From: Escherichia phage vB-Eco-KMB38
Reading direction: 5' to 3' (one strand)
DNA length: 64,000 nucleotides
Sequence record: OR525701.1
Below, in pieces: positions 1-64,000 of the stretch; position 1 is the first letter of the stretch, and the number at the start of each line of letters is the position of its first letter. The translations under genes were made by a program, and so were the position numbers. Below the pieces are notes generated by a model. That model was not told the origin of the DNA. It did no database searches and saw only the letters and a program-made list of their open reading frames with translations.

Positions 1-292
1 GAGTACGTCTTCAAATGGTGGGGCATAACCGTTCTTACAAATTTCTTCTACTCTAGCATCAGAATGGTGTGTAAAAGCATTCATCAGGGATAGATAAGGT
101 CCGGTTAAAAATGTTCTCATTTAGTTTCTCTTAAGGTTGGGGCCGTTCCGTGGCACATGTTAGGTCCTTCGACTCGCTATGTAAACCCATTACCGCATTG
201 CGCTCGACCTTATTACAGGTTGGAAAAGGTACATCACTCAGAGGACTCGACGTTCATGAGGAGAGGTTGCGTTTCCCTTTATTAGGCAAGAA

Positions 293-622
293 TTATACTC
301 TAGGCTTTTGAGCTTGTTTGGTATTGGATTCCCATGCAGCTTTGGTAATTTTGTTAGCGGCATAACCAAAGGCATTAGATAGAACACCTTTAGAGTTGAA
401 TACATCCAATCCAATAAGTACACCGGCTGTGTTAAATTTAGGAGCAAAGTACGCATTAGTTTTAGAAAGAGCTTTTTTCAATTCAGGGTCTTGAACCAAA
501 CCATCAAAAACGCCTTTACTATTTACTTTATATGTTACTTTGGGATTTTTACCTTCTTCGATAGCAGCTTTCTGTTCCGCAGATAATGTAACTTCAGTGA
601 TAAACTCTTGATACGTTTTCAT
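293..622 (-). CDS. Internal protein (Ip-type) with N-terminal capsid-targeting sequence
   Basis: N-terminus MKTYQEFITE matches the T4 IPI/IPII/IPIII capsid-targeting sequence (MKTYQEFIAE, cleaved by prohead protease after E); RBS AGGAAC upstream. Confidence 0.65.
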   Translation of the reverse strand: MKTYQEFITEVTLSAEQKAAIEEGKNPKVTYKVNSKGVFDGLVQDPELKKALSKTNAYFAPKFNTAGVLIGLDVFNSKGVLSNAFGYAANKITKAAWESNTKQAQKPRV

Positions 623-647
623 TTTGTTCCTATTGTTTTAATTTATG

Positions 648-962
648 TTATTCTTTAGGGAAGTTTTTAGAGTATGCATCATAAAGTTTATTACCAATAC
701 GACGGAAGACTTTAGCTGCAAAACGGTTTTCAGGGTTTTTAATCATGATTTGCATCATGTAAGTTCCTGCATCCGAAAGAGCTTCTTCATAGTACCCATT
801 AATTTCTTTAAGAGTCCTACGTTTACCGCCAGGACCATCAACAGTAATTTTCCATTTACCTGTAGAAGTGCGGCTCGGTGGTTCAACTTGTTCAATCCAA
901 ATATAACCGCCTTCAACGCGTTGGTTGGCGGATTCTGCAATAAATTCTTTATACGTTTTCAT
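648..962 (-). CDS. Internal protein (Ip-type) with capsid-targeting sequence
   Basis: N-terminus MKTYKEFIAE; preceded by a strong sigma70-like early promoter. Confidence 0.65.
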   Translation of the reverse strand: MKTYKEFIAESANQRVEGGYIWIEQVEPPSRTSTGKWKITVDGPGGKRRTLKEINGYYEEALSDAGTYMMQIMIKNPENRFAAKVFRRIGNKLYDAYSKNFPKE

Positions 963-983
963 TTTTGTTTCCTTGTTTGTTTT

Positions 984-1023
984 GATAGAGCAATTATACC
1001 ATATTAATACTTAAGCGTAAACC
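984..1023 (-). promoter_or_regulatory. T4-type early promoter (GTTTAC -35, TATAAT -10) for Ip gene 648..962
   Basis: Minus-strand sense GGTTTACGCTTAAGTATTAATATGGTATAATTGCTCTATCAA, then AAGGAAAC RBS and ATG. Confidence 0.6.
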
Positions 1024-1025
1024 GT

Positions 1026-1286
1026 TTAAGCTTTACCGCCAGAAATAATTCCGAAGTTGTTAAAATCATATCCAATATCGCCAACGTCTACTTTAGGGCT
1101 TGCTACAACATAAGCAATTTCACTACGTTTTGCATAGGTGTTGATTTCTTTACCATCGCCACCTAAGAAAGAATATCCATTACGTTTTAACGAGCCAAAG
1201 TCTTCCGCATCACCAATGAAAGCTTTAACTTTAAATTTAGGACCTTTGGCATCTGCTTCAAAGATAAATTCTTGATACATTTTCAT
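1026..1286 (-). CDS. Internal protein (Ip-type) with capsid-targeting sequence
   Basis: N-terminus MKMYQEFIFE; Gly-rich small protein. Confidence 0.55.
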   Translation of the reverse strand: MKMYQEFIFEADAKGPKFKVKAFIGDAEDFGSLKRNGYSFLGGDGKEINTYAKRSEIAYVVASPKVDVGDIGYDFNNFGIISGGKA

Positions 1287-1292
1287 TTTTCC

Positions 1293-1706
1293 TTAGTAAA
1301 TTGATTTACCATAGTATTTGTACCAAGTCGGACGTTGAGCAATTTTTTCATCTAAGCGTGCTTGACTTATCGCAATGGACGCTTCGGACGGGACATAATT
1401 ATTACGAAATTCGGCAGGTATGTCGGAAATATCCTGGACCGTCGTGTCCTTTATTTTGAAACCGCGTTTCAAACATTCAGCGATTAGCTCGATTTGACGT
1501 AAACGTAAAAATTCGAGTTTGTCGTAAAAGAATGTTACGTGACCTGTGCCTAAGATAAATGTTGGAGAGATTTTAAAATCCTTTACACGTTTACCATTTT
1601 GGACATGTTTACGGACTGCACCAAATACGCGTGGTAATTCACGATACTCAGCCATAAGATGTTGGTCGGTCAGTTCAGAAACAAGTGTTAAATTGATACG
1701 AGTCAT
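1293..1706 (-). CDS. denV: Endonuclease V, pyrimidine-dimer DNA glycosylase/AP lyase
   Basis: Sequence from [29 protein letters not shown] closely matches T4 DenV; start placed at internal Met (ORF track starts 12 nt upstream at 1718). Confidence 0.9.
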
Positions 1707-1764
1707 AATTTCCTCCAAGTAGTTGATGAATGTATAGTATCAAAACCCTTGGAGGAAGTAAACA

Positions 1765-2046
1765 CTATTTTTCTGAAGCGCCTGAAATATATTTTTCAAG
1801 ACGTTGTTTCATCAGCGAGCCGTTCTTAGCGATTTCTTCCGGTTTATCGCACATACGCAACAAGGCTTCAAGCTTAACGATATCACTGGTGCGCTCAAAT
1901 TTGCGAGTATCTATCTTACTAGCAAGTTCAGAAATACGTGCTAATAGACTTTCAGCTTCAACCAAAGCTGCACCTAGCTTAGTTGCAAATGTGTCAGTAG
2001 CTTCGTTAAGAATAGATTCTGATAAAAATTCACTATATGTTTTCAT
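1765..2046 (-). CDS. Internal protein (Ip-type) with capsid-targeting sequence
   Basis: Internal start gives [10 protein letters not shown]; ATG overlaps the lysozyme stop (ATGA); ORF-track start at 2061 is a TTG. Confidence 0.6.
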
Positions 2047-2531
2047 ATATACGCTTTCCAAGTTCCTGTTTTAAATGTTGATATTACGCGTTTCGCGCGA
2101 TTGGGTGTCTGACGATACCATTTAGATTGGGCTAGATTTACTGCCGCTTCGTCCCAACGTTTCTGTTGAAGCATACGAAGAGAATTAGTAAAACCGGCGA
2201 CGCCTGCTACACCCATTTGGAAGACCATATTGACCAATGCACAACGACGAACCGCATCTAAAGAATCGTATACCGGTTTAAGTTTAGCATTACCCAAGAT
2301 TCCGCGAACGGCTTTATCAACGTCTTCATTAAATAGCTTTTCAGCCTCATCAAGGGTAATTGGACCGTTGCATTTACGGCCGATCATTCTGTCAAGTTCA
2401 GCTTTAGCTACGGCTAAAGATGGGTTCTTTGTTACTAAATGGCCTATGCCAATCGTCCAAAAGCCTTCAGTGTCTTTGTATAAAGTCAGTCTAAGACCTT
2501 CGTCATTACGAAGCATTTCAAATATATTCAT
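2043..2531 (-). CDS. e: Lysozyme (endolysin, T4 e)
   Basis: [32 protein letters not shown]... near-identical in pattern to T4 lysozyme; GGAGG RBS directly upstream of the MNIFEML start. Confidence 0.95.
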
Positions 2532-2565
2532 AATACCTCCCACGTTTATAGGAGGTATTTATTAC

Positions 2566-3024
2566 TTATAGGAGGGTAGTGAGCACCTTATATAATGATT
2601 TGCCCATTACATATTCCCATTGAGAAGGTTTAATTAAAGCGAATGCATCAAATTCAGGAATCTGACGTCCGTCCGGGAATGTATGATAGGAATTACAAAC
2701 ACTATTTCTGAATTGCTCGTGCTCTACAGGGATGGTATATAGGAACAGGTGAATATTCTTATTGTCTGAGTAATGATGTTCACCTAGGTCTTTCAGGAAG
2801 GCAGGGTCATATTGTGTAAACCCAGTTTCTTCTTCGCATTCACGAATAGCGGCTTCGATAGGAGATTCGCCGGGCTCGACACGACCTTTAGGAATATCCC
2901 ACCGATGAGCTAAAGAACCTTTAGGACGAGAACCAGTTACACGCCCCATGAATAATTCTTTATCTTCGGTAAGGAAAATAATACCAGCTGATAGTTCTTT
3001 CACTTTATTTTTCTTACTCATCAT
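2566..3024 (-). CDS. nudE: Nudix hydrolase
   Basis: Nudix box GRVEPGESPIEAAIRECEEETG; position immediately upstream of e as in T4 (e.1); start uncertain by 1-5 codons. Confidence 0.85.
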   Translation of the reverse strand: MMSKKNKVKELSAGIIFLTEDKELFMGRVTGSRPKGSLAHRWDIPKGRVEPGESPIEAAIRECEEETGFTQYDPAFLKDLGEHHYSDNKNIHLFLYTIPVEHEQFRNSVCNSYHTFPDGRQIPEFDAFALIKPSQWEYVMGKSLYKVLTTLL

Positions 3025-3512
3025 CTCAAATTCCTGCATTCAGTAATAAAACGTTCAACTTCATTATTCTTGGCCTTTATCTTGGCTTTATGTTCTTGTA
3101 AACTACTTTTAATAAGATTAATAATGATGGCGGCGGTACCGCCGCCAATGATGCCACCAACACCACTTATGATACTAGATGCTAATAAGATAGCAATAAT
3201 ATCAACAAAACCGAAAGAACTCACCTTAGTACTGAAAAACCATATAGACGGTGCAAATATAATCCATCCTGTTATCCATTGACACTTATTGAAAAACTTT
3301 TCAAGCTCAGCTTGAGTTGTTCGTATTACTTCATCGATAGGTTGATATCCATTAATGTATCTGTTCACGATAATACCTGCTGGCTGGTCGATTTTAAATG
3401 CTTGACAATGGCGTTTCACTAAGTATGATGGACATCCTGTCCAATCTATAGAATAATATGAAATACCTTCGTCGCCATCGTCCATGTTTGTCCAGTGAAT
3501 TTTATGTATCAT
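3021..3512 (-). CDS. Hypothetical membrane protein (C-terminal TM segment, tail ERFITECRNLR)
   Basis: ORF with hydrophobic stretch IIAILLASSIISGVGGIIGGGTAAIII; no recognised homologue. Confidence 0.5.
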   Translation of the reverse strand: MIHKIHWTNMDDGDEGISYYSIDWTGCPSYLVKRHCQAFKIDQPAGIIVNRYINGYQPIDEVIRTTQAELEKFFNKCQWITGWIIFAPSIWFFSTKVSSFGFVDIIAILLASSIISGVGGIIGGGTAAIIINLIKSSLQEHKAKIKAKNNEVERFITECRNLR

Positions 3513-4198
3513 TACCAGCCTTCCATAGGGAATTCCAGATAAACTTGGGCGTTGACACGAATTTCATTGGTAATCTTTTTAACTCGGTCTGTATTACGAG
3601 ATACACGTCCGAACCAACGCCATCCATTACTAATTGCACGAGAACCAGTGTGCCATGTTTGCCAATCAAACTGAAGAAGAGTACGATCTGGAGCTTCCCA
3701 TTTCTCTAGTTCGCCTTTTTCGATTTTTTCGAGGACTTCTTTGTGCCACTGGCGATAGATAAGTTCGCCATCAGGAATCTGACTGAACTCTGCAGTTCCT
3801 GTTGCAAAATGAGTAGGACACACATCAGCGTTAACAAGACCAAGAATATGTTCAGAATGGTAACGAGGGTTGTCATAATCAGGTTGTCCTGCAGTAATAA
3901 AGTGTTGACCTACCGGAATATCAGGGCGTGGTACATCGTCATGGTGATAACCTGGGATAGCAGGGTACCAACCAGGCATCAGCATGTGGACTCGTGAATC
4001 AAATACAACCTGGTCGGTGTTCCAATCATCAGGCAAGTTCATGATGAAGCTGCGAGTAATAGGACCGCCGTTATTATAAGCAAATTCTAAACTACAGTTA
4101 AAGAACATAGGCTCGTTCTTGATTTTATCATTAGAAATACCGCCGGCAAAACCACCTACTGCACGAGCTTGACTATTAAACACTTTAGAACTATTCAT
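3512..4198 (-). CDS. Hypothetical protein (228 aa)
   Basis: Long uninterrupted ORF; start codon adjacent to stop of upstream gene; function not recognised. Confidence 0.55.
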   Translation of the reverse strand: MNSSKVFNSQARAVGGFAGGISNDKIKNEPMFFNCSLEFAYNNGGPITRSFIMNLPDDWNTDQVVFDSRVHMLMPGWYPAIPGYHHDDVPRPDIPVGQHFITAGQPDYDNPRYHSEHILGLVNADVCPTHFATGTAEFSQIPDGELIYRQWHKEVLEKIEKGELEKWEAPDRTLLQFDWQTWHTGSRAISNGWRWFGRVSRNTDRVKKITNEIRVNAQVYLEFPMEGW

Positions 4199-4199
4199 A

Positions 4200-4505
4200 T
4201 TATTTTCCTCGACATTCTTTAATGAAATTTTCTAGATTGGTAGATTCAATAGCTTTTTTACGAGCTTCTGCGTGTTCTTCTTCAGACAATTTACGTTTAT
4301 AATTGACCCAGACATTATGGTCGAAACCAGTCGTGGCATATAATATCAATGCTCCAACGAATAGCAAAAACGGCGATAAGAATACAAAACCAGGAACACC
4401 ATCCATATCGTAAGCCTTTTGTAATACTGCAACAGAAAGAGCTACGTAAAAAGGTGATGCAAGTATTGTTAAAAGACCAATTCGGTTGGTTTCTGTTAAT
4501 TTCAT
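4200..4505 (-). CDS. Hypothetical small membrane protein
   Basis: Two hydrophobic helices; GAGGAG RBS; C-terminal ENFIKECRGK; downstream of PeSL promoter. Confidence 0.55.
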   Translation of the reverse strand: MKLTETNRIGLLTILASPFYVALSVAVLQKAYDMDGVPGFVFLSPFLLFVGALILYATTGFDHNVWVNYKRKLSEEEHAEARKKAIESTNLENFIKECRGK

Positions 4506-4520
4506 AATATTCTCCTCAAG

Positions 4521-4562
4521 TTGATAGGACTACTATAACATAGTCCTATAATTGTGTAAACA
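4521..4562 (-). promoter_or_regulatory. PeSL-type early promoter cassette (GTTTAC -35, extended -10 TGTTATAGT inside 10-bp inverted repeat)
   Basis: Plus strand gataggactactataacatagtcctataattgtgtaaac; near-identical copies at 5816 and 12439. Confidence 0.6.
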
Positions 4563-4573
4563 GTTTTGTGAAG

Positions 4574-5530
4574 TTATTTGAAAGGTTTTACCATATGGAA
4601 ATTTTGTTTGAAACGTTTGACGTAATCGTCATGTCCTAAGCGTTGGTACATACTTACAACTTTGCTGTAGTTTTCCCAGGCGTATTCACGGAACCAACCG
4701 GAGGTGATGCTTGTGCAAACTTTTTCTAATGCCATCATGAAACTGGCTTCAGAGTTAATTTCAAAGTTATTAGGAATCTGAGAACGTTCTAATGCTAGTA
4801 CACATGATTCTTCATATACACCGGCCAATTTGACCATTTCTGGTAACGATTCGAACTTCTCGCGTGAGGTCATGACTTCAGAACCATCTTTCATGTAAAA
4901 TGTATAAGCCGGACGGTCTGTTAGTGCAATGGCTTCGTGAATAGTATCATGGTCATATGTGTAGATGTCATCTTTAAAGAATGCGCTTTTAGAAGTGTCA
5001 AGAATCGGGTGAGCATAGTTCAAGGTTTCTTTCTGGCGTTTCAGCATAATTTCAGTAAGTTCATCGTTCAGTGTAACACCTTTACCACGAAGATACTGGA
5101 TATGGTTCATAGTCTTTAAAAAGAATGGATTATTTTTCTTGAAACGATGAGACATTTTAATTGCAAGACATATCTCAGGAGTTGCCCAGTAAAACCCGGT
5201 CAAACGATCTTTAGTCAAATTTTTCTTGGCGTATTTTAAAAGGTCATAAGAAGACGTGAAATCTTCAGGAGTGAGTTCACCGACTAATTCACGAACATTA
5301 GTGATTGCCGGAACAATATATGCTTCAAAATGAGTTTCGCGTCCATTATGGAAGCATTTGAAAACTTGGACATCAGGGTTATCTTGGTGAACATATACAC
5401 CCATCATTTGATTTTTGAATGCATTCCAAGAACCTTGGTCCGCAATAAAGTCCCAATCGCTATTTTTGATAGCGCTAGAATCAATAAGACCATGATAGTG
5501 AAGTGCACGAGAACCAATAACTAACATCAT
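4574..5530 (-). CDS. Hypothetical protein (318 aa)
   Basis: Long ORF with GAGGAAAATATT RBS; no recognised family. Confidence 0.55.
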   Translation of the reverse strand: MMLVIGSRALHYHGLIDSSAIKNSDWDFIADQGSWNAFKNQMMGVYVHQDNPDVQVFKCFHNGRETHFEAYIVPAITNVRELVGELTPEDFTSSYDLLKYAKKNLTKDRLTGFYWATPEICLAIKMSHRFKKNNPFFLKTMNHIQYLRGKGVTLNDELTEIMLKRQKETLNYAHPILDTSKSAFFKDDIYTYDHDTIHEAIALTDRPAYTFYMKDGSEVMTSREKFESLPEMVKLAGVYEESCVLALERSQIPNNFEINSEASFMMALEKVCTSITSGWFREYAWENYSKVVSMYQRLGHDDYVKRFKQNFHMVKPFK

Positions 5531-5558
5531 AATATTTTCCTCGGATTAATTCATCAAC

Positions 5559-5810
5559 TTAAATTTCACGACATGCGATATTATATTCATCCCATAGGTC
5601 ATCATGTGAAGCCTCTACCAATGGAACGATTGTACCGTTTATGTCTTCATTATAAGGGCAAATTGTACAGTGCGCATCTTCGAATCGGATGCCTTTGTGT
5701 TCAGATTTTTTATAACGCATATCGAATAACTTTGCAAACTTTTCACGAGTAATAGTTTTAGCAACTACTTCGGTTCCAATACTTTCGTAATAAATCATTG
5801 TGGACTCCAT
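5559..5810 (-). CDS. Hypothetical small protein with Cys/His cluster
   Basis: 83 aa, HCTICPYNEDING...H suggests possible metal binding; PeSL promoter directly upstream. Confidence 0.5.
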   Translation of the reverse strand: MESTMIYYESIGTEVVAKTITREKFAKLFDMRYKKSEHKGIRFEDAHCTICPYNEDINGTIVPLVEASHDDLWDEYNIACREI

Positions 5811-5815
5811 TTAAT

Positions 5816-5857
5816 TTGATAGGACTACTATAACATAGCCCTATCTTGTTGTAAACT
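5816..5857 (-). promoter_or_regulatory. PeSL-type early promoter cassette
   Basis: gataggactactataacatagccctatcttgttgtaaac, repeat of the element at 4521. Confidence 0.6.
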
Positions 5858-5860
5858 GTT

Positions 5861-6058
5861 TTAGCAAGAATAACTAGACGATACCCAGCCTTGAACAGTA
5901 ATGCTATTATTAGATAATGAGATTGCGTTCTGGAGATTCAGACCTGCGTTATCTTCAATCCATAATGTAACTTCTTCGCGTTCTTCTGTTGCAATTTGGA
6001 ACAGGTTTTCCAGGGCAGCTACTGCCGTACGTACAGCACAATCTAATTCACGAGACAT
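5861..6058 (-). CDS. Small protein, paralogue family member (ends GWVSSSYSC)
   Basis: 65 aa; shares C-terminal W-x-S-S-S-x-x-C motif with the next two genes. Confidence 0.5.
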   Translation of the reverse strand: MSRELDCAVRTAVAALENLFQIATEEREEVTLWIEDNAGLNLQNAISLSNNSITVQGWVSSSYSC

Positions 6059-6067
6059 ATGGTTTCC

Positions 6068-6340
6068 TTAGCAAGTGTGAGAAGATGCGATCCAACCACC
6101 AGTTTCGAGGCTCAGGTTGTAGTCGTATTGGTAAACGTCAGCCCATTCAGCATAGCCGTTTTTTGTACAACGTTCAAGATCGGCTTTAAGCTGTCCGGGT
6201 GAATGATATGTTCCACCCATACCATAAGCTGGATACAAGTCGAATGTTGTGTTTTGTTTATCAGCAATTTCTTTGGCAGCCTCAATAGCTGCATAGATTT
6301 TTGCTACAGCTTCAGCCAGTTCGGTTTGTTCTTTAGACAT
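6068..6340 (-). CDS. Small protein, paralogue family member (ends GGWIASSHTC)
   Basis: 90 aa; N-terminus MSKEQ; conserved C-terminal motif followed by TAAGGAA RBS of next gene. Confidence 0.5.
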   Translation of the reverse strand: MSKEQTELAEAVAKIYAAIEAAKEIADKQNTTFDLYPAYGMGGTYHSPGQLKADLERCTKNGYAEWADVYQYDYNLSLETGGWIASSHTC

Positions 6341-6349
6341 AATGATTCC

Positions 6350-6655
6350 TTAGCACAACGCAGAAGACGAAACCCAAGCACCTTCAGTAATAACGTAACC
6401 ATTACCTTCACGCTTAACATCGCCACCATTATTTTCAATTTCATCTTTCATCCACTGGGATACGATTTCACCCTTAGGATAATAAGTACGACCGCTACCA
6501 TAATCACCTACAGAAAATGATACAGAATATTGGTCTGCGATCTTTGTTGCTTCTTCTTCGATACGTTCAGCTTGATTCAGAAGTTTATAAATTGCATCTG
6601 AAGCGGATTTGGCATCATTAAACTCTGGTACTTTAATTTCAATAATCTTACTCAT
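6350..6655 (-). CDS. Small protein, paralogue family member (ends GAWVSSSALC)
   Basis: 101 aa; N-terminus MSKI; same C-terminal motif. Confidence 0.5.
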   Translation of the reverse strand: MSKIIEIKVPEFNDAKSASDAIYKLLNQAERIEEEATKIADQYSVSFSVGDYGSGRTYYPKGEIVSQWMKDEIENNGGDVKREGNGYVITEGAWVSSSALC

Positions 6656-7011
6656 TTTCTACATTCCTTAATAAAGTTTTCTATTGTTTCATTTTCACGT
6701 CTAGCTAGGAGTTCATTATAACTAATCATTTGAGAAGCGTAAACCTTTTTATTTTTCTTGTTATGGTTTATAAAATCGTAGTAAAAATAGACTACAGTAC
6801 AAAAGGATGCGATGGATGCAAAGGCTTGGGTATACCGTAAGTCCTGCCATTGGTCTGTGAATCCACCAGTGTTCCCTATAAATCCTAACACAACGCCGTC
6901 AATAAGAAATCCAACTAATCCAAAGGCAAATCCCATGCCAATACTCATAATAAAAATTAGAATGTTCTCACCAAGAGAAGGCCATACGGTTAAGAGTTGA
7001 GGTTTTTGCAT
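6652..7011 (-). CDS. Hypothetical membrane protein
   Basis: Hydrophobic segments; AAGGAAAT RBS; C-terminal IENFIKECRK. Confidence 0.55.
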   Translation of the reverse strand: MQKPQLLTVWPSLGENILIFIMSIGMGFAFGLVGFLIDGVVLGFIGNTGGFTDQWQDLRYTQAFASIASFCTVVYFYYDFINHNKKNKKVYASQMISYNELLARRENETIENFIKECRK

Positions 7012-7385
7012 CTTATTTCCTTAACGAATTCCATAGCTTCTTCATATTCATACTTTTTAACAGCTTCATCATACTGAGCTTGGGCTTTTGCGCACTGAAC
7101 TTTCCACTCGCGAACTCGAGCTCTGTGATGACGGCCTTGGTGCCAATATCCTGCCCAATTAATAGGCATTAATAAAAACGGTACAATAAGTGGTGCGACG
7201 AACATTAATGAAAACGCTGCATCAGACGATATAACTTTATTGGAATCTAAAATAGCTCCTATAATCATAAAGATTAAAAATGCTAAAGCTAAAATAGGGC
7301 CAAATAGTACTTCGTTTGGGATTAATTTACGTTTGTATTCGTATGCCCATGGCTTAATTGGCATGTACAGGGTTGGCTTTGACAT
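6990..7385 (-). CDS. Hypothetical membrane protein
   Basis: ORF-track start at 7415 is TTG; first ATG gives MSKPTLYMPIK; two hydrophobic helices; C-terminal EFVKEIRCK. Confidence 0.5.
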   Translation of the reverse strand: MSKPTLYMPIKPWAYEYKRKLIPNEVLFGPILALAFLIFMIIGAILDSNKVISSDAAFSLMFVAPLIVPFLLMPINWAGYWHQGRHHRARVREWKVQCAKAQAQYDEAVKKYEYEEAMEFVKEIRCKNLNS

Positions 7386-7977
7386 ATTCTCTACATTCCA
7401 TAATAAATTGCTCAAGGATTAAATTGTTAGTGAAATTAGGACTAACAACCATAGTTTCATAAAGCGCATCAATAGCACTTAAAGCATCAACTCTTTTAAG
7501 CAAAGGCTTGCCTTCATACATAGTTTCAGAATCGACGATTAACGTAAAGTAATATTTTTTATTATCGACTAGAACTTCTGTGTCGATATAAAACATATTA
7601 GACCTCAGAAGCTTATCTCTAAAACCATAATAATCTTCTGAACGTTCGCTGATATATTCCCATTCAGTGTTTAAACAACAAACAGACCACGTAGGAGCAA
7701 CGAAATCAGTGAATCTAATATCATGGTCTGCAACTAGTTTAGCAATAGCTCCGATATCATGAATCATAATACCTGGGGCTAATAAAGATTTTCTGCTATG
7801 GCTAGCCGTTTTCTCAGTGGTCTCATAAGAAGCTGACCAGTACCATTTACGTCCGGTTGCAACATATCGTAATGAATCAACTAAAGACGTAGGTGGATTT
7901 ACCTTATCTCGGAACTCTTCGAACATCGAGTCAATATCATTATTTTGGTTTCGCATGTTAACTCCTTTATCATCCAA
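7354..7977 (-). CDS. Hypothetical protein (207 aa)
   Basis: ORF with C-terminal EQFIMECREY motif overlapping next gene start. Confidence 0.5.
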   Translation of the reverse strand: MDDKGVNMRNQNNDIDSMFEEFRDKVNPPTSLVDSLRYVATGRKWYWSASYETTEKTASHSRKSLLAPGIMIHDIGAIAKLVADHDIRFTDFVAPTWSVCCLNTEWEYISERSEDYYGFRDKLLRSNMFYIDTEVLVDNKKYYFTLIVDSETMYEGKPLLKRVDALSAIDALYETMVVSPNFTNNLILEQFIMECREYVKANPVHAN

Positions 7978-8005
7978 AAGGAGGACCGGAGTCCTCCGTA
8001 TTATT

Positions 8006-8599
8006 TTATTTCAAAGAGTTAATATATTCTTGTACATCAGCAGAAGTGGTTTCGACACCGGCTGGAGTACCATTGAACGTTTCAACACGAGTCAGAGTGT
8101 CTTCGATATCAACCTTAGTCAGTGCAGCGATTTCAATTACATCATCGGCCGTAGAGATACCAAGGGCATTGGCTGCTCGAGTTTCACGAATGTATTCGAG
8201 TTTGATTGCCAGATTCTGACGAGCATCATCAAGTTCAACCACCTTACGAGCAATTTCAATTCGCATAGCGGCATACCCGTCGGCTTTTGTATTAAGTTGT
8301 TCGGCAGTTCGACGATACAGAAGACCAAGCTTAGCATGCATGGTAACATCTTGTCCTTCGGCCAAGAGCTTACGAATTTCACGTTCCTTAGAAGCGGCTT
8401 GTTTATTCTTTTCAATAACAAGTTCGCGAATACGTTTTTCTTCATTAATAGATTTAACAGAAGCCGTTTTTAGTTCTTTGATTTGGGTAATCAACTTATC
8501 TGCAGCTGCGTTATACTGTTCTTCGACAGTCAGATTTTTAGCCATAGCAGTACCCAGTTTAGTGCGGATGAATTCAACAAGTTTCTTCAGTGTGTTCAT
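8006..8599 (-). CDS. Coiled-coil protein, possibly PspA/IM30-like
   Basis: Start at MNTLKK after AAAGG RBS (ORF-track start is 5 codons upstream); heptad-rich, charge-alternating sequence resembling PspA architecture; assignment is inference. Confidence 0.45.
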
Positions 8600-8669
8600 A
8601 TTATTACCTTTCAATTGGTGGTTTATTATCCAATGAGAGCATTATACTCTGCTCTCAAGAGTTTGTAAA

Positions 8670-8897
8670 TTATTTTTTAATCAAATTGACATAAAACTTG
8701 GCGTCTTCCGGGTGCATGCCTTCACAGTATTCTTCAACCATGAACTTCTTAACAGCTTCATAAGGACCACTCAGATTAAGCTCAGTTGTCCAGAACTTGG
8801 AATCTTGGGCTGAATCGATACGAACTTCAGGGTGACGGTTGCGAATAACTTCTTCGGTATATTCATAATCAACGACATCAATACTAACTTTAGCCAT
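8670..8897 (-). CDS. Hypothetical small protein (75 aa)
   Basis: ORF with AGAGGAAAAC RBS downstream of an early promoter. Confidence 0.5.
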   Translation of the reverse strand: MAKVSIDVVDYEYTEEVIRNRHPEVRIDSAQDSKFWTTELNLSGPYEAVKKFMVEEYCEGMHPEDAKFYVNLIKK

Positions 8898-8914
8898 TTT
8901 GTTTTCCTCTTGAT

Positions 8915-8958
8915 TTGATGTGATTACTATAACATAAACTTACTTAGATGTAAATTAT
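8915..8958 (-). promoter_or_regulatory. Early promoter (ATTTAC -35, TGTTATAGT extended -10)
   Basis: Minus-strand sense AATTTACATCTAAGTAAGTTTATGTTATAGTAATCACATCAA. Confidence 0.45.
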
Positions 8959-9108
8959 TTCAACGTCACCTTTAGCGGCTTTATAACCTTCAGCCCAAGA
9001 TACAACAGAGTTTTTATCTGAGGATTCAAATTCAGGCATTGGACTTTCACCGATATTCACACAGTATGTTTCTTCATTTTCATCGAACCAAATAATTAAA
9101 GTAGTCAT
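8945..9108 (-). CDS. Hypothetical small protein (~54 aa, below ORF-track cut-off)
   Basis: MTTLIIWFDENEETYCVNIGESPMPEF... preceded by GAGGAGTAAACAAA RBS and a promoter; coordinates approximate. Confidence 0.35.
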
Positions 9109-9168
9109 TTTGTTTACTCCTCTGTAGTTGATAAGTCTATAGTATCACCATCCTTGGTGCTTGTACAT
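9107..9168 (-). promoter_or_regulatory. Early promoter cassette; 44-bp copy also present at 45181-45224
   Basis: tcattttgtttactcctctgtagttgataagtctatagtatcac repeated near-exactly at 45181. Confidence 0.5.
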
Positions 9169-9176
9169 CGTTATTT

Positions 9177-9482
9177 TTAATTTTTCCAACTTAACAACTT
9201 GTAGTGTCCTTCATTCGTACGAGGTTTATCCCAAGAAATACTAATATATGATTCGCTATCAATAGAAGTCGCCGGGTTTTTCTCTACCGTAAGACCTTCA
9301 CTTTCCAGCCATTCAATAGTATTTGCGCATAAATCAGAAGAACACCTCATCGGGAACCGGCAAGATTTTTCACCTTTAGCTGCAGTGTTATACATCTTTT
9401 CTAGAATACGCTTTTGCACGTTTTTAAAAATAGTTTCAGCAGATTCTTCAGATTTTTTATTCAGTTCAGTATAAAGACTCAT
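9177..9482 (-). CDS. Hypothetical protein (101 aa)
   Basis: ORF with GAGGAAAATG RBS downstream of early promoter. Confidence 0.5.
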   Translation of the reverse strand: MSLYTELNKKSEESAETIFKNVQKRILEKMYNTAAKGEKSCRFPMRCSSDLCANTIEWLESEGLTVEKNPATSIDSESYISISWDKPRTNEGHYKLLSWKN

Positions 9483-9499
9483 AACATTTTCCTCTGCGG

Positions 9500-9540
9500 T
9501 TGATAAGTCTATAGTATCATGTCCTTAGAAGAAGTAAACA
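9500..9540 (-). promoter_or_regulatory. Early promoter (GTTTAC -35, TGATACTAT extended -10)
   Basis: Minus-strand sense GTTTACTTCTTCTAAGGACATGATACTATAGACTTATCAAC. Confidence 0.55.
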
Positions 9541-9570
9541 TCTTTATGAAATATTTTTATGCCCTAGATA

Positions 9571-9599
9571 CCAAAAAGCCCCAACCGTAAGGAAGGGGC
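9571..9599 (-). terminator. Rho-independent terminator (GCCCC...GGGGC hairpin plus U-run on minus strand)
   Basis: gccccaaccgtaaggaaggggc preceded on plus strand by aaaaa; lies just 3' of Ip gene 9606..10070. Confidence 0.55.
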
Positions 9600-9605
9600 A
9601 TTCTA

Positions 9606-10070
9606 TTATTTAATTTGTTTAGCAGACCAGATACGGTCTTTAATAAGTTTTTGGATATCTTCAACATACTCAAGGCTATGAGCGTGAGGATTATCTTTGA
9701 AACTATGTGCTCGTGCCAGTTTCTGGCCTTCTGTTTTGATTACTAAAAGCTCTTTAAGAATTGCTTCATACTTAGAAATAATTCCTTTGGCGATATTTTT
9801 TTCTTGAGCTGTTTTAGGGTCCGCTTTTGGCGCAGGTGCTTTACCTGTAGCTTTCTGGAACAATTCACCTGATGCAGCTAGGCTTTTAAAAACTCGGCTA
9901 ACAGTATTAGCATTAGTAAAACCTTCGGCTTTAAAATCTCTAATAAAACGGAAACGTTCTTCATCGGAGGCGTCTTTGTAAGAATATTTACCTGCTTGAA
10001 TTGCTGCAATCGCAGCGGCTTTTACATCTGAACTAGATTGTTCAGTCAAAAATTCAGCGTATGATTTCAT
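9606..10070 (-). CDS. Internal protein (Ip-type) with capsid-targeting sequence
   Basis: N-terminus MKSYAEFLTE; 154 aa. Confidence 0.55.
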   Translation of the reverse strand: MKSYAEFLTEQSSSDVKAAAIAAIQAGKYSYKDASDEERFRFIRDFKAEGFTNANTVSRVFKSLAASGELFQKATGKAPAPKADPKTAQEKNIAKGIISKYEAILKELLVIKTEGQKLARAHSFKDNPHAHSLEYVEDIQKLIKDRIWSAKQIK

Positions 10071-10113
10071 GTTGCTTTTCCTAAGTTAATTAACTTATCT
10101 ATTTATTATTATA

Positions 10114-10142
10114 CCAAAAAGCCCCAACCTTTCGGAAGGGGC
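10114..10142 (-). terminator. Rho-independent terminator
   Basis: gccccaacctttcggaaggggc with U-run on minus strand; near-copy of hairpin at 9578. Confidence 0.55.
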
Positions 10143-10194
10143 TAAGCCTTGCGGCAACCTTGTCGGGGTTCCACCTGCTAAGGCAAGTGTTTGT

Positions 10195-10286
10195 ACGAAA
10201 CGCCGGGATTCGAACCCGGTTATTAAGTAGTTGACGCTACTCAATATTTTTAAAAGGCCATATCTCGACCATATCCGAACGTTCCG
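10195..10286 (-). ncRNA. tRNA-like structured RNA (canonical T-arm and acceptor pairing, aberrant D/anticodon region)
   Basis: Minus-sense CCGGGTTCGAATCCCGG T-arm; 5' CGGAACG pairs with 3' CGTTTCG; interior does not fold as a standard cloverleaf. Confidence 0.3.
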
Positions 10287-10456
10287 TCAAAAACGCTACT
10301 CGGCTTACGGCAAAGATATTTCCTCGAATCGATAATTCTGTGCGCCGTTTCTGCTGTGAGATAAGGGACTTTAAGATGTCAACTCATGTACGCCTTAAAG
10401 TCGGGTCTTATTCAGGGAACATCAGTCCGACGACTTGCCGGTAGCGACCCGGCTTC

Positions 10457-10801
10457 TTATTTTGGCATATCATCAATTTGCTCTCGACGCCGACGCCATA
10501 GATTAATCGCTTCATTAACACATTCGGCGTTTGGTATATGACGGCAATAATATAATGATTCACGTTTCTGGAACCGATGTTGCAACGGGATTTCGTTTAA
10601 AAGGTCTTTACGGTCAAAGTATTCAAAACTAGTTAACCCAGAACGGTTTTTAATGAACTTCCAATGTCCAAATTCATTTTGAACATAGATGTAATCGGCA
10701 TGCTGATACAGCGAATTAATCAATCGATGAGAAATAACTGTATCATATTCGTTAAAATAAAACGTTAAATCATGAACTACCAGATAAACATTGCCTTTCA
10801 T
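10457..10801 (-). CDS. Hypothetical protein
   Basis: ORF-track start at 10849 would overlap tRNA-Arg; internal Met MKGNVYLVVHDL chosen. Confidence 0.45.
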   Translation of the reverse strand: MKGNVYLVVHDLTFYFNEYDTVISHRLINSLYQHADYIYVQNEFGHWKFIKNRSGLTSFEYFDRKDLLNEIPLQHRFQKRESLYYCRHIPNAECVNEAINLWRRRREQIDDMPK

Positions 10802-10819
10802 ATTTTCCTCACTTAAAGT

Positions 10820-10896
<77 letters not shown>

Positions 10897-10902
10897 AATA
10901 TA

Positions 10903-10976
10903 TGACCCAGACCAGATTCGAACTGGTAACCTTTCCCTTATGAGGGGACTGCTGCTAACCGTTGAGCTACAGGGCC
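10903..10976 (-). tRNA. tRNA with CAU anticodon (Ile2/Met type)
   Basis: Minus sense GGCCCTG...GTCCC-CTCATAA-GGGAA...ACCAG-TTCGAAT-CTGGT-CTGGGTC-A; adjacent to tRNA-Arg as in the T4 Ile-Arg pair. Confidence 0.65.
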
Positions 10977-11038
10977 TAAATAACTTTCTATTATGAAAGG
11001 CACTTTAGAGCACCTTTGGTAATAGATGGTATGAATTA

Positions 11039-11065
11039 ATAATAACACATAATTCTTAAAGCAAA
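11039..11065 (-). promoter_or_regulatory. Candidate MotA-dependent middle promoter upstream of the tRNA genes
   Basis: Minus sense TTTGCTTTA (MotA-box-like) followed 12 nt later by TATTAT. Confidence 0.4.
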
Positions 11066-11571
11066 TCAATCATTTTAACAGTTGGCAAAACGATTTCTTC
11101 TTCAATATAAGCAAATTCAACACATTCAACTACACGCAAGAAATCATAATCATAATATTCAGAAGCATGACCAAGAATACCAACGAGACCTTCTGATACT
11201 AAATATCCATTCTCACGGAACAGGTCGAATACACGCGATTCGTCTTCTTCAGATTTATTACCAAGGTCGACTTCAATATCAAAGACCTTTTTAATGAATT
11301 CTGGATAAAGCTGGTCTGAGAACAGTCCTTCAACCAAGTATTCGTAGATTAAAAGCGAGCAATCACTGAATGGTGTATTACCACAGTAACGTTCAGCTTT
11401 AGTGCTGGAATGACGACTCTTAAATTTCTTCAAAAGATATTTAAACTGTTGGAGCTCATGCTCTTCCACTTCAAACAATGTTTTGGTTTTATAGTTGTCA
11501 CCATCATTTTCATAAGTAGTGACATCAATTACGTAACCCTTAGGAATTGTACTGCCTAAACAAATATTCAT
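11056..11571 (-). CDS. Hypothetical protein (171 aa)
   Basis: ORF; acidic; no recognised family. Confidence 0.5.
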   Translation of the reverse strand: MNICLGSTIPKGYVIDVTTYENDGDNYKTKTLFEVEEHELQQFKYLLKKFKSRHSSTKAERYCGNTPFSDCSLLIYEYLVEGLFSDQLYPEFIKKVFDIEVDLGNKSEEDESRVFDLFRENGYLVSEGLVGILGHASEYYDYDFLRVVECVEFAYIEEEIVLPTVKMIDLL

Positions 11572-11575
11572 TTAC

Positions 11576-11866
11576 TCACCGTACCATATTAATGTAATTA
11601 TATTCAATGCAACGTAATTTCAAAGGATTCTTGAAAATATCATATTCAAGAGGGCCTTTTTCTGTTTCAATAAAGAAATCAAAGTTAACTGTGTTAAATT
11701 TATCATCTTCACAGAGTAATTTAACTTGCGAAGATGAACGGTCGATATAAACCTTTTCAACCTCAAAGTTAGTCAGAATACCATAGTCATTAACTAGTGC
11801 TTTAGCTGCACGTTGATCGCTTTCATATCCATTCTCGACAGATTTTACTTTAGCATAAAGAATCAT
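11576..11866 (-). CDS. Hypothetical protein (96 aa)
   Basis: ORF with start overlapping the upstream stop. Confidence 0.5.
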   Translation of the reverse strand: MILYAKVKSVENGYESDQRAAKALVNDYGILTNFEVEKVYIDRSSSQVKLLCEDDKFNTVNFDFFIETEKGPLEYDIFKNPLKLRCIEYNYINMVR

Positions 11867-12225
11867 GAGTGTTCCACCACTTCAAAGGTATGAGCATCAA
11901 CAATATGATACCAGTCAAAATTTTCTTCTGCGTTTTTATAAATTTCGCGAAGAGCCTCAACAGTTTTTCCTGTAGCAACAAGGTCGTCAATACCGCCAAG
12001 AGGATAACAGTCATATCCAGCAAACAGAAGGAAATTAATAGTTTCTGTAGGTTCTGGATGCAGAACACCGTTATCGTCTACCACTTCAAAGAAAGTGTAA
12101 GAAGGAGTACAAGTTTTAATCCAAGCCCATGCTTGAGCTGCTGAATCAAATGGTCTGCGTATCAAACGACAATCAGGGTCTTTAGAAGGATTTGCTTCAA
12201 AATCTGCATATACATGATATTTCAT
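11863..12225 (-). CDS. Hypothetical protein (120 aa)
   Basis: ORF; tight packing with neighbours. Confidence 0.5.
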   Translation of the reverse strand: MKYHVYADFEANPSKDPDCRLIRRPFDSAAQAWAWIKTCTPSYTFFEVVDDNGVLHPEPTETINFLLFAGYDCYPLGGIDDLVATGKTVEALREIYKNAEENFDWYHIVDAHTFEVVEHS

Positions 12226-12432
12226 TTACTCACCTTTTGCAATTTTATCCATAACAATAGCGATTAAACCGATTAGAAATGCTACTACCAATGAGATAGA
12301 ATTTTCTGTTGTTGTCAGTAGTCCACAAATGAATCCTACAAACATCGAAAAACTAAAGGCCATTGAAGCAATTACTACAGCAACATTACGAATCAGTTCA
12401 GCGCGTTTCATTTTATTTCTCCATTTACTCAT
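12226..12432 (-). CDS. Hypothetical small membrane protein
   Basis: 68 aa with two hydrophobic helices; PeSL promoter upstream. Confidence 0.5.
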   Translation of the reverse strand: MSKWRNKMKRAELIRNVAVVIASMAFSFSMFVGFICGLLTTTENSISLVVAFLIGLIAIVMDKIAKGE

Positions 12433-12438
12433 TTGTTT

Positions 12439-12478
12439 TGATAGGACTACTATAACATAGTCCTATCGTGTTGTAAAC
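12439..12478 (-). promoter_or_regulatory. PeSL-type early promoter cassette
   Basis: gataggactactataacatagtcctatcgtgttgtaaac, third copy of the 4521 element. Confidence 0.6.
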
Positions 12479-12481
12479 TAC

Positions 12482-12769
12482 TTACAGAAGAGTTTTTGCA
12501 ATAATTTTAAGCTGAGCTACAGAAATATGCTTAGCTTTAAACAGTGCAGTCTCTTCAGCCGGAGAGATAACAATAGTAGCGCCATCTTTCTTAGCAGACC
12601 ATCCATCCCCTAAGTAAACAGTACCTTTTACTTCTTCACCATCAACCAGACTAATCATTGGTTTACCCTCACGTCCTTTATTTGTTTTAATAACTTCAGA
12701 AGTAAGGGATGCTTCGGTCAGAGTAGAAACGTTAGCAACAGGTGATATAAATTCTTTATAGGTTTTCAT
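12482..12769 (-). CDS. Internal protein (Ip-type), at the ipI position upstream of 57B
   Basis: N-terminus MKTYKEFIS...TLTE; 95 aa; synteny with T4 ipI. Confidence 0.6.
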   Translation of the reverse strand: MKTYKEFISPVANVSTLTEASLTSEVIKTNKGREGKPMISLVDGEEVKGTVYLGDGWSAKKDGATIVISPAEETALFKAKHISVAQLKIIAKTLL

Positions 12770-12793
12770 TTTATTTCCTTGAGGCTGTTTATT

Positions 12794-12833
12794 TGATAGG
12801 ATGATAGTAACACACCATCATCCTTATGTAAAC
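12794..12833 (-). promoter_or_regulatory. PeSL-type early promoter cassette (variant)
   Basis: Minus-strand sense GTTTACATAAGGATGATGGTGTGTTACTATCATCCTATCAA with GGATGAT/ATCATCC inverted repeat. Confidence 0.55.
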
Positions 12834-12846
12834 TGTTTTGTGAAAA

Positions 12847-13532
<686 letters not shown>

Positions 13533-13536
13533 TTTA

Positions 13537-14271
13537 TTACCTTAAGATTTTTTCAATTTTAGAATAAAGCTCTTCTAAAGAGCCGTCGTTTGTAATAACT
13601 AAGTCGCCTTCTTCAATAGGCAACCCAGCTTCTGTAATATGTTTATCAGTGGATTCCGTACCAGAGCGAACCACATGAATAACTGTAGCACCCATCGCTC
13701 TAGCGGTTTCCATTTCATGGACTTGGCGTGTATCGGTCACAACGTAGTAATCGAAATCACTTCCAATATAATCCATATAGTTTAATGCAAAAAGCTTAAC
13801 CCAATACATACGGTCAAATAAATTAACGACAACATCCGTACCGAGGGCTTGCATAAGACGGCGGATCGACCACGTGTCGTTGATATTATTTATAGCTTCA
13901 CGCAGGGCTTCGTACGGTTTAATATCTAGATATGAGTATCCACCTTCTAGTGATGATAATACGTTAACACCATTAATTGGCAGGTATTGTCGTTGTAAAT
14001 AAATTAGCGTTTCTTCCATTAATTCAATAACATCTAATTTATTGAGATTTAATGGTGTTTCACGGTCGTATCCAATACCTTCAAAGTATTCGTATTTCAA
14101 CTCAGTGAATACATCCGGGTTTTCGACGTGTTTACGCTCCCAAGCTATTGCTAGAGAGTCTTTAATTGGATATGCTAATTGATATTTTATGGATTTAAAG
14201 TTTGAATTGATGTAATCAGCAGTAGTGTCTTTACCACTACGTTTGATGCCGCTTAAAAAGATTAGCTCCAT
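13537..14271 (-). CDS. 1: Deoxynucleoside monophosphate kinase
   Basis: MELIFLSGIKRSGKDTTADY P-loop and overall similarity to T4 gp1. Confidence 0.9.
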   Translation of the reverse strand: MELIFLSGIKRSGKDTTADYINSNFKSIKYQLAYPIKDSLAIAWERKHVENPDVFTELKYEYFEGIGYDRETPLNLNKLDVIELMEETLIYLQRQYLPINGVNVLSSLEGGYSYLDIKPYEALREAINNINDTWSIRRLMQALGTDVVVNLFDRMYWVKLFALNYMDYIGSDFDYYVVTDTRQVHEMETARAMGATVIHVVRSGTESTDKHITEAGLPIEEGDLVITNDGSLEELYSKIEKILR

Positions 14272-14325
14272 AGGTTTTTCCTCATATAATTTATGAACGA
14301 TTATAACATATGGAGCTAGAAGCGA

Positions 14326-14916
14326 TTAGCGCAAGGAAGGATGTCTAGAAATGGATTTAGATTCGGCAGCTTGACGTGGTTGTTGAGATACAATGACTTC
14401 GCCATCCTTTTCTATCGTCATATACGCGTAGTGAATAGTTGCTACGCACGTAACGGCAGGATCAGAGTCTTCAGTGTAACTAAATTCAATTTCGCTCAAA
14501 TCGGAAATCCATGGTTTATAGAAATTTGCCGTCAAAACCACTTCAGTCTTATTGTTGTTTAAAATGTGCAAAGTAACAAACTCAGGACCATCGGAGTGTG
14601 CCGTATTATGGCCGGTTATATAGTTATTAGTGCTGAGCATCCATTTATACATGTTCATCCAGGACGTCATGTCTTCATCAACTATAAATCGTACAATAAA
14701 AGGGTCATATTCAAATGTAGTGCCTGCACGCATTGCACGACCTAGCCCCATTGTGCCAGTCACAGTTTCAACAACAGGAATTCTCACACCTGGCAGTGGA
14801 GCCGTTTGGGCATTGAGCACAAAACCTGAAGTTCGTGTACTATCCGGGATATCCACAACAAAGTTTGTTATATTTGTTTGGTTAAAAATCTGTCTCGCTG
14901 GACGAGTCATAAGCAC
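14326..14916 (-). CDS. 3: gp3 tail completion/sheath stabiliser
   Basis: Synteny between genes 1 and 2; start codon uncertain. Confidence 0.6.
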   Translation of the reverse strand: MLMTRPARQIFNQTNITNFVVDIPDSTRTSGFVLNAQTAPLPGVRIPVVETVTGTMGLGRAMRAGTTFEYDPFIVRFIVDEDMTSWMNMYKWMLSTNNYITGHNTAHSDGPEFVTLHILNNNKTEVVLTANFYKPWISDLSEIEFSYTEDSDPAVTCVATIHYAYMTIEKDGEVIVSQQPRQAAESKSISRHPSLR

Positions 14917-15012
14917 CTCAAAAACGCTTTAATAAAAATGCAGTATAATGGTTTTAGGTCTCTTCCATTAATCCGGTTCAACAGAATATCAGACGAACGG
15001 AAGAGAATAGAA

Positions 15013-15834
15013 TTAAGACTTCCAAACAGTATTCGCAGAGAAACGTTTTCCTTTTGACATAAACTGCTGAGTAGGTAACATGATTATGTTAGCCCAGTCT
15101 TTAGGAGCTATTTCTGTTATTGTTCCTCTAATGTGGCCTGGCAGGTATGCTTTAATCATTTTGTCGGCACCTTGAAATCCTTTCACCTTGCTCCAATCTA
15201 TCTTCAACTTTGTGTTATTAGTAATAGTAGTTGTGCTAGCATATTGCTTCAGCAATTCTTCAAGAAACTGTTGACGTGCTTTAGGTGGGATATAGTGCAA
15301 GTTTAACCCATACATCAAATTATGTTTACCTAATCCTAAATAAATAATCAAAGGATATCTGTCCCAATACGGCAGAGTATCCTTATGTTTAGCATCATAC
15401 ACGTAAGTATAAATTTTGCCTGGCGTAGGCTTGACTACTTTATGACCTTTTACACTTTTCTTAATTGTTTCAACAAACCACTTAGATGATTTGTTGTTTA
15501 CTGCTGCGCCTTCATTTCTAATCTTTTCTCGTATTGAACTGCGAAACGAGTTTATCATCAGAAGTTGACGTTCTTGCTTATTGAGTTTATTTTTAGGTTT
15601 AGATTCAAGCGTTTCAATTTTCTGTGCAGTCTTAATAGATGATGCATATCTAGACATTGCAGATGTAAACGACGAGTATTTTATTCCTTTTGATTCTGCA
15701 AATGCTTTTGCAGTGATTCCTTTCTCTTTAGCTTTCTTGTATTCTAATCCTATCTCAATCCATTTTCTTTCATTTATAGACTGAGCAATCTTAGGGGCTT
15801 GTACGCCTTCAGATATAATTTGGAATATGCTCAT
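15013..15834 (-). CDS. 2: gp2 DNA end-protector protein
   Basis: 273 aa basic protein; synteny and size match T4 gp2. Confidence 0.7.
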
Positions 15835-15836
15835 AA

Positions 15837-16286
15837 TTACCCCTTGTATCCGAGTTTCCTAAGTCCGTCTTCGGTTAGAACTCGAAATTTTATATTTCTC
15901 TTTTCAGCAACAGCTGAGGCGGCTTTCCATTTGTCACAGTTCACGGACCAGGTATATATTTCGTTCATATAACGTTTCTTTGCGGCGGTCGTAAGATTTA
16001 CAGGCTTAATAGGCGGCTGAGTTTCTTTCTTTGGTTTTATTTCTACAAAGAACTCTTGACCTGATGCATCTTTCATCCATATATCCATAAAGTATCGACG
16101 TTTTTTACCTTCTGCGTTACAGAAATATGGAATTACTGCTGTTTCGCTGCCCCATGCAATAATTTCTGGATTTTTATCTAACCATTCGAAAAAGAATTTT
16201 TCCCAGTTTGAACGATATGTTATTTTGGTATGGTCTCCACGGTATTTTTTTAAATTTTTCGGGACCCATTTACCAGAGTAGGCCAT
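15837..16286 (-). CDS. 4: gp4 head completion protein
   Basis: From internal Met [19 protein letters not shown] matching the T4 gp4 N-terminus; AAGGAGGACAAC RBS; ORF-track start at 16430 is 48 codons upstream. Confidence 0.8.
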
Positions 16287-16347
16287 GTTGTCCTCCTTAT
16301 AAATAGTATTATTATTTATACCAATTTCATATTGGAAGGAGACTATT

Positions 16348-16923
16348 TTGTTATTTACATTCTTCGACCCAATAGGATATAGTGCTAAAACCATTAATAA
16401 GAATGCACCTACTATTCCTATGACAGACATATTTCGTAACTATAAAGAGTACTTTAAGCGTGTTGCTGCCAATTATAGATTACGTTCTTATTATATTAAA
16501 GGTTCTCCGCGTCCTGAAGAACTAGCAAACATAATTTATGGAAACCCTCAATTATACTGGGTCCTTTTGATGTGTAATGATAACTATGATCCGTATTATG
16601 GTTGGATTACATCTCAGGAAGCAGCGTATCAAGCTTCTATTCAGAAATATGCAAATGCCGGCGGAGACCAAATTCTTTATCATATTAACGAAAAACGCGA
16701 GAAATTTTATAACTTAGTTTCGTATCCAGATGAGCCATTAGTATGGTATGATAAAGGCGATAAAGCTCGTAAGTATCCACAATATAAAGGACCTTTAGCT
16801 GCAGTAGATACTTATGAAGCGGCAGTATTAGATAATGAAAAACTTCGTAAAATAAAAATTGTTGCAAAAGAAGATATAAACTCGTTTATCACAGATTTGA
16901 TTCGTGAGATGGAGATTGCATAA
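16348..16923 (+). CDS. 53: gp53 baseplate wedge protein
   Basis: MLFTFFDPIGYSAKTINKNAPTIPMTDIFRNY matches T4 gp53; apparent TTG start after GGAAGGAG RBS. Confidence 0.85.
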   Translation: MLFTFFDPIGYSAKTINKNAPTIPMTDIFRNYKEYFKRVAANYRLRSYYIKGSPRPEELANIIYGNPQLYWVLLMCNDNYDPYYGWITSQEAAYQASIQKYANAGGDQILYHINEKREKFYNLVSYPDEPLVWYDKGDKARKYPQYKGPLAAVDTYEAAVLDNEKLRKIKIVAKEDINSFITDLIREMEIA

Positions 16924-18656
16924 TGGAAATGATTAGCAGTAGCCTTAATTGGTTCGTGGGTGTTGTCGAGGACAGAATGGACCCATTAAAACAAGGGCGA
17001 GTTCGAGTTCGAGTCGTTGGTCTTCATCCGGCACAGAGAGCACAAGGTGACGTACAAGGTATTCCTACAGAAAAACTTCCGTGGATGACTGTTATTCAAC
17101 CTATTACGTCTGCGTCAATGTCAGGTATTGGTGGTTCTGTTACAGGTCCTGTTGAAGGAACTCGAGTATATGGTCATTTCTTAGACAAATGGAAAACAAA
17201 CGGTATTGTACTCGGTACATATGGTGGAATTGTACGCGAAAAGCCTAATAGACTCGAAGGTTTTTCCGACCCTACAGGTCAATATCCACGGCGTTTAGGT
17301 AATGATACGAACGTATTAAACCAAGGTGGCGAAGCTGGTTATTATTCGAACTCTAACGTAATTCAAGATAACAACTTGGATTATGGTATAAACCCAGACG
17401 ATACAGATTTAGCAAATATTCCAGAAGATGATGACCCTAATTTTACAATAACAGAAATGTTACGTCGTGACGAAGGTCTTCGTGATAAAGTGTATTGGGA
17501 CCATCTCGGGTATCCTACAGTAGGTATTGGACACCTTATCGTAATGGAAAAGACCCGAGACATGTCTCGAATTAATAAATTGTTATCCGATCAAGTAGGG
17601 CGTGAAGTAACAGGAAATCCGGGAACTATTACATTAGAAGAAGCAACAGCGTTATTTGAGAAGGACCTTGCTAAGATGCAGAAAGACATTCGTTCTAATT
17701 CTAAAGTAGGTCCTGTTTATGCTAAAATGAACAGATCTCGCCAAATGGCATTAGAAAACATGTGCTTCCAAATGGGCGTTGGTGGTGTAGCAAAATTCAA
17801 TACTATGCTTAAAGCAATGGCCGAAGGTGATTGGAAAACTGCATACAAATCTGGGCGCGATTCATTATGGTTCCAACAGACTAAAGGACGCGCTTCACGT
17901 GTAACAACAATTATTTTAACCGGTAACATGGAATCATATGGTGTTCCTGTTAAAACACCGCCTTCACCAGGAGTTGGTGCTGATTTAGTTACTAGAAATA
18001 CCGATCCAGACGACCCGGCAGGTCCTCCTGTTCCATTAGATTCACGCATCCTTTTTAAAGAACCAGAATCAAGTTATCGCGGTGAATACCCGTATGTTCA
18101 TGCTATGGAAACAGAAAGTGGTCATATCCAAGAATTTGACGATACTCCAGGTAATGAACGTTATCGCTTAGTTCATCCAACAGGGTCATATGAGGAAGTT
18201 TCTCCGTCTGGTCGTCGCACTCGTAAAACTGTAGAAGACCTTTTTGACATCACTAATGGTGATGGGAATTTCCTGGTTTCTGGTGATAAACTTGTTAACG
18301 TTGGTGCTAACGAAATATATTATAACATGGCGGACCGCCTCCATCAAATAGACGGCAATGACACAATCTTTATTCGTGGCAACCAAGTTAAAACTGTTGA
18401 AGGTGATGGAACTCTTTACGTTAAGGGCAATATCAAAATAGTCGTTGACGGGAATGCAGATATTCTTGTTAAAGGTGATGCTAAGACTCAAGTTGAAGGG
18501 AATCATGACTATACTGTCAATGGTAATGTTAAATGGACTGTCAATGGTAATGTTGATATGACTGTTGCTGGCAATTGGTCGGAGACAATGACTACAATGA
18601 GCTCAATAGCTTCAGGACAATATACTGTTGACGGATCTCGTATTGATATTGGGTAA
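16923..18656 (+). CDS. 5: gp5 baseplate hub/tail lysozyme with C-terminal beta-helix spike
   Basis: N-terminal OB domain, central lysozyme domain (TITEMLRRDEGLRDKVYWD), C-terminal VxGxxxx repeats. Confidence 0.95.
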   Translation: MEMISSSLNWFVGVVEDRMDPLKQGRVRVRVVGLHPAQRAQGDVQGIPTEKLPWMTVIQPITSASMSGIGGSVTGPVEGTRVYGHFLDKWKTNGIVLGTYGGIVREKPNRLEGFSDPTGQYPRRLGNDTNVLNQGGEAGYYSNSNVIQDNNLDYGINPDDTDLANIPEDDDPNFTITEMLRRDEGLRDKVYWDHLGYPTVGIGHLIVMEKTRDMSRINKLLSDQVGREVTGNPGTITLEEATALFEKDLAKMQKDIRSNSKVGPVYAKMNRSRQMALENMCFQMGVGGVAKFNTMLKAMAEGDWKTAYKSGRDSLWFQQTKGRASRVTTIILTGNMESYGVPVKTPPSPGVGADLVTRNTDPDDPAGPPVPLDSRILFKEPESSYRGEYPYVHAMETESGHIQEFDDTPGNERYRLVHPTGSYEEVSPSGRRTRKTVEDLFDITNGDGNFLVSGDKLVNVGANEIYYNMADRLHQIDGNDTIFIRGNQVKTVEGDGTLYVKGNIKIVVDGNADILVKGDAKTQVEGNHDYTVNGNVKWTVNGNVDMTVAGNWSETMTTMSSIASGQYTVDGSRIDIG

Positions 18657-18659
18657 TAT

Positions 18660-19175
18660 ATGGCACAAATACTTCCTTTAAATACCGACTTAGGAGAAGA
18701 CATGGAAGGGGCGTCTATTAACGTCCTTTTTACTCCACAGTTAGAAACAACCGAAACTTTAGTGTCAATAAATATAACAGATTATGAACCAACACAAGGC
18801 ATTACTGTAGATGGTAATCGTTTATATGGAACATATGAAAGTGTGTTTAGCTTTTCTTCGGATGCATTGAAATACCGATTAAATGATGATTTTGAAACCG
18901 CATCTTCATGGGATGATTTACCAAAAGATGAATCAACACAGTTATATTTGTGGAGAGCTCCTCAGAATCTTCGTAAAGTGTTTAGTTATACGGTTGAAAT
19001 GATTTATAACCACCAAGAAGAAAGTTCATCAGGCGGTTCTAGAAGTGACTCTGGTGTAGAACCTCCACCGGCTCCAGTACAAAAAACTCTTACTAAGGTT
19101 TATACAAAAACTATAGTAGGAAATTGGAGCAAATGGGCTCATCAATTACGAAACTATGTTTATGCGAGGCCATAA
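18660..19175 (+). CDS. 5.1: gp5.1-like protein
   Basis: Synteny between 5 and 5.4. Confidence 0.6.
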
Positions 19176-19176
19176 A

Positions 19177-19470
19177 ATGTCTGGATTAAGTTACGACCAG
19201 TGCGTTACAACAGGTCATGAAGCATGGCCTCCTACTGTAATAAATGCTTCCCAATCTAAAGTGTTCACCGGCGGTATTCCTGTTCTTGTAGCAGGAGACC
19301 AAATAACACCTCATACAGAAATTAAAAAACCGTACGAGACTCATGGAGGTGTTACTGAACCTCGTACATCTAAAGTATATGTCACCGGTAAAAAGGCCGT
19401 TCAAATGGCTGACCCAATTTCATGCGGGGATACTGTTTCTCAGGCCTCGTCAAAAGTCTTTATAAAATAG
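19177..19470 (+). CDS. 5.4: gp5.4 PAAR-repeat spike tip protein
   Basis: [19 protein letters not shown]...[20 protein letters not shown]; start at internal Met. Confidence 0.85.
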
Positions 19471-19478
19471 GAATTAAA

Positions 19479-21449
19479 ATGGCAAACACTCCTGTAAATT
19501 ATCAATTAGCCAGAACAGCGAATGCTATTCCCGAGATTTTTATCGGTGGTACATTTGCCGAAATCAAACAAAACATTATCGAATGGCTCAATGGGCAGAA
19601 TGAATTTCTTGATTATGATTTTGAAGGTTCACGTTTAAATGTATTGTGCGACCTTTTAGCATATAACACTCTTTATATCCAACAGTTCAGTAATAGTGCA
19701 GTGTATGAAAGCTTTATGCGTACTGCTAACTTGCGCAGTTCCGTTGTACAAGCGGCGCAGGATAATGGATATCTGCCTGCATCTAAATCAGCAGCACAAA
19801 CAGAAATTATGCTCACATGTACGGATGCATTAAATAGAAACTATATCACTATTCCACGTGGTACTCGTTTCCTGGCGTATGCTAAAGGTACTTCTGTAAA
19901 TCCATATAACTTTGTTTCCACCGAAGACGTCATTGTAGTTAAAGACAAAAATAATCAATATTTCCCACGTCTTAGGTTAGCTCAGGGACGTATTGTTCGT
20001 ACTGAATTAACATTTGATAAATTAAAACCTATCATTATTCGTGATAAGAACATTGACCGTAATTTGGTTAAATTGTATGTTGACGGAGCAGAATGGATTA
20101 ACTGGACTCGCAAATCGATGGTTCATGCTGGTTCTACTTCAACCATTTATTATATGCGAGAAACTGTTGACGGGAACACTGAATTTTATTTTGGTGAAGG
20201 TGAAATCTCTATTAACACATCAGAAGGTGCTTTAACATCCAACTACATTGGTGGCCTTAAACCTGTCCAGGGTTCTAAAATCGTAATTGAATATATTTCT
20301 ACTAATGGTGCTGAAGCAAATGGTGCAGTAGGATTCTCTTATGCTGATACATTAGCTAATATCACAGTTATTGGAATTAATGAAAACCCAAGTAATAACC
20401 CTGACTTCGTTGGTGCGGATGGCGGTGGCGACCCTGAAGATATTGAACGTATCCGTGAATTAGGTACAATTAAACGTGAAACTCAACAACGATGTGTGAC
20501 TGCGACAGATTACGACACATTCGTCTCTGAACGATTTGGTTCTATTATTCAAGCGGTTCAGACATTTACAGATTCATCTAAGCCTGGGTACGCATTTATT
20601 GCTGCTAAACCTAAGTCTGGGTTATATTTGACTTCCGTCCAACGAGACGATATTAAAAATTATCTTAATGAGTATAACTTAGGGACGATAACTCCTGTTG
20701 TTATTTCTCCTGATTATTTGTTTATTAAAATGAATATTCGCGTTACGTATGCATTGAACAAATTACAGGAATCTGAACAATGGTTAGAAGGCCAAATTAT
20801 TAATAAAATCGACCGGTATTATATTGAAGACGTGGAAATTTTTAACTCGTCATTCGCAAAATCTAAAATGCTAACGTATGTCGATGACGCAGATATTTCT
20901 ATCATTGGTTCGTCTGCGACTATTCAAATGGTTCGCGAGGTACAGAACTTCTACAAAACACCTGAAACAGGTATTAAATACAATAACCAGATTAAAGATA
21001 GAACATTAGAATCTAACGTGTTTTCATTTGATAGTTTACGCGTTGACCCTGAAACAGAAGCTACTATTAAATATGACGTTCGCATTGTAGGTTCAGATAG
21101 AAATGACCGTGGCATTGGACAAGTTATCATTGGTCCGTTTGCAGATGGCGACGTTATAGAAAATGCTTATATTCAACCATATACTGGTGACGATTTTAAT
21201 AAACTTCATGTTACGGACGGAAGAAACAAATATTACTCTATAGGTGAAGTAAATTATCCGGCTGATTCAATTTATTGGAATATAGCTAAAATTGATTTAA
21301 CTTCTGATAGGTTTGAAGTTCAAACTATTGAACTCTATTCAGACCCAGCTGATGATGTTATCTTTACTAAAGACGGGTCGTTAATTGTATTTGAAAATGA
21401 CTTACGTCCGCAATATTTAACCATAGATTTGGAGCCTATTTCACAATGA
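19479..21449 (+). CDS. 6: gp6 baseplate wedge protein
   Basis: MANTPVNYQLARTANAIPEIFIGGTFAEIKQN matches T4 gp6; start at internal Met. Confidence 0.9.
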   Translation: MANTPVNYQLARTANAIPEIFIGGTFAEIKQNIIEWLNGQNEFLDYDFEGSRLNVLCDLLAYNTLYIQQFSNSAVYESFMRTANLRSSVVQAAQDNGYLPASKSAAQTEIMLTCTDALNRNYITIPRGTRFLAYAKGTSVNPYNFVSTEDVIVVKDKNNQYFPRLRLAQGRIVRTELTFDKLKPIIIRDKNIDRNLVKLYVDGAEWINWTRKSMVHAGSTSTIYYMRETVDGNTEFYFGEGEISINTSEGALTSNYIGGLKPVQGSKIVIEYISTNGAEANGAVGFSYADTLANITVIGINENPSNNPDFVGADGGGDPEDIERIRELGTIKRETQQRCVTATDYDTFVSERFGSIIQAVQTFTDSSKPGYAFIAAKPKSGLYLTSVQRDDIKNYLNEYNLGTITPVVISPDYLFIKMNIRVTYALNKLQESEQWLEGQIINKIDRYYIEDVEIFNSSFAKSKMLTYVDDADISIIGSSATIQMVREVQNFYKTPETGIKYNNQIKDRTLESNVFSFDSLRVDPETEATIKYDVRIVGSDRNDRGIGQVIIGPFADGDVIENAYIQPYTGDDFNKLHVTDGRNKYYSIGEVNYPADSIYWNIAKIDLTSDRFEVQTIELYSDPADDVIFTKDGSLIVFENDLRPQYLTIDLEPISQ

Positions 21450-24400
21450 CAGTAAAAGCGCCAGCAGTCACGAGTCTCAGATTATCTAAATTGTCCGCAA
21501 ACCAAGTTCAAATTCGCTGGGATGAGGTTGGCGCTAATTTCTACTATTTTGTGGAAATAGCTGAGACCAAAACAGCTAATGGGGAAGCAATTCCCCGTAA
21601 TAGCTATAGATGGACTAATTTAGGATATACCGCTGATAACAATTTCTTTGAGTCTGGTTTAAATTCATTAACAACATATATGATGCGTGTGGCTACAGCA
21701 GCGGAGGGATTTGAGCAGTCTGATTGGAGATACACCGAAGAGTTTGAAACATTTGAAATAAACGCTTACACATTCCAACATATGATTGAAATGCAATTAG
21801 CTAACGAGTTTATTTCTGAAAAATTTACAAAAAATAATACCAACTACGTTGATTTTAATAATGACACGATCATGGCAGCACTGATGAGCGAGTCGTTCCA
21901 ATTTAGTCCTGCATACACCGATGTGTCATCGATTAGAAATTTTATAATTGGCGAAAATCAGTATCATGAAATCCAGGGGCATATCCAGGACGTATGTAAA
22001 GATATAAATCGAGTATATCTAATGGAATCTGAAGGAATTCTTTACCTTTTTGAAAGATTCCAACCTATTGTAAAAGTGTCTAATGATAAAGGCCAAACAT
22101 GGAAAGCTGTTAAATTGCTTAATGACCGTGTAGGATATCCACTTTCACGAACTGTATATTACCAATCAGAATATACGACGTATTTGCTCGGTTATGATAA
22201 GATTTTTTACGGGCGTAAATCATCCGATATTCGTTGGTCTGCTGATGATGTTCGTTTCAGTTCACAAGATGTAACATTTGCTAAAATCGGGGACCGATTA
22301 AATTTAGGTTTTGATGTAGAGATTTTCGGTACATACGCGTCATTACCAGGAAACGTATCACGTATTGCAGAAGCTATTACTTGTAATGACGACTATGTTT
22401 ATATTGCGGCAAGAGATAAAGTTCGCTTCGTTAAAACCAGTAACGCTCCTATTGATTCAGATCCATTATCTCCGACCTATTCCGAACGGTTGTTTGAACC
22501 CGAGACGTTTACAATAACAGGCAACCCTAAAGCAGTTTGTTATAAAATGGATTCTGTTGGTGGAAGAATATTTGCTCTTATTATTGGTGAAGTCGAAAAT
22601 GTTAATGACGACCCAAGAACAAAGCCTATTTTGGATTCTGTTGATAAAGGTGTATACGTTTTAGACCATGACGCTGGAACATTTAAAAGGATATTTGGTA
22701 ATACCGAAGAAGAACGCCGTCGTATAGAACCGGCTTTCACCAATATGTCTACTGATGGTGTTGAGCTTTATATCTCTTCTAGTAATTTTAAATTTTTAGA
22801 ATCTGATATTGTTGACGACCCAGAAACGCAATCTAAGTATGAACTTTTAAGAGCAGTTAAGTATGAATATCCTAGAGAATGGCTCGCAGATAAACATTAC
22901 CATATGATGATTTTCGCATCAAACGAAGAAAGTAATTGGGAAACTTTTTCACCAACTCCTATGCAGTATTATGCAGAACCTTTCTTTAGTTATTCTAGAA
23001 AATCAGGCACACGTTCTTGGATTAATAACTCTGATAGAGCGGTAGTGATTTATTCTGATTTGCTTTACACAAAGGTAGTGGAAAGCCACCCTAGCACTTC
23101 ACCTGATCGTAAAGTTCATGAATACTGGAATGATGGCGATTGTAAGATTGTTATGCCGAATATAGAATTCACTGGATTTAAAAAATACGCATCTGGTATG
23201 TTGTTTTATAAATCATCAGGTGAAATAATTTCATATTACGATTTTAGTTATCGTGTTAGAGATAACGTTTCTATAATTTGGAAGCCCACTAACGTATTCT
23301 TGACCGCCTCATTACAAAACCAAGAAAAAGAAACTTCTTGGGTTCCTGTTGAAGAGACAGGTCTAGCTGATCCGGATTTACGCCCATTACTCACTACAAT
23401 GATGCCAGAGTCTTATCTGTTGGATAATACAAACTTTGAAGCATTTTGTGAAGCGTATATTCAATATCTTTCTGATGGATACGGGACTCATTATAATAAC
23501 TTATTGAATTTGATTAAAAATAAATACCCACGAGAAGAACACGCATGGGAATATCTTTGGTCCGAAATTTATAAACGGAACATTTATTTGAATGCTGAGA
23601 AACGTGATTTAGTTTCTAGGTTCTTTGAGTCCAGAAGTTATGATTTTTATTCTACTAAAGGAACTGAAGCGTCGTATAAGTTTTTGTTTAAAGTTCTTTA
23701 TAACGAAGACGTTGAAGTGGAAATTGAGTCATCTGCTGGAACAGAGTACGATATCATAATTCAATCTGATTCTATAAGTGAAGATTTGGTTGGACAAACT
23801 ATATACACCGCTACAGGTAGATGTAATGTTACATATTTAGAAAGAAGCTATTCTAAAGGTAAATTACAATGGACTGTGACTATTCATAACCTTTTAGGTA
23901 GGCTTTTAGTCGGTCAAGAAGTAAAAGCCGAAAGACTAGCAGATTTTGAAGGTGAAATAGTTCGCGGTATTAAAGGTAAAGAACTTGCCCAAAACACTAT
24001 CGATTATTTTAATCGTGGTAGAGCTTATTACGTCATGAAAATAAAGTCAAATCTTCCGTCCTCTCGTTGGAAATCTGACGTACTACGTTTTGTACATCCG
24101 GTAGGATTTGGATTTATTGCAATAACCTTATTAACAATGTTTATTAATACAGGATTAACGCTTAAACATGTTGAAACTATTATTAATAAATATAAAAATT
24201 ATAAGTGGGATTCCGGACTGCCTACGGAATATGCAGACCGCGTCGCTCGTTTAGACCCTCAAGGTAATGTAGAATTCAGTCCTGTTACAGGTGAAGTAAT
24301 TTATGATGCTGGTCCTTATGCTGGTATCGAATACCCTTTACCTGCAAATTATAACGAAGAAAATGATAACTCTATTTTCCAAGGACAATTACCATCTGAA

Positions 24401-24544
24401 CGACGCAAGCCAATGAGCCCATTATTTGATGCATCAGGTACAACGTTCTCTAGATTTAGAGAGCTTGTTAATGAAAGATTGCTAGATAACGTGGGAAATC
24501 CTAGAGACCCGATTAATCCACCACAGGTTAAATTAGATGAATGA
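21446..24544 (+). CDS. 7: gp7 baseplate wedge protein
   Basis: 1032 aa, synteny and size as T4 gp7. Confidence 0.85.
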   Translation: MTVKAPAVTSLRLSKLSANQVQIRWDEVGANFYYFVEIAETKTANGEAIPRNSYRWTNLGYTADNNFFESGLNSLTTYMMRVATAAEGFEQSDWRYTEEFETFEINAYTFQHMIEMQLANEFISEKFTKNNTNYVDFNNDTIMAALMSESFQFSPAYTDVSSIRNFIIGENQYHEIQGHIQDVCKDINRVYLMESEGILYLFERFQPIVKVSNDKGQTWKAVKLLNDRVGYPLSRTVYYQSEYTTYLLGYDKIFYGRKSSDIRWSADDVRFSSQDVTFAKIGDRLNLGFDVEIFGTYASLPGNVSRIAEAITCNDDYVYIAARDKVRFVKTSNAPIDSDPLSPTYSERLFEPETFTITGNPKAVCYKMDSVGGRIFALIIGEVENVNDDPRTKPILDSVDKGVYVLDHDAGTFKRIFGNTEEERRRIEPAFTNMSTDGVELYISSSNFKFLESDIVDDPETQSKYELLRAVKYEYPREWLADKHYHMMIFASNEESNWETFSPTPMQYYAEPFFSYSRKSGTRSWINNSDRAVVIYSDLLYTKVVESHPSTSPDRKVHEYWNDGDCKIVMPNIEFTGFKKYASGMLFYKSSGEIISYYDFSYRVRDNVSIIWKPTNVFLTASLQNQEKETSWVPVEETGLADPDLRPLLTTMMPESYLLDNTNFEAFCEAYIQYLSDGYGTHYNNLLNLIKNKYPREEHAWEYLWSEIYKRNIYLNAEKRDLVSRFFESRSYDFYSTKGTEASYKFLFKVLYNEDVEVEIESSAGTEYDIIIQSDSISEDLVGQTIYTATGRCNVTYLERSYSKGKLQWTVTIHNLLGRLLVGQEVKAERLADFEGEIVRGIKGKELAQNTIDYFNRGRAYYVMKIKSNLPSSRWKSDVLRFVHPVGFGFIAITLLTMFINTGLTLKHVETIINKYKNYKWDSGLPTEYADRVARLDPQGNVEFSPVTGEVIYDAGPYAGIEYPLPANYNEENDNSIFQGQLPSERRKPMSPLFDASGTTFSRFRELVNERLLDNVGNPRDPINPPQVKLDE

Positions 24545-25541
24545 TTCAAGTGTTGTCTATCGTGCGATAGTTACTTCAAAATTTAGAACTGAAAAAATGT
24601 TGAATTTCTACAATTCAATAGGTGATGGTGATAATAAAAACACCATCTTTATAACGTTTGGTCGGTCTGAACCATGGGCTGCTAATGAAAATGAGGTGGG
24701 CTTCGCCCCACCGTATCCAACAGACTCGGTTTTAGGTGTAGCAGATATGTGGACTAACATGATGGGTTTAGTTAAAGTTATCCCATCTATGTTAGACTCG
24801 GTTATTCCTAGACGTGACTGGGGAGATATTCGTTATCCAGACCCTTATACATTCAAAATAAATGATATAGTCGTATGTAATACAGCCCCTTATAATGCTA
24901 CTGAAGTCGGGGCTGGATGGTTAGTATATCGTTGCGTAGATGTTCCTGATGTTGGGATGTGTTCTATTGAGTCTCTCGACAACAAAGAAGAATGTCTTAA
25001 ATTAGGTGGTAAATGGACACCTTCTGTTAGGTCAATGACTCCTCCTGAAGGTCGTGGAGATGCTGAAGGGATTATCGAAGTTGGTGATGGATATATATGG
25101 GAGTATCTTTATGAGATTCCACCTGATGTGTCTATAAACCGATGTACTAATGAATATATAGTCGTTCCATGGCCGGAAGAAGTTAAAGAAGACCCTGCTC
25201 GTTGGGGATATGAAAACAATCTAACCTGGCAACAAGATGATTTTGGCCTTGTGTATAGAGTTAAAGCAAACATAATTCGTTTTAAAGCCTATTTAGACTC
25301 AGTTTATTTCCCTAATGCAGCACTGCCTGGTAATAAAGGATTTAGACAAATTTCTATTATCACAAACCCCTTGGAAGCTAAACTCCGTCCTAATGACCCT
25401 AATATAAAGGCTGAAAAGGATTATTATGACCCTAGAGATTTACAGCGTCATTCTGGTGAAATGATTTATATGGAAAACCGTCCACCTATTATTATGGCAA
25501 TGGACCAAACCGAAGAGATCAATATTTTGTTTATGTTCTAA
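24537..25541 (+). CDS. 8: gp8 baseplate wedge protein
   Basis: 334 aa; size and position. Confidence 0.85.
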   Translation: MNDSSVVYRAIVTSKFRTEKMLNFYNSIGDGDNKNTIFITFGRSEPWAANENEVGFAPPYPTDSVLGVADMWTNMMGLVKVIPSMLDSVIPRRDWGDIRYPDPYTFKINDIVVCNTAPYNATEVGAGWLVYRCVDVPDVGMCSIESLDNKEECLKLGGKWTPSVRSMTPPEGRGDAEGIIEVGDGYIWEYLYEIPPDVSINRCTNEYIVVPWPEEVKEDPARWGYENNLTWQQDDFGLVYRVKANIIRFKAYLDSVYFPNAALPGNKGFRQISIITNPLEAKLRPNDPNIKAEKDYYDPRDLQRHSGEMIYMENRPPIIMAMDQTEEINILFMF

Positions 25542-25545
25542 TTTA

Positions 25546-25567
25546 GGGAGACTTCGGTCTCCCTTTC
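25546..25567 (+). terminator. Stem-loop/terminator after gene 8
   Basis: gggagacttcggtctccc followed by ttt; identical hairpin after gene 23. Confidence 0.45.
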
Positions 25568-25570
25568 GTG

Positions 25571-25578
25571 TATAAATA
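25571..25578 (+). promoter_or_regulatory. T4 late promoter TATAAATA (gene 9)
   Basis: Exact TATAAATA about 25 nt upstream of the gene 9 ATG. Confidence 0.6.
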
Positions 25579-25603
25579 GTATAAACTATTAAGGATTAGC
25601 CAC

Positions 25604-26467
25604 ATGTATATTCAAACTCCAAAACAATTGATTGACGTTGGCGAAATTGGTAACGCTTCTACAGGCGATATCCTTTTTGACGGCGGTGTTAAAATAAACA
25701 ATGATATAAACGCTATTTACAATGCGTTTGGTGACCAACGAAAAATGGCAACTGCTAATGGGACAGGACCGAATGGACAAATAATCCATGCCACTGGATA
25801 CTACCAAAAAGGAGGCCCTACTGATTATTTCACCCCTGTTCCAGTAGGAAGTAGACACGACATAGATGCTTCTACCGGTGGTGTTATTGTTACTGTTGCT
25901 AGAGGTGAACTCGGCGATTCCGTGGAATTTATAAATTCAAACGGATCAATTTCGGTAAACAACCCATTAAGTATCCAAGCATTAGATTCTATTAAAGGTG
26001 TTGCAGGTAATTTAGTTATAACCACACCTTATACTAAAGTTACTCTTCGTTGTATTTCTTCTGGTGCAGGCGGTTCAATATGGGATTATTCTACAGAAAG
26101 TATGTTTAGTCATACCGAAATTCCTGTAGACGGGACATGGAATATTATTTCGGACTATGTCAATATTCCTCTATTTTATAAAACTGAATATAACGCTGCT
26201 AAACTTTTGGTTACATGCCAATCTGCCAACGGTAGAAAAATTAAATCATGTGAAATAAATATTCTAATAGATACAATTAATTCAAGAGTTATTTCAACCG
26301 AATACGCCGTGATGCGCGTTGGTAATGATAACGAAGAAGATGAAATTGCGAATATTAGTTTTTCGATAATTAACAATTTTGCCACTATGACAGTTTCTTC
26401 ACATATAAATGGTCTTCGAGTGGCAGCTAAAGTTATTTCAACTCAGAAAATTAGGGTCGCTCAATAA
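25604..26467 (+). CDS. 9: gp9 baseplate protein (long tail fibre socket)
   Basis: 287 aa; MYIQTPKQLIDVGEIGNASTGDILFDGG. Confidence 0.85.
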   Translation: MYIQTPKQLIDVGEIGNASTGDILFDGGVKINNDINAIYNAFGDQRKMATANGTGPNGQIIHATGYYQKGGPTDYFTPVPVGSRHDIDASTGGVIVTVARGELGDSVEFINSNGSISVNNPLSIQALDSIKGVAGNLVITTPYTKVTLRCISSGAGGSIWDYSTESMFSHTEIPVDGTWNIISDYVNIPLFYKTEYNAAKLLVTCQSANGRKIKSCEINILIDTINSRVISTEYAVMRVGNDNEEDEIANISFSIINNFATMTVSSHINGLRVAAKVISTQKIRVAQ

Positions 26468-28281
26468 TGAAACAAAATATTAAAATTGGGAACGTCGTTG
26501 ATGACGGACAAGGCGATTACCTTCGTCGTGGTGGTGCAAAAATTAATGAAAACTTTGATGAGTTGTATTATGAATTAGGCGATGGCGAAGTTCCGTATTC
26601 CGCTGGTGCCTGGAAAACATACCATTCTTCAGATGGACTTAATTTAGCTGCTGAATGGGGTAAATCATACGCAATTGATACTTCAACAGGGCGTGTTTCT
26701 ATAAATTTACCTAAAGGAACAGTGGAAGATTATAATAAAGTAATTAGAGCCCGTGATGTATTCGCCACATGGAATATTAACCCTGTAACATTAATTGCTG
26801 CCAGCGGTGATACTATTAAAGGTTCTTCTAGCCCAGTAGAAATCAATGTACAGTTTTCAGACTTAGAATTAGTTTACTGTTCTCCTGGGCGCTGGGAATA
26901 TGTTAAAAATAAACAAATAGACAAAATTACTAGTTCTGATATTAGTAGTGTAGCTCGTAAAGAATTTTTAGTCGAAGTTCAAGGTCAAACTGATTTTCTT
27001 GATGTATTTGGGCCTGTTTCTTATAATGTGAATAATATCCGTGTAAAACATCGTGGTAACGAATTATACTACGGTGATGTGTTCAGTGACAATAGTGACT
27101 TTGGTTCTCCAGGAGCTAATCCTGGTGAAATCGTTGCATTAGATGGTAAAAACATCCGTTTAAGACAACCATGTAATATCGGCGACACCGTACAAATTGA
27201 AACCTTTTTAGATGGGATTACACAATTACGTAGTTCTTATTCTCGCCGCCAAATACGTATTTTAGATTCGAAATTAACAACCCGTCCTTCCTTAGAAGGA
27301 AGTGTATATGTCGCGGATTTGTCAACTTTGAAATCTATTCCTTTTTCGGCATTTGGAGTTAATCCTTCAGAACCGGTCAATACCAATTCTTTAGAAGTTC
27401 GTTTTAACGGTATTCTTCAAGAATTAGCTGGTACTGTTGGTTTACCTATGTTCAGATGTGAAGGTGCTGATGCAGAAACTTCTACCGAGTGTTCAGCTTT
27501 AGGTGGGACTTGGGTTACATCTAACACCGATTATTCTATTGAATACGATGATAACGATGCAACTATTGCACGTGCTTTAGTCTTTGACCGTAAGTTTGAA
27601 GACCAAGACATTATTGATATTACATGGTTTAATAACGATTTAGGCACTTTATTAAGTATCGATGACATTTTAGATACAACTGATGAAAGGTATGTCGCAC
27701 AAGGTGCAACCGTAAATGTGACCGGCGATGTGGCTTTGACCGATTTCAATAATATCGGATGGCCTAATGTAGAATCTGTTCCTGCATATAGCAGGGAATT
27801 CTCGTCTATTGCAAATATTTTTAACACCATTTACCCTGTCGGTACTATTTACGAAAATGCAGTGAACCCTAATAACCCAGCCACGTATTTAGGATTTGGT
27901 TCTTGGAAATTATGGGGACAAGGAAAAGTATTAGTTGGATGGAACGACGATATTAGCGATCCTAATTTTGCATTAAATAATAACGACCTTGATTCTAGCG
28001 GGAATCCTACACATACCGCCGGTGGAACACTCGGAACAACGTCTAACACACTAACTAATTCTGATTTACCTCCTACTCAAACTGACGAGAAAGTTCTTAT
28101 TTCCGATGAGAACGGTACAATTATTATTGGTGGTTGTCAATACGACCCTGATGCAGAAGGTCCTATATACACCAAATACCGTGAAGGCCACGCCACAACG
28201 AATAGTACACACATACCGCCTCAAGCCGTAAATAATATTCAACCGTCAATTACCGTATATCGTTGGGTAAGGATTGCATAA
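26467..28281 (+). CDS. 10: gp10 baseplate wedge protein
   Basis: 604 aa; synteny. Confidence 0.85.
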
Positions 28282-28940
28282 TGACCATACTTAATACTAA
28301 AGCGGGAGTAATATCCCGCGAAGCAGATTTTTTAGGATTTAGAAAAAATCCTACTCAAATTGATATTTTAAACAACCAAGGCGTAGGTTCTGTAACCATT
28401 TCTCAATTGGCAAAAGGATTCTACGATGATAACGTAGAATCTGCAATAAACGATGTTCATAATATTGCTAGAGCAGATGTAGGAACAGTTACAATTAACA
28501 CCTCAGGTGTATCTCCTGAAGGAACTTCACAGGTAGATTATTGGTCCTTTAGTGGAAGTGTAACTGACCCTAGTTTGCCCGATGGAAGCCCTGTTATTGT
28601 AAAAGTTTATGGGCTTCCTGTTAATGCTACTGTAGGTATGACAGCCGACGAATTTGTTGTACAATTACGTACTACTCTCCGGAATGCGATTTCCGACCAA
28701 TTGGCTATTGCAGAGTATAAAGATGACCCTAATGTTGGGACTAAATTACAAATAACATATTTAGATAACCAAAGACACGTACTCCCAACGTATTCCGCTT
28801 ATGGTATCACGGTTTCTCAAGAAATAGTGTCTCAGGCTAAGTCTGGGTACGGCACTTGGAATTTACTAGGTGCGCAAACCCTTACTCTTGACAACCATAC
28901 TTCACCTACAACCTTTTATTATTTTGTGAGAACCGCATGA
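28281..28940 (+). CDS. 11: gp11 baseplate wedge/short tail fibre attachment
   Basis: Start at [20 protein letters not shown] (TAATG overlap with gp10 stop). Confidence 0.85.
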
Positions 28941-30487
28941 GTAACAATACATATCAACACGTTTCGAACGAATCCGTATATGTTGAATTTGACCCTGTAG
29001 GGTCAAATTTTGATAGTTCAATAACCAATGTCCAGGCAGCCTTAGCCTCAATTAGCGCATATGGTGTTAAAGGTGTTCCTGACGCAAGCGAAGCAGAAAA
29101 AGGTGTAATTCAATTAGCGACAGAACAAGAAGTTCTTGATGGATTTAATAGTACTAAAGCCGTTACACCCGCCACATTAAATGCAAGACTTCAGTATCCG
29201 AACGCGTCAGAAACACAGTACGGCGTAACTAAATATGCAACACAAGAGGAGGCCATTGCTGGCACTTTAGACACTGTTTCTATTACTCCGCTTAAATTAA
29301 ACCAAACTATTGATAACACGTTCTCTACTCGTTATTCAACAGAAACAACTAACGGTGTTATTAAAATTGCAACTCAAACCGCTGCACTTGCCGGGTCTGA
29401 TGACACCACAGCAATGACTCCGCTTAAAACGCAGCAATTAGCAATAAAATTAATTTCTCAAATAGCTCCTAATAATGACCCGGCTTCAGAATCTATTACC
29501 GGTGTTGTGCGTTTAGCTACGGTGGCTCAAACACGTCAAGGAACTCTTCGCGAAGGATATGCAATTTCCCCGTATACCTTTATGAATTCTGTTGCAACAC
29601 AAGAATATAAAGGTGTTATACGTCTAGGAACACAAGCGGAAATTAATAGTAATTTGGGAGATGTTGCTGTAACAGGTGAAACGCTAAATGGTAGAGGAGC
29701 TACCGGTTCTATGCGTGGAGTCGTAAAATTAACGACGCAGGCCGGTGTTGCACCCGAAGGCGATGGCTCTGGAGCATTAGCATGGAACGCAGATGTAATT
29801 AATACACGCGGTGGGCAAACTATTAATGGTTCTTTAAATTTAGATCACCTCACAGCAAATGGAATTTGGTCGCGTGGCGGAATGTGGAAAAACGGTGACC
29901 AGCCAGTTGCAACAGAGAGATATGCATCTGAACGTGTTCCTGTTGGAACAATTCAAATGTTCGCAGGTGATAGCGCTCCTCCGGGTTGGGTTTTATGTCA
30001 TGGTGGGACCATTTCTGGAAACCAATTTCCGGACTATCGAAATGTGGTTGGAACGAGATTTGGCGGTGATTGGAATAATCCTGGAATTCCAGACATGCGC
30101 GGTCTTTTTGTTAGAGGAGCTGGCACAGGCAGCCATATTTTAAATAATCGCGGTCAAGACGGCTATGGAAAGGATAGATTAGGTGTAGGATGTGACGGCA
30201 TGCATGTTGGCGGTGTCCAAGCACAGCAAATGTCATATCATAAACACGCTGGTGGATGGGGCGAATATCAACGTCATGAGGCACCATTCGGAGCATCCGT
30301 ATATCAAGGTTATTTGGGTACTAGAAAATACTCTGATTGGGATAATGCGTCATATTTCACAAATGACGGCTTCGAATTAGGTGGTCACCGTGACGCAACA
30401 GGCACTCTTAACCGTGAAGGACTTATCGGATATGAGACTCGTCCATGGAATATATCTTTAAATTATATTATTAAAGTCCATTACTAA
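28937..30487 (+). CDS. 12: gp12 short tail fibre
   Basis: 516 aa; repetitive N-terminal region and C-terminal receptor-binding domain. Confidence 0.9.
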
Positions 30488-30496
30488 GGGTAAAAA

Positions 30497-31939
30497 ATGA
30501 TCGAATTAAAAAGTCTACCATACGTTGATGGCCCTCCTGATGAGGGTCAAAAACGTTTAAACTGGATTAAAAATTCAGAAGAAATAACTGGCGCTGATAC
30601 GTTATACGGTTCTGAAGGAGTAATGAACCGTCCAATAACAGAAGTTCAACGAAATGTAGAAACAATTAACGATAACGTTAAGACTATCGCAGAATCTTTA
30701 GATATCGCTAATGCTGATATTGTCACAATTAAAAGTATCTTGGATGTTTCTGGTGATGTAGATGCTTTAGCACAAATTGGACATAACACTGATGATATTG
30801 AAGTATTAAAACACACCGTAAATTCACACGGTGTTGATATTTTAAACACTGAAGAAAAACTAGATGATACTATTGCTAATATCGGAGTAGTTAATCCAGA
30901 AACAGATTCGGTGTATCGTACGGTGCGTAACGACCTTCTTTGGATTAAAACCGAATTAGGGCAATATACTGGACAAGATATTAATGGTGTCCCAACCGAA
31001 GGTAATGAAAGCACCGGGATGAAACGACGTATTATTACTAACAGTTCAGTGTTGGTTGACCAAGGCGTTCGTTTAACCGAGTTAGAAAATAAATTTGCCG
31101 ATTCTGACGTTGGGGCTCTGACAACCGAAGTTGAAAACCTCCGTCAAGAAATAGGTCCTAGACCATCGTTAACAGTACCGGTTTACACTCGTTTATCCGG
31201 TATTGATTCATCCATTTCTATCCAAACTAGAGATATTGCGGCATTAAAAGATTTTGTTGGATATCCTAATTCAACCGCTATTAAAACTCAAGTCGAGGCC
31301 AATCGTCTTTCTATATCAACAATAAATTCAGACATTAACTCGCCTGGCGGTATTAAACCACGTTTGACAACGTTAGAAACTACTATAGGCTCTCCAGATT
31401 TACCAACTACTCTTCAGGGTAAGATCAAATTAAATACCGATTCCATTTCAGGTATTAACACAGTTTTAGGTGTTGATTCTTCTAGTGGTTTACGTTTTAA
31501 CGTAGCATGGCTCAATCAGGTGGTTGGCGTTGATTCAAATGGTGGACAACCTGAACCGGCTGGTTCACTTTTATATAGGACTCGTATTCTTGAAACTGGT
31601 GTTACTGACCTAGGCAATAACATTCAAAACGTTCAAACCGAATTGGGAACTAATTCGTCCGGTATTAAAGGACAAGTGACTAGTTTAAATAAACTTATAA
31701 GCGGCACTAACCCAAACGGTCAAACCATAGAAGAACGTGGTATATTGCCAACAGTTAAAAACCATGACACAACAATTATGGCTTTAACTACGCGTGTTAC
31801 CACTTTAGAAACAGACCTTGCTGCAGCAGAAGCAGAAATTCAGGCCCTTAAAGAGGCTGGATATATTGAAGATGCTCCTTCAGACGGTAAATTCTATGTT
31901 CGCAAAGATGGTGCATGGGTTGAACTTCCTACAGCTTAA
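30497..31939 (+). CDS. wac: Fibritin (whisker antigen control)
   Basis: 480 aa coiled-coil repeats; C-terminal foldon-like GYIEDAPSDGKFYVRKDGAWVELPTA. Confidence 0.9.
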   Translation: MIELKSLPYVDGPPDEGQKRLNWIKNSEEITGADTLYGSEGVMNRPITEVQRNVETINDNVKTIAESLDIANADIVTIKSILDVSGDVDALAQIGHNTDDIEVLKHTVNSHGVDILNTEEKLDDTIANIGVVNPETDSVYRTVRNDLLWIKTELGQYTGQDINGVPTEGNESTGMKRRIITNSSVLVDQGVRLTELENKFADSDVGALTTEVENLRQEIGPRPSLTVPVYTRLSGIDSSISIQTRDIAALKDFVGYPNSTAIKTQVEANRLSISTINSDINSPGGIKPRLTTLETTIGSPDLPTTLQGKIKLNTDSISGINTVLGVDSSSGLRFNVAWLNQVVGVDSNGGQPEPAGSLLYRTRILETGVTDLGNNIQNVQTELGTNSSGIKGQVTSLNKLISGTNPNGQTIEERGILPTVKNHDTTIMALTTRVTTLETDLAAAEAEIQALKEAGYIEDAPSDGKFYVRKDGAWVELPTA

Positions 31940-31971
31940 TGAAAAGGGCCTTCGGGCCCTAAAGGATTTAT

Positions 31972-32898
31972 ATGTCAGGTTATAATGCACAAAACCCTAA
32001 AGAATTAAAGGACGTAATATTACGTCGTTTAGGCGCTCCTATTGTAAATGTTGAATTAACTACAGACCAAATTTATGATTGTATTTCACGAGCGTTAGAA
32101 CTTTATGGTGAATACCATTTTGATGGGTTGAATAAAGGTTTCCATGTATTTTTTGTTGATGATGAAGAAAAATACCGTCACGGCGTATTTGATATGCGTG
32201 GTTCTAACGTATTTGCCGTAACAAGAATTATAAGAACAAATGTTGGCTCTATTACTTCAATGGATGGTAATGCAACTTATCCATGGTTCACTGATTTCCT
32301 TTTAGGAATGGCAGGTGTTTCAGGTGGTATGGGTAGTAATTGTGGTAAATTCTATGGACCGAACGCTTTTGGCGCTGACCTTGGGTATTATTCTCAATTA
32401 GTATCTTATATGGGTATGCTTCAAGATATGATTGCTCCTCTTCCAGATTTTTGGTTTAACTCTGCAAATGAGCAATTAAAAGTAATGGGTAACTTTAGAC
32501 AGAAAGATGTCATTATCGTTGAATCATATGTTCGCTCTTATATCGAGACCCATAAGATGGTAGGAAATACAGTAGGGTATGGACAGGTCGGTCCTCGTGA
32601 TTCATGGTCTATTTCTGAGCGGTATGATAATCCAGATCATAATTTGGTCGGACGTCGAGTCGGTGAAGATCCTGCAACTAAACAAGGCGCATATAACAAC
32701 CGCTGGGTTAAAGATTACGCGACTGCATTAGCTAAAGAGCTTAATGGACAAATTCTTGCTAAACATCAAGGTATGATGTTACCGGGTGGCGTCACTGTTG
32801 ATGGTGTTCGATTAATCGAAGAAGCTCGATTAGAGAAAGAAGCTTTACGAGAAGAGTTATATTTACTAGACCCTCCTGCAGGTATTTTGGTAGGTTAA
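31972..32898 (+). CDS. 13: gp13 neck protein
   Basis: 308 aa; synteny. Confidence 0.85.
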
Positions 32899-32899
32899 T

Positions 32900-33664
32900 A
32901 TGGCAACTTATGATAAAAATCTTTTCGCCAAGCTAGAAAATCGTGGTGGGTATTCTCAGACAAATGAGACCGAAATCCTAAATCCATTTGTCAATTTTAA
33001 TAACTATGAGAATAGTCAGACATTAGCCGATGTTCTAGTGGCAGAAAGCATACAGATGCGCGGTATTGAATGTTTTTATGTTCCACGTGAATATGTTGCT
33101 GTGGACCTTATCTTTGGTGAGGACCTTAAAAATAAATTTACTAAAGCATGGAAATTTGCTGCATATCTTAACTCTTTTGAAGGTTATGAAGGAGCGAAAT
33201 CGTTCTTCAGCAACTTCGGAATGCAAGTTCAAGACGAAGTTACATTATCTATTAACCCAGGTCTTTTCAAACACCAGGTCAACAATCAGGAGCCTAAGGA
33301 AGGTGATTTAATATACTTCCCAATGGATAACAGTTTGTTTGAGATTAACTGGGTTGAACCGTATGACCCATTCTATCAAGTAGGTAAAAATGCGATTCGT
33401 AAAATTACTGCAGGCAAGTTTATTTACTCTGGCGAAGAAATCAATCCGGTGCTTCAGAAAAATGAAGGTATCAATATACCTGAATTTAGTGACTTGGAAC
33501 TTAACCCTGTTAGAAATCTTGACGGTATCCATGACATTAATATCGATGAATATTCTGAAGTTGAGCAAATCAATTCAGAGGCAAGTGAATACGTTGAGCC
33601 GTATGTAGTAGTTAACAACCGTGGTAGACAAAATTCACCCTTTGATGACGGATTTATGAATTAA
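32900..33664 (+). CDS. 14: gp14 neck protein
   Basis: 254 aa; synteny. Confidence 0.85.
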
Positions 33665-33713
33665 TAAATAGATAAGATAAAGCAAACACCGGTCGAAAGG
33701 CCGGTTAGGAGAA

Positions 33714-34538
33714 ATGATGTTTGGCTATTTTTACAACTCGTCGTTCAGGCGATATATCACAATGATGGGCGATTTGTTTTCAAATATCCAAGTTAACCGT
33801 CAATTGTCTACAGGCAATAAATTAATTAGGGTTCCTATTACGTATGCATCTAAAGAGCACTTTATGATGAAACTTAATAAATGGACCTCTATAAACTCAC
33901 AAGAAGATGTGGCTAAAGTCGAAACTATTCTACCACGTATAAATCTCCAAATGGTAGATTTCGTTTATAACCCAACGTTTAAAACGAATATATTGAATAA
34001 CTCTCTTTTGAGTAAATCGACTAAGGATATTGTAGACCAATACAACCCATCACCAATTAAAATGATTTTTGAACTGAGCATCTTTACTCGTTATGAAGAT
34101 GATATGTTCCAAATCGTTGAGCAAATTATTCCATATTTTCAGCCGCATTTTAATACGACTATGATTGAGCAATATGGGCAGGATATTCCATTTGAAAGGG
34201 ATATTAAAGTCGTATGGATGGCAGCAGCAATGGATGAACAAATAGACGGTGATAATTTATCTCGTCGACGTTTAGAGTGGTCATTAACATTTGAAGTAAA
34301 TGGATGGATGTATCCTCCGGTAGGCGCAGCTGAAGGCCTTATTAAAACGACTTATCTTGATTTTCATGCTAATGAACGAGACCTTCAAACAGCCGCCAGT
34401 GTTTTTGAATCAGTTGATACAGAAATTAAACCGAGAGACGTTGAAGCACAAGATTGGAATGGCGAAGTTGAACAAACTTATACTCATGATATTCCAATCC
34501 CGACTCCACCAACCCCTCCTGGTCCTAGAAAACAATAA
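33714..34538 (+). CDS. 15: gp15 tail sheath stabiliser/completion
   Basis: MFGYFYNSSFRRY N-terminus as in T4 gp15. Confidence 0.9.
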   Translation: MMFGYFYNSSFRRYITMMGDLFSNIQVNRQLSTGNKLIRVPITYASKEHFMMKLNKWTSINSQEDVAKVETILPRINLQMVDFVYNPTFKTNILNNSLLSKSTKDIVDQYNPSPIKMIFELSIFTRYEDDMFQIVEQIIPYFQPHFNTTMIEQYGQDIPFERDIKVVWMAAAMDEQIDGDNLSRRRLEWSLTFEVNGWMYPPVGAAEGLIKTTYLDFHANERDLQTAASVFESVDTEIKPRDVEAQDWNGEVEQTYTHDIPIPTPPTPPGPRKQ

Positions 34539-36864
<2,326 letters not shown>

Positions 36865-36891
36865 AAATAAAGCAAATTAAGAGGAATTAAA

Positions 36892-38874
36892 ATGGCACTT
36901 CTCTCTCCGGGCGTTGAGCTCAAAGAAACTACCGTACAGAGTACTGTAGTTAATAACTCCACTGGTACTGCTGCCCTGGCTGGAAAATTCCAATGGGGAC
37001 CTGCATTCCAGATTAAACAAATCACCGATGAAGTTGCGTTGGTTGATATGTTTGGTACTCCTAATACGGATACAGCAGATTATTTCATGTCTGCTATGAA
37101 CTTCCTTCAATATGGTAACGACCTTCGTGTTGTACGCGCAGTCGATCGTGATACTGCTAAGAACTCATCTCCTGTGGCAGGAAACATTAATTTTACTATT
37201 TCTTCGGCTGGCACCAACTATAGAGTCGGTGATAAAGTTGTAGTTAAATATTCTACAGATATTATCGAACCAGACGGTGAAGTTACTTCGGTTGATTCTG
37301 ACGGTAAAATTTTGAATATCTTTATTCCTTCAGGTAAAATTATCGCTAAAGCGAAAGAAATCGGCGAATATCCTGAATTAGGTTCAAACTGGACTGCCGA
37401 AATGTCTGGGTCTTCTTCTGGTCTGTCTGCAGTAATTACTATTGATTCTGTTGTAATGGATTCTGGTATTCTGTTGACTGAAGTTGAAACTTCAGAAGAA
37501 GCTATTACTTCTCTAACTTTCCAAGAATCTATTAAAAAATACGGTGTCCCGGGTGTAGTTGCTCTTTATCCTGGTGAACTTGGCGACCAGCTCGAAATTG
37601 AAATCGTATCTAAAGCAGACTATGACAAAGGTGCTTCGGCCCAGTTAAAAATTTATCCTGATGGTGGTACTCGTGCATCTACTGCTAAAGCAATCTTTGG
37701 GTATGGCCCGCAAACTGATGACCAATATGCAATTATCGTTCGTCGCAACGACGCGGTAGTCCAGAGCGTAGTTCTTTCTACTAAACGTGGTGAACGCGAT
37801 ATTTATGGTAGCAATATCTTCATTGATGATTTCTTTGCTAAAGGCGCAAGCAATTATATTTTCGCTACGGCACAAGGTTGGCCAAAAGGTTTCTCTGGCG
37901 TAATCAAACTGAATGGTGGCTTATCATCTAATGAAACGGTTGAAGCCGGTGATTTAATGGAAGCTTGGGATTTGTTTGCTGACCGTGAATCGGTTAATGC
38001 ACAGTTGTTTATTGCTGGTTCTTGTGCTGGTGAATCTTTAGAAGTTGCTTCTACAGTTCAGAAACATGTTGTAGCAATTGGTGATTCTCGTCAAGATTGC
38101 TTGGTTCTTTGCTCACCGCCACGTGCAACTATAGTCGGTATTCCTGTTAATCGTGCAGTTGATAATCTGGTTGATTGGCGTACAGCGTCAGGAACTTACA
38201 CTGATAATAACTTTAATATAAGTTCTACTTATGCTGCTATTGATGGTAACTATAAATATCAATATGACAAATATAACGATGTGAATCGTTGGGTTCCATT
38301 AGCTGCTGATATCGCCGGTCTTTGTGCTCGAACAGACAATATTTCTCAGCCTTGGATGTCTCCAGCCGGTTATAACCGTGGACAAATTCTTAACGTTATT
38401 AAGCTTGCAATTGAAACTCGTCAAGCACAGCGTGATCGTTTGTATCAAGAAGCTATTAACCCTGTTACTGGTACCGGTGGTGATGGATATGTTCTGTACG
38501 GTGATAAAACTGCCACTTCTGTTCCTTCGCCATTTGACCGTATTAACGTACGTCGTTTGTTTAACATGGTTAAAACGAACATTGGTTCAGCATCCAAATA
38601 TCGCCTATTTGAATTGAACAACGCATTTACCCGTTCGTCTTTCCGTACAGAGACTTCTCAATATCTACAGGGTATTAAAGCTCTCGGTGGTGTATATAAC
38701 TTTAAAGTTGTTTGTGATACTACCAATAACACCCCAGCAGTTATCGACCGTAATGAATTTGTAGCTACTTTCTACTTACAACCTGCCCGCTCGATAAATT
38801 ATATTACGTTGAACTTTGTAGCAACAGCAACTGGCGCTGATTTCGACGAACTGATTGGTGCTGTAGGTGGCTAA
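36892..38874 (+). CDS. 18: Tail sheath protein
   Basis: MALLSPGVELKETTVQ; 660 aa. Confidence 0.95.
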   Translation: MALLSPGVELKETTVQSTVVNNSTGTAALAGKFQWGPAFQIKQITDEVALVDMFGTPNTDTADYFMSAMNFLQYGNDLRVVRAVDRDTAKNSSPVAGNINFTISSAGTNYRVGDKVVVKYSTDIIEPDGEVTSVDSDGKILNIFIPSGKIIAKAKEIGEYPELGSNWTAEMSGSSSGLSAVITIDSVVMDSGILLTEVETSEEAITSLTFQESIKKYGVPGVVALYPGELGDQLEIEIVSKADYDKGASAQLKIYPDGGTRASTAKAIFGYGPQTDDQYAIIVRRNDAVVQSVVLSTKRGERDIYGSNIFIDDFFAKGASNYIFATAQGWPKGFSGVIKLNGGLSSNETVEAGDLMEAWDLFADRESVNAQLFIAGSCAGESLEVASTVQKHVVAIGDSRQDCLVLCSPPRATIVGIPVNRAVDNLVDWRTASGTYTDNNFNISSTYAAIDGNYKYQYDKYNDVNRWVPLAADIAGLCARTDNISQPWMSPAGYNRGQILNVIKLAIETRQAQRDRLYQEAINPVTGTGGDGYVLYGDKTATSVPSPFDRINVRRLFNMVKTNIGSASKYRLFELNNAFTRSSFRTETSQYLQGIKALGGVYNFKVVCDTTNNTPAVIDRNEFVATFYLQPARSINYITLNFVATATGADFDELIGAVGG

Positions 38875-38906
38875 TAAGACGCCTGATGGGCTATTTCGGT
38901 AGCCCA

Positions 38907-38914
38907 TATAAATA
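38907..38914 (+). promoter_or_regulatory. T4 late promoter TATAAATA (gene 19)
   Basis: Exact TATAAATA after hairpin gggctatttcggtagccc. Confidence 0.6.
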
Positions 38915-38986
38915 TACTATATCGTTTAAAAATTAATTCTATGGGCATCCGGTTAATCCTAAGCCCATATTACTACAGAGGCTAAT

Positions 38987-39478
38987 ATGTTTGTAGATGA
39001 CGTAACTCGTGCCTTCGAATCTGGTGATTTCGCTCGCCCTAACCTGTTCGAAGTAGAAATCTCTTATCTTGGGCAAAACTTTAGCTTCCAGTGTCGTGCT
39101 ACTGCTCTTCCTGCTGCGATCGTTGAAAAGGTTCCTGTTTCTTATATGAACCGTAAAATTAACGTGGCCGGTGACCGTACATTCGATGATTGGACTATTA
39201 CAGTAATGAACGACGATGCTCATAGTATTCGTCAGAAATTCGTTGATTGGCAAGGTATTGCAGCAGGACAAGGTAATGAAATTACCGGTGGTAAACCTGC
39301 TGAATATAAAAAGTCTGCTATCGTTCGTCAATTTGCTCGTGATGCTAAAACGGTCACTAAAGAAGTTGAAATTGTTGGCTTGTGGCCTACTAACGTTGGT
39401 GAAGTATCTCTTGATTGGGATTCGAATAACGAGATTGAAACGTTCGAAGTAACTCTTGCTCTTGATTGGTGGGAATAA
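38987..39478 (+). CDS. 19: Tail tube protein
   Basis: 163 aa; MFVDDVTRAFESGDFARPNLFEVEI. Confidence 0.95.
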   Translation: MFVDDVTRAFESGDFARPNLFEVEISYLGQNFSFQCRATALPAAIVEKVPVSYMNRKINVAGDRTFDDWTITVMNDDAHSIRQKFVDWQGIAAGQGNEITGGKPAEYKKSAIVRQFARDAKTVTKEVEIVGLWPTNVGEVSLDWDSNNEIETFEVTLALDWWE

Positions 39479-39526
39479 TCTGGTTGGGGAGAAATCCCCA
39501 GCTTCCCGTGATGACGGAGAAGTCCA

Positions 39527-39534
39527 TATAAATA
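39527..39534 (+). promoter_or_regulatory. T4 late promoter TATAAATA (gene 20)
   Basis: Exact TATAAATA after hairpin tggggagaaatcccca. Confidence 0.6.
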
Positions 39535-39562
39535 TAACTATAATTCCCATTCGGAGAATACA

Positions 39563-41134
39563 ATGAAATTTAATATCTTAAGTTTGTTTGCTCCATGGGC
39601 AAAAATGGACGAACGTGATTACAAAGACCAAGAAAAAGAAAATTTAGAATCTATCACCACACCAAAATTAGACGACGGTGCTAAAGAATACGAAGTATCT
39701 GAAAATGAAGCACAGCAAACATATAATGCTATGTTTCAGAGAATGTTCGGTAGTCAAGAACCAGGGCTCAAATCAACACGTGAATTAATCGATACGTATC
39801 GAAATTTGATGACGAACTATGAAGTGGATAATGCAGTCTCTGAAATAGTTTCCGATGCTATCGTATATGAAGATGATACAGAAGTCGTTTCTATAAATTT
39901 AGACAACACAAAATTTAGTCCAAATATCAAATCAATGATGTTGGATGAATTTAACGAAGTGTTAAATCATTTATCTTTCCAACGTAAAGGTTCAGATCAT
40001 TTTAGACGTTGGTATGTGGATTCTCGAATTTTCTTCCATAAAATTATTGACCCTAAACGCCCTAAAGAAGGTATTAAAGAGCTTCGTCGTTTAGACCCAC
40101 GTCAAGTTCAATATGTCCGTGAAGTTATTACAACCACTGAAGCCGGTGTTAAAATAGTCAAGGGTTATAAAGAATATTTCATTTATGACACATCACACGA
40201 ATCTTATGCTTGTGATGGTCGCATATATGAAGCTGGCACAAAAATAAAAATCCCTAAAGCCGCGATTGTTTATGCCCATTCTGGTTTAGTTGATTGTTGT
40301 GGTAAAAATATCATTGGTTATTTGCATCGGGCTATTAAGCCGGCAAACCAATTAAAACTTCTTGAAGATGCCGTCGTAATTTATCGTATTACTCGTGCTC
40401 CTGATCGTCGTGTATGGTACGTTGATACAGGTAATATGCCTTCAAGAAAAGCAGCAGAACATATGCAACATGTTATGAATACGATGAAAAACCGTATTGC
40501 ATATGATGCTACTACAGGCAAGATTAAAAACCAGCAGCATATTATGTCGATGACCGAAGATTATTGGTTACAACGACGTGATGGTAAAGCAGTAACAGAA
40601 GTTGATACATTACCGGGTGCAGATAATACTGGAAATATGGAAGATGTACGTTGGTTCCGTAATGCGCTTTATATGGCTTTACGTATTCCTATTACCCGTA
40701 TTCCAAGCGACCAAGGTGGTATACAGTTTGATGCTGGTACTTCTATTACACGAGATGAATTGTCGTTTGGTAAATTTATTCGTGAGCTGCAACATAAATT
40801 TGAAGAGATATTCCTAGACCCGCTTAAAACTAATTTAATTCTTAAAGGAATTATTACAGAAGATGAGTGGAATGATGAAATAAATAATATTAAGATAAAA
40901 TTTCATCGGGATAGTTATTTCTCGGAATTAAAGGATGCTGAGATTCTGGAGCGTCGCATTAATATGCTTCAGATGGCCGAACCATTTATTGGTAAATATA
41001 TTTCTCACAGAACAGCTATGAAAGATATTCTTCAGATGTCTGACGAGGAAATTGAACAAGAGGCTAAGCAAATTGAAGAAGAGTCGAAAGAGGCTCGTTT
41101 CCAAGACCCCGACCAAGAACAAGAGGATTTTTAA
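39563..41134 (+). CDS. 20: Portal vertex protein
   Basis: 523 aa; synteny and size. Confidence 0.95.
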
Positions 41135-41364
41135 TGGACGATTTAATTCAAGCTATTAAATCAAACGACCTCGTTGCTACTCGAAAGTTTTTTGAAAGTG
41201 CAATGGCAGAAAAAACGGTTCGTTTGATTGAAGCGCGCAAAGCAGAAATCGCTTCTCAATTTTTGATTGAAGGCGAAGAACCTGAAGAAGAAAAGAAAGC
41301 TTCGGAAGACGACGCTGATGAAGGCGATGACGACGAAGACGAAGATGATGAGGACGATGAATAA
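41134..41364 (+). CDS. 67: Prohead core protein gp67
   Basis: 76 aa with acidic D/E tail. Confidence 0.8.
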
Positions 41365-41789
41365 TGTATCTTATCCCTGAATCTTATGAATTGGTACTCG
41401 AAAATGTCGAAGCACTTATTCCTGAAGCACAGGGCCGAATCGATGCATTGTCTTCTGCTCTCGATATTGACGATATAAATACTATTATCGAGAACATGCT
41501 TGAAACTGAAACGGATTTAGCTGTTGCAATGGCTTCCATTATTAATGAAGAACAGTTAAATGAGTTTATCGTTAAACATGTTTCTTCTCGTGGTGAAGTC
41601 ACCCGCACTAAAGACCGTAAAACTCGCGAACGTAACGCGTTCCAAACCACTGGTCTTTCTAAAGCAAAACGTAGACAAATCGCTCGTAAGGTCGTTAAAG
41701 CTAAAAAAGCTAACCCTTCAGGCCAAGTTAAAGGCTTGCGTAAGCGTAAAAAGGCTCTTAAACGTCGTAAAGCATTAGGATTAAGCTAA
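41364..41789 (+). CDS. 68: Prohead core protein gp68
   Basis: 141 aa, basic C-terminus. Confidence 0.8.
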
Positions 41790-42430
41790 TGAATAAACCC
41801 GAGTTACTTATTGAAACTTGGGGTCAACCCGGTGAGATTATTGATGGCGTTCCAATGTTGGAATCTCATGATGGAAAAGATTCTGGCTTAAAACCAGGGC
41901 TTTATATAGAAGGTATTTTTCTTCAGGCAGAGGTTGTTAACCGAAATAAACGTTTATATCCTAAACGCGTTTTGGAAAAAGCAGTAAGTGACTATATTAA
42001 AGAACAAGTCGCAACCAAACAAGCCCTTGGAGAATTAAACCATCCACCTCGTGCAAATGTTGACCCTATGCAAGCCGCTATCATTATTGAAGATATGTGG
42101 TGGAAAGGAAACGATGTATATGGACGTGCTAGAATTATTGAAGGCGACCATGGTCCCGGCGATAAATTAGCTGCTAATATACGAGCTGGCTGGATTCCAG
42201 GTGTTTCCTCTCGTGGTCTTGGTTCTTTAACCGACACCAATAAAGGGTACCGTATCGTGAACGAAGGATTTAAATTAACCGTCGGCGTAGATGCCGTATG
42301 GGGACCTTCTGCTCCAGATGCTTGGGTTACTCCTAAACAAATATCAGAATCAGAAAATTCGGTGGAAACCACCAAAAACAGTGCTGATGAAGCATTTAAA
42401 GCTCTCGCAGAGAGTTTAAAAGCATTATAA
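41789..42430 (+). CDS. 21: Prohead core protease
   Basis: 213 aa; synteny. Confidence 0.9.
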   Translation: MNKPELLIETWGQPGEIIDGVPMLESHDGKDSGLKPGLYIEGIFLQAEVVNRNKRLYPKRVLEKAVSDYIKEQVATKQALGELNHPPRANVDPMQAAIIIEDMWWKGNDVYGRARIIEGDHGPGDKLAANIRAGWIPGVSSRGLGSLTDTNKGYRIVNEGFKLTVGVDAVWGPSAPDAWVTPKQISESENSVETTKNSADEAFKALAESLKAL

Positions 42431-42433
42431 ATA
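42426..42433 (+). promoter_or_regulatory. T4 late promoter TATAAATA (gene 22)
   Basis: Exact TATAAATA overlapping the gene 21 stop. Confidence 0.6.
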
Positions 42434-42463
42434 ATAATGTAATCTAAACCACAGGACACTAAA

Positions 42464-43276
42464 ATGATCAAAGAACAACTTTTGAAAGAAGCTCAGAATA
42501 TCGAGACTTCAGTTGCTCTTAATAGTGTTTTCGAATCAGTAGAACTGTCTCCGGACGTTAAAGCTAATTTCAGCACTGTATTCGAAGCCACCGTTAAGCA
42601 GGAAGCAGTCAAACTGGCTGAATCTCATATTAAAGCCATCGCCGAAAAAGCCGAAGAAGAAGTTGAAAAGGCTAAAGAAGATGCTGAAGAGAAAGCTGAT
42701 AAAAAATTGGCTGAACAAGCTTCTAAATTCCTAGACCATCTTGCAAAAGAATGGCTCGCAGAAAACCAAATCGCAGTTGATAAAGGCATTAAAGCTGATT
42801 TGTTCGAATCCATGCTTGGTGGTCTGAAAGAACTGTTTGTTGAACATAACGTTGTTGTTCCAGAAGAATCTGTAGATGTTGTAGCAGAAATGGAAGAAGA
42901 GCTGGCCGAACATAAAGAAGAAACCGCTCGTTTGTTCGAAGAAGTTGCCAAACGTGATGCATATATCAATTACGTTCAGCGTGAAACCGCTATTAATGAA
43001 AGCGTAAAAGACCTGACTGAATCTCAGAAAGAAAAAGTTATTGGCCTGGTTGAAGGTATGGATTATTCTGACGCATTTGGTACTAAGTTAACTGCTATTG
43101 TAGAAATGGTTAAAGGTTCTACTAAAGAAGAAGCCGCTATTACCGAAAGTATAAATACAGTTGACAATGACGCTGCCGGTCTTAATTTTGTTGCCGAAGC
43201 AGTTGACACTACCACAACTCAGGTAGAACAGAATTCTAATGTAAGTTTATATGCGAAAGTCGCATCTCGTTTCTAA
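42464..43276 (+). CDS. 22: Prohead core scaffold protein
   Basis: 270 aa, highly acidic helical. Confidence 0.9.
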   Translation: MIKEQLLKEAQNIETSVALNSVFESVELSPDVKANFSTVFEATVKQEAVKLAESHIKAIAEKAEEEVEKAKEDAEEKADKKLAEQASKFLDHLAKEWLAENQIAVDKGIKADLFESMLGGLKELFVEHNVVVPEESVDVVAEMEEELAEHKEETARLFEEVAKRDAYINYVQRETAINESVKDLTESQKEKVIGLVEGMDYSDAFGTKLTAIVEMVKGSTKEEAAITESINTVDNDAAGLNFVAEAVDTTTTQVEQNSNVSLYAKVASRF

Positions 43277-43293
43277 TTTAAAGGTTAACACAA

Positions 43294-44862
43294 ATGACTA
43301 CTATCAAAACTAAAGCTCAGCTCGTAGATAAATGGAAAGAACTGCTGGAAGGTGAAGGCCTGCCGGAAATCGCTAATAGCAAGCAGGCTATTATCGCTAA
43401 AATCTTCGAAAACCAGGAAAAAGATTTCGAAGTATCCCCTGAATATAAAGACGAGAAAATCGCTCAGGCATTTGGTTCTTTCTTGACCGAAGCTGAAATT
43501 GGTGGTGACCACGGTTATAATGCTCAGAACATCGCAGCAGGTCAAACCTCTGGTGCAGTAACCCAAATTGGGCCAGCAGTTATGGGTATGGTTCGTCGTG
43601 CTATTCCTAATCTGATCGCTTTTGATATTTGTGGTGTTCAGCCTATGAACAGCCCTACCGGTCAGGTATTTGCTCTCCGTGCAGTATATGGTAAAGACCC
43701 TATCGCTGCAGGCGCTAAAGAAGCTTTCCATCCGATGTATGCCCCAGACGCGATGTTCTCTGGTCAGGGTGCTGCTAAGAAATTCCCAGCTCTGGCTGCT
43801 GACACTACTACTGTTGTAGGTGATATCTATACTCACTTCTTCCAAGAAACTGGTACTGTATATCTGCAAGCTTCTGCTGTCGTAACACTTGATTCTAGTG
43901 CGACTGATGCAGCTAAATTAGATGCAGAAGTTAAGAAACAAATGGAAGCTGGTGCACTGGTAGAAATCGCTGAAGGTATGGCTACTTCTATCGCTGAACT
44001 TCAGGAAGGTTTCAACGGTTCTACCGATAACCCATGGAATGAAATGGGCTTCCGTATCGATAAACAAGTTATTGAAGCTAAATCTCGCCAGCTGAAAGCT
44101 GCTTACTCTATCGAATTAGCACAAGACCTCCGTGCAGTACACGGTATGGATGCTGATGCTGAACTGAGTGGTATTCTGGCTACAGAAATTATGCTAGAAA
44201 TCAACCGTGAAGTTGTTGATTGGATTAACTACTCTGCACAGGTTGGTAAATCTGGTATGACCCTGACTCCGGGTTCTAAAGCTGGTGTATTTGACTTCCA
44301 GGACCCGATTGATATCCGTGGTGCTCGTTGGGCCGGTGAAAGCTTTAAATCTCTGTTGTTCCAGATTGATAAAGAAGCAGTTGAAATTGCTCGTCAAACC
44401 GGTCGTGGTGAAGGTAACTTCATTATCGCTTCCCGTAACGTAGTTAACGTACTGGCTTCAGTTGATACTGGTATTTCTTACGCTGCACAGGGTCTGGCTT
44501 CTGGTTTTAATACCGACACTACTAAGTCTGTATTTGCCGGTGTACTTGGTGGTAAATACCGCGTATACATCGACCAGTATGCTAAACAGGATTACTTCAC
44601 CGTTGGTTACAAAGGCGCTAACGAAATGGATGCAGGTATTTACTATGCTCCTTACGTTGCACTTACCCCACTGCGTGGTTCCGATCCTAAGAACTTCCAG
44701 CCGGTAATGGGCTTTAAAACTCGTTACGGTATCGGTGTTAACCCGTTTGCTGAAAGTTCCCTGCAGGCTCCAGGTGCTCGCATCCAGTCCGGTATGCCGT
44801 CTATCCTGAACAGCCTTGGTAAGAACGCTTACTTCCGCCGTGTATATGTAAAAGGCATCTAA
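43294..44862 (+). CDS. 23: Major capsid protein
   Basis: 522 aa; MTTIKTKAQLVDKWKELLEGEG N-terminal propeptide. Confidence 0.97.
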   Translation: MTTIKTKAQLVDKWKELLEGEGLPEIANSKQAIIAKIFENQEKDFEVSPEYKDEKIAQAFGSFLTEAEIGGDHGYNAQNIAAGQTSGAVTQIGPAVMGMVRRAIPNLIAFDICGVQPMNSPTGQVFALRAVYGKDPIAAGAKEAFHPMYAPDAMFSGQGAAKKFPALAADTTTVVGDIYTHFFQETGTVYLQASAVVTLDSSATDAAKLDAEVKKQMEAGALVEIAEGMATSIAELQEGFNGSTDNPWNEMGFRIDKQVIEAKSRQLKAAYSIELAQDLRAVHGMDADAELSGILATEIMLEINREVVDWINYSAQVGKSGMTLTPGSKAGVFDFQDPIDIRGARWAGESFKSLLFQIDKEAVEIARQTGRGEGNFIIASRNVVNVLASVDTGISYAAQGLASGFNTDTTKSVFAGVLGGKYRVYIDQYAKQDYFTVGYKGANEMDAGIYYAPYVALTPLRGSDPKNFQPVMGFKTRYGIGVNPFAESSLQAPGARIQSGMPSILNSLGKNAYFRRVYVKGI

Positions 44863-44886
44863 TCTTAATTGATTAAATCTTATTTT

Positions 44887-44912
44887 GGGAGACTTCGGTC
44901 TCCCATTTTTGG
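44887..44912 (+). terminator. Rho-independent terminator after gene 23
   Basis: gggagacttcggtctccc followed by atttttggtttt. Confidence 0.7.
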
Positions 44913-44914
44913 TT

Positions 44915-45184
44915 TTATTTCTGTGCAATTTCGATGTAAGTTTTCAAAATATTTTGCCAATTAGGCATACCTTCTTGGACATATGCTGGAGAACCGTCTT
45001 TGTTTTTGAATGATGCAAGTTTATCAGTGGCCCAATAACCTTTAGCTCGAGCTTCAGAATCAACTTTCATCCATACTTTGTTGAAGGCATTACCATTAAC
45101 TTTTGCACCATATTTTTCTACTAACTTAACGGCTTCAGTTTCCAGAACTTTTAAAGTATCTCGTAAGAAACGTGCTTTAGTCAT
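44915..45184 (-). CDS. Hypothetical protein (89 aa) in the 23-24 intergenic slot
   Basis: ORF with GAGGAGTAAACAAA RBS and its own early promoter; T4 carries segD at this position. Confidence 0.55.
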   Translation of the reverse strand: MTKARFLRDTLKVLETEAVKLVEKYGAKVNGNAFNKVWMKVDSEARAKGYWATDKLASFKNKDGSPAYVQEGMPNWQNILKTYIEIAQK

Positions 45185-45204
45185 TTTGTTTACTCCTCTG
45201 TAGT

Positions 45205-45244
45205 TGATAAGTCTATAGTATCACATACCAAATACGTTGTAAAC
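45205..45244 (-). promoter_or_regulatory. PeSL-type early promoter cassette
   Basis: Minus-strand sense GTTTACAACGTATTTGGTATGTGATACTATAGACTTATCAAC. Confidence 0.55.
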
Positions 45245-45250
45245 AATCTT

Positions 45251-45258
45251 TATAAATA
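45251..45258 (+). promoter_or_regulatory. T4 late promoter TATAAATA (gene 24)
   Basis: Exact TATAAATA about 28 nt upstream of the gene 24 ATG. Confidence 0.6.
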
Positions 45259-45285
45259 ATCTATATCACATAAGGAAAAAATGCA

Positions 45286-46569
45286 ATGAGTAAAATCCAA
45301 AAATTATTGCGTGAATCTACAACGTCTACTAGCAACTCAATTGGTCGCCCAAATCTCGTTGCTTTGACTCGCGCTACGACTAAATTAATATATTCTGACA
45401 TTGTAGCAACACAAAGAACTAATCAACCTGTTGCTGCTTTTTATGGTATCAAATATCTTAACCCAGATAATGAATTCACATTTAAAACTGGTGCTACTTA
45501 TGCGGGTGAAGTTGGATATGTAGACCGAGAAAAAATTACTGAGCTCACAGAAGAATCAAAAGTCACACTAAATAAAGGTGATTTTTTCAAATATAATAAT
45601 ATCGTCTATAAAGTGTTAGAAGATACACCATTTGCAGATATTCAAGAAAGTGATCTAGAATTAGCTCTTCAGATTGCAGTCGTTCATTTAAAGGTACGGT
45701 TATTTTCAGATGCAGCGGTAACAAGCAAATTTGAAAGCTCCGATAGCGAAATTTCTGATGCAAGATTCCAGATTAATAAATGGCAAACTTCAGTCAAATC
45801 TCGTAAACTTAAAACCGGCCTCACGGTTGAATTAGCGCAAGATTTGGAAGCGAATGGATTTGATGCCCCTAACTTCTTAGAAGATTTGCTTGCTACTGAA
45901 ATGGCAGATGAAATTAATAAAGATATTCTTCAGTCTTTAATTACTGTATCGAAACGTTATAAAGTTACTGGAATTACTGACACTGGATTTATTGACTTGA
46001 GCTATGCATCCGCTCCAGAAGCAGGTCGTTCATTATATCGAATGGTGTGTGAAATGGTATCGCACATTCAAAAAGAGACAACTTATACTGCAACGTTTTG
46101 TGTAGCCTCAGCTCGTGCAGCTGCTATTCTTGCTGCTTCCGGTTGGTTAAAACATAAGCCAGAAGATGACAAGTATCTTTCACAAAATGCTTATGGATTC
46201 TTGGCAAATGGATTACCTCTTTACTGCGATACCAACAGCCCGTTAGATTATGTTATTGTGGGTGTTGTGGAAAATCTCGGTGAAAAAGAAATTGTAGGGT
46301 CCATCTTTTATGCTCCATACACTGAAGGAGTAGATTTAGATGACCCGGAACATGTTGGTGCATTTAAAGTTGTAGTTGATCCAGAAAGCTTGCAACCGTC
46401 TATCGGATTATTGGTTAGATATGCTTTATCAGCAAATCCTTACACAGTAGCAAAAGACGAAAAAGAAGCGAGAATAATTGATGGTGGGGACATGGATAAA
46501 ATGGCAGGACGTTCAGACTTGTCTGTTTTATTAGGTGTTAAACTACCAAAAATTATCATTGATGAATGA
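45286..46569 (+). CDS. 24: Capsid vertex protein
   Basis: 427 aa, paralogue of gp23. Confidence 0.95.
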   Translation: MSKIQKLLRESTTSTSNSIGRPNLVALTRATTKLIYSDIVATQRTNQPVAAFYGIKYLNPDNEFTFKTGATYAGEVGYVDREKITELTEESKVTLNKGDFFKYNNIVYKVLEDTPFADIQESDLELALQIAVVHLKVRLFSDAAVTSKFESSDSEISDARFQINKWQTSVKSRKLKTGLTVELAQDLEANGFDAPNFLEDLLATEMADEINKDILQSLITVSKRYKVTGITDTGFIDLSYASAPEAGRSLYRMVCEMVSHIQKETTYTATFCVASARAAAILAASGWLKHKPEDDKYLSQNAYGFLANGLPLYCDTNSPLDYVIVGVVENLGEKEIVGSIFYAPYTEGVDLDDPEHVGAFKVVVDPESLQPSIGLLVRYALSANPYTVAKDEKEARIIDGGDMDKMAGRSDLSVLLGVKLPKIIIDE

Positions 46570-46600
46570 AAAAAAAAAGGGACCTTACGGTCCCTTTTTT
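46570..46600. terminator. Bidirectional rho-independent terminator
   Basis: A-run, hairpin gggaccttacggtccc, T-run; sits between convergent genes 24 and rnlB. Confidence 0.7.
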
Positions 46601-46602
46601 CG

Positions 46603-47601
46603 TTATGATACTAATTCAATCCATGCAGGACGCAGAACATCTTGCACCATTCGGACTAATTCTTTCTTAACAAGATTCGGATTATCAGATGATGCTAATA
46701 CAATACCTTCACGAGAAGTTTCTTCCAGAATATCTTGAACAGTCAGTCCCATCACTTTGCCAAAATCTTTTGGCGTTACAACCCCAATCTTAGAAATCAC
46801 ATTATTAACACGATTTAATGTAACATAACAAGCTAGAACATCAAGCAAGTTTTTGTCAATTTCGGTTAATGGAACCTGAGTTTTAACAGGTTTATCAGAC
46901 TTTTTCTTTTCACTGAATTTAGAGTTCTTGCACTTAATAGCTACACGAGTACCGTTTGGCAGCCATTTAGGGAAACAAGGCTTCAGAACATAACCTTCTG
47001 CAGTATTATTACCAATAACATTAGCATCAAATACACAATTATTTGCTTCGACAAGGTCTTCTGACGCAGTAGCATTATAAGCGGCTAAGACAGAATCAAG
47101 GTCGTTTGGAATCATGATAAGAGCATCAAATGTTCCGCGACCAAGCATCGGGGCCATTTTAAAACCGAATTCATTACAGAAATCTTGCATTTCATAATCG
47201 GTCAAATACGTATTATCACCACTTTCTGTATTGATAAGGATATCGAACACATAAAAATCTTTTTCACCGTAGTCAACACCTTTCTGGATTCCACCACCGG
47301 CGAATTCACCGAATACTTGATACGATACGGCTCGAGCTGTGTACATGAATTCCTGAACAGCTTTAATAGCTTTATCATACTTCTTGAGTACGATTTCATA
47401 ACCATAAAAATCTTCTGCTGGAAGAATAGGGCCTGTGCGCTTGGCGCATGTGACGTTGTCACGTTCAATTATTAACGAGAAGTTGGTCCCATGGATTTTC
47501 TCACGTGCTACCCAAACACCAGTAGTCAAACCATTAGTGTAGAGTTTTTCAATAAACTTAGAGTTGTAGTGGTTTTCAAGACTGCTGTATTTCTTAAACA
47601 T
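46603..47601 (-). CDS. rnlB: RNA ligase 2
   Basis: [20 protein letters not shown]...KIHGTNFSL (lysine nucleotidyltransferase motif) closely matches T4 Rnl2. Confidence 0.95.
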
Positions 47602-47720
47602 AAATCACCATTATAAATAATAATATCAAAATAATTAGCAGAGACTCTGTCTCCGACCGGATGTTTAATTTGAATGGATAGAACCTAGATTCATTATACC
47701 ATCAAAAAATGTAAAGCATA

Positions 47721-47972
47721 TTAGAACTTGATTTCTATCCAATGACCATCACGCTGGTCGTGATTAATTTTATACTGAAAGCCATTATCACGTAACCACT
47801 GACCGACTTGCTCAGTGATAGTTAAATCATTCTTTGACGGGTAGTACGTGAATTGTGTCTGACCTTTGTCAGCAGCTTTCTCTGCCATCACAGAGAAGTT
47901 AGTAATAAAATCACTCAACAAATTAGCTTTAGTGGCCAGAGCCCTTTCTCTTAATTCCTGTGCAAAACTCAT
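47721..47972 (-). CDS. Hypothetical protein (83 aa)
   Basis: ORF at the T4 24.2/24.3 position. Confidence 0.5.
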   Translation of the reverse strand: MSFAQELRERALATKANLLSDFITNFSVMAEKAADKGQTQFTYYPSKNDLTITEQVGQWLRDNGFQYKINHDQRDGHWIEIKF

Positions 47973-48175
47973 TTCTTCACCTTTTTGTTAATCAAACGTT
48001 TACGGTATACAACTTTTTCTTTTGCTTTAAACTTTGACCGAGCTGTCTCGGCTTTAGTCCATAGTAATCCAACTTCTTTAGGTTGTAAACCGATTTTTTG
48101 AGCAATTTCTACGAATGAAAATCCCGCCTCATGTAATGTATAAACTTCAACCTCAGTTCTCATAATCAATCTCAT
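47969..48175 (-). CDS. Hypothetical small basic protein, possible HTH
   Basis: 68 aa, EAGFSFVEIAQKIGL helix-turn-helix-like, basic tail. Confidence 0.45.
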   Translation of the reverse strand: MRLIMRTEVEVYTLHEAGFSFVEIAQKIGLQPKEVGLLWTKAETARSKFKAKEKVVYRKRLINKKVKK

Positions 48176-48227
48176 GTTATCGAGTTGGTGTCATTATATA
48201 CATCAATCTCAAGTCGTGTTTTTATGC

Positions 48228-48260
48228 TTTAAAAACGAAGAAAGGGGCCGAAGCCCCTTA
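48228..48260 (-). terminator. Rho-independent terminator after hoc
   Basis: aaggggccgaagcccctt hairpin with T-rich tract on minus strand. Confidence 0.5.
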
Positions 48261-48263
48261 CGA

Positions 48264-49394
48264 TTATGGATATGTATAGATGATACCAGTTTCTAAAGCA
48301 GTTTTATGGATGATATATCCATTACGCGATTCTTGAACATCAACTTCTGGATAATCTTTCATCATCTTCTGGAGAGTGTAACGATGCAGGTAGTATTTAC
48401 TATCTGGGTCGTCAATTTTCCAATCTTTACCTTCTTCAGTCATTTTTTGGATTTCATCCATAACCCACCAACCGCACCAGATGTAAGCTGAAGTACGATG
48501 TGGAAGAGGATGAACATAAGGTAGTTCACCTTCTGGTTCCGGAGCAACTTTATCAGTTACCTGAACTTGACCCGTCGTTTTAACTGTTTTACTATCATAA
48601 TCGGTTGCAGTAACAACTGCAGTAACTTCAATAGTTTGACTTCCAACAGATGAGGTATCAACTGTATACACATTAGTCGATCCTTCTACAGGAGAAGAAT
48701 CTTTCTTCCATGAATAAGTAATTTGTGCCGATTCTGGTGCACCAGTCACATTAGCAGTAAATGTAGCCGAAGCATCTTGTTGAACACTAATAGAAGGAGG
48801 AGTCAATGTAACCTGTGGATTCATTGTCTTCTTATTAACAGTCAGTGATACTTCATTAGAAGTAACTTCTTTTGCATTATAATCATCAGCAGTTACTTGG
48901 GCTACGCATTTAATTCTTTTGACTCCATTTGTAGTTGGAGTATAGTTAAATGTAGAGTTAGTTTCTCCACTAATTTGAGAATCGTCAACATACCATTGAT
49001 ACGTAGCAGATGCACCTGATGGCTGCGAAGCCAAAGCAGCAGTAAATTTAACAGCTGTTCCAATTACTCCTGCTGGAGGACTATTGGGAGTTACGGCTAA
49101 TGTAGTCGTCTGGGTTTTGTTTTTGACTGTAATAGTTGTACTAATTTCAGCTGTTTCAGCTTCACTGTCAGGAACTGGATTTGTTGCAACTACTTTAATA
49201 GTTTTTTGTCCAGCAGGACCCTTTAATACATAACTAAAAGTTGCTGACGTTTCTTCCTGTGGAGCATCGTCTACAGTCCAAGCATATGTAATAGGTCCGT
49301 CTCCAGTTTGACCGCTGGGCGTAGCAGTAAACTGCTTAGTCTGATCTATAACTCCGGTAGGCGTTTTAGGAGTTATATCAACTGTAAAAGCCAT
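48264..49394 (-). CDS. hoc: Highly immunogenic outer capsid protein (Ig-like domains)
   Basis: MAFTVDITPKTPTGVIDQTKQFTATPSGQTG...; 376 aa, closely matches T4 Hoc. Confidence 0.95.
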   Translation of the reverse strand: MAFTVDITPKTPTGVIDQTKQFTATPSGQTGDGPITYAWTVDDAPQEETSATFSYVLKGPAGQKTIKVVATNPVPDSEAETAEISTTITVKNKTQTTTLAVTPNSPPAGVIGTAVKFTAALASQPSGASATYQWYVDDSQISGETNSTFNYTPTTNGVKRIKCVAQVTADDYNAKEVTSNEVSLTVNKKTMNPQVTLTPPSISVQQDASATFTANVTGAPESAQITYSWKKDSSPVEGSTNVYTVDTSSVGSQTIEVTAVVTATDYDSKTVKTTGQVQVTDKVAPEPEGELPYVHPLPHRTSAYIWCGWWVMDEIQKMTEEGKDWKIDDPDSKYYLHRYTLQKMMKDYPEVDVQESRNGYIIHKTALETGIIYTYP

Positions 49395-49403
49395 AAGTTA
49401 TCC

Positions 49404-50072
49404 TTATTTTAATGTTACGAAAGAAGAATTACGAGTTTCGCGAATTAGAACTGATCCATCGCGATTAATATAATAAATTAAGCTAAATAATGTTTGGTGT
49501 GCCGACGCATGTTCAAAACTGGTTGGGCGAGATTTCCAATCAGGTGTTTCGGCTATCCATTGATAAATCCACCAAGGAACAGTAACATACCCTGGGCCTT
49601 TGCCTAATTTAATGAGTGTAGGACTAAAATTTTCAGGCAGAACAAATTTTACTTCTTTATTTACTTCTGGCTCAGGCTCTTTTTCAGATTCAACAACCTG
49701 AGTAATTGCTTCTTCAAATTTATCATGGTCGAATTCTATTTCTTGTTCGACAACTTCTAATACTTCAACTTGTTCTGCCGGAGAATCAAACAACAGAATA
49801 GCTTCTTCTTTAACTTCTTCGTTGGTGAAATTAACACCGTCCACATCATCTGCGGCAGTAATTAAATCGGTGATAGATAATCCATCAGTTTCAGGTAATG
49901 GTTCATTAGCCAGTGCGTTAAGAGCTTCTTCGATATCAATAACAATATTATCGAATGATTTTGTTTTCTTAACACTAATACCAAATTGTGCCGCATATTC
50001 AAACAGTTTAGCTTTGGCTTCCTTTTTATCAGAAAGAGCACGTAACTCTTCAATATAGTCTTTATCGATCAT
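49404..50072 (-). CDS. inh: Inhibitor of prohead protease
   Basis: 222 aa acidic protein at the T4 inh position. Confidence 0.75.
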   Translation of the reverse strand: MIDKDYIEELRALSDKKEAKAKLFEYAAQFGISVKKTKSFDNIVIDIEEALNALANEPLPETDGLSITDLITAADDVDGVNFTNEEVKEEAILLFDSPAEQVEVLEVVEQEIEFDHDKFEEAITQVVESEKEPEPEVNKEVKFVLPENFSPTLIKLGKGPGYVTVPWWIYQWIAETPDWKSRPTSFEHASAHQTLFSLIYYINRDGSVLIRETRNSSFVTLK

Positions 50073-50086
50073 GGTATTTCCTCATT

Positions 50087-50094
50087 ATAAATAT
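50087..50094 (+). promoter_or_regulatory. T4 late promoter TATAAATA upstream of GIY-YIG endonuclease gene
   Basis: Exact TATAAATA. Confidence 0.45.
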
Positions 50095-50121
50095 AACTAT
50101 ATTTATTACATGGAAAAGAGT

Positions 50122-50853
50122 ATGTATCACTTTGTTTATGAGACCGTAAATTTAATTAATGGTAAAAAGTACATTGGCAAACATTCTACAGAAAATTTAA
50201 ATGATTCGTATCTAGGGTCAGGTGTTGCCTTAAATCGCGCTATCAAAAAATACGGAGAAGAATCATTTAAACGTTCAATAATTAAACAATTTGAAACTTC
50301 CGCTGAAGCTTTAGAATACGAAGCTCAGTTAGTAACAGAGGATTTGGTCAAATCTAACGAGTATTATAATATGCGCCAAGGCGGTGAAGGTGGAAGGTAT
50401 AAGTACACCGAAGCTGATAAGACTAAAATGTCTAATAGTGCTAAAGAACGAATAAAGAGGCTTGGTCATAATCTTTTAGGAAAACACAGATCGGAAGAAA
50501 CAAAAAGAAAACTATCTGAAACAAATAAACGTCGATACTCTGAAGACCCAACATGCCACGGGCGGTATGGTACAGGAAAGCCAAAGATTGATAAAATTAA
50601 AGGTCCTAAAAATCCTACAACTCTAAATAAAATTTGTGTTAACAACGGTAAAGAAAACAGATTTATATCAGCCGAGGACCCGATGCCTGAAGGATTTGTA
50701 AAAGGAATGGTCCAACTTAATAGAAAATCTAGAAAGGGCTGTGAAGTAAAACCTACGACCACCGGCAGAATATGGGTAAATAACGGGGCTATAAATAAAT
50801 TAGTAAATCCGTTATCCATCCCAGATGGATATGTTAAAGGCCGTTTAAGGTAA
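50122..50853 (+). CDS. GIY-YIG homing endonuclease (SegE-like)
   Basis: YHFVYETVNLINGKKYIGKHS GIY-YIG motif, basic NUMOD-like C-terminal region; T4 segE occupies this slot; start chosen after GGAAAAGAG RBS. Confidence 0.7.
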   Translation: MYHFVYETVNLINGKKYIGKHSTENLNDSYLGSGVALNRAIKKYGEESFKRSIIKQFETSAEALEYEAQLVTEDLVKSNEYYNMRQGGEGGRYKYTEADKTKMSNSAKERIKRLGHNLLGKHRSEETKRKLSETNKRRYSEDPTCHGRYGTGKPKIDKIKGPKNPTTLNKICVNNGKENRFISAEDPMPEGFVKGMVQLNRKSRKGCEVKPTTTGRIWVNNGAINKLVNPLSIPDGYVKGRLR

Positions 50854-50858
50854 TTATT

Positions 50859-52373
50859 ATGACAGATATTAAAGTACATTTTCACGATTTTAGCCATGTA
50901 AGAATTGAATGCGACGAAAGCGTGTTCTATGAATTACGCGACTTTTTTAGCTTTGAAGCCGATGGGTACAAATTCAACCCGCGTTACAAATATGGGAACT
51001 GGGATGGTAGAATTCGACTTTTAGATTACAATCGTTTGTTACCATATGGGCTTGTAGGACAAATAAAAAAGTTCTGTAACAATATGAGTTATTCTGTATG
51101 GATTGACCCTAAAATCTTTGAGACCGAAGACCTTACCAGAGAAGATTTTGGCGCGTGGCTTTCTAAACAAGAAATTTATTCAGGCAACGCCAAAATCGAA
51201 CCACATTGGTATCAAAAAGATGCAGTATACGAAGGACTAGTTAATCGTCGTCGAATTTTAAACCTTCCAACATCGGCAGGTAAATCACTAATCCAAGCAC
51301 TTTTAGCTCGATATTATCTAGAGAACTATGAAGGTAAAATTCTCATTATCGTCCCTACAACAGCATTGACAACCCAGATGGCTAATGATTTTGTTGATTA
51401 TCGCTTGTTTAGTCATTCGATGATTAAGAAAATTGGCGGTGGTGCTGATAAAGCGGACAAATCTAAAAACGACGCTCCAATTATTGTTGGCACATGGCAA
51501 ACGGTAGTTAAGCAGCCTAAAGAATGGTTCTCTCAGTTCGGTATGATGATGAACGATGAATGCCACTTAGCTACAGGCAAAAGTATTTCTTCAATCATCT
51601 CAGGATTAAATAATTGCATGTTTAAATTCGGTTTATCTGGCTCATTAAGAGACGGAAAAGCCAATGTAATGCAGTACGTAGGTATGTTCGGCGAAATCTT
51701 CCGTCCTGTTAGCACATCTAAATTAATGGAAGACGGACAGGTAACTGAGCTTAAGATTAATAGTATTTTCCTTCGTTATCCGGACGAATTCGCCATTAAA
51801 TTAAAAGGTAAAACATACCAAGAAGAAGTTAAAATTATTACCGGACTAAAACGACGTACAAAGTGGATTGCTCAACTTTCAGTCAAATTAGCTAAGAAAG
51901 ACGAGAACGCATTTGTAATGTTTAAACATGTTACACATGGTAAAGAAATATTTGAAGCTATTAAAGAGCTTGGATACGAAAAAGTTTATTACGTATCAGG
52001 TGAAGTTGATACCGAAACACGTAACGCGCTTAAAGTCATGGCAGAAAATGGTAAAGGCATTATTATTGTCGCATCATATGGAGTATTCTCTACTGGTATT
52101 TCAGTCAAGAATCTTCATCATGTTATTTTTGCCCATGGTGTTAAATCAAAAATTATCGTACTTCAAACCGTAGGTCGCGTGCTTCGTAAGCATGGTTCTA
52201 AAGCTGTTGCTACAGTTTGGGATCTCATCGATGACGCAGGTGTAAAACCTAAATCATTAAATACTAAAAAGAAGTATACTCATCTTAATTACTTGTTAAA
52301 ACACGGTATTGATCGTATCCAACGTTACGCTGATGAGAAATTTAACTATGTAATGAAAACAATTAATTTATAA
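50859..52373 (+). CDS. uvsW: UvsW helicase
   Basis: MTDIKVHFHDFSHVRIECDES...LPTSAGKSLIQALLA; closely matches T4 UvsW. Confidence 0.95.
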   Translation: MTDIKVHFHDFSHVRIECDESVFYELRDFFSFEADGYKFNPRYKYGNWDGRIRLLDYNRLLPYGLVGQIKKFCNNMSYSVWIDPKIFETEDLTREDFGAWLSKQEIYSGNAKIEPHWYQKDAVYEGLVNRRRILNLPTSAGKSLIQALLARYYLENYEGKILIIVPTTALTTQMANDFVDYRLFSHSMIKKIGGGADKADKSKNDAPIIVGTWQTVVKQPKEWFSQFGMMMNDECHLATGKSISSIISGLNNCMFKFGLSGSLRDGKANVMQYVGMFGEIFRPVSTSKLMEDGQVTELKINSIFLRYPDEFAIKLKGKTYQEEVKIITGLKRRTKWIAQLSVKLAKKDENAFVMFKHVTHGKEIFEAIKELGYEKVYYVSGEVDTETRNALKVMAENGKGIIIVASYGVFSTGISVKNLHHVIFAHGVKSKIIVLQTVGRVLRKHGSKAVATVWDLIDDAGVKPKSLNTKKKYTHLNYLLKHGIDRIQRYADEKFNYVMKTINL

Positions 52374-52398
52374 GGGCTTCGGCCCTTAGGAGATAAAA

Positions 52399-52632
52399 AT
52401 GGTACTTGAATTTAAACAATTTTTATACGAAGCATCTATTGACGAATTCATGGGTAAAATTGCTAGTTGTCATACCTTAGAAGGGCTTGAAGAATTGGAA
52501 GCTTATTATAAGAAACGTATAAAAGAAACGGAATTAAAAGATACAGATGATATTTCTGTCAGGGATGCCTTAGCAGGTAAGCGTGCCGAACTTGAAGGCG
52601 ACGATGATGAGGATGAGGAAGAAGACTTTTAA
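52399..52632 (+). CDS. uvsW.1: UvsW.1
   Basis: 77 aa with acidic tail; position after uvsW. Confidence 0.8.
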   Translation: MVLEFKQFLYEASIDEFMGKIASCHTLEGLEELEAYYKKRIKETELKDTDDISVRDALAGKRAELEGDDDEDEEEDF

Positions 52633-52663
52633 TTAAAAAAGGCCCGACCTTTTTGGAAGGGCC
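52633..52663 (-). terminator. Rho-independent terminator for the minus-strand uvsY transcription unit
   Basis: ggcccgacctttttggaagggcc with U-run on minus strand. Confidence 0.5.
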
Positions 52664-52688
52664 AAAAACCATAGGCAAAAAGGTAACA

Positions 52689-52856
52689 CTATAGTAAAAG
52701 TTGGGTTTCGTTCAATTGCTCTTCTGAACTTTCTGAAACCGGCAATTGTTGGACATAATTATAACAAGGGCCAGGATGTGCCGGACCTTTGTCTGTTTCA
52801 ACAACCAATGCAGAATCGATTGGAGTTTTACAGACAACACAAATCTTATCTGACAT
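52689..52856 (-). CDS. Small Cys-rich protein (uvsY.-1 position, ~55 aa)
   Basis: MSDKICVVCKTPIDS...GPCYNY; below the ORF-track cut-off; coordinates approximate. Confidence 0.4.
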   Translation of the reverse strand: MSDKICVVCKTPIDSALVVETDKGPAHPGPCYNYVQQLPVSESSEEQLNETQLLL

Positions 52857-52888
52857 GATTGCCTCCTAAGTTGAAATTACATATCTAT

Positions 52889-53113
52889 TTATACCACTCG
52901 CATGCACATATCGATACCCATATCTTTTGTATAAAAATACTCGTCGATGTACCCGGCAAACTTCCCTTTAATATAAAGGACGTCTTCGCCACAAGGATGG
53001 TCTGCCAGGATACGAATATCCTGACGACGTAGACGATACTTTTCCATTAAGAATTTAATTTCAGTTTCAAATTCTTCATCATTATTAAAGGCATCTTCAA
53101 TTGAATAGCGCAT
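52889..53113 (-). CDS. uvsY.-2-like protein
   Basis: 74 aa ORF directly downstream of uvsY. Confidence 0.6.
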   Translation of the reverse strand: MRYSIEDAFNNDEEFETEIKFLMEKYRLRRQDIRILADHPCGEDVLYIKGKFAGYIDEYFYTKDMGIDMCMRVV

Positions 53114-53526
53114 TATTGCCCCGCTTCAAATTCTCGCATATCCTGGATATGTTTAAGTGCAAAACTACGAGACTTAACTGCGTCAAGTGCACCACTACAG
53201 AACTCAAGTAAAATTCCCCAGTATTGTAAAGTAGTCTCTATTTTAAGCACATCTTTATCTGCGGCCAAGACAGTTTTCATTTCAGATTTCTCGTATCGGT
53301 CCATACTGAATTCATCACCATCACCTCGTCCCGAGTAGTAGTCTAATCTTGCTTTTAGAGCAGTTTTCTTCTGAGTCTCTATACGCAACATTTCTTTACG
53401 AATAAATGAGTGCTTACGTAGCCATTTGCTGTATAACTTAACATTATTCGCCGTCTCATATTGCAACTTTGTCGTATCAATAGCTAAGTCTGCGTCTAAC
53501 TCTTCCTGTAAATCTTCCAGCTTCAT
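53113..53526 (-). CDS. uvsY: UvsY recombination mediator
   Basis: From internal Met MKLEDLQEELDADLAIDTTKLQYE matching T4 UvsY; ORF track starts 27 codons upstream. Confidence 0.9.
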   Translation of the reverse strand: MKLEDLQEELDADLAIDTTKLQYETANNVKLYSKWLRKHSFIRKEMLRIETQKKTALKARLDYYSGRGDGDEFSMDRYEKSEMKTVLAADKDVLKIETTLQYWGILLEFCSGALDAVKSRSFALKHIQDMREFEAGQ

Positions 53527-53606
53527 AATATTCTCTCTTTTAACTAATAATCTCCCGGCTGTATCGGAAGGACCTAAAACCATTATACATAGGTTGCCTT
53601 GAAGCA

Positions 53607-54005
53607 TTACACTCTATTGCTTGATGCTAACTGAAGTTTGATCTGTTCGATATCATCAGGGTTATCTACGACCGAAAATCTAATCTCTACTATAACCGTA
53701 TAGTCGTCATATACTGGCGTTACACTTACAGAAAGTTTGTCGATGCGTGGCTCATAGTTACGGACGGCTGCCTGGATATTACGCTCAATCGTATCAGCTG
53801 TAAGCGGTGTCATGTTCTCGAAAAGTTCGTCGACCAAATCGCATCCAAATTCAGGGTCGAAGGGGCGTGAGCCTTTTCTAGTTGTCACTATGCCAAGAAG
53901 ACTATTTTTAATAGAACGAAGTCCTACAGAACGAGCAACGTCCTTGTTCCAATCCATACGCATTTCTGGGTCGATATCTGAATAAAGTTTATTGATATTA
54001 GACAT
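53607..54005 (-). CDS. 25: gp25 baseplate wedge protein
   Basis: MSNINKLYSDIDPEMRMDWNKDVARS; 132 aa. Confidence 0.95.
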   Translation of the reverse strand: MSNINKLYSDIDPEMRMDWNKDVARSVGLRSIKNSLLGIVTTRKGSRPFDPEFGCDLVDELFENMTPLTADTIERNIQAAVRNYEPRIDKLSVSVTPVYDDYTVIVEIRFSVVDNPDDIEQIKLQLASSNRV

Positions 54006-54631
54006 TATAATAACTCAAAGAATTCTTTGAGGCCTCGTATTGTGTGAACGTGTGACGCCCCACATTTGGGACATTTAATAGGGGTTGCCAGATAAATTGA
54101 TGGCGATACCAAAAGATTTTTAATATTGATCATGTCATCTTCTGTTATAAGGCCGTAAAGGTCGTTTATTTCTGCTTCAGTTAAATCTTCAACAGGGATG
54201 GACTCTCCATTAACAAAAACAGCCTCAATACATGAAGCAATCATTAATGCGATATTTTTATCATCAAATAATTTAGGTTGACGGAACTTAATTTTAATAC
54301 CGCTGAACGAATACCAGGGATCGGCCTGTTCATCTAATTGAGTGTGCAATAAATTCATATAGACTTGAAATGAATGCCCACAGGAACAATTCCAGGTGTG
54401 TTCTTGATTCACTTCACCTAACGAATGTGCCCACAGATTTACCAACAATAGCTCGGCTTCTTGTTTAGTCAAGTTTTTAGCATTAGAGCAATTAGTGATA
54501 ATATTGTTCACTGCTGATTCAATAGTACCGGTAGCCCGCGCACCTATGAGTCCTAAATATTCTTTTAAAGTAAAGGCTCTACAATTCACTTCTTTATCGC
54601 CTAAACGTACGGTAAACGTATATTTGTACAT
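54005..54631 (-). CDS. 26: gp26 baseplate hub protein
   Basis: 208 aa; synteny. Confidence 0.85.
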   Translation of the reverse strand: MYKYTFTVRLGDKEVNCRAFTLKEYLGLIGARATGTIESAVNNIITNCSNAKNLTKQEAELLLVNLWAHSLGEVNQEHTWNCSCGHSFQVYMNLLHTQLDEQADPWYSFSGIKIKFRQPKLFDDKNIALMIASCIEAVFVNGESIPVEDLTEAEINDLYGLITEDDMINIKNLLVSPSIYLATPIKCPKCGASHVHTIRGLKEFFELL

Positions 54632-54653
54632 GTTAACTCCTTTATTGTGTATT

Positions 54654-54661
54654 TATAAATA
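54654..54661 (+). promoter_or_regulatory. T4 late promoter TATAAATA (gene 51); reverse complement of overlapping TATTTATA gives a second late promoter for gene 26
   Basis: tatttataaata in divergent 26/51 intergenic region. Confidence 0.55.
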
Positions 54662-54678
54662 ATAGAAAAGGAGTAATT

Positions 54679-55431
54679 ATGGCTAATATAATTCGTTGTA
54701 AATTACCGGATGGTGTTCATCGTTTTAAGCCGTTCACTGTGGCGGATTATAGAGACTTTTTACTAGTTAGAAATGATATCGAACATCGTTCGCCGCAAGA
54801 ACAAAAAGAAATAATTGCCGATTTGATTGATGATTATTTTGGCGAGTACCCTAAAACATGGCAACCATTTATATTCCTGCAAGTTTTTGCAGGCTCTATA
54901 GGCAAAACAAAAGTTCCCGTTATTTTCACTTGCCCTAAATGCTCTAAAGAAAAAACTGCACCATTTGAGATATATCAAAAAGAACTAGTCGAACCTGAAC
55001 TTGATGTTGCTGGTATAAAAATACGTTTTTCTTTCCCTGAAAAGTTTTATGACAATAAAGCATTAATGATAAGTGAAAACATAAAAGAAATATATTATAA
55101 TGATGAATGGTACCCATGGAATGATTTGACTGAAGAGAACCAAATCCAAGTAATAGAAGCAATAGACATTGACTCGCTCGAGAAGGTTATTGCTTCTATG
55201 AATCCTATTAATTTGACCCTTAGATTAGGTTGTTGTGAACGTCATGTTAAAACATATACTGATATCTTAGAGGTTTTTAAATTGTTAGTTAACCCTGATG
55301 AGATTTTTACATTCTATCAGATAAACCATTCACTAGTAAAGAGTCAATACACATTGGATTCTATTATGCAAATGATTCCTGTTGAACGTGGTATTGCTTT
55401 AACATTAGTAGAAAAGGACCATAAAAAATGA
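54679..55431 (+). CDS. 51: gp51 baseplate hub assembly protein
   Basis: 250 aa; synteny. Confidence 0.85.
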
Positions 55432-56600
55432 CAGTATTCCAACGTCCAGGATATCCTAACTTAAGCGTTAAATTATACCAAGATTATTCGGCTTGGCAAG
55501 AAAATAGATACGTTGAACTCGCAGCAACAATAACAACTTTAACCATGCGAGATTCGCTATATGGAAGAAATGAAGGGATTCTTCAATTTTATGACACTAA
55601 AAACATCCACACTAAAATGGATGGTAGACAGATAGTCCAAATCTCTGTTTCAAATTCAAACACACCTCTCCAAGTTAGAACTCGAATTTACGGATGTAGA
55701 CATTATTCTGTGTCTGTGGACTCAAAAGGTGACAATATTATTGCAATTGAGCTTGGAACAATACATTCTATAGAGAACCTTAAATTTGGGCGACCATTCT
55801 TCCCAGACGCAGGAGAATCTATACGCGAAATGTTAGGTGTCATATATAAAGACCGTACATTAATTACTCCGCCAATAAACACTATTAATGCTTATGTTCC
55901 TGATATTCCTTGGACAAGCACATTTGATGATTATTTGGCATATGTCAGAGAATTAGGACTTGCTACAGCGAGTGATAAGTTCGTATTCGTATGGCAAGAT
56001 ATTTTAGGCGTAAACATGATTGACTACGATACTCTTATTGGTCAGGAAGGCATTAAGATGATTGTAGGCGAGCCAAATACCGTAGGTCAGTATATTCAAG
56101 AGCTTGAGTATCCATTGGTATGGGATTTCACCTGGATGACTAAAGCTAACCAATTTACAAGAGACCCTATTAAAAACGCCACGATATTCGCCCATTCATT
56201 TTTAGATACATCTATTCCGGTTATTGTTACAGGCGATGGTGATAATGCTATTGTTGTGTCAAGATCTGGTGGATATTCCGAAATGACTTATCGTAATGGA
56301 TTTGAAGAAGCAAGTCGTCTTCAGACAATGGCTCAATATGACGGATATGCTAAATGCACTACTACAGGTAATTTTAACATAACGCCTGCTACTAAAATTA
56401 TATTTGTTGACCAAAAGAACCAATTCAAATCTGAATTTTACGTAGATGAAGTTATTCATGAGTTATCAAATAACAACTCACAAACTCATCTATACATGTT
56501 TACCAACTCAATGGTGTTAGAACCTGTTAACCCAGTTAAGGTTAAAAATGAACTTAAATCTGATTCTACCTCTAAAGAAAATAATTCTACCACAGTCTAA
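55428..56600 (+). CDS. 27: gp27 baseplate hub protein
   Basis: 390 aa; synteny and size. Confidence 0.9.
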
Positions 56601-57081
56601 TAAAAAGATAATGATTCCCAAATTAGGGCTCAAACATTATAATCTTTTAAAGGACGTTAAAGGTCCTGACGAAAACATGAAAATCTTAGCCGATTCTATT
56701 TGTAAAAATATGAGTCCCGCAGATTTTGATTTTGCATGTCTACACATATTGGAATTTAATAACAAACTTAAGTCTGAAGTTGAAAAAGATGGATTCACTT
56801 ATAAACTAGATGACGTCTATGTATGCCAACGAACAGAATTCCAATTTCAAGGTAATACTTTTTATTTTAGACCCCCAGGCAAATTTGAACAATTCGCTAC
56901 AATCAGTGAAATGTTATCAAATTGCTTAATAAAAGTTAATGACGAAGAGAAAGAAATTTCTTTCCTTGAGATGCCTGCTTTTGTAATCAAATGGGCAGAA
57001 GACCTTTCGACAACCATTGCTATTCCGGGCCCCAATGGCCCTATTAAGGGTATAGCAGAAATTATTGGATTGCTTGAATGA
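56548..57081 (+). CDS. 28: gp28 baseplate hub distal protein
   Basis: 177 aa; overlaps 3' end of gene 27. Confidence 0.75.
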
Positions 57082-58850
57082 AACCTGAAGAAATGAAATC
57101 CATGCGTAGAAATAAGGTCATTGCCGATAATAAACCACAAAAAGTAGCTGCAACAGCAGCTACCGATTCATTAGAAGCATTGAATAACATTTCATCAAAA
57201 CTAGACGATGTCCAAGCCGCGTCTGAACTCACATCACAAAGTGTAGAAGATAAAGGCAATAGAATTATTGAATCAATTGGAGACTTAAAGAATTCGACAG
57301 ATAATACTGCTGAAGGCACAGAGCTTATCGCAGAAGTTATTGAAAAACAAACTGAAGTCACTAAAAGTATAAACGAAGTTTCTAGTGCAATAAGCTCTAA
57401 GTTAGACCGATTAGCTACATTGTTAGAGCAAAAATTACAAACATCTACCGCTATTCAAAATACAGGAGGCACCTCTCTTGAAGTAATTGAGAACGCTATA
57501 CCTGTTAAAGTGGTTGAGAATGAAACTTCTGATGAGTTGTTTAAAGCATTACCTACACCTGAAAAGATTGATAATAAGCCGGACGAAGATTTCTTCCCAG
57601 CCCCTGTTCAAGAAAGTGCTAATTCTACTTCTGATTCTAAAGGCGGAATTAGCTTTAAATTGAGCGATAAAATTGCAATGCTCACCAAAACAGTTCAAAC
57701 CGGGTTTAATAAATCAATATCAATTTCAGACAGAATTGCTGGAATGCTTTTCAAATACACTATAACAGCTGCTATTGAAGCCGCAAAAATGGCCGCACTT
57801 ATTCTTGGTATTGTTATCGGTATTGATTTATTGATAGTCCATTTCAAATATTGGACAGACAAGTTCACTTCTGCCTGGGATTTATTTGATGAAAACTTTA
57901 CTAAATTCTCCGATGAAGCTCAAGAGTGGGGTAAATTCTTAAGTGATATATTCACTTCTATTGACTCGATAAAACAATTGTGGGAAGCTGGAGACTGGGG
58001 TGGTTTAACCGTTGCTATTGTCAAAGGTGTAGGAACAGCATTAATGAACTTAGGTGAACTAATTCAATTAGGAATGGCTAAACTCTCCGCGTCTATATTG
58101 CGTGCTATAGGTTTTGGTGATACCGCGGACGAAATAGAAGGACGTGCTTTAGAAGGATTCCAAGAAACTACTGGGAACAAATTAAAGAAAGAAGACCAAG
58201 AGAAAGTCGCTAAATATCAAATGAAGCGTGACGACGGGGAATTAGGAACCGTTTCTAAAGGTCTTGATATGTTACAACGCGGCAAAACATTCGTTACTAA
58301 CTGGGTTCGTGGTAATGACAATAAAGAAGAGTTTAGTACAAGTGATGAGCGTGCTGCGGAATCAGCAAAATTAAAAGAGTTACCTGAAGAGGAACGTAAA
58401 GAGGCATATATAAAAGCTAATGAAACTCGTGCGGCACTGGTTAGATTTGAGGATTATATCGATAAAATCGATATGTCTAATCCGGAAAATGCTAAAAACG
58501 TCGAGAAGTCTTATGCTGATTTAAGTAAACTTATTAAAGACCCTGAACTTAATAAAACTCCTGTTGTTAAAAAGGAAATAGATGCTAGATTTGAAAAGCT
58601 AAATAATAAAATGGCTGAAGCCAAAAAGGCTCAGACAACAGTTAAGCCTGAATCTTCGTCTAAATCTCCGGAAGCAAAACAAGTTCAGTCAATAGAGAAA
58701 GGACGTGCTTCTGAATCTAAACAACAGCAACCGGTAGCGGCGATTAGTAACACAAATAATGTCGTCAAAAAGAATACCGTAGTCCAGAATATGACCCCTG
58801 TAACAAGTACAACGGCTCCTGGAATTTTCCATGCCACCGGTGTTAATTAA
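57078..58850 (+). CDS. 29: gp29 tail tape-measure/hub protein
   Basis: 590 aa; synteny. Confidence 0.9.
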   Translation: MKPEEMKSMRRNKVIADNKPQKVAATAATDSLEALNNISSKLDDVQAASELTSQSVEDKGNRIIESIGDLKNSTDNTAEGTELIAEVIEKQTEVTKSINEVSSAISSKLDRLATLLEQKLQTSTAIQNTGGTSLEVIENAIPVKVVENETSDELFKALPTPEKIDNKPDEDFFPAPVQESANSTSDSKGGISFKLSDKIAMLTKTVQTGFNKSISISDRIAGMLFKYTITAAIEAAKMAALILGIVIGIDLLIVHFKYWTDKFTSAWDLFDENFTKFSDEAQEWGKFLSDIFTSIDSIKQLWEAGDWGGLTVAIVKGVGTALMNLGELIQLGMAKLSASILRAIGFGDTADEIEGRALEGFQETTGNKLKKEDQEKVAKYQMKRDDGELGTVSKGLDMLQRGKTFVTNWVRGNDNKEEFSTSDERAAESAKLKELPEEERKEAYIKANETRAALVRFEDYIDKIDMSNPENAKNVEKSYADLSKLIKDPELNKTPVVKKEIDARFEKLNNKMAEAKKAQTTVKPESSSKSPEAKQVQSIEKGRASESKQQQPVAAISNTNNVVKKNTVVQNMTPVTSTTAPGIFHATGVN

Positions 58851-58858
58851 GGATTATT

Positions 58859-59968
58859 ATGATTAGTGTAAAAGAAATAGTAGTAGATGCAAAGGATTTA
58901 AATAAAGCAATCCCAGTCTCAGAAAGTGCTGGGCAAAGCACTAAAACCGAAACAACTACTAAAACTTATGTTGCTCAATTTCCTACAGGAAGAGCAGCCG
59001 GAAATGACTCCACAGGAGACTTCCAGGTAACAGACCTTTATAAGAATGGATTATTATTTACCGCGTACAATATGTCTGCACGCGATTCAGGATCCCTCAG
59101 GAATTTACGTCCTGCATACGCCGGGACTTCATCCAATGGTATCATATCAGATTTAACTGATAATGTGAAAGATGCAGTGACTAAATTCTCAAATGGATTG
59201 CTTCCTGCTGGAGCTAATAAATCTACCATAAATAAAACTCCTGTTGCCAATATCCTGTTGCCACGTTCCAAATCTGACGTTGATACAACTTCACATCGTT
59301 TTAATGATATCGGTGATAGTCTTATTACTAAAGGTGGAGGTACTGCTACGGGTGTTTTAAGTAACATTGCTTCTACTGCAGTCTTTGGTGCATTAGATTC
59401 TATTACCCAGGGGCTTATGGCTGATAATAACGAACAGATTTATACGACTTCTCGTAGTATGTATGGTGGTGCCGAGAACCGTACTAAAGTCTTTACATGG
59501 GATTTAACTCCACGTTCAACTGAAGACCTTATGGCTATTATAAACATTTACCAGTATTTTAACTATTTCTCATATGGTGAGACCGGTAAATCACAGTACG
59601 CCCAAGAGATTAAAAGTTATTTAGACGAATGGTACCGTTCAACGTTTATTGAGCCTATGACCCCAGACGATGCTGTAAAAAATAAGACATTGTTTGAAAA
59701 GATTACTGCGTCATTAACAAACGTATTAGTTGTAAGCAACCCTACGATTTGGATGGTTAAAAACTTTGGACACACATCTAAATTTGACGGGTTAACTGAT
59801 GTATTTGGCCCATGTCAAATTCAAAGCGTACGTTTTGATAAAACTCCAAATGGACAATTTAATGGTCTTGCTGTTGCTCCTAACTTACCGTCAACATTTA
59901 CGTTAGAGGTAACAATGCGAGAAATTATTACATTAAACCGTTCTTCACTTTATGCGGGGACTTTCTAA
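58859..59968 (+). CDS. 48: gp48 baseplate-tail tube junction protein
   Basis: 369 aa; synteny. Confidence 0.9.
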   Translation: MISVKEIVVDAKDLNKAIPVSESAGQSTKTETTTKTYVAQFPTGRAAGNDSTGDFQVTDLYKNGLLFTAYNMSARDSGSLRNLRPAYAGTSSNGIISDLTDNVKDAVTKFSNGLLPAGANKSTINKTPVANILLPRSKSDVDTTSHRFNDIGDSLITKGGGTATGVLSNIASTAVFGALDSITQGLMADNNEQIYTTSRSMYGGAENRTKVFTWDLTPRSTEDLMAIINIYQYFNYFSYGETGKSQYAQEIKSYLDEWYRSTFIEPMTPDDAVKNKTLFEKITASLTNVLVVSNPTIWMVKNFGHTSKFDGLTDVFGPCQIQSVRFDKTPNGQFNGLAVAPNLPSTFTLEVTMREIITLNRSSLYAGTF

Positions 59969-60930
59969 TGTACTCTTTAGAAGAATTTAATAACCAAGCT
60001 ATAAATGCAGATTTCCAACGAAACAATATGTTTAGTTGTGTATTTGCTACTACACCGTCGACTAAATCATCTTCACTAATTTCGTCAATTGGTAGTTTTG
60101 CTTATAATAACTTAGGGTTGGATTCAGATTGGCTAGGATTGACTCAAGGTGATATCAATCAGGGCGTTACAACCCTGATTACAGCAGGAACACAGAAATT
60201 AATTCGAAAATCAGGTGTAAGTAAATATCTGATTGGAGCAATGAGTCAACGTACGGTACAAAGCTTGTTAGGTGAGTTCACAGTAGGAGCTTATCTGATA
60301 GACTTCTTCAATATGGCATATAATAATACAGGTTTAATGATTTATTCTGTAAAAATGCCTGAGAACCGATTATCTTATGAAACGGATTTCAACTATAACT
60401 CACCGAACATCCGAATTACCGGTCGAGAAATGGACCCGTTAGTAATAAGCTTTAGAATGGATTCCGAAGCATCCAACTTTAGAGCAATGCAGGACTGGGT
60501 AAACTCAGTCCAAGACCCTGTAACAGGTCTTCGCGCTTTACCACAAGACGTCGAAGCAGATATTCAGGTTAATTTACATGCACGAAATGGTTTACCGCAT
60601 ACCGCTGTCATGTTCACCGGATGTATTCCTGTTAGTGTCTCTTCTCCTGAGTTAACGTATGATGGTGATAATCAGATAACAGTTTTTGACGTAACATTTG
60701 CTTATCGCGTTATGCAATCAGGTGCTGTAAATAGACAGGCTGCTTTAGAGTGGTTGGAATCAGGACTTATTAGTAGTGTTTCAGGAATGTTTGGAAATAA
60801 TCAGAATGATTCTGGTCTAGGAAGTGCAGTATCAAGACTTTCTAGATTAGGTGGGACCGCCGGAGGTGTGTCTAATATAAACACATTGACAGGTGTGGTG
60901 AATTCTACATCAAGAGTTTTAGGACTATAA
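59968..60930 (+). CDS. 54: gp54 baseplate-tail tube initiator
   Basis: 320 aa; synteny. Confidence 0.9.
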   Translation: MYSLEEFNNQAINADFQRNNMFSCVFATTPSTKSSSLISSIGSFAYNNLGLDSDWLGLTQGDINQGVTTLITAGTQKLIRKSGVSKYLIGAMSQRTVQSLLGEFTVGAYLIDFFNMAYNNTGLMIYSVKMPENRLSYETDFNYNSPNIRITGREMDPLVISFRMDSEASNFRAMQDWVNSVQDPVTGLRALPQDVEADIQVNLHARNGLPHTAVMFTGCIPVSVSSPELTYDGDNQITVFDVTFAYRVMQSGAVNRQAALEWLESGLISSVSGMFGNNQNDSGLGSAVSRLSRLGGTAGGVSNINTLTGVVNSTSRVLGL

Positions 60931-60960
60931 GAAAAAGGGAGACGTTGTCTCCCTTTAGGG
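60931..60960. terminator. Stem-loop/terminator between gene 54 and the convergent minus-strand gene
   Basis: A-run, gggagacgttgtctccc hairpin, ttt. Confidence 0.5.
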
Positions 60961-60962
60961 GT

Positions 60963-61295
60963 TTATTTACGGAATGAAAGGAATGCTGGTGCTCGGAATG
61001 GAGTATCATCTTTAGAGTATTTAACTAATACGACCATTGGTACCTCTGTTTCTAAATGTCCTGTCAATACACCGATAAAAATTTGATCAGTGTGCTCAGG
61101 GTCACGAAAGTTTTTAAGAGGTTCCATAGCAATATGGAATGCACCTGGGAATACTCGATTCAATTCGTCAATCACAGCTTCGTTAAAAACATCATCCGCT
61201 GGGATAACATCTTCAACTACTAGTTCTTGACCATTAAAGCGAAGCATAGATTTCATAACGTTTTCCTCATGTTGTTGATAGGATGATAGTATCAC
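60963..61295 (-). CDS. Hypothetical protein (110 aa) at the alt.-3 position
   Basis: ORF with GAGGAAAACG RBS and own early promoter. Confidence 0.55.
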   Translation of the reverse strand: MILSSYQQHEENVMKSMLRFNGQELVVEDVIPADDVFNEAVIDELNRVFPGAFHIAMEPLKNFRDPEHTDQIFIGVLTGHLETEVPMVVLVKYSKDDTPFRAPAFLSFRK

Positions 61296-61316
61296 ACATC
61301 CATGTGTTTGTAAACT
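61276..61316 (-). promoter_or_regulatory. PeSL-type early promoter cassette
   Basis: Minus-strand sense GTTTACAAACACATGGATGTGTGATACTATCATCCTATCAAC. Confidence 0.55.
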
Positions 61317-63402
61317 ATCCTTGGAAAAATTTAAACGGAACTGATTCTAAATCCATTAAAGATGCTAACAATTCCAAACCTTTAGGTGCACTAGTTTTTT
61401 CTACAAATGAGGAGAACGATACCAGCTCATCAGATTCGATTTCACCCGTCATAGCGACCACCTCGCCTGTTTCCATGAGAACATCACCATCGTAAATGAC
61501 AGCTTCATCTAACTGGTCTGAAGACATGACTTCAGCTTGAATAAATTTAAGGTTGGATTCTAAACCTGCACCAGTGTCAGATGACGCATCTGTAATTTTA
61601 TTTATCTGCAAGAGAATGCCTCTAGGCAAAATAATTTCTTGCTCATTAGGGTGATTACTCAACTGTCCTGGATAAATCACGTTAACTTTATGGGCGCCAT
61701 CAATAGCCCATCCAACGTTAACACGGATTTGTTCTGGCGCATGCATAGCTGTTCTTACTTGACTAGGAGAAATAGTAACACCTTCGTCATTATTGTCAAT
61801 GTTAAGCTCTTTGCGAACTTCTTCAGGAGCAAGTCCAAGGGCAACGTTCTCTTTAAACCCACCGAAAATAATAGGAGCTAGTGAAGTGGAAACATAGTTT
61901 CTGAAGTAGAATACCTTATTTTTAACCATTGCTTCGTAAATAGGCATTCTGATAGACTGAGCTCTATATAACGTTAGACCTTCAGGTAAACGATCTCCAT
62001 TTAAAAACGCCGAATCAAGACCATCAATAGCGCGTTTAACTTCATCTTCATCTGCAACATCGTAAAAATCTGGTTTATAACGACCTAACAACATATTATT
62101 GATATCTGTATATGCAGAAGAGGCATATTCACGAATAGCTCGTTTTTCAGCAACAGAGTATTGTTTAGGGTCACGATTCATTGTTATATTAAAGGTGCCT
62201 CTAGCTGATTCTCGTGCATAAGTATACATCACATTAGACAAGAACGCTGATTTACGTTGTTTCCAAGTTCTTTCAGATACTTCAGCTAAAACGTCGTCAG
62301 GCAGTTGGAAATTATCACGTCTAAAATCTTCAAACCATTCGTCTTTAATAGAGTCTGCAATTTCATTTGCAGCTTCAACAAAAGCAGCTAATGCTTTAAC
62401 AGATGTTGTTTTTTCGGTTTTAATTTTCTTAGCAAACTTTTCTAAAGTCGGCTTAATAACACTACCATAAGAAACTTCATCGGCAAATTTAAAGGATTCA
62501 TCAATACGATTATAAATCTTATTTTCGATATCAGCAACTAAAGTGCCTTTTGCTGTGGACGATGCTTGGGCTAGTACGATTTCATATGCTTCAGGAAGTA
62601 ATTCGGCTGTAGCCGGGCCACTAACTTCTTTAGCAGAATTTTCGTATTTCTGGAATAACTCACCTTCTTGACGGTCAGCTTCTAAAGATTGACTTGCTGC
62701 AATAGCACGACGAGAAATTTTAGTGCGAGCAATAACAGGCTTATCTTTACGTTTTTCTTCTACCGCGGCAATAGAACCAGCGATAGCCGTTTCTTTGGTG
62801 ACCTTTTCACCGGTCTTTTTACTCACATAAACTTCGCCAACATCAGAATCTACTTTCGTGTACAACTCTGTGTTAATGTTAGGGATGCCTTTAATATCTT
62901 CAATGTTGGCATTTTTACGAACCATCATCACATAGGTGTGTTTACCTGTGAATTGATACATTGCCGACAATACTTTAAAACGACCACCGGTTTTAGTAGA
63001 AACTAAACGAGCAAGAAGAGTTTGAAGCTGCTGTCCACGTCCTTTCAATTTCTTGGTAGGGAATCTGAACAGAACCGCATCCATACGAAGAGCTTTAACC
63101 TGTTCATATACTGTATTGAAAATGGTGTTGATTGCATCAATAGGAGCAGGACCAAGGCCGTTTTTCAATTCAGCGAGATTACCCTTTTCAGACAGACTCA
63201 TAATAACAACATGGGCATATTTGTCGCCAAGTTTAACTTGTTTTACAGCATCGCCTTCAGAAAGGTAAGAGAATAAGCGAACTACGATGTTTGTATCGAT
63301 ATCACCAATTTTCCAGACTTGTGGAACTTTAGCTTTAGGGTTCAAATTGACGACAGGAAGACTGCCTTCAGATTCAAACACTTCATTTAATTGTTCAGAC
63401 AT
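61315..63402 (-). CDS. alt: Alt mono-ADP-ribosyltransferase (packaged, injected)
   Basis: 695 aa; size and position between gene 54 and DNA ligase as in T4. Confidence 0.85.
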   Translation of the reverse strand: MSEQLNEVFESEGSLPVVNLNPKAKVPQVWKIGDIDTNIVVRLFSYLSEGDAVKQVKLGDKYAHVVIMSLSEKGNLAELKNGLGPAPIDAINTIFNTVYEQVKALRMDAVLFRFPTKKLKGRGQQLQTLLARLVSTKTGGRFKVLSAMYQFTGKHTYVMMVRKNANIEDIKGIPNINTELYTKVDSDVGEVYVSKKTGEKVTKETAIAGSIAAVEEKRKDKPVIARTKISRRAIAASQSLEADRQEGELFQKYENSAKEVSGPATAELLPEAYEIVLAQASSTAKGTLVADIENKIYNRIDESFKFADEVSYGSVIKPTLEKFAKKIKTEKTTSVKALAAFVEAANEIADSIKDEWFEDFRRDNFQLPDDVLAEVSERTWKQRKSAFLSNVMYTYARESARGTFNITMNRDPKQYSVAEKRAIREYASSAYTDINNMLLGRYKPDFYDVADEDEVKRAIDGLDSAFLNGDRLPEGLTLYRAQSIRMPIYEAMVKNKVFYFRNYVSTSLAPIIFGGFKENVALGLAPEEVRKELNIDNNDEGVTISPSQVRTAMHAPEQIRVNVGWAIDGAHKVNVIYPGQLSNHPNEQEIILPRGILLQINKITDASSDTGAGLESNLKFIQAEVMSSDQLDEAVIYDGDVLMETGEVVAMTGEIESDELVSFSSFVEKTSAPKGLELLASLMDLESVPFKFFQG

Positions 63403-63457
63403 AGTGTTTTCCTTTTAGTAATAATTTATATTTATGCCAAAAAGAGCCCGAAGGCTC

Positions 63458-63667
63458 TTAATCCACAATCGGGAGCAAAGTACGATAAACTTCAAAATTA
63501 GGGCCTTTTTCATACCCATCAACGTTATCTACGAAAACCCGATACGAATTTTCATTAGGAAAATCTAATATAATCTGAGAGCAAGAGGTGGAAACATCTC
63601 CACCATCCTTCTTAGCTACAATAACTGTTTCTAAATAAGCTTTCATTATAAACCTGTCTGGGACCAC
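63458..63667 (-). CDS. Hypothetical small protein (69 aa)
   Basis: ORF between ligase and alt. Confidence 0.45.
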   Translation of the reverse strand: MVPDRFIMKAYLETVIVAKKDGGDVSTSCSQIILDFPNENSYRVFVDNVDGYEKGPNFEVYRTLLPIVD

Positions 63668-64000
63668 GGTCCAAATACATCTTCAAACGAATCCGCTTCT
63701 GTTTTATCAAAACGGAACCCTTTAATAATTGGAAGGAAAATACCTACAGTACCTTCACGGCCTTTAGAATGAACCCAACCATTACATTCACAATCAGCGA
63801 TACGTCCAATTAATTTACCTTCACGAGCTTCGGCCATTAATCGTTCACGGTCTAAATCATGACGCTCGTCTAAAGGAATAAGAACCTTTACACCGTCAAC
63901 TGTTTTATGAGTTGTATCTTTAAAACCTGAACCACAATCGGTTGTAATACGACGACAACGTGATACGAGTTCGACACCACCTAATTTGTTAGGGACTTTA
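63646..64000 (-). CDS. 30: DNA ligase, C-terminal part (gene continues beyond window end)
   Basis: Open frame runs to the window edge; C-terminal ...FRFDKTEADSFEDVFGPWSQTGL resembles the T4 DNA ligase terminus; position after alt. Confidence 0.7.
   Translation of the reverse strand, partial: KVPNKLGGVELVSRCRRITTDCGSGFKDTTHKTVDGVKVLIPLDERHDLDRERLMAEAREGKLIGRIADCECNGWVHSKGREGTVGIFLPIIKGFRFDKTEADSFEDVFGPWSQTGL

Follow-up and report, generated by a model that had tools for sequence, protein, structure and literature searches.

Four internal protein genes with T4-type capsid-targeting sequences between e and vs.8 in an RB69-like Mosigvirus: candidate injected anti-restriction proteins

T-even phages carry two loci for internal proteins (Ips), one extending from e to vs.8 and the other from the tRNA region to 57B, and the diverse proteins with a capsid-targeting sequence (CTS) encoded at the two loci have already been described as an anti-restriction effector set (PMC3012670, PMC9026906, PMC12373910). 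In T4 ten residues of IPIII are enough for packaging, and residues 4 and 7 of the CTS are important (PMC9026906). Ip1, Ip2 and Ip3 of T4 each inhibit a distinct GmrSD enzyme (PMC12373910): IPI* (Ip1) inhibits GmrS/GmrD of CT596, IPII and IPIII inhibit the GmrSD enzymes of ECOR21 and ECOR17, respectively, and IPIII is required on ECOR17 (PMC9391042). RB69 and Mosigvirus NP are both restricted by GmrSD-family enzymes (PMC6024577, PMC13390438). Outside the T-even phages, the DarA, DarB and Hdf proteins of P1 are likewise packaged in the head, injected with the DNA and protective against restriction. The Dar proteins of P1 are large, belong to an unrelated phage, are incorporated by another pathway and act against type I restriction.

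The DNA analysed here (the window) is a stretch of 64,000 nucleotides from Escherichia phage vB-Eco-KMB38 (OR525701.1), an RB69-like Mosigvirus with 100% identity to phage EP02SG and 97.7% to RB69. Four ORFs occupy exactly positions 293-622, 648-962, 1026-1286 and 1765-2046 on the minus strand, and all lie in the polymorphic e to vs.8 locus, the T4 counterpart of which holds ipIII and ipII. The upstream boundary of the locus is the lysozyme gene e (2043-2531, minus strand; Pfam Phage_lysozyme, E 1e-13; positioned as in T4), and the 5' end of vs.8 lies at 1-84 on the same strand (RB69 annotation transferred at 97.7% identity). The cluster thus terminates within the window, and an earlier note on this DNA was mistaken in supposing that it might continue past the window start, positions 85-292 being non-coding. 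Lying within the locus as a landmark, and itself no Ip gene, is denV, which encodes the pyrimidine-dimer glycosylase endonuclease V (1293-1706, minus strand; Pfam Pyr_excise, E 3e-14; PHROG 1183, E 1.5e-62). The gene order is therefore e-Ip-denV-Ip-Ip-Ip, compared with e-ipIII-ipII-denV in T4, and synteny of the e-vs.8 locus extends over T4, RB69, PP01, SP18, WG01, STP4-a, ime09, JS09, fGh-Ecl04 and Kosakonia phage 305. The cluster had been called expanded, which is apt in relation to T4, with two Ip genes at this locus, but not in relation to other genera, which have three or four there. Both the kind of locus and its position have already been catalogued, as have most of its genes, and it is an ordinary RB69-like feature rather than a new system. 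At the second Ip locus, adjoining 57B, there is an ipI homologue (12482-12769, minus strand; PHROG 4363, E 2e-47) with 86% identity to T4 IPI over 95 aa.

A conserved non-coding element (121-292, minus strand) borders the locus on its downstream side, a short way upstream of vs.8. It is 78 - 97% identical across genera, has an invariant core of about 40 nt and was found in 920 phage records, essentially as a single copy per record. The gap in which it lies (85-292) was judged non-coding because the genera differ in it by indels of 1 nt and 5 nt. A structured RNA was also considered and rejected, there being no Rfam match, no sign of covariation and a fold less stable than those of shuffled sequences (z +2.47), as was a remnant of denV, of which a similarity search found no trace.

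All four products begin MK(T/M)Y.EF(I/L).E, including the key residues Tyr4 and Phe7, the individual N-termini being MKTYQEFITE for 293-622, MKTYKEFIAE for 648-962 and MKMYQEFIFE for 1026-1286, and residues 8-10 of each, as read from the sequence, form the gp21-type motif (I/L)-x-E (ITE, IAE, IFE and, for 1765-2046, LSE). In a six-frame translation of the window the pattern MK.Y.EF..E occurs five times and on each occasion opens an ORF on the minus strand, whereas residue frequencies predict about 0.0003 chance matches and 200 shuffles produced none. The ORFs, the N-termini and the motif scan together bear out the earlier note's description of four adjacent minus-strand genes with a T4-type CTS, and on these features the four can be regarded as genuine CTS-bearing members of the T4-type Ip family. 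The scan also located a sixth CTS gene (9606-10070, minus strand), the product of which has 154 aa, starts MKSYAEFLTE and belongs to PHROG 2280 (E 2e-53), a family without assigned function.

The best documented of the four is the gene at 648-962, encoding 104 aa with its CTS at 933-962 and a mature part of 94 aa (pI 9.6). Over its full length the product is 96% identical to Ip10 of PP01 and 72% to that of SP18, VR20 and VR25 (E 1e-60 to 2e-44), and by this similarity it can be identified as Ip10. Notes in the records lead back to the phage Pol protein of that name (CAA84455), named in 1994, and the name is used in the annotation of PP01, SP18, VR20, VR25 and JS09; the product here shares the locus of those proteins and there is no material difference. 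The ip10 gene was found in 189 phage records, and its orthologues in Karamvirus and Kanagawavirus (52 - 58% identity) lack the last 7 residues. An AlphaFold2 model of Ip10 with a pLDDT of 84.8 predicts the topology beta-beta-beta-alpha-beta-beta.

The gene at 1765-2046 (RB69ORF127c type) encodes 93 aa, with its CTS at 2017-2046. Its start has to be taken as the ATG at 2046, which runs into the stop codon of e in the overlap ATGA. Its product is assigned to PHROG 3499, 'internal head protein' (E 1e-46), and carries the same label in RefSeq for RB69; the gene occurs in 496 phage records. The mature part, of 83 aa, has a pI of 6.3 and so, unlike that of T4 IPII and IPIII, is not basic. The 1765-2046 product is 47 - 51% identical to the ip5 products of PP01 and T2 across 84 aa (E 1e-15 to 2e-17) and has the CTS and a similar length in common with Ip5 of T2, PP01 and other Tequatrovirus, but ip5 is situated at the other Ip locus, adjoining 57B, whereas the present gene lies between e and denV. 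It would therefore appear to represent a distinct subfamily related to Ip5 and not the same gene.

The product of the gene at 1026-1286 (RB69ORF125c type; 86 aa, CTS encoded at 1257-1286, mature part 76 aa with pI 8.2) also falls in a PHROG named 'internal head protein' (2667, E 6e-20), and RefSeq applies that label to proteins of this type in RB69, SP18 and STP4-a. It is 65 - 73% identical to its counterparts in Gaprivervirus and Gelderlandvirus, and the gene type was found in 217 phage records, many of its alleles in the protein database being truncated or frameshifted; an AlphaFold2 model based on 6 sequences was unusable (pLDDT 40). The gene at 293-622 (RB69ORF123c type) encodes 109 aa, with its CTS at 593-622 and a mature part of 99 aa (pI 9.7). 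Its type occurs in 90 phage records, in all 90 of which the product is annotated 'hypothetical protein' and in none as an Ip; annotation as an Ip is warranted. The product was without a match in Pfam, NCBIfam or the PDB, and a search of 1.8 billion representatives yielded only two clusters at 50% identity, the second being a 119-aa Dhakavirus-type protein with 39% identity. A literature search by name found no paper on RB69ORF123c-127c.

Beyond the CTS the proteins have little in common. It had been claimed that the mature parts are unrelated both to one another and to T4 IPI, IPII and IPIII, and BLASTP and PHROG comparisons agree: pairwise BLASTP of the four proteins and the three T4 Ips after residue 10 gave a best E of about 0.1 (in a tiny database), the T4 proteins belong to PHROGs 4363 (IPI), 7857 (IPII) and 5341 (IPIII) and the four, in order of coordinate, to 3966, 3966, 2667 and 3499, and PHROG cross-matches of the four to T4 Ip families were confined to the first 13 - 30 residues. 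PHROG 3966 matches the products of both 293-622 and 648-962 over their full length, but paralogy of these two was rejected because hhalign of the mature-domain alignments gave a probability of 0.2% and an exhaustive phmmer search from the 293-622 product failed to retrieve Ip10. Word-indexed searches for homologues had very little depth, each giving 2 - 3 matches, and a mixed two-family alignment used as the query retrieved 21 proteins. Searches of the mature domains against Pfam, NCBIfam and PDB sequences gave nothing above noise, and for none of the domains was there a match to a housekeeping family, which the earlier note would have taken as counting against it, or to a known fold. In comparison with the T4 proteins, IPI has a propeptide of 19 residues, as against 10 in the four proteins, and a dissimilar mature domain, whilst IPII and IPIII share with them the e-vs.8 locus and a near-identical CTS (MKTYQEFIAE), a basic mature protein being matched in two of the four and the PHROG families differing.

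Purifying selection acts on all four genes. The dN/dS values, 0.11 - 0.42 for 293-622, 0.04 - 0.28 for ip10 and 0.14 - 0.18 for 1026-1286, span 0.04 - 0.42 across the four, from which it follows that the genes are real and constrained. The locus as a whole is nevertheless highly variable. The Ip-locus regions compared from 10 phages of 7 genera contain no fewer than 14 CTS families without relationship to one another, nearly all located between e and vs.8, and the uneven occurrence of the genes and their decayed alleles mark them as dispensable and variable among related phages. In JS09, for example, the ORF123c type is replaced by IpII and ORF125c is truncated, and the RB69 reference, across 63.4-65.3 kb, has lesions in three of these four Ip genes, alleles which, to judge from their sequences, look damaged. 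The gene at 1765-2046 shares 97.9% DNA identity with Tequatrovirus ime09, as against 81% for the flanking e and 75% for denV, and ip10 shares 90.6% with PP01, against 77%. These differences indicate that Ip genes are exchanged between phage genera as cassettes.

It is probable that the four genes encode accessory Ips of an RB69-like T-even phage that are packaged, injected and directed against restriction enzymes of the GmrSD/BrxU type, the precedent of T4 being the guide to packaging, cleavage, injection and anti-restriction function alike. Each protein would be synthesized with the ten-residue N-terminal CTS, which would steer it to the scaffolding core that gp22 forms in the nascent prohead, where the gp21 prohead protease would cleave after Glu10 of the I/L-x-E motif. 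Cleavage there would give the mature N-termini VTLSAEQK, SANQRVEGG, ADAKGPK and SILNEATD, in order of coordinate, and a second cut might follow IEE (residues 21-23) in the 293-622 protein and LNE (residues 13-15) in that of 1765-2046. The window encodes both gp21, the prohead core serine protease (41789-42430, plus strand; Pfam Peptidase_S77, E 2.8e-107), and gp22, the scaffolding core protein (42464-43276, plus strand; Pfam T4_CASP, E 2e-89), and also contains portal and capsid genes. The mature protein of 76 - 99 residues would remain inside the capsid alongside the DNA and be injected when the next cell is infected. Most likely it would there inhibit a single, specific first-line nuclease in a stoichiometric manner, and the leading candidates for the target are type IV restriction enzymes of the GmrSD/BrxU type that attack the sugar-modified cytosines of these phages. 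In these respects the four proteins would resemble T4 IPI*, likewise a small, non-essential product of an Ip locus with a targeting peptide removed by gp21. Several points weigh against this reading: a literature search turned up neither virion proteomics nor N-terminal mapping from any Mosigvirus, an exact late-promoter box is absent from the minus strand around the cluster, genes called ip4-10 gave no reproducible GmrSD inhibition and the ORF127c-type mature protein is not basic. The earlier note had proposed candidate new injected anti-defence effectors; candidates they are, by analogy with T4, but new they are not, since all but the ORF123c type are already named or labelled, as Ip10, as a relative of Ip5 that RefSeq calls 'internal head protein' and as the ORF125c type with the same RefSeq label.

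An important consideration is whether the CTS in these genes specifies packaging at all, for the N-terminus might be merely a module for recombination and translation start joined to early, cytoplasmic proteins that never enter the head. The 30 - 54 nt that encode the CTS do cross-match at 83 - 93% between otherwise unrelated cassettes, the exact late-promoter box TATAAATA is absent from the minus strand of positions 1-13,000, including the cluster (one-mismatch copies occur at 2556-2570, upstream of e), a candidate sigma-70-like promoter (993-1021, minus strand; TTTACG, 17 nt, TG-TATAAT) lies upstream of ip10, its match to the consensus (10/12) being the top-scoring site in 1-2700, and IPIII lacking its CTS is still functional when supplied in the host. 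Conservation is, however, at the level of the peptide, which stays constant, protease site included, through synonymous codon differences (ACG/ACA, GAG/GAA, ATC/ATT), the cognate protease and scaffold are encoded in the window, and those ten residues suffice for packaging in T4, so that proteins of an unpackaged kind are very hard to credit. It is somewhat less improbable, but still very unlikely, that the proteins are generic DNA-binding occupants of the head that neutralize charge and aid packaging or ejection and have no specific host target. In T4 some 1000 molecules of internal protein fill each head, their lysines in contact with the DNA (PMC3012670), and the mature products of 293-622 and 648-962 are basic (pI 9.6 - 9.7) like T4 IPII and IPIII. 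Such a function leaves unexplained why a single locus should harbour 14 or more unrelated families, the exchange of cassettes and the frequent losses, and is at odds with the target specificity of the T4 Ips and the pI of the ORF127c-type protein.

A more serious alternative, although an unlikely one, accepts packaging and injection and holds that at least some of the proteins inhibit defences other than GmrSD, such as other nucleases or sensors acting at DNA entry. Assays of ip4-10 with T2, T4 and T6 that covered 15 GmrSD groups showed no reproducible inhibition (PMC12373910); the ip5 and ip10 constructs of that study may differ in sequence from the genes here. The four mature domains are mutually unrelated, one being acidic to neutral, and a structural neighbour search with the Ip10 model, including PDB chains and IPI*, found no significant neighbour. 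On the other hand, the T4 Ips for which targets are known, three in number, are all directed at GmrSD enzymes, and both Ip loci have been argued to be devoted to the GmrSD family (PMC12373910), the diversity of which far exceeds the set assayed, and the assays were made with glucosylated T-even phages and not with an arabinosylated Mosigvirus. GmrSD/BrxU-type enzymes remain the preferred targets. It may tentatively be suggested, as a conjecture with the odds clearly against it, that at least one of the four proteins inhibits either a non-GmrSD defence or a type IV enzyme for the arabinosylated 5-hydroxycytosine DNA of Mosigvirus, and, separately, that the 170-nt element at 121-292 and the 30 nt encoding the CTS are two recombination anchors for swaps of Ip cassettes across genera. 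The likeliest candidates for such an inhibitor would be the unnamed ORF123c type, found in Mosigvirus and Dhakavirus only, and the non-basic ORF127c type, and if either were to act in this way it would constitute a new inhibitor-target pair. The confident Ip10 model can now be used for docking to GmrSD families. Injected Ips act ahead of any phage gene expression and so help to decide which wild strains are infectable by a T-even phage, and the Ip repertoire is thus of relevance to the selection and engineering of therapeutic phages.

Translating the 64-kb window in all six frames gives five matches to the capsid-targeting sequence (CTS) motif MK.Y.EF..E, where ~0.0003 would be expected and 200 shuffles gave none, and all five are the first residues of minus-strand ORFs; the earlier observation of four minus-strand ORFs with CTS starts is therefore real and exact. 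On the minus strand, in order of transcription, e (lysozyme, 2043-2531) is followed by a 93-aa ORF (1765-2046), joined to e by an ATGA overlap of its start codon with the e stop codon, by denV (1293-1706) and by ORFs of 86 aa (1026-1286), 104 aa (648-962) and 109 aa (293-622), the last beginning MKTYQEFITE. These four ORFs are the counterparts of RB69ORF127c, 125c, 124c and 123c, respectively. A further 208 nt of non-coding DNA separates them from vs.8, whose first part occupies 84 down to 1 (minus strand), and because vs.8 is directly downstream the cluster stays within the window; the earlier note's suggestion that it may run past the window start is not borne out. The order at the equivalent place in T4 is e-ipIII-ipII-denV-vs.8. 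Over the 2.6-kb region (1-2600), identity is 100% to Escherichia phage EP02SG and 97.7% to RB69 (Mosigvirus); 79 phage records contain at least 80% of this region. In RefSeq RB69, ORF127c and ORF125c are annotated "internal head protein" and ORF124c and ORF123c "hypothetical". The earlier note's view of the four as candidate new injected anti-defence effectors was right in kind but not new. These genes occupy the polymorphic internal protein (Ip) locus already documented in T-even phages: one is Ip10, one a relative of Ip5, one an Ip annotated as such before, and one lacks that annotation.

The 648-962 product is Ip10, with 96% identity to a gene product of Tequatrovirus PP01 annotated "ip10, Ip10 internal head protein", a name traced in record notes to phage Pol Ip10 (CAA84455); identity to Ip10 of SP18, VR20 and VR25 is 72%, and members of Karamvirus and Kanagawavirus that infect Enterobacter, Cronobacter and Kosakonia have orthologues at 52 - 58%. 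A confident AlphaFold2 model from ten sequences (pLDDT 84.8, pTM 0.77) predicts a short helix for the CTS, then a beta-beta-beta-alpha-beta-beta domain. The 1765-2046 product, 100% identical to a Tequatrovirus ime09 gene product, is an Ip5 relative: it shares 47 - 51% identity across 84 residues with the ip5 products of PP01 and T2, although in those phages the gene adjoins 57B, in the other Ip locus, instead of sitting between e and denV. The 1026-1286 gene (ORF125c type) has "internal head protein" orthologues at 65 - 73% identity in SP18 (Gaprivervirus) and in STP4-a and Melville (Gelderlandvirus); its AlphaFold2 model was unusable (pLDDT 40). Only 293-622 has never been annotated as an Ip. 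It is present in 90 records, and among 1.8 billion representative proteins one other true cluster was found, a 119-aa Dhakavirus-type protein with 39% identity that also has a CTS start. The ORF123c-type protein carries NSKGV twice (residues 34-38 and 76-80, ~42 residues apart), which may reflect internal duplication or compositional bias, and gave weak matches to long repetitive proteins in an exhaustive search.

The RB69 reference has lesions in three of these four genes: Ip10 is truncated by a +1 insertion (3691-3963 of the RB69 piece L001 vs window 648-962), the ORF127c CTS is scrambled over residues 5-12, MKTYMNFYQNLS, by paired -1 and +1 changes (L001 4991-5061 vs window 1990-2060), and Glu10 of ORF123c is changed to Ala (L001 3580-3630 vs window 580-630). 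These represent either laboratory-stock decay or old sequencing errors.

The claim that the mature portions are unrelated to one another and to T4 IPI, IPII and IPIII was upheld. When the four proteins, the window's fifth CTS protein and the T4 Ips were compared by BLASTP minus the first ten residues, the best E value was ~0.1. The T4 proteins belong to PHROGs 4363, 7857 and 5341, respectively, the 1026-1286 and 1765-2046 products to 2667 and 3499, and matches across families span the CTS only. The products of 293-622 and 648-962 share PHROG 3966; homology between them was rejected on an hhalign probability of 0.2% for the mature-domain alignments, and Ip10 was not recovered by exhaustive phmmer search with the 293-622 protein. 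Housekeeping identities for the mature domains found no support as far as the check could run, since none of the four proteins had a match in Pfam, NCBIfam or, by sequence, among solved structures.

A survey of every CTS-starting ORF in the Ip-locus regions of ten phages from seven genera, mainly the e-to-vs.8 interval, yielded 34 CTS proteins, which fall into at least 14 families unrelated to one another, with two to four CTS genes per phage at the e-to-vs.8 locus in varying order around denV. Single genes are far closer between genera than their neighbours: the ORF127c-type gene has 97.9% DNA identity to that of ime09 (flanking e 81%, denV 75%) and ip10 90.6% to that of PP01 (e 77%), indicating, from sequence comparison, that Ip genes act as cassettes subject to recent horizontal transfer. 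Cassettes that are otherwise unrelated share short matches of 30-54 nt (83 - 93%) over the ribosome-binding site and the DNA encoding the CTS. Purifying selection acts on all four genes (dN/dS 0.04-0.42), yet decayed alleles of the ORF125c type are common. In Mosigvirus JS09 (4007-5010 of its piece) ORF125c is cut down to 111 nt and the ORF123c slot holds a T4-type ipII, followed by 138 nt from the 5' end of a second denV, the footprint of recombination with a Tequatrovirus-type locus.

Between the last Ip gene and vs.8 lies a non-coding element (121-292, minus-strand orientation), found essentially once per genome in 920 Tevenvirinae records and mostly unannotated; its core of ~40 nt, CCAACCTGTAATAAGGTCGAGCCCAAGTGCGGTAATGGGT in most, does not vary among seven genera. 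Coding sequence is ruled out by 1- and 5-nt indels, and a stable RNA looks unlikely, with no Rfam match, no covariation and a fold z of +2.47; possible roles are regulation of vs.8 or, at the 3' border of the Ip cassettes, the anchoring of recombination. In Salmonella phage STP4-a it is split (4269-4422 and 5301-5458 of that region), the 5' part following an ORF125c-type Ip gene and the 3' part preceding vs.8, with an IPIII-like gene (4660-5220) between them and a ~20-nt stretch, CATGTGCCACGGAACGG, at both ends, so that a cassette looks to have been inserted inside the element. The T4 vs.8 annotation (660 nt) spans the element (2713-2913 of T4 piece L003, the 5' third of the gene); the start in other phages is the conserved internal ATGAGAACATTTTTAAC, giving 495-540 nt, and the T4 annotation probably begins too far upstream.

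The window also encodes portal gp20 (39563-41134), prohead protease gp21 (41789-42430; Peptidase_S77, E ~3e-107), scaffold gp22 (42464-43276), gp23 and gp24. A 695-aa ADP-ribosyltransferase (61315-63402, minus strand; ADPrib_exo_Tox, E 6.5e-28) is probably a homologue of Alt, in T4 another head-packaged, gp21-processed and injected protein. An IPI homologue (12482-12769, minus strand; 86% to T4 IPI) adjoins 57B; in RB69 a further gene, RB69p156 ("internal head protein"; 5284-5501 of piece L013), separates ipI from 57B, and the window lacks it, so that Ip content varies even among members of one genus. A sixth CTS ORF (9606-10070, minus strand; 154 aa, MKSYAEFLTE..., PHROG 2280 "unknown function") is found between e.x genes and tRNA genes, away from both classical Ip loci, and RB69 annotation divides the matching region into two overlapping ORFs, 148c and 149c. 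The tRNA genes there number only two, tRNA-Arg(UCU) and tRNA-Met(CAU) (10820-10976, minus strand); T4 has eight at the corresponding position.

The sequence itself shows the targeting peptide with its I/L-x-E protease motif, genes for the cognate protease and scaffold, and the position in the Ip locus; by analogy with T4 the four Ips would be packaged, cleaved after Glu10 and injected. A literature search found no Mosigvirus virion proteome. Near the cluster there is no exact late-promoter box, one-mismatch copies occurring only upstream of e, and a sigma-70-like consensus match lies upstream of ip10. The first ten residues of IPIII are enough for packaging, residues 4 and 7 mattering for targeting and 8 and 10 for processing (PMC9026906). 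IPI* blocks GmrS/GmrD (PMC3012670), and ECOR17 infection requires IPIII, which, if provided inside the cell, is active even with the CTS removed (PMC9391042). Each of Ip1, Ip2 and Ip3 inhibits a different GmrSD enzyme, without cross-protection, and GmrSD variants have been proposed as targets of all genes in both Ip loci; in that study genes called ip4-10 (matched by name) had no reproducible effect against 15 GmrSD groups, in glucosylated T-even phages (PMC12373910). RB69 and Mosigvirus NP, with DNA containing arabinosylated 5-hydroxycytosine, are restricted by GmrSD-family enzymes (PMC6024577, PMC13390438). Given this restriction and the T4 precedents, the four Ips most likely serve to inhibit type IV restriction, in a strain-specific way, as the DNA enters the cell.

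Follow-up and report, generated by a model that had tools for sequence, protein, structure and literature searches.

Early proteins encoded in the nudE-e.6 block of T4-like phages share a short C-terminal peptide with the consensus hydrophobic(-3)-[E/D/N]-x-F(0)-[I/V](+1)-x-x-C(+4)-R(+5). The codon evidence makes it very probable that this element is selected at the protein level, and we interpret it, with a probability of roughly 0.55, as a C-terminal docking helix, a short linear motif by which its carriers would bind a common partner or one another. No published description of such a shared C-terminal tail was found in the literature.

The Motif and Its Carriers in the Window

All of the tails in the window (the whole 64,000-nt stretch analysed) lie in the early block nudE-e.6. 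The five tails quoted in the initial annotation are present as given, on the minus strand, and the positions listed there mark the ends of the ORFs, not the motif itself. Adjacency had been claimed for all five genes; only e.5, e.4, and e.3 are contiguous, and other genes intervene between this trio, a 101-aa ORF, and e.2. When the complete 64-kb sequence is translated in all six frames, the pattern FI.ECR occurs four times, and all four matches are tails of this set (e.2-like, 101-aa, e.3-like, and e.5-like); the e.4-like gene carries a variant. By comparison, 300 first-order Markov shuffles yielded a mean of 0.027 matches and a maximum of 1. The further claim that the motif DNA lies on the next gene's Shine-Dalgarno (SD) sequence and start is borne out, since it abuts or overlaps these signals in all five cases, the Arg codon ending -1 to +10 nt from the ATG.

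The e.2-like gene (3021..3512, minus strand; 163 aa, phrog_2203) encodes a soluble N-terminal part followed by two predicted TM segments, after which a K-rich linker leads into the tail ...VERFITECRNLR before the stop (motif codons 3033-3059). The SD of nudE (AGGAAT) sits on its C-R-N codons, and the motif is retained in the Tequatrovirus and JS10 orthologues. The 101-aa ORF (4200..4505, minus strand; 2-TM, phrog_9798) ends in ...LENFIKECRGK (motif codons 4209-4235), of which the R-G-K-stop codons (CGAGGAAAATAA) also provide the SD for the following gene (start 4198); a recurrent translation-initiation region, repeat D6 (GAGGAAAATAWTATGA), is found at this ORF end.

The e.5-like gene (7354..7956, minus strand; 200 aa, phrog_2607) encodes a soluble protein with the end ...LEQFIMECREYVKANPVHAN (motif codons 7390-7416). 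Its motif is not at the C-terminus proper, as first supposed, and instead lies 11 residues before the stop; e.4 starts 4 nt past the Arg codon, and the final 11 residues of e.5 are an out-of-frame overlap with e.4. The e.4-like gene (6990..7385, minus strand; 131 aa, 2 TM, phrog_2604) has the variant tail ...AMEFVKEIRCKNLNS (motif codons 7011-7037), in which the Cys position is occupied by Ile, as it is by Ser in T4. The Cys in its terminal IRCK is not the motif Cys: the TGC codon overlaps the start of e.3 (A-TGC-AAA, read as ATG CAA AA, M-Q-K), so this residue after the motif Arg is forced by the overlapping start. The e.3-like gene (6652..7011, minus strand; 119 aa, membrane protein, phrog_2330) ends in ...IENFIKECRK (motif codons 6658-6684), its K-E codons (AAGGAA) forming the next gene's SD and its stop overlapping the next start as ATGA.

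An 83-aa ORF (5559..5810, minus strand) with the end ...EYNIACREI had been listed as a weaker member. We place it outside the motif set, as C-R is missing in its orthologues (JS10, ...NDYVAEI; CIP9, ...NTYCYEI) and the register of NIACREI is incompatible with F-[IV]-x-x-C-R.

Distribution and Conservation of the Peptide

Approximately 36 copies of the motif were collected from ten T4-like lineages, all within the same gene block; the set comprises Mosigvirus, Tequatrovirus, Dhakavirus, a Klebsiella phage, Kanagawavirus (two phages), Moonvirus, Tegunavirus, an Aeromonas Biquartavirus, and a Pseudotevenvirus. In T4, within the stretches that hold minus-strand early regions (1-76 kb and 120-169 kb), the motif occurs at coding-strand ORF tails only in e.2 (a remnant), e.3, e.4, and e.5. 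The T4/Tequatrovirus orthologues thus retain the motif, contrary to the absence from related phages that the initial annotation had considered.

Among the polar positions, conservation is strongest at Cys (30/36 instances) and Arg (33/36). Glu at +3 is present in 14/36. The Arg is followed by 1 to ~25 residues that are mostly basic or arbitrary. In some orthologous groups the Cys position is V, M, I, S, or A (NVRRK, EMRK, EIRCK, ESRCK, QAR/EAR), a pattern more in line with a hydrophobic contact than with thiol chemistry.

What is conserved is the peptide. Across the ~36 instances, Phe is encoded by TTT or TTC, Ile by ATT, ATC, or ATA, Val by all four of its codons, Cys by TGT or TGC, and Arg by all six, and two identical ENFIKECR peptides in the window differ at 4/8 codons. 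Between pairs of carrier orthologues, amino-acid identity is 61% over the nine motif codons vs 39% over the remaining protein. Where the residue is the same, the codon differs in 29% of cases in the motif; the corresponding values are 34% over the final nine codons of genes without the motif and 39% in other positions (Fisher p = 0.49 for the motif vs other gene ends and 0.13 vs elsewhere). Synonymous changes in homologues, one of the checks proposed with the initial annotation, are therefore tolerated to the same extent as near the 3' ends of genes without the motif.

A Putative Docking Helix

The distribution of hydrophobic residues is that of an amphipathic helical short linear motif. The hydrophobic fraction is 0.89 at -3, 1.00 at 0 and +1, and 0.97 at +4; no other position between -7 and +3 exceeds 0.31, and the value falls to zero at the Arg (+5). 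With this i, i+3, i+4, i+7 spacing, L/V/F, F, I/V, and C would line the same side of an alpha-helix, next to the Arg. AlphaFold2 places a helix over the motif in e.5 (residues 179-194), although at low confidence (pLDDT only ~55). In the membrane carriers, the putative helix ends a K/R-rich segment past the last TM segment, and the positive-inside rule would therefore predict that the tail is cytoplasmic.

We propose that the tail is a peptide module on otherwise unrelated, fast-evolving early proteins (e.2, e.3, e.4, and e.5 of T4 and their positional equivalents), and that, on the cytoplasmic side of the inner membrane, the docking helix would link these carriers to a single common partner or with one another.

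Alternative Explanations

It is conceivable that all carriers, or all of the membrane ones, are tandem duplicates of one ancestral small membrane protein, of which the tail is the slowest-evolving remnant. All carrier genes lie together in a single block, and most of their products have one or two TM segments, 100-165 aa, and a common layout of TM hairpin, basic linker, and tail; e.3 and e.4 both begin with M-[QS]-K-P-x-L, and weak profile links connect e.2-type families (phrog_2203 matches for the 101-aa protein, Kleb_136, Kleb_99, and Merlin_112, and the hhalign pairing of e.2 with CIP9_126). However, BLAST sorts the carriers, stripped of their tails, into more than 20 clusters, ~11 PHROG families are represented, and hhalign without tails joins only e.2 with CIP9_126 (79%) and e.5 with CIP9_234 (67%), a comparison of low power given the shallow alignments; to the same limit, similarity outside the tail did not unite the carriers in a single homologous family. 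TM segments are predicted in 21 carriers and in none of 15 others, and alongside the 1-2 TM proteins there are soluble carriers of ~200 aa (e.5) and ~95 aa (CIP9_99, Kleb_94, and Merlin_95), as well as phiR1-RT g130, that have no TM segment and no detectable similarity to the membrane carriers. Even under common descent, a tail so much better conserved than the rest of the protein would need a function. We therefore consider this explanation unlikely, and of the original suggestion of a protein-level tail shared by a family of small membrane proteins, the protein-level tail stands and the single family does not.

Alternatively, the motif may be a site of chemistry or processing, such as Cys or Arg modification, metal binding, a C-terminal degron, or an I/L-x-E protease site at which T4 gp21 would cut FIKE/CR. 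The prominence of Cys and Arg among the conserved polar positions is in keeping with this possibility. Basic C-terminal degrons exist, and tails such as CRK and CRKIK look like them; gp21 cuts the capsid targeting sequence (MKTYQEFIAE) after Glu, and the F-I-x-E core of the motif resembles that sequence. However, the Cys is replaced in several orthologous groups, the Glu at +3 is kept in a minority of instances whereas the Glu of the capsid targeting sequence is retained throughout the lineages, and early inner-membrane proteins are improbable prohead cargo. We regard a role of this kind as quite unlikely.

The peptide might also act in the ribosome tunnel as a nascent arrest or pause peptide, tuning termination and re-initiation for the overlapping next gene; T4 gene 60 bypassing does use a nascent-peptide signal. 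A downstream ATG can be identified for 31 instances; in 22 of these the end of the motif is no more than 10 nt from the next start, even where the carrier runs 5-15 codons further (e.5, e.4, and CIP9_99). Its amino-acid conservation is independent of the remaining protein, as in arrest peptides. Yet anything from 1 to 25 residues separates the motif from the stop, and the next ATG is 20-70 nt away in JS10, CIP9, PEi20, Merlin, avDM5, and EC-F2. There is no constant register relative to a P-site event, and the conserved positions trace an amphipathic helix face instead of a typical Pro/Trp/Gly-rich arrest signature. An arrest function thus seems very improbable.

The idea that a conserved nucleotide junction element imposes the peptide on unrelated proteins, be it as a signal for translation initiation or coupling or as a PeSL-type recombination scar (discussed below), is largely refuted. 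In its favour, a 22-nt direct repeat (D4) spans three motif copies, the overlap with the next SD or start occurs in all five window cases, K-E/K-G codons are often AAGGAA/AAAGGA, and the trailing K-stop is often AAATGA, but the codons vary at each conserved residue, synonymous sites are no more conserved than at other gene ends, the SD falls on differing motif codons (K-E, R-G-K, C-R-N, or E-E), the Arg codon ends -1 to ~70 nt from the next ATG across lineages with no fixed spacing or register to the downstream start and SD, nucleotide similarity in the junction DNA ends at the 22 nt encoding the motif, and the PeSL-like repeats sit in intergenic gaps and not at motif junctions. What survives of the proposed junction element is incidental dual coding, in that the middle residues (often K-E or K-G) and the residues past the Arg co-encode the next SD or start in several genes. 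Such placement of the next gene's signals over variable and trailing residues follows from the tight packing of the genes and does not give rise to the motif.

The e.6 Protein as a Candidate Partner

If the tail is a docking helix, one candidate for its partner is encoded next to the carriers. The e.6-like gene (8006..8599, minus strand; 197 aa) lacks the motif and lies immediately upstream of a motif gene in 10/11 lineages examined; in the remaining lineage the gene it precedes is a degenerate motif gene. In a Slopekvirus that has nudE and lacks e.6 in that neighbourhood, no motif gene was found there. The predicted fold of e.6 is a long helical hairpin, for which Foldseek returns Vipp1/PspA-like matches. 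We nevertheless offer e.6 as the partner only tentatively and with the odds against it; speculatively, a host protein is equally possible.

By extension, the nudE-e.6 block could constitute a phage membrane module in which a PspA/Vipp1/ESCRT-III-like, self-assembling e.6 is addressed by the tail as a tag, or the tag could instead imitate a C-terminal peptide of the host, for example that of FtsZ, although we think it doubtful that either version holds. In the former case, a changing set of small inner-membrane proteins (e.2, e.3, e.4, the 101-aa protein, and others), together with the soluble e.5, would recruit or regulate e.6 at the membrane, and the system would be a phage counterpart of PspB/PspC-PspA or MIM-MIT recognition.

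Comparison with Known Systems

A close parallel within the same phages is the T4 capsid targeting sequence (CTS; N-terminal MKTYQEFIAE), likewise a peptide of ~10 residues on unrelated, rapidly evolving proteins of the hyperplastic regions. Five CTS-bearing genes occur within the same 64-kb window. Both elements are conserved as amino acids, with the cores Y-x-x-F-I-x-E in the CTS and L-x-x-F-I-x-E in the motif. However, the CTS is N-terminal and invariant (MKTY.EF[IL].E), has an obligatory Glu cleavage site, and is carried by soluble, head-packaged proteins, while the motif is C-terminal, requires C-R, has Glu at +3 in only 14/36 instances, and is carried mostly by membrane proteins. We therefore do not classify it as a CTS.

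PeSL cassettes combine an intergenic stem-loop with an early promoter (TTTACW-N17-TAYWAT; PMC4122927) in T4-type hyperplastic regions and have been proposed as mediators of gene shuffling (PMC2839356, PMC4122927). Like the motif, they are short and recur where genes meet in these regions; unlike them, the motif is coding and conserved in amino acids. Its junctions are overlapping gene ends with neither promoter nor hairpin, and were rejected as PeSLs. The window does contain PeSL-like repeats in intergenic gaps at 4518-4567 and 5813-5862, each a stem-loop with TTTACA-N17-TATAGT.

The FtsZ C-terminal peptide (E. coli ...DIPAFLRKQAD) binds ZipA, FtsA, MinC, and SlmA. Its I-x-x-F-L-[R/K] has the same spacing as hydrophobic-x-x-F-[I/V]-K of the motif, and both lie near the C-terminus after a flexible or charged linker. 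The FtsZ tail lacks C-R, and the likeness covers four positions only, making it a lead rather than a finding.

Encapsulin cargo-loading peptides, microcompartment encapsulation peptides, the ESCRT-III MIM, which binds MIT domains, and the PspC/PspB tails, which bind PspA, are all short amphipathic terminal peptides. Such peptides are the sole common feature of diverse proteins encoded beside a self-assembling or scaffold protein. The sequence pattern of the motif fits none of them, but it appears to be alike in kind to these terminal docking helices, and its neighbour e.6 is, tentatively, PspA/ESCRT-III-like.

The shared tail in the early genes between nudE and e.6

From 2500 to 8100, the window is 100% identical to Escherichia phage AlbertHofmann (Bas47, genus Mosigvirus). 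The genes that share the C-terminal motif (hydrophobic-x-x-F-[I/V]-x-x-C-R, with the Phe numbered 0) lie on the minus strand, in an early region whose order in T4 is e, nudE, e.2 ... e.8, tRNAs. Named by comparison with T4, the carriers are the e.2-like (3021-3512), e.3-like (6652-7011), e.4-like (6990-7385), and e.5-like (7354-7956) genes, together with a 101-aa ORF (4200-4505); an e.6-like gene (8006-8599, also minus strand) sits just upstream of the e.5-like gene. All five tails reported in the initial annotation read as quoted there, and a search of the full 64 kb in six-frame translation finds FI.ECR four times, each time in one of these tails, compared with a mean of 0.027 and a maximum of 1 in 300 first-order Markov shuffles.

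Other parts of that description need revision. The five genes had been called adjacent, but contiguity is limited to e.5, e.4, and e.3. The placement of the motif at gene 3' ends holds, except that the e.5 copy sits 11 residues before the stop. In e.4 the tail stands but the Cys of its "IRCK" is not the motif residue: its TGC overlaps the e.3 start (A-TGC-AAA, read as ATG CAA AA), and an Ile occupies the Cys position. NIACREI, proposed as a weaker member, is not conserved by its orthologs and was dropped. Looser patterns match elsewhere in the window in non-coding frames; one such match, NPWFIEICR at 14515 on the plus strand, runs antisense to a gene recognized by eye as gp3 and was attributed to chance.

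Conservation across T4-like phages

The motif is not missing from orthologs in related phages. T4 and other Tequatroviruses retain it, with e.2 ending in NLNNFITECRKLK, e.3 in EFV[IS]DCRKIK, e.4 in KFVKESRCKSQ[SN], and e.5 in EKFVKECREYVKAITIPSK. The same block was fetched from further T4-like phages for comparison, and motif-bearing tails were found in five genes each of Merlin (Moonvirus) and a Klebsiella phage, four each of JS10 (Dhakavirus) and of CIP9 and PEi20 (Kanagawavirus), three of phiR1-RT (Tegunavirus), and one of Aeromonas phage avDM5. Enterobacter phage EC-F2 (Pseudotevenvirus) has a single gene with FIHSCK, 25 residues before the stop, and e.5-type proteins of a Muldoonvirus carry the degenerate IIHQAR or AIHEAR at the homologous place. 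The comparison covered 12 lineages, which together provide about 36 instances. In a Slopekvirus with nudE and without e.6 nearby, that neighborhood contains no motif gene. Among carrier ortholog pairs, amino-acid identity is 61% over the nine motif codons versus 39% over the rest of the same proteins.

In the T4 stretches that hold minus-strand early regions (1-76 kb and 120-169 kb), the only coding-strand ORFs with the motif no more than 30 residues from their end are e.2 (as a remnant), e.3, e.4, and e.5; plus-strand matches in T4 are antisense and were rejected as chance. The e.2 gene of reference T4 (T4 record 67472-67960; 4473-4961 of the fetched T4 locus, L002) is annotated as 102 aa, versus 162 aa in other Tequatroviruses, from which it differs by -1 and +1 indels 78 nt apart that cost it its transmembrane (TM) segments. 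These indels reflect either true disruption of the gene in T4 or a long-standing sequencing error. The tail survives in the unannotated remnant frame, which terminates in NNFITECRKLK just before nudE.

The carriers are diverse proteins

With their tails removed, 38 proteins (36 carriers and the two degenerate Muldoonvirus e.5-type proteins) fall into more than 20 BLAST clusters, of which hhalign joins just two pairs, e.2 with CIP9_126 (79%) and e.5 with CIP9_234 (67%). The compared proteins belong to about 11 PHROGs, none with a known biochemical function; phrog_2203 is labeled only "membrane protein." No carrier has a match in a local copy of Pfam, and PDB sequence searches with e.5 and e.6 returned nothing significant. 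Word-index searches of large protein databases gave 15 matches for e.2 and three for e.5, all relatives at 81% identity or above, and a full phmmer search with e.5 against 1.84 billion representatives recovered Mosigvirus and Tequatrovirus forms only. Large databases yield little; the carrier families evolve too rapidly to be followed with single sequences. With only 20 columns, a profile of the tail is too short to reach significance in 5.8 billion sequences. Locus searches of IMG/VR provided seven loci and were of much less use than the annotated phage collection.

Of the 36 carriers, 21 have one or two predicted TM segments and, after them, a stretch rich in K/R (such as ...NHNKKNKK..., ...YKRKLSEEEHAEARKK..., ...HQGRHHRARVREWK...). 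By the positive-inside rule, the tail of these membrane carriers would therefore be cytoplasmic. The other 15 are soluble: some form the ~200-aa e.5 family, found invariably next after e.6, others a ~95-aa family, and the rest are singletons. Thus, the suggestion that the motif is the tail of a single family of small membrane proteins does not hold; the membrane carriers may still be paralogs that have diverged strongly. Pure common descent of the carriers, which accounts for the membrane group, leaves unexplained both the soluble carriers and the much stronger conservation of the tail, and we consider it unlikely.

Motif anatomy and proposed function

With the instances aligned on the Phe, the hydrophobic fraction is 0.89 at -3, 1.00 at 0 and +1, and 0.97 at +4, whereas between -7 and +3 the remaining positions are mostly charged, with a fraction of at most 0.31; at +5, 33 of 36 instances have Arg and three have Lys. 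Residues at this i, i+3, i+4, i+7 spacing share one face of a helix over two turns. The AlphaFold2 prediction for e.5 has a helix at the motif, in a poor model (pLDDT 59, from a 3-sequence alignment) that does not distinguish a free from a packed helix. Some orthologous groups have V, M, I, S, or A in place of the Cys, so a packing contact is favored over thiol chemistry.

Most likely, the motif is a short linear motif serving as a portable docking helix at the C-terminus; at the cytoplasmic membrane face, it would tie its carriers to a single shared partner or to one another. Both function and partner are inferred, and a host protein is an equally possible target. The conserved C-R and a likeness to the capsid targeting sequence of internal proteins could instead suggest a site of modification or cleavage, or a degron. 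We regard this as a poor prospect, given that the Cys is replaceable and that Glu occupies +3 in only 14 of 36 instances, while MKTY.EF[IL].E is retained throughout in the capsid targeting sequence.

Selection acts on the peptide

Across the instances, the conserved residues are encoded by varying codons: Phe by TTT or TTC, Ile by ATT, ATC, or ATA, Val by all four, Cys by TGT or TGC, and Arg by all six. The two identical ENFIKECR peptides of the window genome differ in four of eight codons. Where residues are identical, the codon differs at 29% of motif positions; the corresponding figure for non-motif genes is 34% in their last nine codons, and elsewhere it is 39% (82 reciprocal-best pairs; Fisher p = 0.49 against non-motif gene ends and p = 0.13 against elsewhere). 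Synonymous changes are tolerated in homologs, and because this divergence is comparable, the synonymous sites of the motif are no more constrained than those of other gene ends in these packed genomes. An apparent synonymous depletion in the motif (29% versus 48%) disappeared against the proper control of non-motif gene 3' ends.

The Shine-Dalgarno (SD) sequence of the next gene falls on varying motif codons: on K-E (AAGGAA) in e.3 and e.4, on R-G-K (CGAGGAAAA) in the 101-aa ORF, on C-R-N (TGCAGGAAT) in e.2, and on E-E (GAGGAA) in JS10 e.2. The next ATG lies -1 to about 70 nt from the Arg codon. Repeats in the DNA at the motif extend over 22 nt only, which are the motif codons themselves. Five lines of evidence agree that selection on the motif acts at the protein, not the nucleotide, level, as one of the two explanations in the initial annotation had it. 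What remains of the other is incidental dual coding with the next gene's SD or start, which involves the K-E or K-G often seen at the two variable positions, the K-stop (AAATGA) that trails the motif, R-G-K in the 101-aa ORF, and Cys in e.4. A nascent-peptide signal for translational coupling would suit the closeness of the motif to the next start, but the distances vary and the helical pattern does not fit, making it very improbable. A conserved nucleotide junction element or recombination scar that forces the peptide onto these proteins is barely tenable, contradicted as it is by the codon data, normal synonymous change, and varying SD register and ATG spacing.

The annotated nudE start (MQEFEMM... 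or MQEIKM...; window 2566-3039, L002 4036-4491) uses an ATG within the upstream motif codons (GAATGC). A second ATG (MMSKK... or MKTLSAG...) has an AGGAA SD 7-8 nt upstream and, in T4, an ATGA overlap with the e.2 stop, and looks like the real start.

Junction repeats and other genes of the block

Genuine repeats lie in intergenic gaps or at gene starts, away from the motif. A 50-nt intergenic direct repeat (4518-4567 and 5813-5862, 86% identical) resembles promoter-early stem-loop (PeSL) cassettes (PMC4122927), in that it contains the inverted repeat ATAGGACTACTATAACATAGTCCTAT and, on the minus strand, an early promoter of T4 type, TTTACA-N17-TATAGT; these PeSL-like cassettes precede the 101-aa ORF and an 83-aa ORF. 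The block also has a recurrent initiation region, GAGGAAAATAWTATGA. On the minus strand, the 17-nt initiation region CGAGGAAAATAWTATGA is repeated at 4195-4211, 4502-4518, and 5527-5543, where the 228-aa, 101-aa, and 318-aa genes start. In the T4 e region examined, none of the three has a counterpart; they are ~77% identical in nucleotides to JS98-type phages, and so look like a mosaic insertion.

The 228-aa protein (phrog_1843; 3512-4198, minus strand) and the 318-aa protein (Pfam DUF7277 and DUF7275; 4574-5530, minus strand) are conserved in many lineages, where they lie between motif genes; GenBank records in some cases label them phytanoyl-CoA dioxygenase and nucleotidyltransferase. The block contains a second C-terminal motif family, three tandem small acidic minus-strand ORFs of phrog_899 (5861-6058, 6068-6340, and 6350-6655) that end in W-[VI]-[SA]-S-S-x-x-C (QGWVSSSYSC, GGWIASSHTC, and GAWVSSSALC), with a conserved terminal Cys after a Ser run. 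All other examined lineages with the block (L010-L017), avDM5 and WSPA among them, have two to five such paralogs with SS(S)xxC ends.

Significance and relation to known systems

T4 e.2-e.5 and their relatives are among the large set of T4 early genes without known function, and a strongly selected shared C-terminal peptide is the first feature to link them. The literature searched contains no mention of these peptide strings or of a shared tail in e.2-e.5, and searches on T4 e.2-e.6 and a phage PspA/ESCRT-III found nothing relevant. The shared tail predicts one common target, so that roughly a dozen orphan families could be addressed through one testable question. If the partner is the neighboring e.6 or a host division or membrane-stress protein, this would be a new way for T4-like phages to handle the host inner membrane. 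The locus is also a clean case of nucleotides shared between a protein motif and the signals for translating the next gene, in which the RNA signal does not drive the peptide.

A candidate host parallel is the C-terminal peptide of FtsZ, DIPAFLRKQAD, which has the same spacing as the motif (I-x-x-F-L-[R/K]). Five window genes on the minus strand (293-622, 648-962, 1026-1286, 1765-2046, and 9606-10070) begin with the capsid targeting sequence MK[TMS]Y.EF[IL].E, which is kept in 9 of 11 lineages scanned, with no match in the avDM5 or EC-F2 loci. We file the motif as a new terminal peptide module with a putative receptor, a second example in T4-type hyperplastic regions of a portable terminal peptide on unrelated proteins. 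The capsid targeting sequence is the closest known system, being likewise a terminal peptide common to unrelated proteins of the same phages, and the motif also resembles terminal targeting helices such as encapsulin and microcompartment cargo peptides and MIM motifs.

What the first reader, a model, noticed from the sequence alone, without database searches (positions are those of the whole stretch)
3512..5530. Two large uncharacterised early proteins in the hyperplastic e-to-tRNA region
ORFs of 228 aa (3512..4198, His/Asp-rich with HHDD and HSEH motifs that could be metal ligands) and 318 aa (4574..5530) are much larger than typical ORFans in this region and are not recognisable as T4 proteins. 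Large early accessory proteins in this locus are plausible enzymes acting on host nucleic acids or defence systems.
Basis: inference. Interest (0 to 1): 0.5.

Follow-up and report, generated by a model that had tools for sequence, protein, structure and literature searches.

The report
Phage oxygenase plus nucleotidyltransferase cassette
The two "unknown" genes of this T4-like phage are an iron/2-oxoglutarate oxygenase and, separately, a nucleotidyltransferase that across many phage types is always encoded next to small acidic proteins ending in the same Ser-Ser-x-x-Cys tail, an undescribed enzyme-partner module whose target is still unknown.

Summary
Both ORFs are real minus-strand genes of Escherichia phage AlbertHofmann (Bas47, Mosigvirus), annotated "hypothetical" and absent from the whole T4 genome.

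The 318-aa protein (DUF7277+DUF7275) has a polymerase-beta-type nucleotidyltransferase N-domain, closest to MenT1, ANT(2'') and MenT3, with invariant GS, DxD and an acidic third residue. Its highly conserved helical C-domain has no structural match.

The two enzymes are not a functional pair. They are neighbours in 23 loci, all but one at least 75% identical to the query.

The nucleotidyltransferase does have a constant partner: 1-6 tandem upstream genes for small acidic proteins ending ...W-x-S-S-S-x-x-Cys. These occur in 74 of 80 loci, against 0 of 59 control loci. The window holds three copies (5861-6655).

I infer, without proof, that the enzyme acts on or with these tails. I found no publication on any of the three families.

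The parts
3512..4198 (-). 228-aa stand-alone Fe(II)/2-oxoglutarate dioxygenase of an unclassified family (phrog_1843, no Pfam). Candidate ligand codons: H85 at 3944-3946, D87 at 3938-3940, H183 at 3650-3652. Candidate 2OG-binding R194 at 3617-3619. R198 at 3605-3607. Invariant C-terminal W228 at 3515-3517.
4574..5530 (-). 318-aa nucleotidyltransferase. N-domain DUF7277 (residues 2-101) carries G6-S7, D25-x-D27 and E69. The helical C-domain DUF7275 (residues 120-305) carries invariant K125, H128, H174, D193-H194-D195, H198, E240-E241, C243, E248-R249, C272 and the S274-S277 stretch.
6350..6655 (-). Small acidic tail-Cys protein, copy 1 (101 aa, ends ...GAWVSSSALC; phrog_899).
   Evidence: Family HMM E 1.6e-18. 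PHROG match. pI 4.6.
6068..6340 (-). Small acidic tail-Cys protein, copy 2 (90 aa, ends ...GGWIASSHTC; phrog_899).
   Evidence: Family HMM E 6.5e-17. PHROG match.
5861..6058 (-). Small acidic tail-Cys protein, copy 3 (65 aa, ends ...QGWVSSSYSC; phrog_4882). It shares only the tail with the other two copies.
   Evidence: Tail-motif regex: the only three such ORFs in the 64-kb window are these three. PHROG match.
5559..5810 (-). 83-aa ORF between the promoter element and the nucleotidyltransferase gene. It is lineage-specific and probably co-transcribed with that gene.
   Evidence: Found in only 12 of 80 nucleotidyltransferase loci. phrog_3723.
5818..5856 (-). PeSL-like early promoter plus stem-loop (TTTACA-N17-TATAGT with upstream TG; 11-bp stem), upstream of the 83-aa and nucleotidyltransferase genes.
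   Evidence: fold z-score -4.8. Matches the published description in PMC4122927.
4523..4561 (-). Second copy of the PeSL-like element, upstream of the 101-aa membrane-protein gene and the oxygenase gene. It also marks a module boundary in a relative.
   Evidence: Homology with L005, which lacks the nucleotidyltransferase cassette, begins at window 4550.
4200..4505 (-). 101-aa protein with two predicted membrane segments, ending ...FIKECRGK. Its stop lies directly next to the oxygenase start codon.
3021..3512 (-). 163-aa membrane protein, ending ...FITECRNLR. Its start overlaps the oxygenase stop. It is related to T4 e.2.
   Evidence: phrog_2203. T4 e.2 hits the same PHROG. Hydropathy and junction sequence.

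Best explanation
Relative to T4, this phage carries about 3.1 kb of extra DNA (3512-6655) holding two independent accessory modules.

Module 1 is the 228-aa protein, a soluble stand-alone Fe(II)/2-oxoglutarate-dependent dioxygenase. Fe(II) would be held by H85, D87 and H183, and 2-oxoglutarate by R194. It would hydroxylate or oxidatively dealkylate a substrate that is still unknown. The fold is closest to PhyH/EctD-type small-molecule hydroxylases. Outside T4-like phages the gene sits among replication and nucleotide-metabolism genes.

Module 2 is a conserved cassette. It consists of one to six (here three) tandem genes for small acidic proteins with diverged bodies and an invariant C-terminal tag, G-x-W-x-[S/A]-S-S-x-x-Cys-COOH. 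These are followed by the 318-aa enzyme. That enzyme has a polymerase-beta-type nucleotidyltransferase domain (G6-S7, D25-x-D27, E69) fused to a family-specific helical domain rich in invariant His, Asp, Glu and Cys.

Shown: the folds, the catalytic-motif conservation, the gene linkage, and the absence from T4.

Inferred: the nucleotidyltransferase transfers a nucleotide (NMP) from an NTP onto a hydroxyl group of the co-encoded tail, most likely one of the conserved serines, or otherwise needs that tail as its partner. Both modules are probably expressed early from PeSL-type promoters.
For: Oxygenase:
- Confident model.
- In 96 relatives of 33-55% identity to the query, the only invariant columns are G83, H85, D87, H183, R194, R198 and W228.
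- H85 and D87 lie at the end of a strand, and H183 and R194 lie on consecutive strands.

Nucleotidyltransferase:
- Confident model.
- G6, S7, D25, D27 and K125 are invariant, and E69 is acidic in 43 of 44 diverse sequences.

Cassette:
- The small-protein HMM hits 71 of 80 enzyme-anchored viral loci, or 74 of 80 when tail-motif matches are added.
- There are 145 copies, all on the same strand and 143 of them upstream.
- In the control set the family is present in 23 of 23 loci with the enzyme and 0 of 59 without it.
- Replicated in 4 of 5 loci from genome bins.
- The converse holds for three diverged small proteins.
- Tail conservation: Cys 99%, Ser 89% and 83%, Trp 85%.
- Paralogues within a locus share 22% identity in the body but keep the tail key positions.

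Independence of the two modules: plus Aeromonas genomes where they lie tens of kb apart.

Absence from T4.

Promoters.
Against: - There is no biochemical or expression evidence for any of this.
- The MenT motif IV aspartate has no obvious counterpart.
- Gene linkage shows partnership, not that the small proteins are the substrate. They could equally be inhibitors or adaptors.
- Loci are phylogenetically related, so the Fisher P value overstates independence.
- The related loci were found by pattern-seeded scans that favour conserved relatives.
- ORFs in the loci were called mechanically.
- The oxygenase substrate is not constrained: no neighbour recurs in more than 7 of 52 diverged loci.
Confidence: 0.6

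Rival explanations
1. The 318-aa enzyme is a MenT/AbiEii-like tRNA nucleotidyltransferase that adds nucleotides to tRNA 3' ends, either to shut off host translation or to repair or protect tRNA ends. The upstream small proteins would be antitoxin-like inhibitors or specificity factors, not substrates.
For: - The best structural match is MenT1, and MenT3 and MenT4 are also hits.
- MenT antitoxin genes are small and lie upstream of the toxin gene (PMC10435456).
- The gene lies in the region next to the phage tRNA genes.
- In subsets of loci the neighbours include PNKP and a metallophosphoesterase, which are RNA-end chemistry.
Against: - No member matches Pfam DUF1814/AbiEii, even at E<=1.
- There is no counterpart of the MenT motif IV Asp.
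- The large invariant C-domain is absent from MenT.
- One to six diverged paralogues sharing only a terminal tag is unlike a cognate antitoxin.
- PNKP linkage is limited to 9 of 52 related loci.
Confidence: 0.22
2. The 318-aa enzyme nucleotidylates a small molecule such as an antibiotic-like compound, a metabolite or an immune signal, as ANT(2'') and LnuA do. Its link to the small proteins would then be indirect.
Against: This does not explain the near-obligate, same-strand, upstream linkage to tail-Cys proteins across very different phages. There are no sequence matches to resistance-enzyme families.
Confidence: 0.12
3. The oxygenase and the nucleotidyltransferase work together in one pathway, which is the implicit reading of the original finding.
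For: They lie within about 0-3 kb on the same strand in 23 loci, all but one at least 75% identical to the query. Both are enzymes.
Against: - None of the 59 oxygenase loci without the nucleotidyltransferase is unusual in any other respect, and the 57 enzyme-anchored loci without the oxygenase still carry the small proteins.
- In three Aeromonas phage genomes the two genes are tens of kb apart.
- L005 keeps the oxygenase but lacks the cassette, with the breakpoint in the PeSL element between them.
Confidence: 0.04
4. The 228-aa oxygenase acts on nucleic acids or nucleotides, for example AlkB-like oxidative dealkylation of DNA or RNA, rather than on a small metabolite or a protein.
For: - In diverged phages the gene sits among DNA ligase, Pol A, DnaB, an SF1 helicase and NAMPT, and near RtcB RNA ligase in a Gordonia phage.
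- Its host range spans Gram-negatives, actinobacteria and Bacillus, which suggests a universal target.
Against: - There is no Pfam 2OG-FeII_Oxy, AlkB or Tet_JBP hit in any of 96 members.
- No single neighbour is conserved.
Confidence: 0.25

Closest known systems
MenT / AbiEii (DUF1814) nucleotidyltransferase toxins (MenT1 8an4, MenT3/TglT 6j7n, MenT4 6y56)
   Different: There is no DUF1814 sequence match and no motif IV Asp. The query has an extra ~190-residue invariant helical domain (DUF7275) with no structural relative. It is carried by lytic phages rather than being a chromosomal toxin-antitoxin pair. Its partners are 1-6 diverged paralogues sharing a Cys-terminal tag. tRNA activity is untested.
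Small-molecule nucleotidyltransferases ANT(2'')-Ia (4xje) and LnuA (4wh5)
   Different: There is no sequence relationship and no antibiotic context. The query has a large additional conserved domain and an obligate protein partner.
Nucleotidyltransferases that modify a co-encoded protein: MNT antitoxins that AMPylate HEPN toxins, and CitX/MdcG that attach a nucleotide-derived prosthetic group to a Ser of an acyl carrier protein (from memory, not tested here)
   Same: Precedent for the proposed logic: a polymerase-beta-superfamily enzyme encoded next to the small protein whose hydroxyl side chain it modifies.
   Different: No detectable homology was tested or found. The acceptor here would be a C-terminal W-x-S-S-S-x-x-C tag, which is unknown in those systems.
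PhyH / EctD / EasH-type Fe(II)/2-oxoglutarate dioxygenases
   Different: About 10% sequence identity, and no Pfam PhyH membership (1 of 96 members at E 0.068). The query is much smaller (228 aa) and has an invariant C-terminal Trp. Its substrate is unknown.
PeSL (promoter-early stem-loop) cassettes of T4-type phages (PMC2839356, PMC4122927)
   Same: TTTACW-N17-TAYWAT promoter with an adjacent stem-loop, located in a hyperplastic region at the borders of variable gene modules.
   Different: In these copies the stem encloses the -10 element. Only three copies occur in this 64-kb window. A role in recombination is inferred from one breakpoint only.

Membership tests
Fe(II)/2-oxoglutarate-dependent dioxygenase superfamily | Double-stranded beta-helix (jelly-roll) core fold | tested here: met
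Fe(II)/2-oxoglutarate-dependent dioxygenase superfamily | HxD/E...H facial triad for Fe(II) | tested here: met
   H85, D87 and H183 are invariant in 96 relatives of 33-55% identity to the query.
Fe(II)/2-oxoglutarate-dependent dioxygenase superfamily | Basic residue binding the C5 carboxylate of 2OG, on the strand after the distal His | tested here: met
   R194 (H183+11) is invariant, as is R198. Both lie on the strand spanning residues 192-201.
Fe(II)/2-oxoglutarate-dependent dioxygenase superfamily | 2OG- and Fe(II)-dependent oxidation activity | not testable with these tools
   Needs an enzyme assay.
Pfam PhyH (PF05721) and other named 2OG oxygenase families (AlkB, Tet_JBP, P4H) | Significant match to the family HMM | tested here: not met
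   No Pfam hit for the query. Among 96 relatives there is one PhyH hit at E 0.068 and three cupin (AraC_binding) hits at E 0.003 or weaker. There are also no NCBIfam hits.
Polymerase-beta-like nucleotidyltransferase superfamily | Nucleotidyltransferase alpha/beta core fold | tested here: met
Polymerase-beta-like nucleotidyltransferase superfamily | hG[GS] motif, [DE]x[DE] motif and a third acidic residue on a later strand | tested here: met
   G6, S7, D25 and D27 are invariant, and E69 is Glu or Asp in 43 of 44 diverse sequences.
MenT / AbiEii (DUF1814) toxins | Match to Pfam DUF1814/AbiEii | tested here: not met
   None of 61 family members hits it at E<=1.
MenT / AbiEii (DUF1814) toxins | Motif III Lys (MenT1 K137) and motif IV Asp (MenT1 D152), as given in PMC10435456 | tested here: inconclusive
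   K125 is invariant and plausibly corresponds to motif III. There is no invariant Asp between residues 126 and 192. No residue-level structural alignment was available.
MenT / AbiEii (DUF1814) toxins | Nucleotide addition to tRNA 3' ends, and toxicity neutralised by a cognate antitoxin | not testable with these tools
   Needs tRNA labelling or sequencing and toxicity assays.
Pfam DUF7277 + DUF7275 architecture | Both domains above the gathering score | tested here: met
   97.2 and 262 bits against a cut-off of 27. All 61 aligned relatives carry both domains.
Ribosomally made, post-translationally modified peptide (RiPP) system | Precursor genes next to a modifying enzyme, and a demonstrated modification | tested here: inconclusive
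   Tandem small genes with an invariant Ser/Cys tail lie next to an enzyme. However, no known RiPP enzyme family was detected, there is no protease or exporter, and no chemistry has been shown.

The most novel reading that the evidence does not exclude
The nucleotidyltransferase and its tail-Cys partners form a new phage post-translational modification system. The N-domain would nucleotidylate a serine in the W-x-S-S-S-x-x-C tail. The Cys/His-rich DUF7275 domain (invariant C243, C272, H174, H194, H198) would then process it, for example by elimination to dehydroalanine followed by attack of the terminal cysteine to form a C-terminal thioether ring. This would yield a set of modified small acidic effectors deployed early in infection. 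The Ser(-3)...Cys(0) spacing matches that of C-terminal rings in some lanthipeptides (from memory).
Probability: 0.12. Interest if true: 0.85.

Novelty: new variant of a known kind. Interest (0 to 1): 0.55.

Why it matters
Hyperplastic regions of T4-like phages hold most of their unexplained genes. This analysis gives two of them testable enzymatic identities. It also shows that one of them belongs to a conserved module found in T4-like, Vequintavirinae-like, Pseudomonas and jumbo phages, and almost nowhere in cellular genomes.

An enzyme that always travels with a variable set of small proteins carrying one invariant C-terminal tag suggests tag-directed protein modification by phages. If confirmed, it would add a new tool and a new class of early effectors to phage-host biology.

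The oxygenase defines a large family of 735 clusters at 50% identity that Pfam does not yet cover.

Tried and rejected
1. Sequence searches against solved structures found nothing significant. I tried both single proteins, family profiles A1, A2 and A3, and a profile of the nucleotidyltransferase N-domain alone.
2. NCBIfam and PADLOC gave only sub-threshold noise.
3. I considered whether the 83-aa ORF directly upstream of the nucleotidyltransferase gene is the conserved partner. It is not: it occurs in only 12 close relatives.
4. I considered whether T4 e.2 is a tail-Cys protein. It is not: it is related to the 163-aa membrane protein.
5. I considered whether the ~227-aa proteins downstream of the enzyme in other phages are the oxygenase. 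They are not.
8. T4 NrdC.11, an annotated nucleotidyltransferase, is not a paralogue: the A2 HMM finds nothing in T4.
10. An early script read files that did not exist, so its 'no hits' was void; I reran it.
11. The AV110 early-protein screen chose candidates by T4 homology. As these genes have no T4 homologue they were most likely not among the 45 tested; the list itself was not readable.
12. Literature searches by DUF, PHROG and ORF names returned nothing.
Full report
**What is there.** The window is 100% identical over positions 2000-6000 to Escherichia phage AlbertHofmann (Bas47, Mosigvirus; MZ501047.1). The two ORFs exist as described, on the minus strand, and are annotated as hypothetical proteins bas47_0230 and bas47_0232. 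The gene order in the direction of transcription is:
- three small ORFs (6655-5861);
- a promoter/stem-loop element (5856-5818);
- an 83-aa ORF;
- the 318-aa gene (5530-4574);
- a second copy of the promoter/stem-loop (4561-4523);
- a 101-aa gene for a protein with two membrane segments;
- the 228-aa gene (4198-3512);
- a 163-aa membrane-protein gene;
- nudE, e and denV.

The tRNA genes lie at 10820-10976. T4 has only a 161-bp gap after nudE at this position. Profile searches of every T4 ORF of at least 30 aa find no relative of either protein. The observation and its 'not T4' element are therefore confirmed.

**The 228-aa protein.** It has no Pfam, NCBIfam or PADLOC match and belongs only to the unannotated phrog_1843. 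The family is large: 1,291 clusters in the 90% database and 735 clusters at 50% identity. It occurs in 472 phage records, including Aeromonas, Klebsiella, Mycobacterium, Gordonia and Bacillus phages. A few depositors label it 2OG-Fe(II) oxygenase or phytanoyl-CoA dioxygenase.

The decisive test was conservation at depth. In 96 representatives sharing 33-55% identity with the query, the only invariant columns are G83, H85, D87, H183, R194, R198 and W228. That is the HxD...H triad plus the 2OG-binding arginine, each on the expected strand of the model.

H86, D88 and most of HSEH are not conserved; only H117 is, at 90% or more.

Family membership at the sequence level fails. Of 96 members, one gives a PhyH hit at E 0.068 and none reaches any named 2OG family. 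I therefore file it as a new family within the superfamily.

The substrate is open. In 52 diverged viral loci no neighbour recurs in more than 7 loci. Those that do recur are DNA ligase, NAMPT, Pol A, DnaB, an SF1 helicase and an HNH endonuclease. In a Gordonia phage the gene lies two genes after an RtcB ligase.

**The 318-aa protein.** It matches two Pfam domains of unknown function, DUF7277 (residues 2-101) and DUF7275 (120-305). There are 2,221 homologous clusters and relatives in 733 phage records. The model is confident (pLDDT 93.6).

The polymerase-beta nucleotidyltransferase signature is present and invariant. G6-S7, D25-x-D27 and K125 are conserved in all 44 diverse sequences, and E69 is acidic in 43 of 44.

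Membership in the MenT/AbiEii family is not established. There is no DUF1814 hit in 61 members, and no counterpart of the motif IV aspartate described in PMC10435456.

**The two genes are not a pair.** The nucleotidyltransferase gene lies 0-3 kb upstream of the oxygenase gene in 23 loci. All but one of these are among the loci at least 75% identical to the query; the exception, L042, is on a 155-kb contig. It is absent from the neighbourhood of the oxygenase in the other 59 loci. In three Aeromonas phage genomes the two genes are tens of kb apart (contig ranges). In L005 the oxygenase is kept while the whole upstream cassette is replaced. There, homology starts at window 4550, inside the promoter/stem-loop element.

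**An unexpected constant partner.** Clustering the neighbours of the nucleotidyltransferase in 52 diverged viral loci revealed a small-protein family upstream on the same strand. These proteins have a median ORF length of 93 aa and are acidic (median pI 4.4). They end in a nearly invariant tail. Counting back from the C-terminus, Cys is the last residue in 99% of sequences, Ser at -3 in 83%, Ser at -4 in 89%, Ser or Ala at -5 in 73%, Trp at -7 in 85% and Gly at -9 in 62%.

The family HMM hits 71 of 80 enzyme-anchored loci, or 74 of 80 when a tail regex is added. There are 145 copies, all on the same strand and 143 upstream, with 1-6 per locus.

The control is clean. In oxygenase-anchored loci the family is present in 23 of 23 loci with the enzyme and 0 of 59 without it. 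The nominal Fisher P is 7.5e-21, but the loci are not phylogenetically independent.

The link replicates in 4 of 5 loci from a scan of 185,579 species genomes. All five are metagenome bins, which also shows that the enzyme is essentially phage-restricted.

The link also holds in the converse direction. For three diverged small proteins from different phage types, a DUF7277+DUF7275 gene lies 0-0.6 kb downstream.

Paralogues within one locus share a median 22% identity in the body but keep the tail key positions.

The window carries exactly three such ORFs (6350-6655, 6068-6340, 5861-6058) and T4 carries none. The family is phrog_899/phrog_4882, has no Pfam domain and is 'hypothetical' in every source. 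No fusion with the enzyme was seen.

**Mechanism.**

Shown:
- Both large proteins have enzyme folds with intact, deeply conserved catalytic signatures.
- The nucleotidyltransferase is genetically coupled to tail-Cys proteins.

Inferred:
- The enzyme transfers a nucleotide to a hydroxyl group. The conserved Ser-Ser of the partner tail is the most economical acceptor.
- Nucleotidyltransferases that modify a co-encoded protein are known (MNT-HEPN, CitX/MdcG; from memory).
- A set of diverged proteins sharing one invariant tag looks like a set of substrates rather than a cognate antitoxin.

I put the probabilities at:
- about 0.35 that the tail is the substrate;
- about 0.22 for a MenT-like tRNA enzyme regulated by the small proteins;
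- about 0.12 for a small-molecule acceptor.

A further elimination/cyclisation step involving the Cys/His-rich C-domain is speculative (0.12).

For the oxygenase I commit only to Fe(II)/2OG-dependent oxidation. A PhyH-like small-molecule hydroxylation is slightly favoured by fold, and a nucleic-acid or nucleotide target slightly favoured by context.

**Expression.** Each block is preceded by a near-identical element: GTTTACA-N17-TATAGT with an upstream TG, and a 10-11-bp stem around the -10 box. Three copies occur in the window against none expected by chance, with fold z-scores of -2.5 to -5.2. This matches the published PeSL class, TTTACW-N17-TAYWAT plus a stem-loop (PMC4122927). No late-promoter motif (TATAAATA) occurs in positions 1-13,886. 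Early expression is thus likely but unmeasured. A recent AV110 early-protein screen chose its candidates by T4 homology, so it most likely did not include these genes.

**Novelty.** Searches by DUF, PHROG, ORF and phage names, and for related concepts, found no description of any of the three families. Both enzymes belong to known superfamilies. The oxygenase family is unclassified, and the nucleotidyltransferase/tail-Cys cassette appears undescribed.

Noticed in passing
window 4523-4561(-), 5818-5856(-), 12440-12478(-): Three near-identical copies of an early-promoter-plus-stem-loop element (PeSL-like). Two of them bracket the 83-aa/nucleotidyltransferase block. In relative L005, homology to the window begins inside the 4523-4561 copy.
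   Followed up: partly
window 3021-3512, 4200-4505, 6652-7011, 6990-7415, 7354-7977 (all minus strand): Five neighbouring proteins, four with predicted membrane segments, end in the same motif F-[IV]-x-E-C-R (one variant is FVKEIRC). The motif is encoded by a ~20-nt direct repeat (TTTATTAnnGAATGTAGA) that runs into the next gene's start codon. These repeats flank the inserted modules and may be recombination or translational-coupling sites.
   Followed up: partly
L002/T4 record 67472-67627(-): An unannotated 51-aa ORF in T4's nudE-e.2 gap ends ...NNFITECRKLK. T4 e.2 matches the N-terminal part of the window's 163-aa membrane protein (phrog_2203). T4 e.2 plus this ORF therefore look like a split version of that gene.
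   Followed up: partly
window 10903-10976(-): ARAGORN calls this tRNA Met (anticodon CAT), whereas the GenBank record annotates it as tRNA-Ile reading ATA. This is the usual ambiguity for a lysidine-modified tRNA-Ile2.
   Followed up: no
L175 5388-5861; L181 7654-8195; L133 9753-10613; L137 930-1856; L128 8543-9286: In subsets of diverged phages the nucleotidyltransferase cassette sits next to a Macro domain protein, SIR2, PNKP and a calcineurin-like phosphoesterase. In L175 it also sits next to NAMPT and rIIA/rIIB-like genes. These neighbours have an NAD/ADP-ribose and RNA-end chemistry flavour.
   Followed up: partly
window 3515-3517 (W228 of the oxygenase): The last residue of the oxygenase, a Trp preceded by Gly, is invariant across 96 diverse relatives, although the model is of low confidence there (pLDDT below 50 for residues 224-228). 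A C-terminal Trp may plug or complete the active site.
   Followed up: no
window 5559-5810(-): The 83-aa ORF co-transcribed with the nucleotidyltransferase gene contains a C-x-x-C pair (HCTICP) and ends ...IACREI. It is restricted to close relatives (12 of 80 loci).
   Followed up: partly
window 13887-54661: The T4 late-promoter motif TATAAATA occurs 18 times against about 8 expected. All copies lie beyond position 13,886 and most are on the plus strand, which marks the switch from the early/accessory region to late genes.
   Followed up: no
L003 (Gordonia phage Engineer) 3327-5666: The actinophage homologue of the oxygenase (gp76) lies two genes downstream of an RtcB-like RNA ligase (gp74) and near a metallophosphatase (gp71).
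   Followed up: no

Follow-up and report, generated by a model that had tools for sequence, protein, structure and literature searches.

Promoter-early stem-loops (PeSLs) were described from the phages RB49 and phi1, and a stem-loop over the -10 box is among their commonest layouts (Arbiol 2010, PMC2839356). At the internal-protein loci of T-even phages, T4 early promoters form the basis of PeSL-like elements whose stems are weaker and AT-rich; these are analogues, not homologues, of the RB49/phi1 PeSLs (Arbiol 2010, PMC2839356). PeSLs were extended to T4/PST, with the consensus TTTACW-N17-TAYWAT (Comeau 2014, PMC4122927). For T4 e, soc, 49 and I-TevI, the promoter lies within a hairpin, the gene's own transcripts lack the 5' arm, and read-through RNA folds (Uzan and Miller 2010, PMC3014915). 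PeSL-like elements at T-even internal-protein loci are already known, and the novelty of finding them here is low. Repeats at such loci were reportedly described by Repoila et al. in 1994 (EMBO J 13:4181).

The window analyzed here (64,000 nt of Escherichia phage vB-Eco-KMB38, OR525701.1) comes from a T-even, RB69-like coliphage, and positions 4000-13500 matched Escherichia phage AlbertHofmann (Bas47, Mosigvirus) at 100% identity. All genes and all promoter elements of this region are carried on the minus strand. The elements are probably a T-even analogue of PeSLs, that is, early promoters, about half of them with a selected -10 hairpin, bordering exchangeable gene cassettes. The PeSL interpretation in the original prediction was supported, as the anatomy fits and analogues were described (Arbiol 2010, PMC2839356; Comeau 2014, PMC4122927).

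The T4-type sigma70 promoter pattern (-35 GTTTAC(A), 17 ± 1 nt, -10 TAnnnT, usually with TGn) was present at the seven reported sites and additionally at 8641. On the minus strand the consensus reads (G/A)TTTACA, 17 nt, TGn-TATAGT or TACTAT, with a Shine-Dalgarno sequence and an ATG downstream. An A-rich UP region (TTCACAAAAC(A/T) or AAAAAATA) lies 5' of the -35, and a start region, CCTATCAA, lies between the -10 and the Shine-Dalgarno sequence. Promoters with TG scored 10-11/12 against the consensus, and deviations were ATTTAC at 8926 and 8641, ATGTAC at 9139 and a missing TG at 8641. Each element is intergenic and ends in the translation start signals of a small accessory ORF (Shine-Dalgarno sequence and start codon). 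This pattern supports their assignment as putative sigma70 early promoters of T4 type. The near-identity proposed for the elements at 4521, 5816 and 12439 was confirmed by the 28-mer GATAGGACTACTATAACATAGTCCTATC, found at 4523-4550 (1 mismatch), 5818-5845 (1) and 12440-12467 (0), where 0 matches at ≤1 mismatch were expected by chance (100 shuffles); the directly repeated copies at 4521 and 5816 lie 1295 bp from each other. The proposed variants at 8915, 9107, 9500 and 12794 were likewise predicted promoters of the family when read on the minus strand, and a second repeat family of 66 nt connects 8895 with 12773. A GTTTAC -35 had been assigned to all seven, which was correct except at 8915 (ATTTAC) and 9107 (ATGTAC). 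The plus-strand GTTTAC at 9112 was rejected as a -35, being the complement of a GTAAAC that the leader carries after its Shine-Dalgarno sequence and before the ATG. The downstream genes are indeed small, but 'ORFan' is a loose description, since each could be placed in a PHROG family of unknown function, and one encodes the internal protein ipI. The same promoter family was found beyond the range first reported, with -10 hexamers at 993, 1734, 45215, 48061 and 61286.

A stable stem-loop was located in or near 5 of the 8 promoters within 4500-12850 (z -2.3 to -5.5). The putative early promoter of the 101-aa ORF 4200-4505 (RB69ORF133c-like) occupies 4524..4572, with the UP/-35 block TTCACAAAACTGTTTACA at 4555-4572, -10 TATAGT at 4532-4537, and hairpin arms at 4541-4549 and 4524-4532 (9 bp, 8-nt loop; -12.7 kcal/mol, z -2.3). 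That of the 83-aa ORF 5559-5810 (RB69ORF135c-like) occupies 5818..5856 (GTTTACA 5850-5856, -10 5827-5832), and its arms, 5836-5845 and 5818-5827, form 10 bp, one of them a G.U possible only on the minus (sense) strand (-16.0 kcal/mol, z -5.5). The predicted early promoter and leader of trna.4 (68-aa ORF 12226-12432) span 12406..12480, with GTTTACA at 12472-12478, -10 at 12449-12454 and a 10-bp hairpin between 12458-12467 and 12440-12449 (-16.6 kcal/mol, z -5.3). Ahead of ipI (12482-12769), the candidate promoter at 12799..12844 has its UP/-35 block at 12827-12844, -10 TACTAT at 12804-12809, and arms at 12815-12823 and 12799-12807 (GGAUGAUGG/CUAUCAUCC; 9 bp, one G.U; -15.4 kcal/mol, z -3.7); this stem is displaced by about 3 nt into the -10. 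The fifth hairpin, overlooked in the original prediction, belongs to the predicted early promoter of an e.6-like 197-aa ORF at 8634..8670 (ATTTACA-N17-TATAAT, without TG), where the arms 8650-8657 and 8634-8641 (TGAGAGCA/TGCTCTCA) hold the -10 in their loop (-13.8 kcal/mol, z -4.0).

Three promoters in the same range lacked such a stem. The predicted early promoter of a frd.3-like 75-aa ORF at 8920..8955 (ATTTACA-N17-TGTTATAGT; -10 8926) had no hairpin (z -1.0). The predicted promoter of the 54-aa ORF 8944-9108 at 9102..9167 (ATGTACA-N17-TGATACTAT; -10 9139) and the early promoter assigned to the 101-aa ORF 9177-9482 at 9500..9539 (GTTTACT-N16-TGATACTAT; -10 9511) had only the 5-bp inverted repeat TGATA/TATCA (z -0.6 and +0.4), which is an overlap between two consensus motifs. 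A canonical terminator (9568-9599) lies directly ahead of 9500..9539. The proposal that each -10 is embedded in an 8-10 bp inverted repeat therefore held for 4/7 sites (4532, 5827, 12449 and 12804) and failed at 8915, 9107 and 9500. About half of the promoters were hairpin-free (8926, 9139, 9511 and 993). Outside the reported range, family members include a candidate denV promoter (1707..1763, minus strand, -10 1734-1739), in which the spacer TCCTCCAAG is complementary to the denV Shine-Dalgarno region CTTGGAGGA, and a predicted early promoter (45178..45244, minus strand) for an 89-aa ORF that is flanked by the major capsid and vertex genes. The T4 promoters of the homologous region, which we take to be active, carry hairpins around the -10 with other arm sequences (-9 to -20 kcal/mol).

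The pairing of these hairpins is under selection and behaves as a sense-strand structure. The mean spacer/downstream duplex energy was -8.19 kcal/mol vs. -5.13 ± 0.18 for partner-swapped controls (z -17; 176 non-redundant promoters, the IMG/VR promoter set including related sequences and some non-T-even phages), and z remained -10 when the swap was restricted to T-even loci. Duplexes of -10 kcal/mol or better made up 35%, vs. 5.6% in swapped pairs and 8% in non-genic chance matches. Among 58 promoters selected by -35 and -10 alone, the covariation score was 0.340 vs. 0.199 ± 0.016 in shuffles (0/500 as high), and slid registers scored 0.125-0.169. There were 81 distinct helices with unrelated arms; because the arms vary among promoters and phages while pairing is retained, pairing has been selected and not accidentally inherited. 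A compensatory series was seen in close relatives sharing 99% of 57B (GATAGG/CCTATC to GGTAGG/CCTATC to GGTAGG/CCTACC). Interior mismatches on the sense strand were G.T/T.G in 18 cases vs. A.C/C.A in 3 (p = 0.0015), with a weaker excess (10 vs. 3) once promoter-constrained bases were left out. This G.U excess could partly come from strand-biased mutation, and a hairpin in the non-template DNA strand would fit it as well.

The 3' arm ended at a median of 10 nt past the -10 hexamer, so that the stem boundary coincides with the predicted start site and the hairpin would form only in read-through RNA. A hairpin was found at 1/20 promoters with a canonical terminator ≤130 nt upstream and at 60/156 without one (p = 0.002); for T-even loci only, the counts were 0/6 vs. 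18/42. This near-absence behind canonical terminators is expected if the hairpin acts on read-through RNA. No U-tract followed the stems, whose tails are A-rich (AUCAAAACAAAU), and the terminator scan picked up none of them. This makes classical intrinsic termination unlikely, and canonical features give no support to the 'terminator' half of the PeSL model. The annotators of phage SA79RD had marked such stems as terminators (WebGeSTer).

The lack of any link to variable gene content in relatives, named beforehand as part of what would refute the original prediction, was not observed: 5/7 indel sites among the seven relatives compared lay in elements. Breakpoints were mapped to 4555-4561 (recurrent), 8661-8675, 8919/9102, 9494-9570 and 12406-12480. 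SA79RD carries a 292-bp insertion at 8661-8675, 8920-9101 is missing from PhAPEC2, about 1.1 kb replaces 9494-9570 in three relatives, and in WFbE185 and JK45 the entire 75 bp of 12406..12480 is duplicated, flanking an extra gene. Inserted cassettes come with a promoter and hairpin of their own. In 30 additional T-even contigs, the 57B-trna.4 interval (ipI locus) ranged from 63 to 1649 bp and held from 0 to at least 6 ORFs, commonly with such a promoter ahead. Enrichment of breakpoints was modest against an intergenic-only null (p about 0.04 by our own arithmetic, from 5/6 intergenic events, elements covering about 40% of the non-coding sequence). Chimeric promoters mark the crossovers; that at 8920..8955 is chimeric because the part 3' of its -10 varies among relatives (aatcacatc or agtcctatc). 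The 47 bp of 9102-9148 (-10/leader block) recur without a mismatch at 45178-45224, 36 kb away, and the two copies precede unrelated ORFs. The conserved blocks flanking the spacer are short homology patches (UP/-35 block, about 18 nt; -10, start region and leader, 25-75 bp), at which single-ORF cassettes are inserted, deleted and swapped between relatives and paralogous promoter copies are converted.

The concentration of breakpoints and chimeric promoters in the elements could also be read as a property of DNA, the inverted repeat forming a cruciform or single-stranded hairpin that serves as a cutting or binding site for structure-specific recombination enzymes (T4 endonuclease VII, for instance); the promoters would then be recombination hot spots and the RNA hairpin incidental. 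One mini-circle crossover in the loop of a PeSL stem-loop is on record (Arbiol 2010, PMC2839356), and covariation preserves pairing on both DNA strands too. We regard this reading as unlikely. The crossovers lay mostly in the -35/UP block or leader rather than in the stem, and a cruciform requires both strands to be paired, whereas the mismatches strongly favor G.T on the sense strand, equivalent to A.C on the opposite one. Stems of 8-12 bp with 6-8 nt loops are poor extruders, and a DNA structure gives no reason for the avoidance of hairpins behind terminators.

Equally improbable as a general account is that the hairpin serves as a translational insulator, as in T4 e, soc, 49 and I-TevI, a precedent reviewed by Uzan and Miller (2010, PMC3014915). 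It is true of the denV promoter, where the start region was predicted to be unpaired at 0.31 in read-through RNA vs. 0.72 in its own transcript and where T4 retains the spacer/Shine-Dalgarno pairing with different bases; in addition, one helix class terminates inside the Shine-Dalgarno sequence. In the hairpin elements, however, the stem stops 5-20 nt ahead of the Shine-Dalgarno sequence, and predicted accessibility of the start region did not change between the two RNAs at 5827, 8641 and 12804. The change at 12449 was moderate (0.66 in read-through RNA vs. 0.86), and the halving at 4532 (0.40 vs. 0.79) came from pairing outside the stem. By predicted accessibility, sequestration of the Shine-Dalgarno sequence or AUG confined to read-through RNA was found at the denV promoter only.

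It is very doubtful that the palindrome serves as an operator at which a dimeric DNA-binding protein, from the phage or the host, shuts early promoters off. The palindrome is centered on the -10, and early-promoter shut-off is 'not completely understood' according to the literature; but the arms are wholly different within one genome (GATAGGACTA, TGAGAGCA and GGATGATGG) and covary instead of being conserved, and half of the early promoters have no palindrome, so a single protein cannot recognize them all. That the palindrome is a functionless accident of a founder promoter carried along by copying, as the near-identity of three copies might suggest, is refuted by the 81 unrelated helices, the partner-swap result, covariation above controls and the compensatory series, and has almost no probability left.

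Under the PeSL-analogue reading, each element consists of an A-rich UP region, (G/A)TTTACA, a 17-nt spacer, a mostly TGn -10, CCTATCAA, a Shine-Dalgarno sequence and the ATG of a small accessory gene. In roughly half of them the spacer (about -26 to -17), which is otherwise free, is complementary to the region that begins at the end of the -10 and reaches about +3; the extended -10 is therefore enclosed as the loop of a hairpin of 8-12 bp. With a start at the usual sigma70 position, the gene's own transcript would lack the 5' arm, and folding would occur only in read-through from the upstream gene. The hairpin may separate neighboring early transcription units and substitute for a canonical terminator, either by pausing or attenuating read-through or as a protective 3' stem on the upstream mRNA after processing. 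A more tentative extension, which we consider possible, is that the -10 hairpin is a general origin-of-transcript mark in T-even early regions, in place of terminators between cassettes. The RNA structure would be kept via G.U intermediates; a gene's own transcript would begin at the 3' edge of the hairpin, and read-through RNA would carry it, with its 3' end, stability or (for denV) translatability set accordingly. If true, this would extend the gene e/I-TevI logic from a few late genes to many early promoters, and would explain why T4 early promoters have 'extra' conserved positions.

As in the RB49/phi1 PeSLs (PMC2839356), the elements combine a strong early promoter with a stem-loop and lead, through a Shine-Dalgarno sequence, to the ATG that opens a small accessory ORF; the stem-loop frequently lies across the -10, and the elements cluster in hyperplastic regions, where the indels of close relatives fall at them. 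They differ in having no sequence homology, a GTTTAC -35 and AT-rich stems here as against TTGACA and polyG/polyC (G-run/C-run) stems there; terminator activity and mini-circles were shown in that system, and the stems here have no U-tract. The T4/PST PeSLs (PMC4122927) and T-even ip repeats agree in the consensus TTTACW-N17-TAYWAT, an AGNA...TCNT-type stem, the same loci (ipI, beside 57B) and variable ip cassettes; according to a figure legend in Comeau 2014 the stem lies 'just upstream' of the promoter, whereas in the window and in T4 the -10 lies inside it. As far as could be found, these papers do not describe covariation, a G.U bias on the sense strand or terminator exclusion. The T4 early promoters (Hinton 2010, PMC2988021) have the same 'uber' architecture, in which UP, -35, TGn and -10 are joined by additional conserved positions; the reviews consulted do not attribute this extra conservation to intramolecular pairing. 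The denV promoter in the window follows on paper the scheme of T4 e, soc, 49 and I-TevI, but those are late promoters with a sequestered Shine-Dalgarno sequence or AUG, whereas here the promoters are mostly early and the stem falls short of the Shine-Dalgarno sequence. As in lambdoid morons and integron cassettes, single genes travel with their own expression signals; unlike in those systems, the expression signal here is itself the exchange homology, without an integrase or att site.

Window 4000-13500 matched Escherichia phage AlbertHofmann (Bas47; Straboviridae, Tevenvirinae, Mosigvirus, RB69 group), a member of the BASEL collection as the name Bas47 indicates, at 100% identity and many other Mosigvirus genomes at 95-97%. 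The genes of the region (e, nudE, a string of small e.x ORFs, two tRNAs, trna.2-4, ipI, 57B, 57A, 1 and 3) are all on the minus strand, and the elements were therefore read as reverse complements. An Rfam search of the entire window at gathering thresholds returned nothing beyond the two tRNAs. Downstream of the tRNA pair, 386 nt without an annotated gene (10071-10456) lie between two ORFs. [quoted passage not shown]

Three near-identical copies of the element had been proposed, and these were recovered as a 28-mer, GATAGGACTACTATAACATAGTCCTATC, at 4523, 5818 and 12440 (1, 1 and 0 mismatches; 0 expected, 100 shuffles); a 66-nt repeat family also takes in 8895 and 12773. Read on the minus strand, the sites all have (G/A)TTTACA, 17 nt, then (TGn)TATAGT or TACTAT, with a Shine-Dalgarno sequence and ATG 17-35 nt further on. 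T4 early promoters consist of an UP element, -35, TGn and -10 (Hinton, 2010, PMC2988021), and by sequence the window elements share this architecture. The plus-strand 'GTTTAC' at 9112 is the complement of the leader GTAAAC and no -35. The downstream ORFs, described as ORFans, are indeed small and have no known function, but each falls in a PHROG family, and ipI is among them. A 47-bp perfect repeat (9102-9148 and 45178-45224, minus strand), spanning the extended -10 and the leader as far as ATGACTA, precedes two unrelated ORFs 36 kb apart, a 54-aa ORF145c-like product at the first copy and an 89-aa ORF between the major capsid and vertex genes at the second; this regulatory cassette looks portable.

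Folding placed the extended -10 in the loop of the strong predicted hairpins. These were found at the promoters with -10 hexamers at 4532 (-12.7 kcal/mol, z = -2.3), 5827 (-16.0, z = -5.5), 12449 (-16.6, z = -5.3) and 12804 (-15.4, z = -3.7), and at 8641 (-13.8, z = -4.0), a promoter absent from the original prediction. That prediction placed an inverted repeat around every -10; its core was right, but it was overstated for 3 of the 7 copies, as no significant structure was obtained at 8915, 9107 or 9500 (z = -1.0, -0.6 and +0.4, respectively). Three mutually unrelated arm pairs are used in the window (GAUAGGACUA/UAGUCCUAUC, UGAGAGCA/UGCUCUCA and GGAUGAUGG/CUAUCAUCC). In the homologous region of T4 (60-78 kb), several early promoters, including those immediately upstream of ipI and trna.4, likewise have the -10 inside stems (-9 to -20 kcal/mol), with arm sequences again unlike the others.

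To analyze the pairing, T4-type promoters were gathered by promoter motifs alone from two IMG/VR pattern scans, seven Mosigvirus relatives and T4, and non-redundant promoters with a Shine-Dalgarno sequence and ATG downstream were retained (n = 176). The duplex between spacer and downstream sequence averaged -8.19 kcal/mol, compared with -5.13 ± 0.18 after partner swapping (z = -17; T-even loci alone, z = -10), and reached -10 kcal/mol or lower in 35% of promoters vs. 5.6% after swapping and 8% for chance matches without a gene start. Around the -10, 81 distinct helices were counted. Covariation was scored over the 12-bp helix of the window copy in a gap-free alignment of 58 promoters with a common GTTTAC-N15-TGTTATAGT. 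The score was 0.340 against 0.199 ± 0.016 for shuffled alignments (0 of 500 reached 0.340) and 0.125-0.169 when the 3' partner was slid by 1-3 columns, and 61.8% of cells were paired vs. 51.0% shuffled and 32-48% in slid registers. With CCTACC or CCTACAC in place of CCTATC in the start region, the spacer had GGTAGG or GTGTAGG in place of GATAGG. Selection acts on the -10 stem itself, and an operator and a founder accident were both rejected on covariation as the explanation of the palindrome. Promoters of the form GTTTACA-N14-TGTTATAGT were also seen in five IMG/VR contigs of ~44-75 kb that do not look T-even (L024, L039, L051, L056 and L100), where AAATAT upstream of the -10 pairs with ATGTTT downstream; the -10-enclosing layout may extend to other phage groups.

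Among interior non-Watson-Crick pairs read on the sense strand, G.T/T.G outnumbered A.C/C.A by 18 to 3 (binomial P = 0.0015), by 10 to 3 when pairs touching -35, TG or -10 bases were omitted, and by 8 to 0 at the constrained bases. Flanking non-Watson-Crick pairs were considered as a neutral G.U/A.C baseline and dropped, as consensus bases dominate them (on the inside, the T.G of TGTTATAG; on the outside, the C/A of one family). The stem of the trna.4 promoter is GATAGG/CCTATC in the window (12440-12467), GGTAGG/CCTATC, with a G.U pair, in IMG/VR contig L251 (3211-3280), and GGTAGG/CCTACC in contig L249 (6453-6530), the three phages having 99% of 57B in common; this series is a compensatory change via a wobble intermediate. 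Together, the mismatch bias and the G.U series favour a structure on one strand, apparently the sense strand, with RNA as the simplest and probable reading. The hairpin might instead form in the non-template DNA strand. A DNA cruciform is disfavoured because it requires pairing on both strands and the bias points to the sense strand alone.

The position of the stem bears on which RNA would carry it. The 5' arm starts ~20 nt upstream of the final base of the -10 hexamer and the 3' arm extends past the hexamer by a median of 10 nt. As the usual distance is 7 nt, transcription is predicted to start at the A of CCTATCAA, which would put the end of the 3' arm at approximately +3 or +4. With that start, the promoter's own transcript would lack the 5' arm and form no stem, and RNA from the upstream gene alone would fold. 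Hairpins and ordinary terminators were mutually exclusive, almost never occurring together: of the promoters preceded within 130 nt by a canonical terminator, 1 of 20 had a hairpin, vs. 60 of 156 of the others (Fisher P = 0.002), and in T-even loci alone the counts were 0 of 6 vs. 18 of 42 (Mann-Whitney P = 0.02, Fisher P = 0.07). In the window, promoter 9511 lies behind a terminator (9568-9599) and has no hairpin. Both the avoidance of terminators and the bare 9511 are consistent with a role on read-through RNA. The promoter hairpins were not classed as intrinsic terminators because a simple terminator scan picked up none of them. The stems have no U-tract; the annotators of phage SA79RD nevertheless call them terminators. 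On read-through RNA the hairpin would act by pausing or attenuation, or as a protective 3' stem after processing, and could represent a non-canonical form of the 'attenuator' half of the promoter-early stem-loop (PeSL) model. The canonical terminator at 9568-9599 is itself part of a 32-nt direct repeat (91% identical; second copy 10111-10142) with GCCCC...GGGGC and a T-run when read on the minus strand, flanking a 154-aa ORF (9606-10070), and may mark a second kind of cassette boundary.

General sequestration of the Shine-Dalgarno sequence by the hairpin was rejected, as partition-function folding left the ribosome-binding site mostly unhidden. At the denV promoter (1707-1763, -10 at 1734, minus strand; denV at 1293-1706), the spacer TCCTCCAAG pairs with the Shine-Dalgarno region CTTGGAGGA, and the predicted unpaired fraction of the start region was 0.31 in read-through RNA vs. 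0.72 in the promoter's own transcript. T4 PdenV has the same pairing with other bases (CTCCTGTAG/CTACAGGAG). The layout resembles the gene e/I-TevI principle (Uzan and Miller, 2010, PMC3014915), and would differ from gene e control in that the promoter involved in denV is an early one.

An association with variable gene content in relatives, as predicted, was found: comparison of window 3021-14500 with seven relatives gave seven distinct indel sites, 5 of them in promoter elements (by our own arithmetic, P ~2e-5 against a uniform null, only ~0.04 against an intergenic-only null). At 4555-4561, SA79RD and JK45 carry a 263-bp one-ORF cassette with its own promoter and hairpin (arms AGGUCU.../...AGACCU); at 8661-8675, SA79RD has 292 bp more; at 8919/9102, PhAPEC2 lacks the 54-aa ORF, the junction joining the 9139 promoter to the next gene; and at 9494-9570, three phages have ~1.1 kb extra. 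At 12406-12480, Shf125875 gains 363 bp (ip7) and WFbE185 and JK45 gain 259 bp, with the 75-bp element duplicated and flanking the insert in the latter two. Of the other two sites, 9192-9225 is internal to an ORF and 10834-10899 belongs to the tRNA cluster. The latter, away from the promoter elements, is where ST2 (L004) and PhAPEC2 (L009) have a third tRNA, annotated as Asn or Asx, flanked by the two of the window; the ST2 record (OM982647) is filed as Guernseyvirinae/Kagunavirus, although by sequence ST2 is a Mosigvirus of 171 kb with ~97% identity to the window.

Promoter 8926 has a constant upstream half followed by either aatcacatc or agtcctatc, and an A/G stem polymorphism is shared by paralogous copies. 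L249 and L251 lack the ipI cassette and have a single promoter, whose UP/-35 block is that of the ipI promoter and whose stem, -10 and leader are those of the trna.4 promoter. As read from their sequences, such chimeric promoters show exchange inside the elements. Among phages with 99% of 57B in common, the ip cassette count differs (0 vs. 1), and the 57B-trna.4 interval in 30 T-even contigs from IMG/VR ranged from 63 to 1649 bp and from no ORF to at least 6 small ORFs, commonly with such a promoter upstream.

PeSLs were defined in RB49/phi1 as a strong early promoter plus a stem-loop, in five positional subclasses of which the commonest lie between -35 and -10 or overlap the -10, and promoter activity, terminator activity and mini-circle formation were demonstrated (Arbiol et al., 2010, PMC2839356). 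PeSL-like sequences at both T-even internal-protein loci are attributed there to Repoila et al. (1994), and the T-even elements are treated as analogues, not homologues, with T4 early promoters and weaker AT-rich stems (Arbiol et al., 2010). PeSLs were later extended to T4/PST (TTTACW-N17-TAYWAT, AGNA...TCNT stems; Comeau et al., 2014, PMC4122927). The region contains the classical ipI locus, and the window elements are, on sequence grounds, those T-even analogues in a Mosigvirus, which supports the PeSL-like interpretation originally offered. This kind of element has been described before, and the genome adds new members to it. No earlier account was found in the literature searched of quantitative evidence for stem selection, the sense-strand G.U bias, a stem ending at the predicted start site or the mutual exclusion of hairpins and canonical terminators; modest as they are, these points turn a descriptive 'stem-loop' label into a testable function. 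The cassettes are seams where T4-like phages gain, lose and swap small accessory genes, among them injected internal proteins that counter host defences, and knowledge of the seams aids the reading and engineering of therapeutic phages. Although without sequence homology to the RB49 PeSLs, the window elements are like them in anatomy, position and association with indels.
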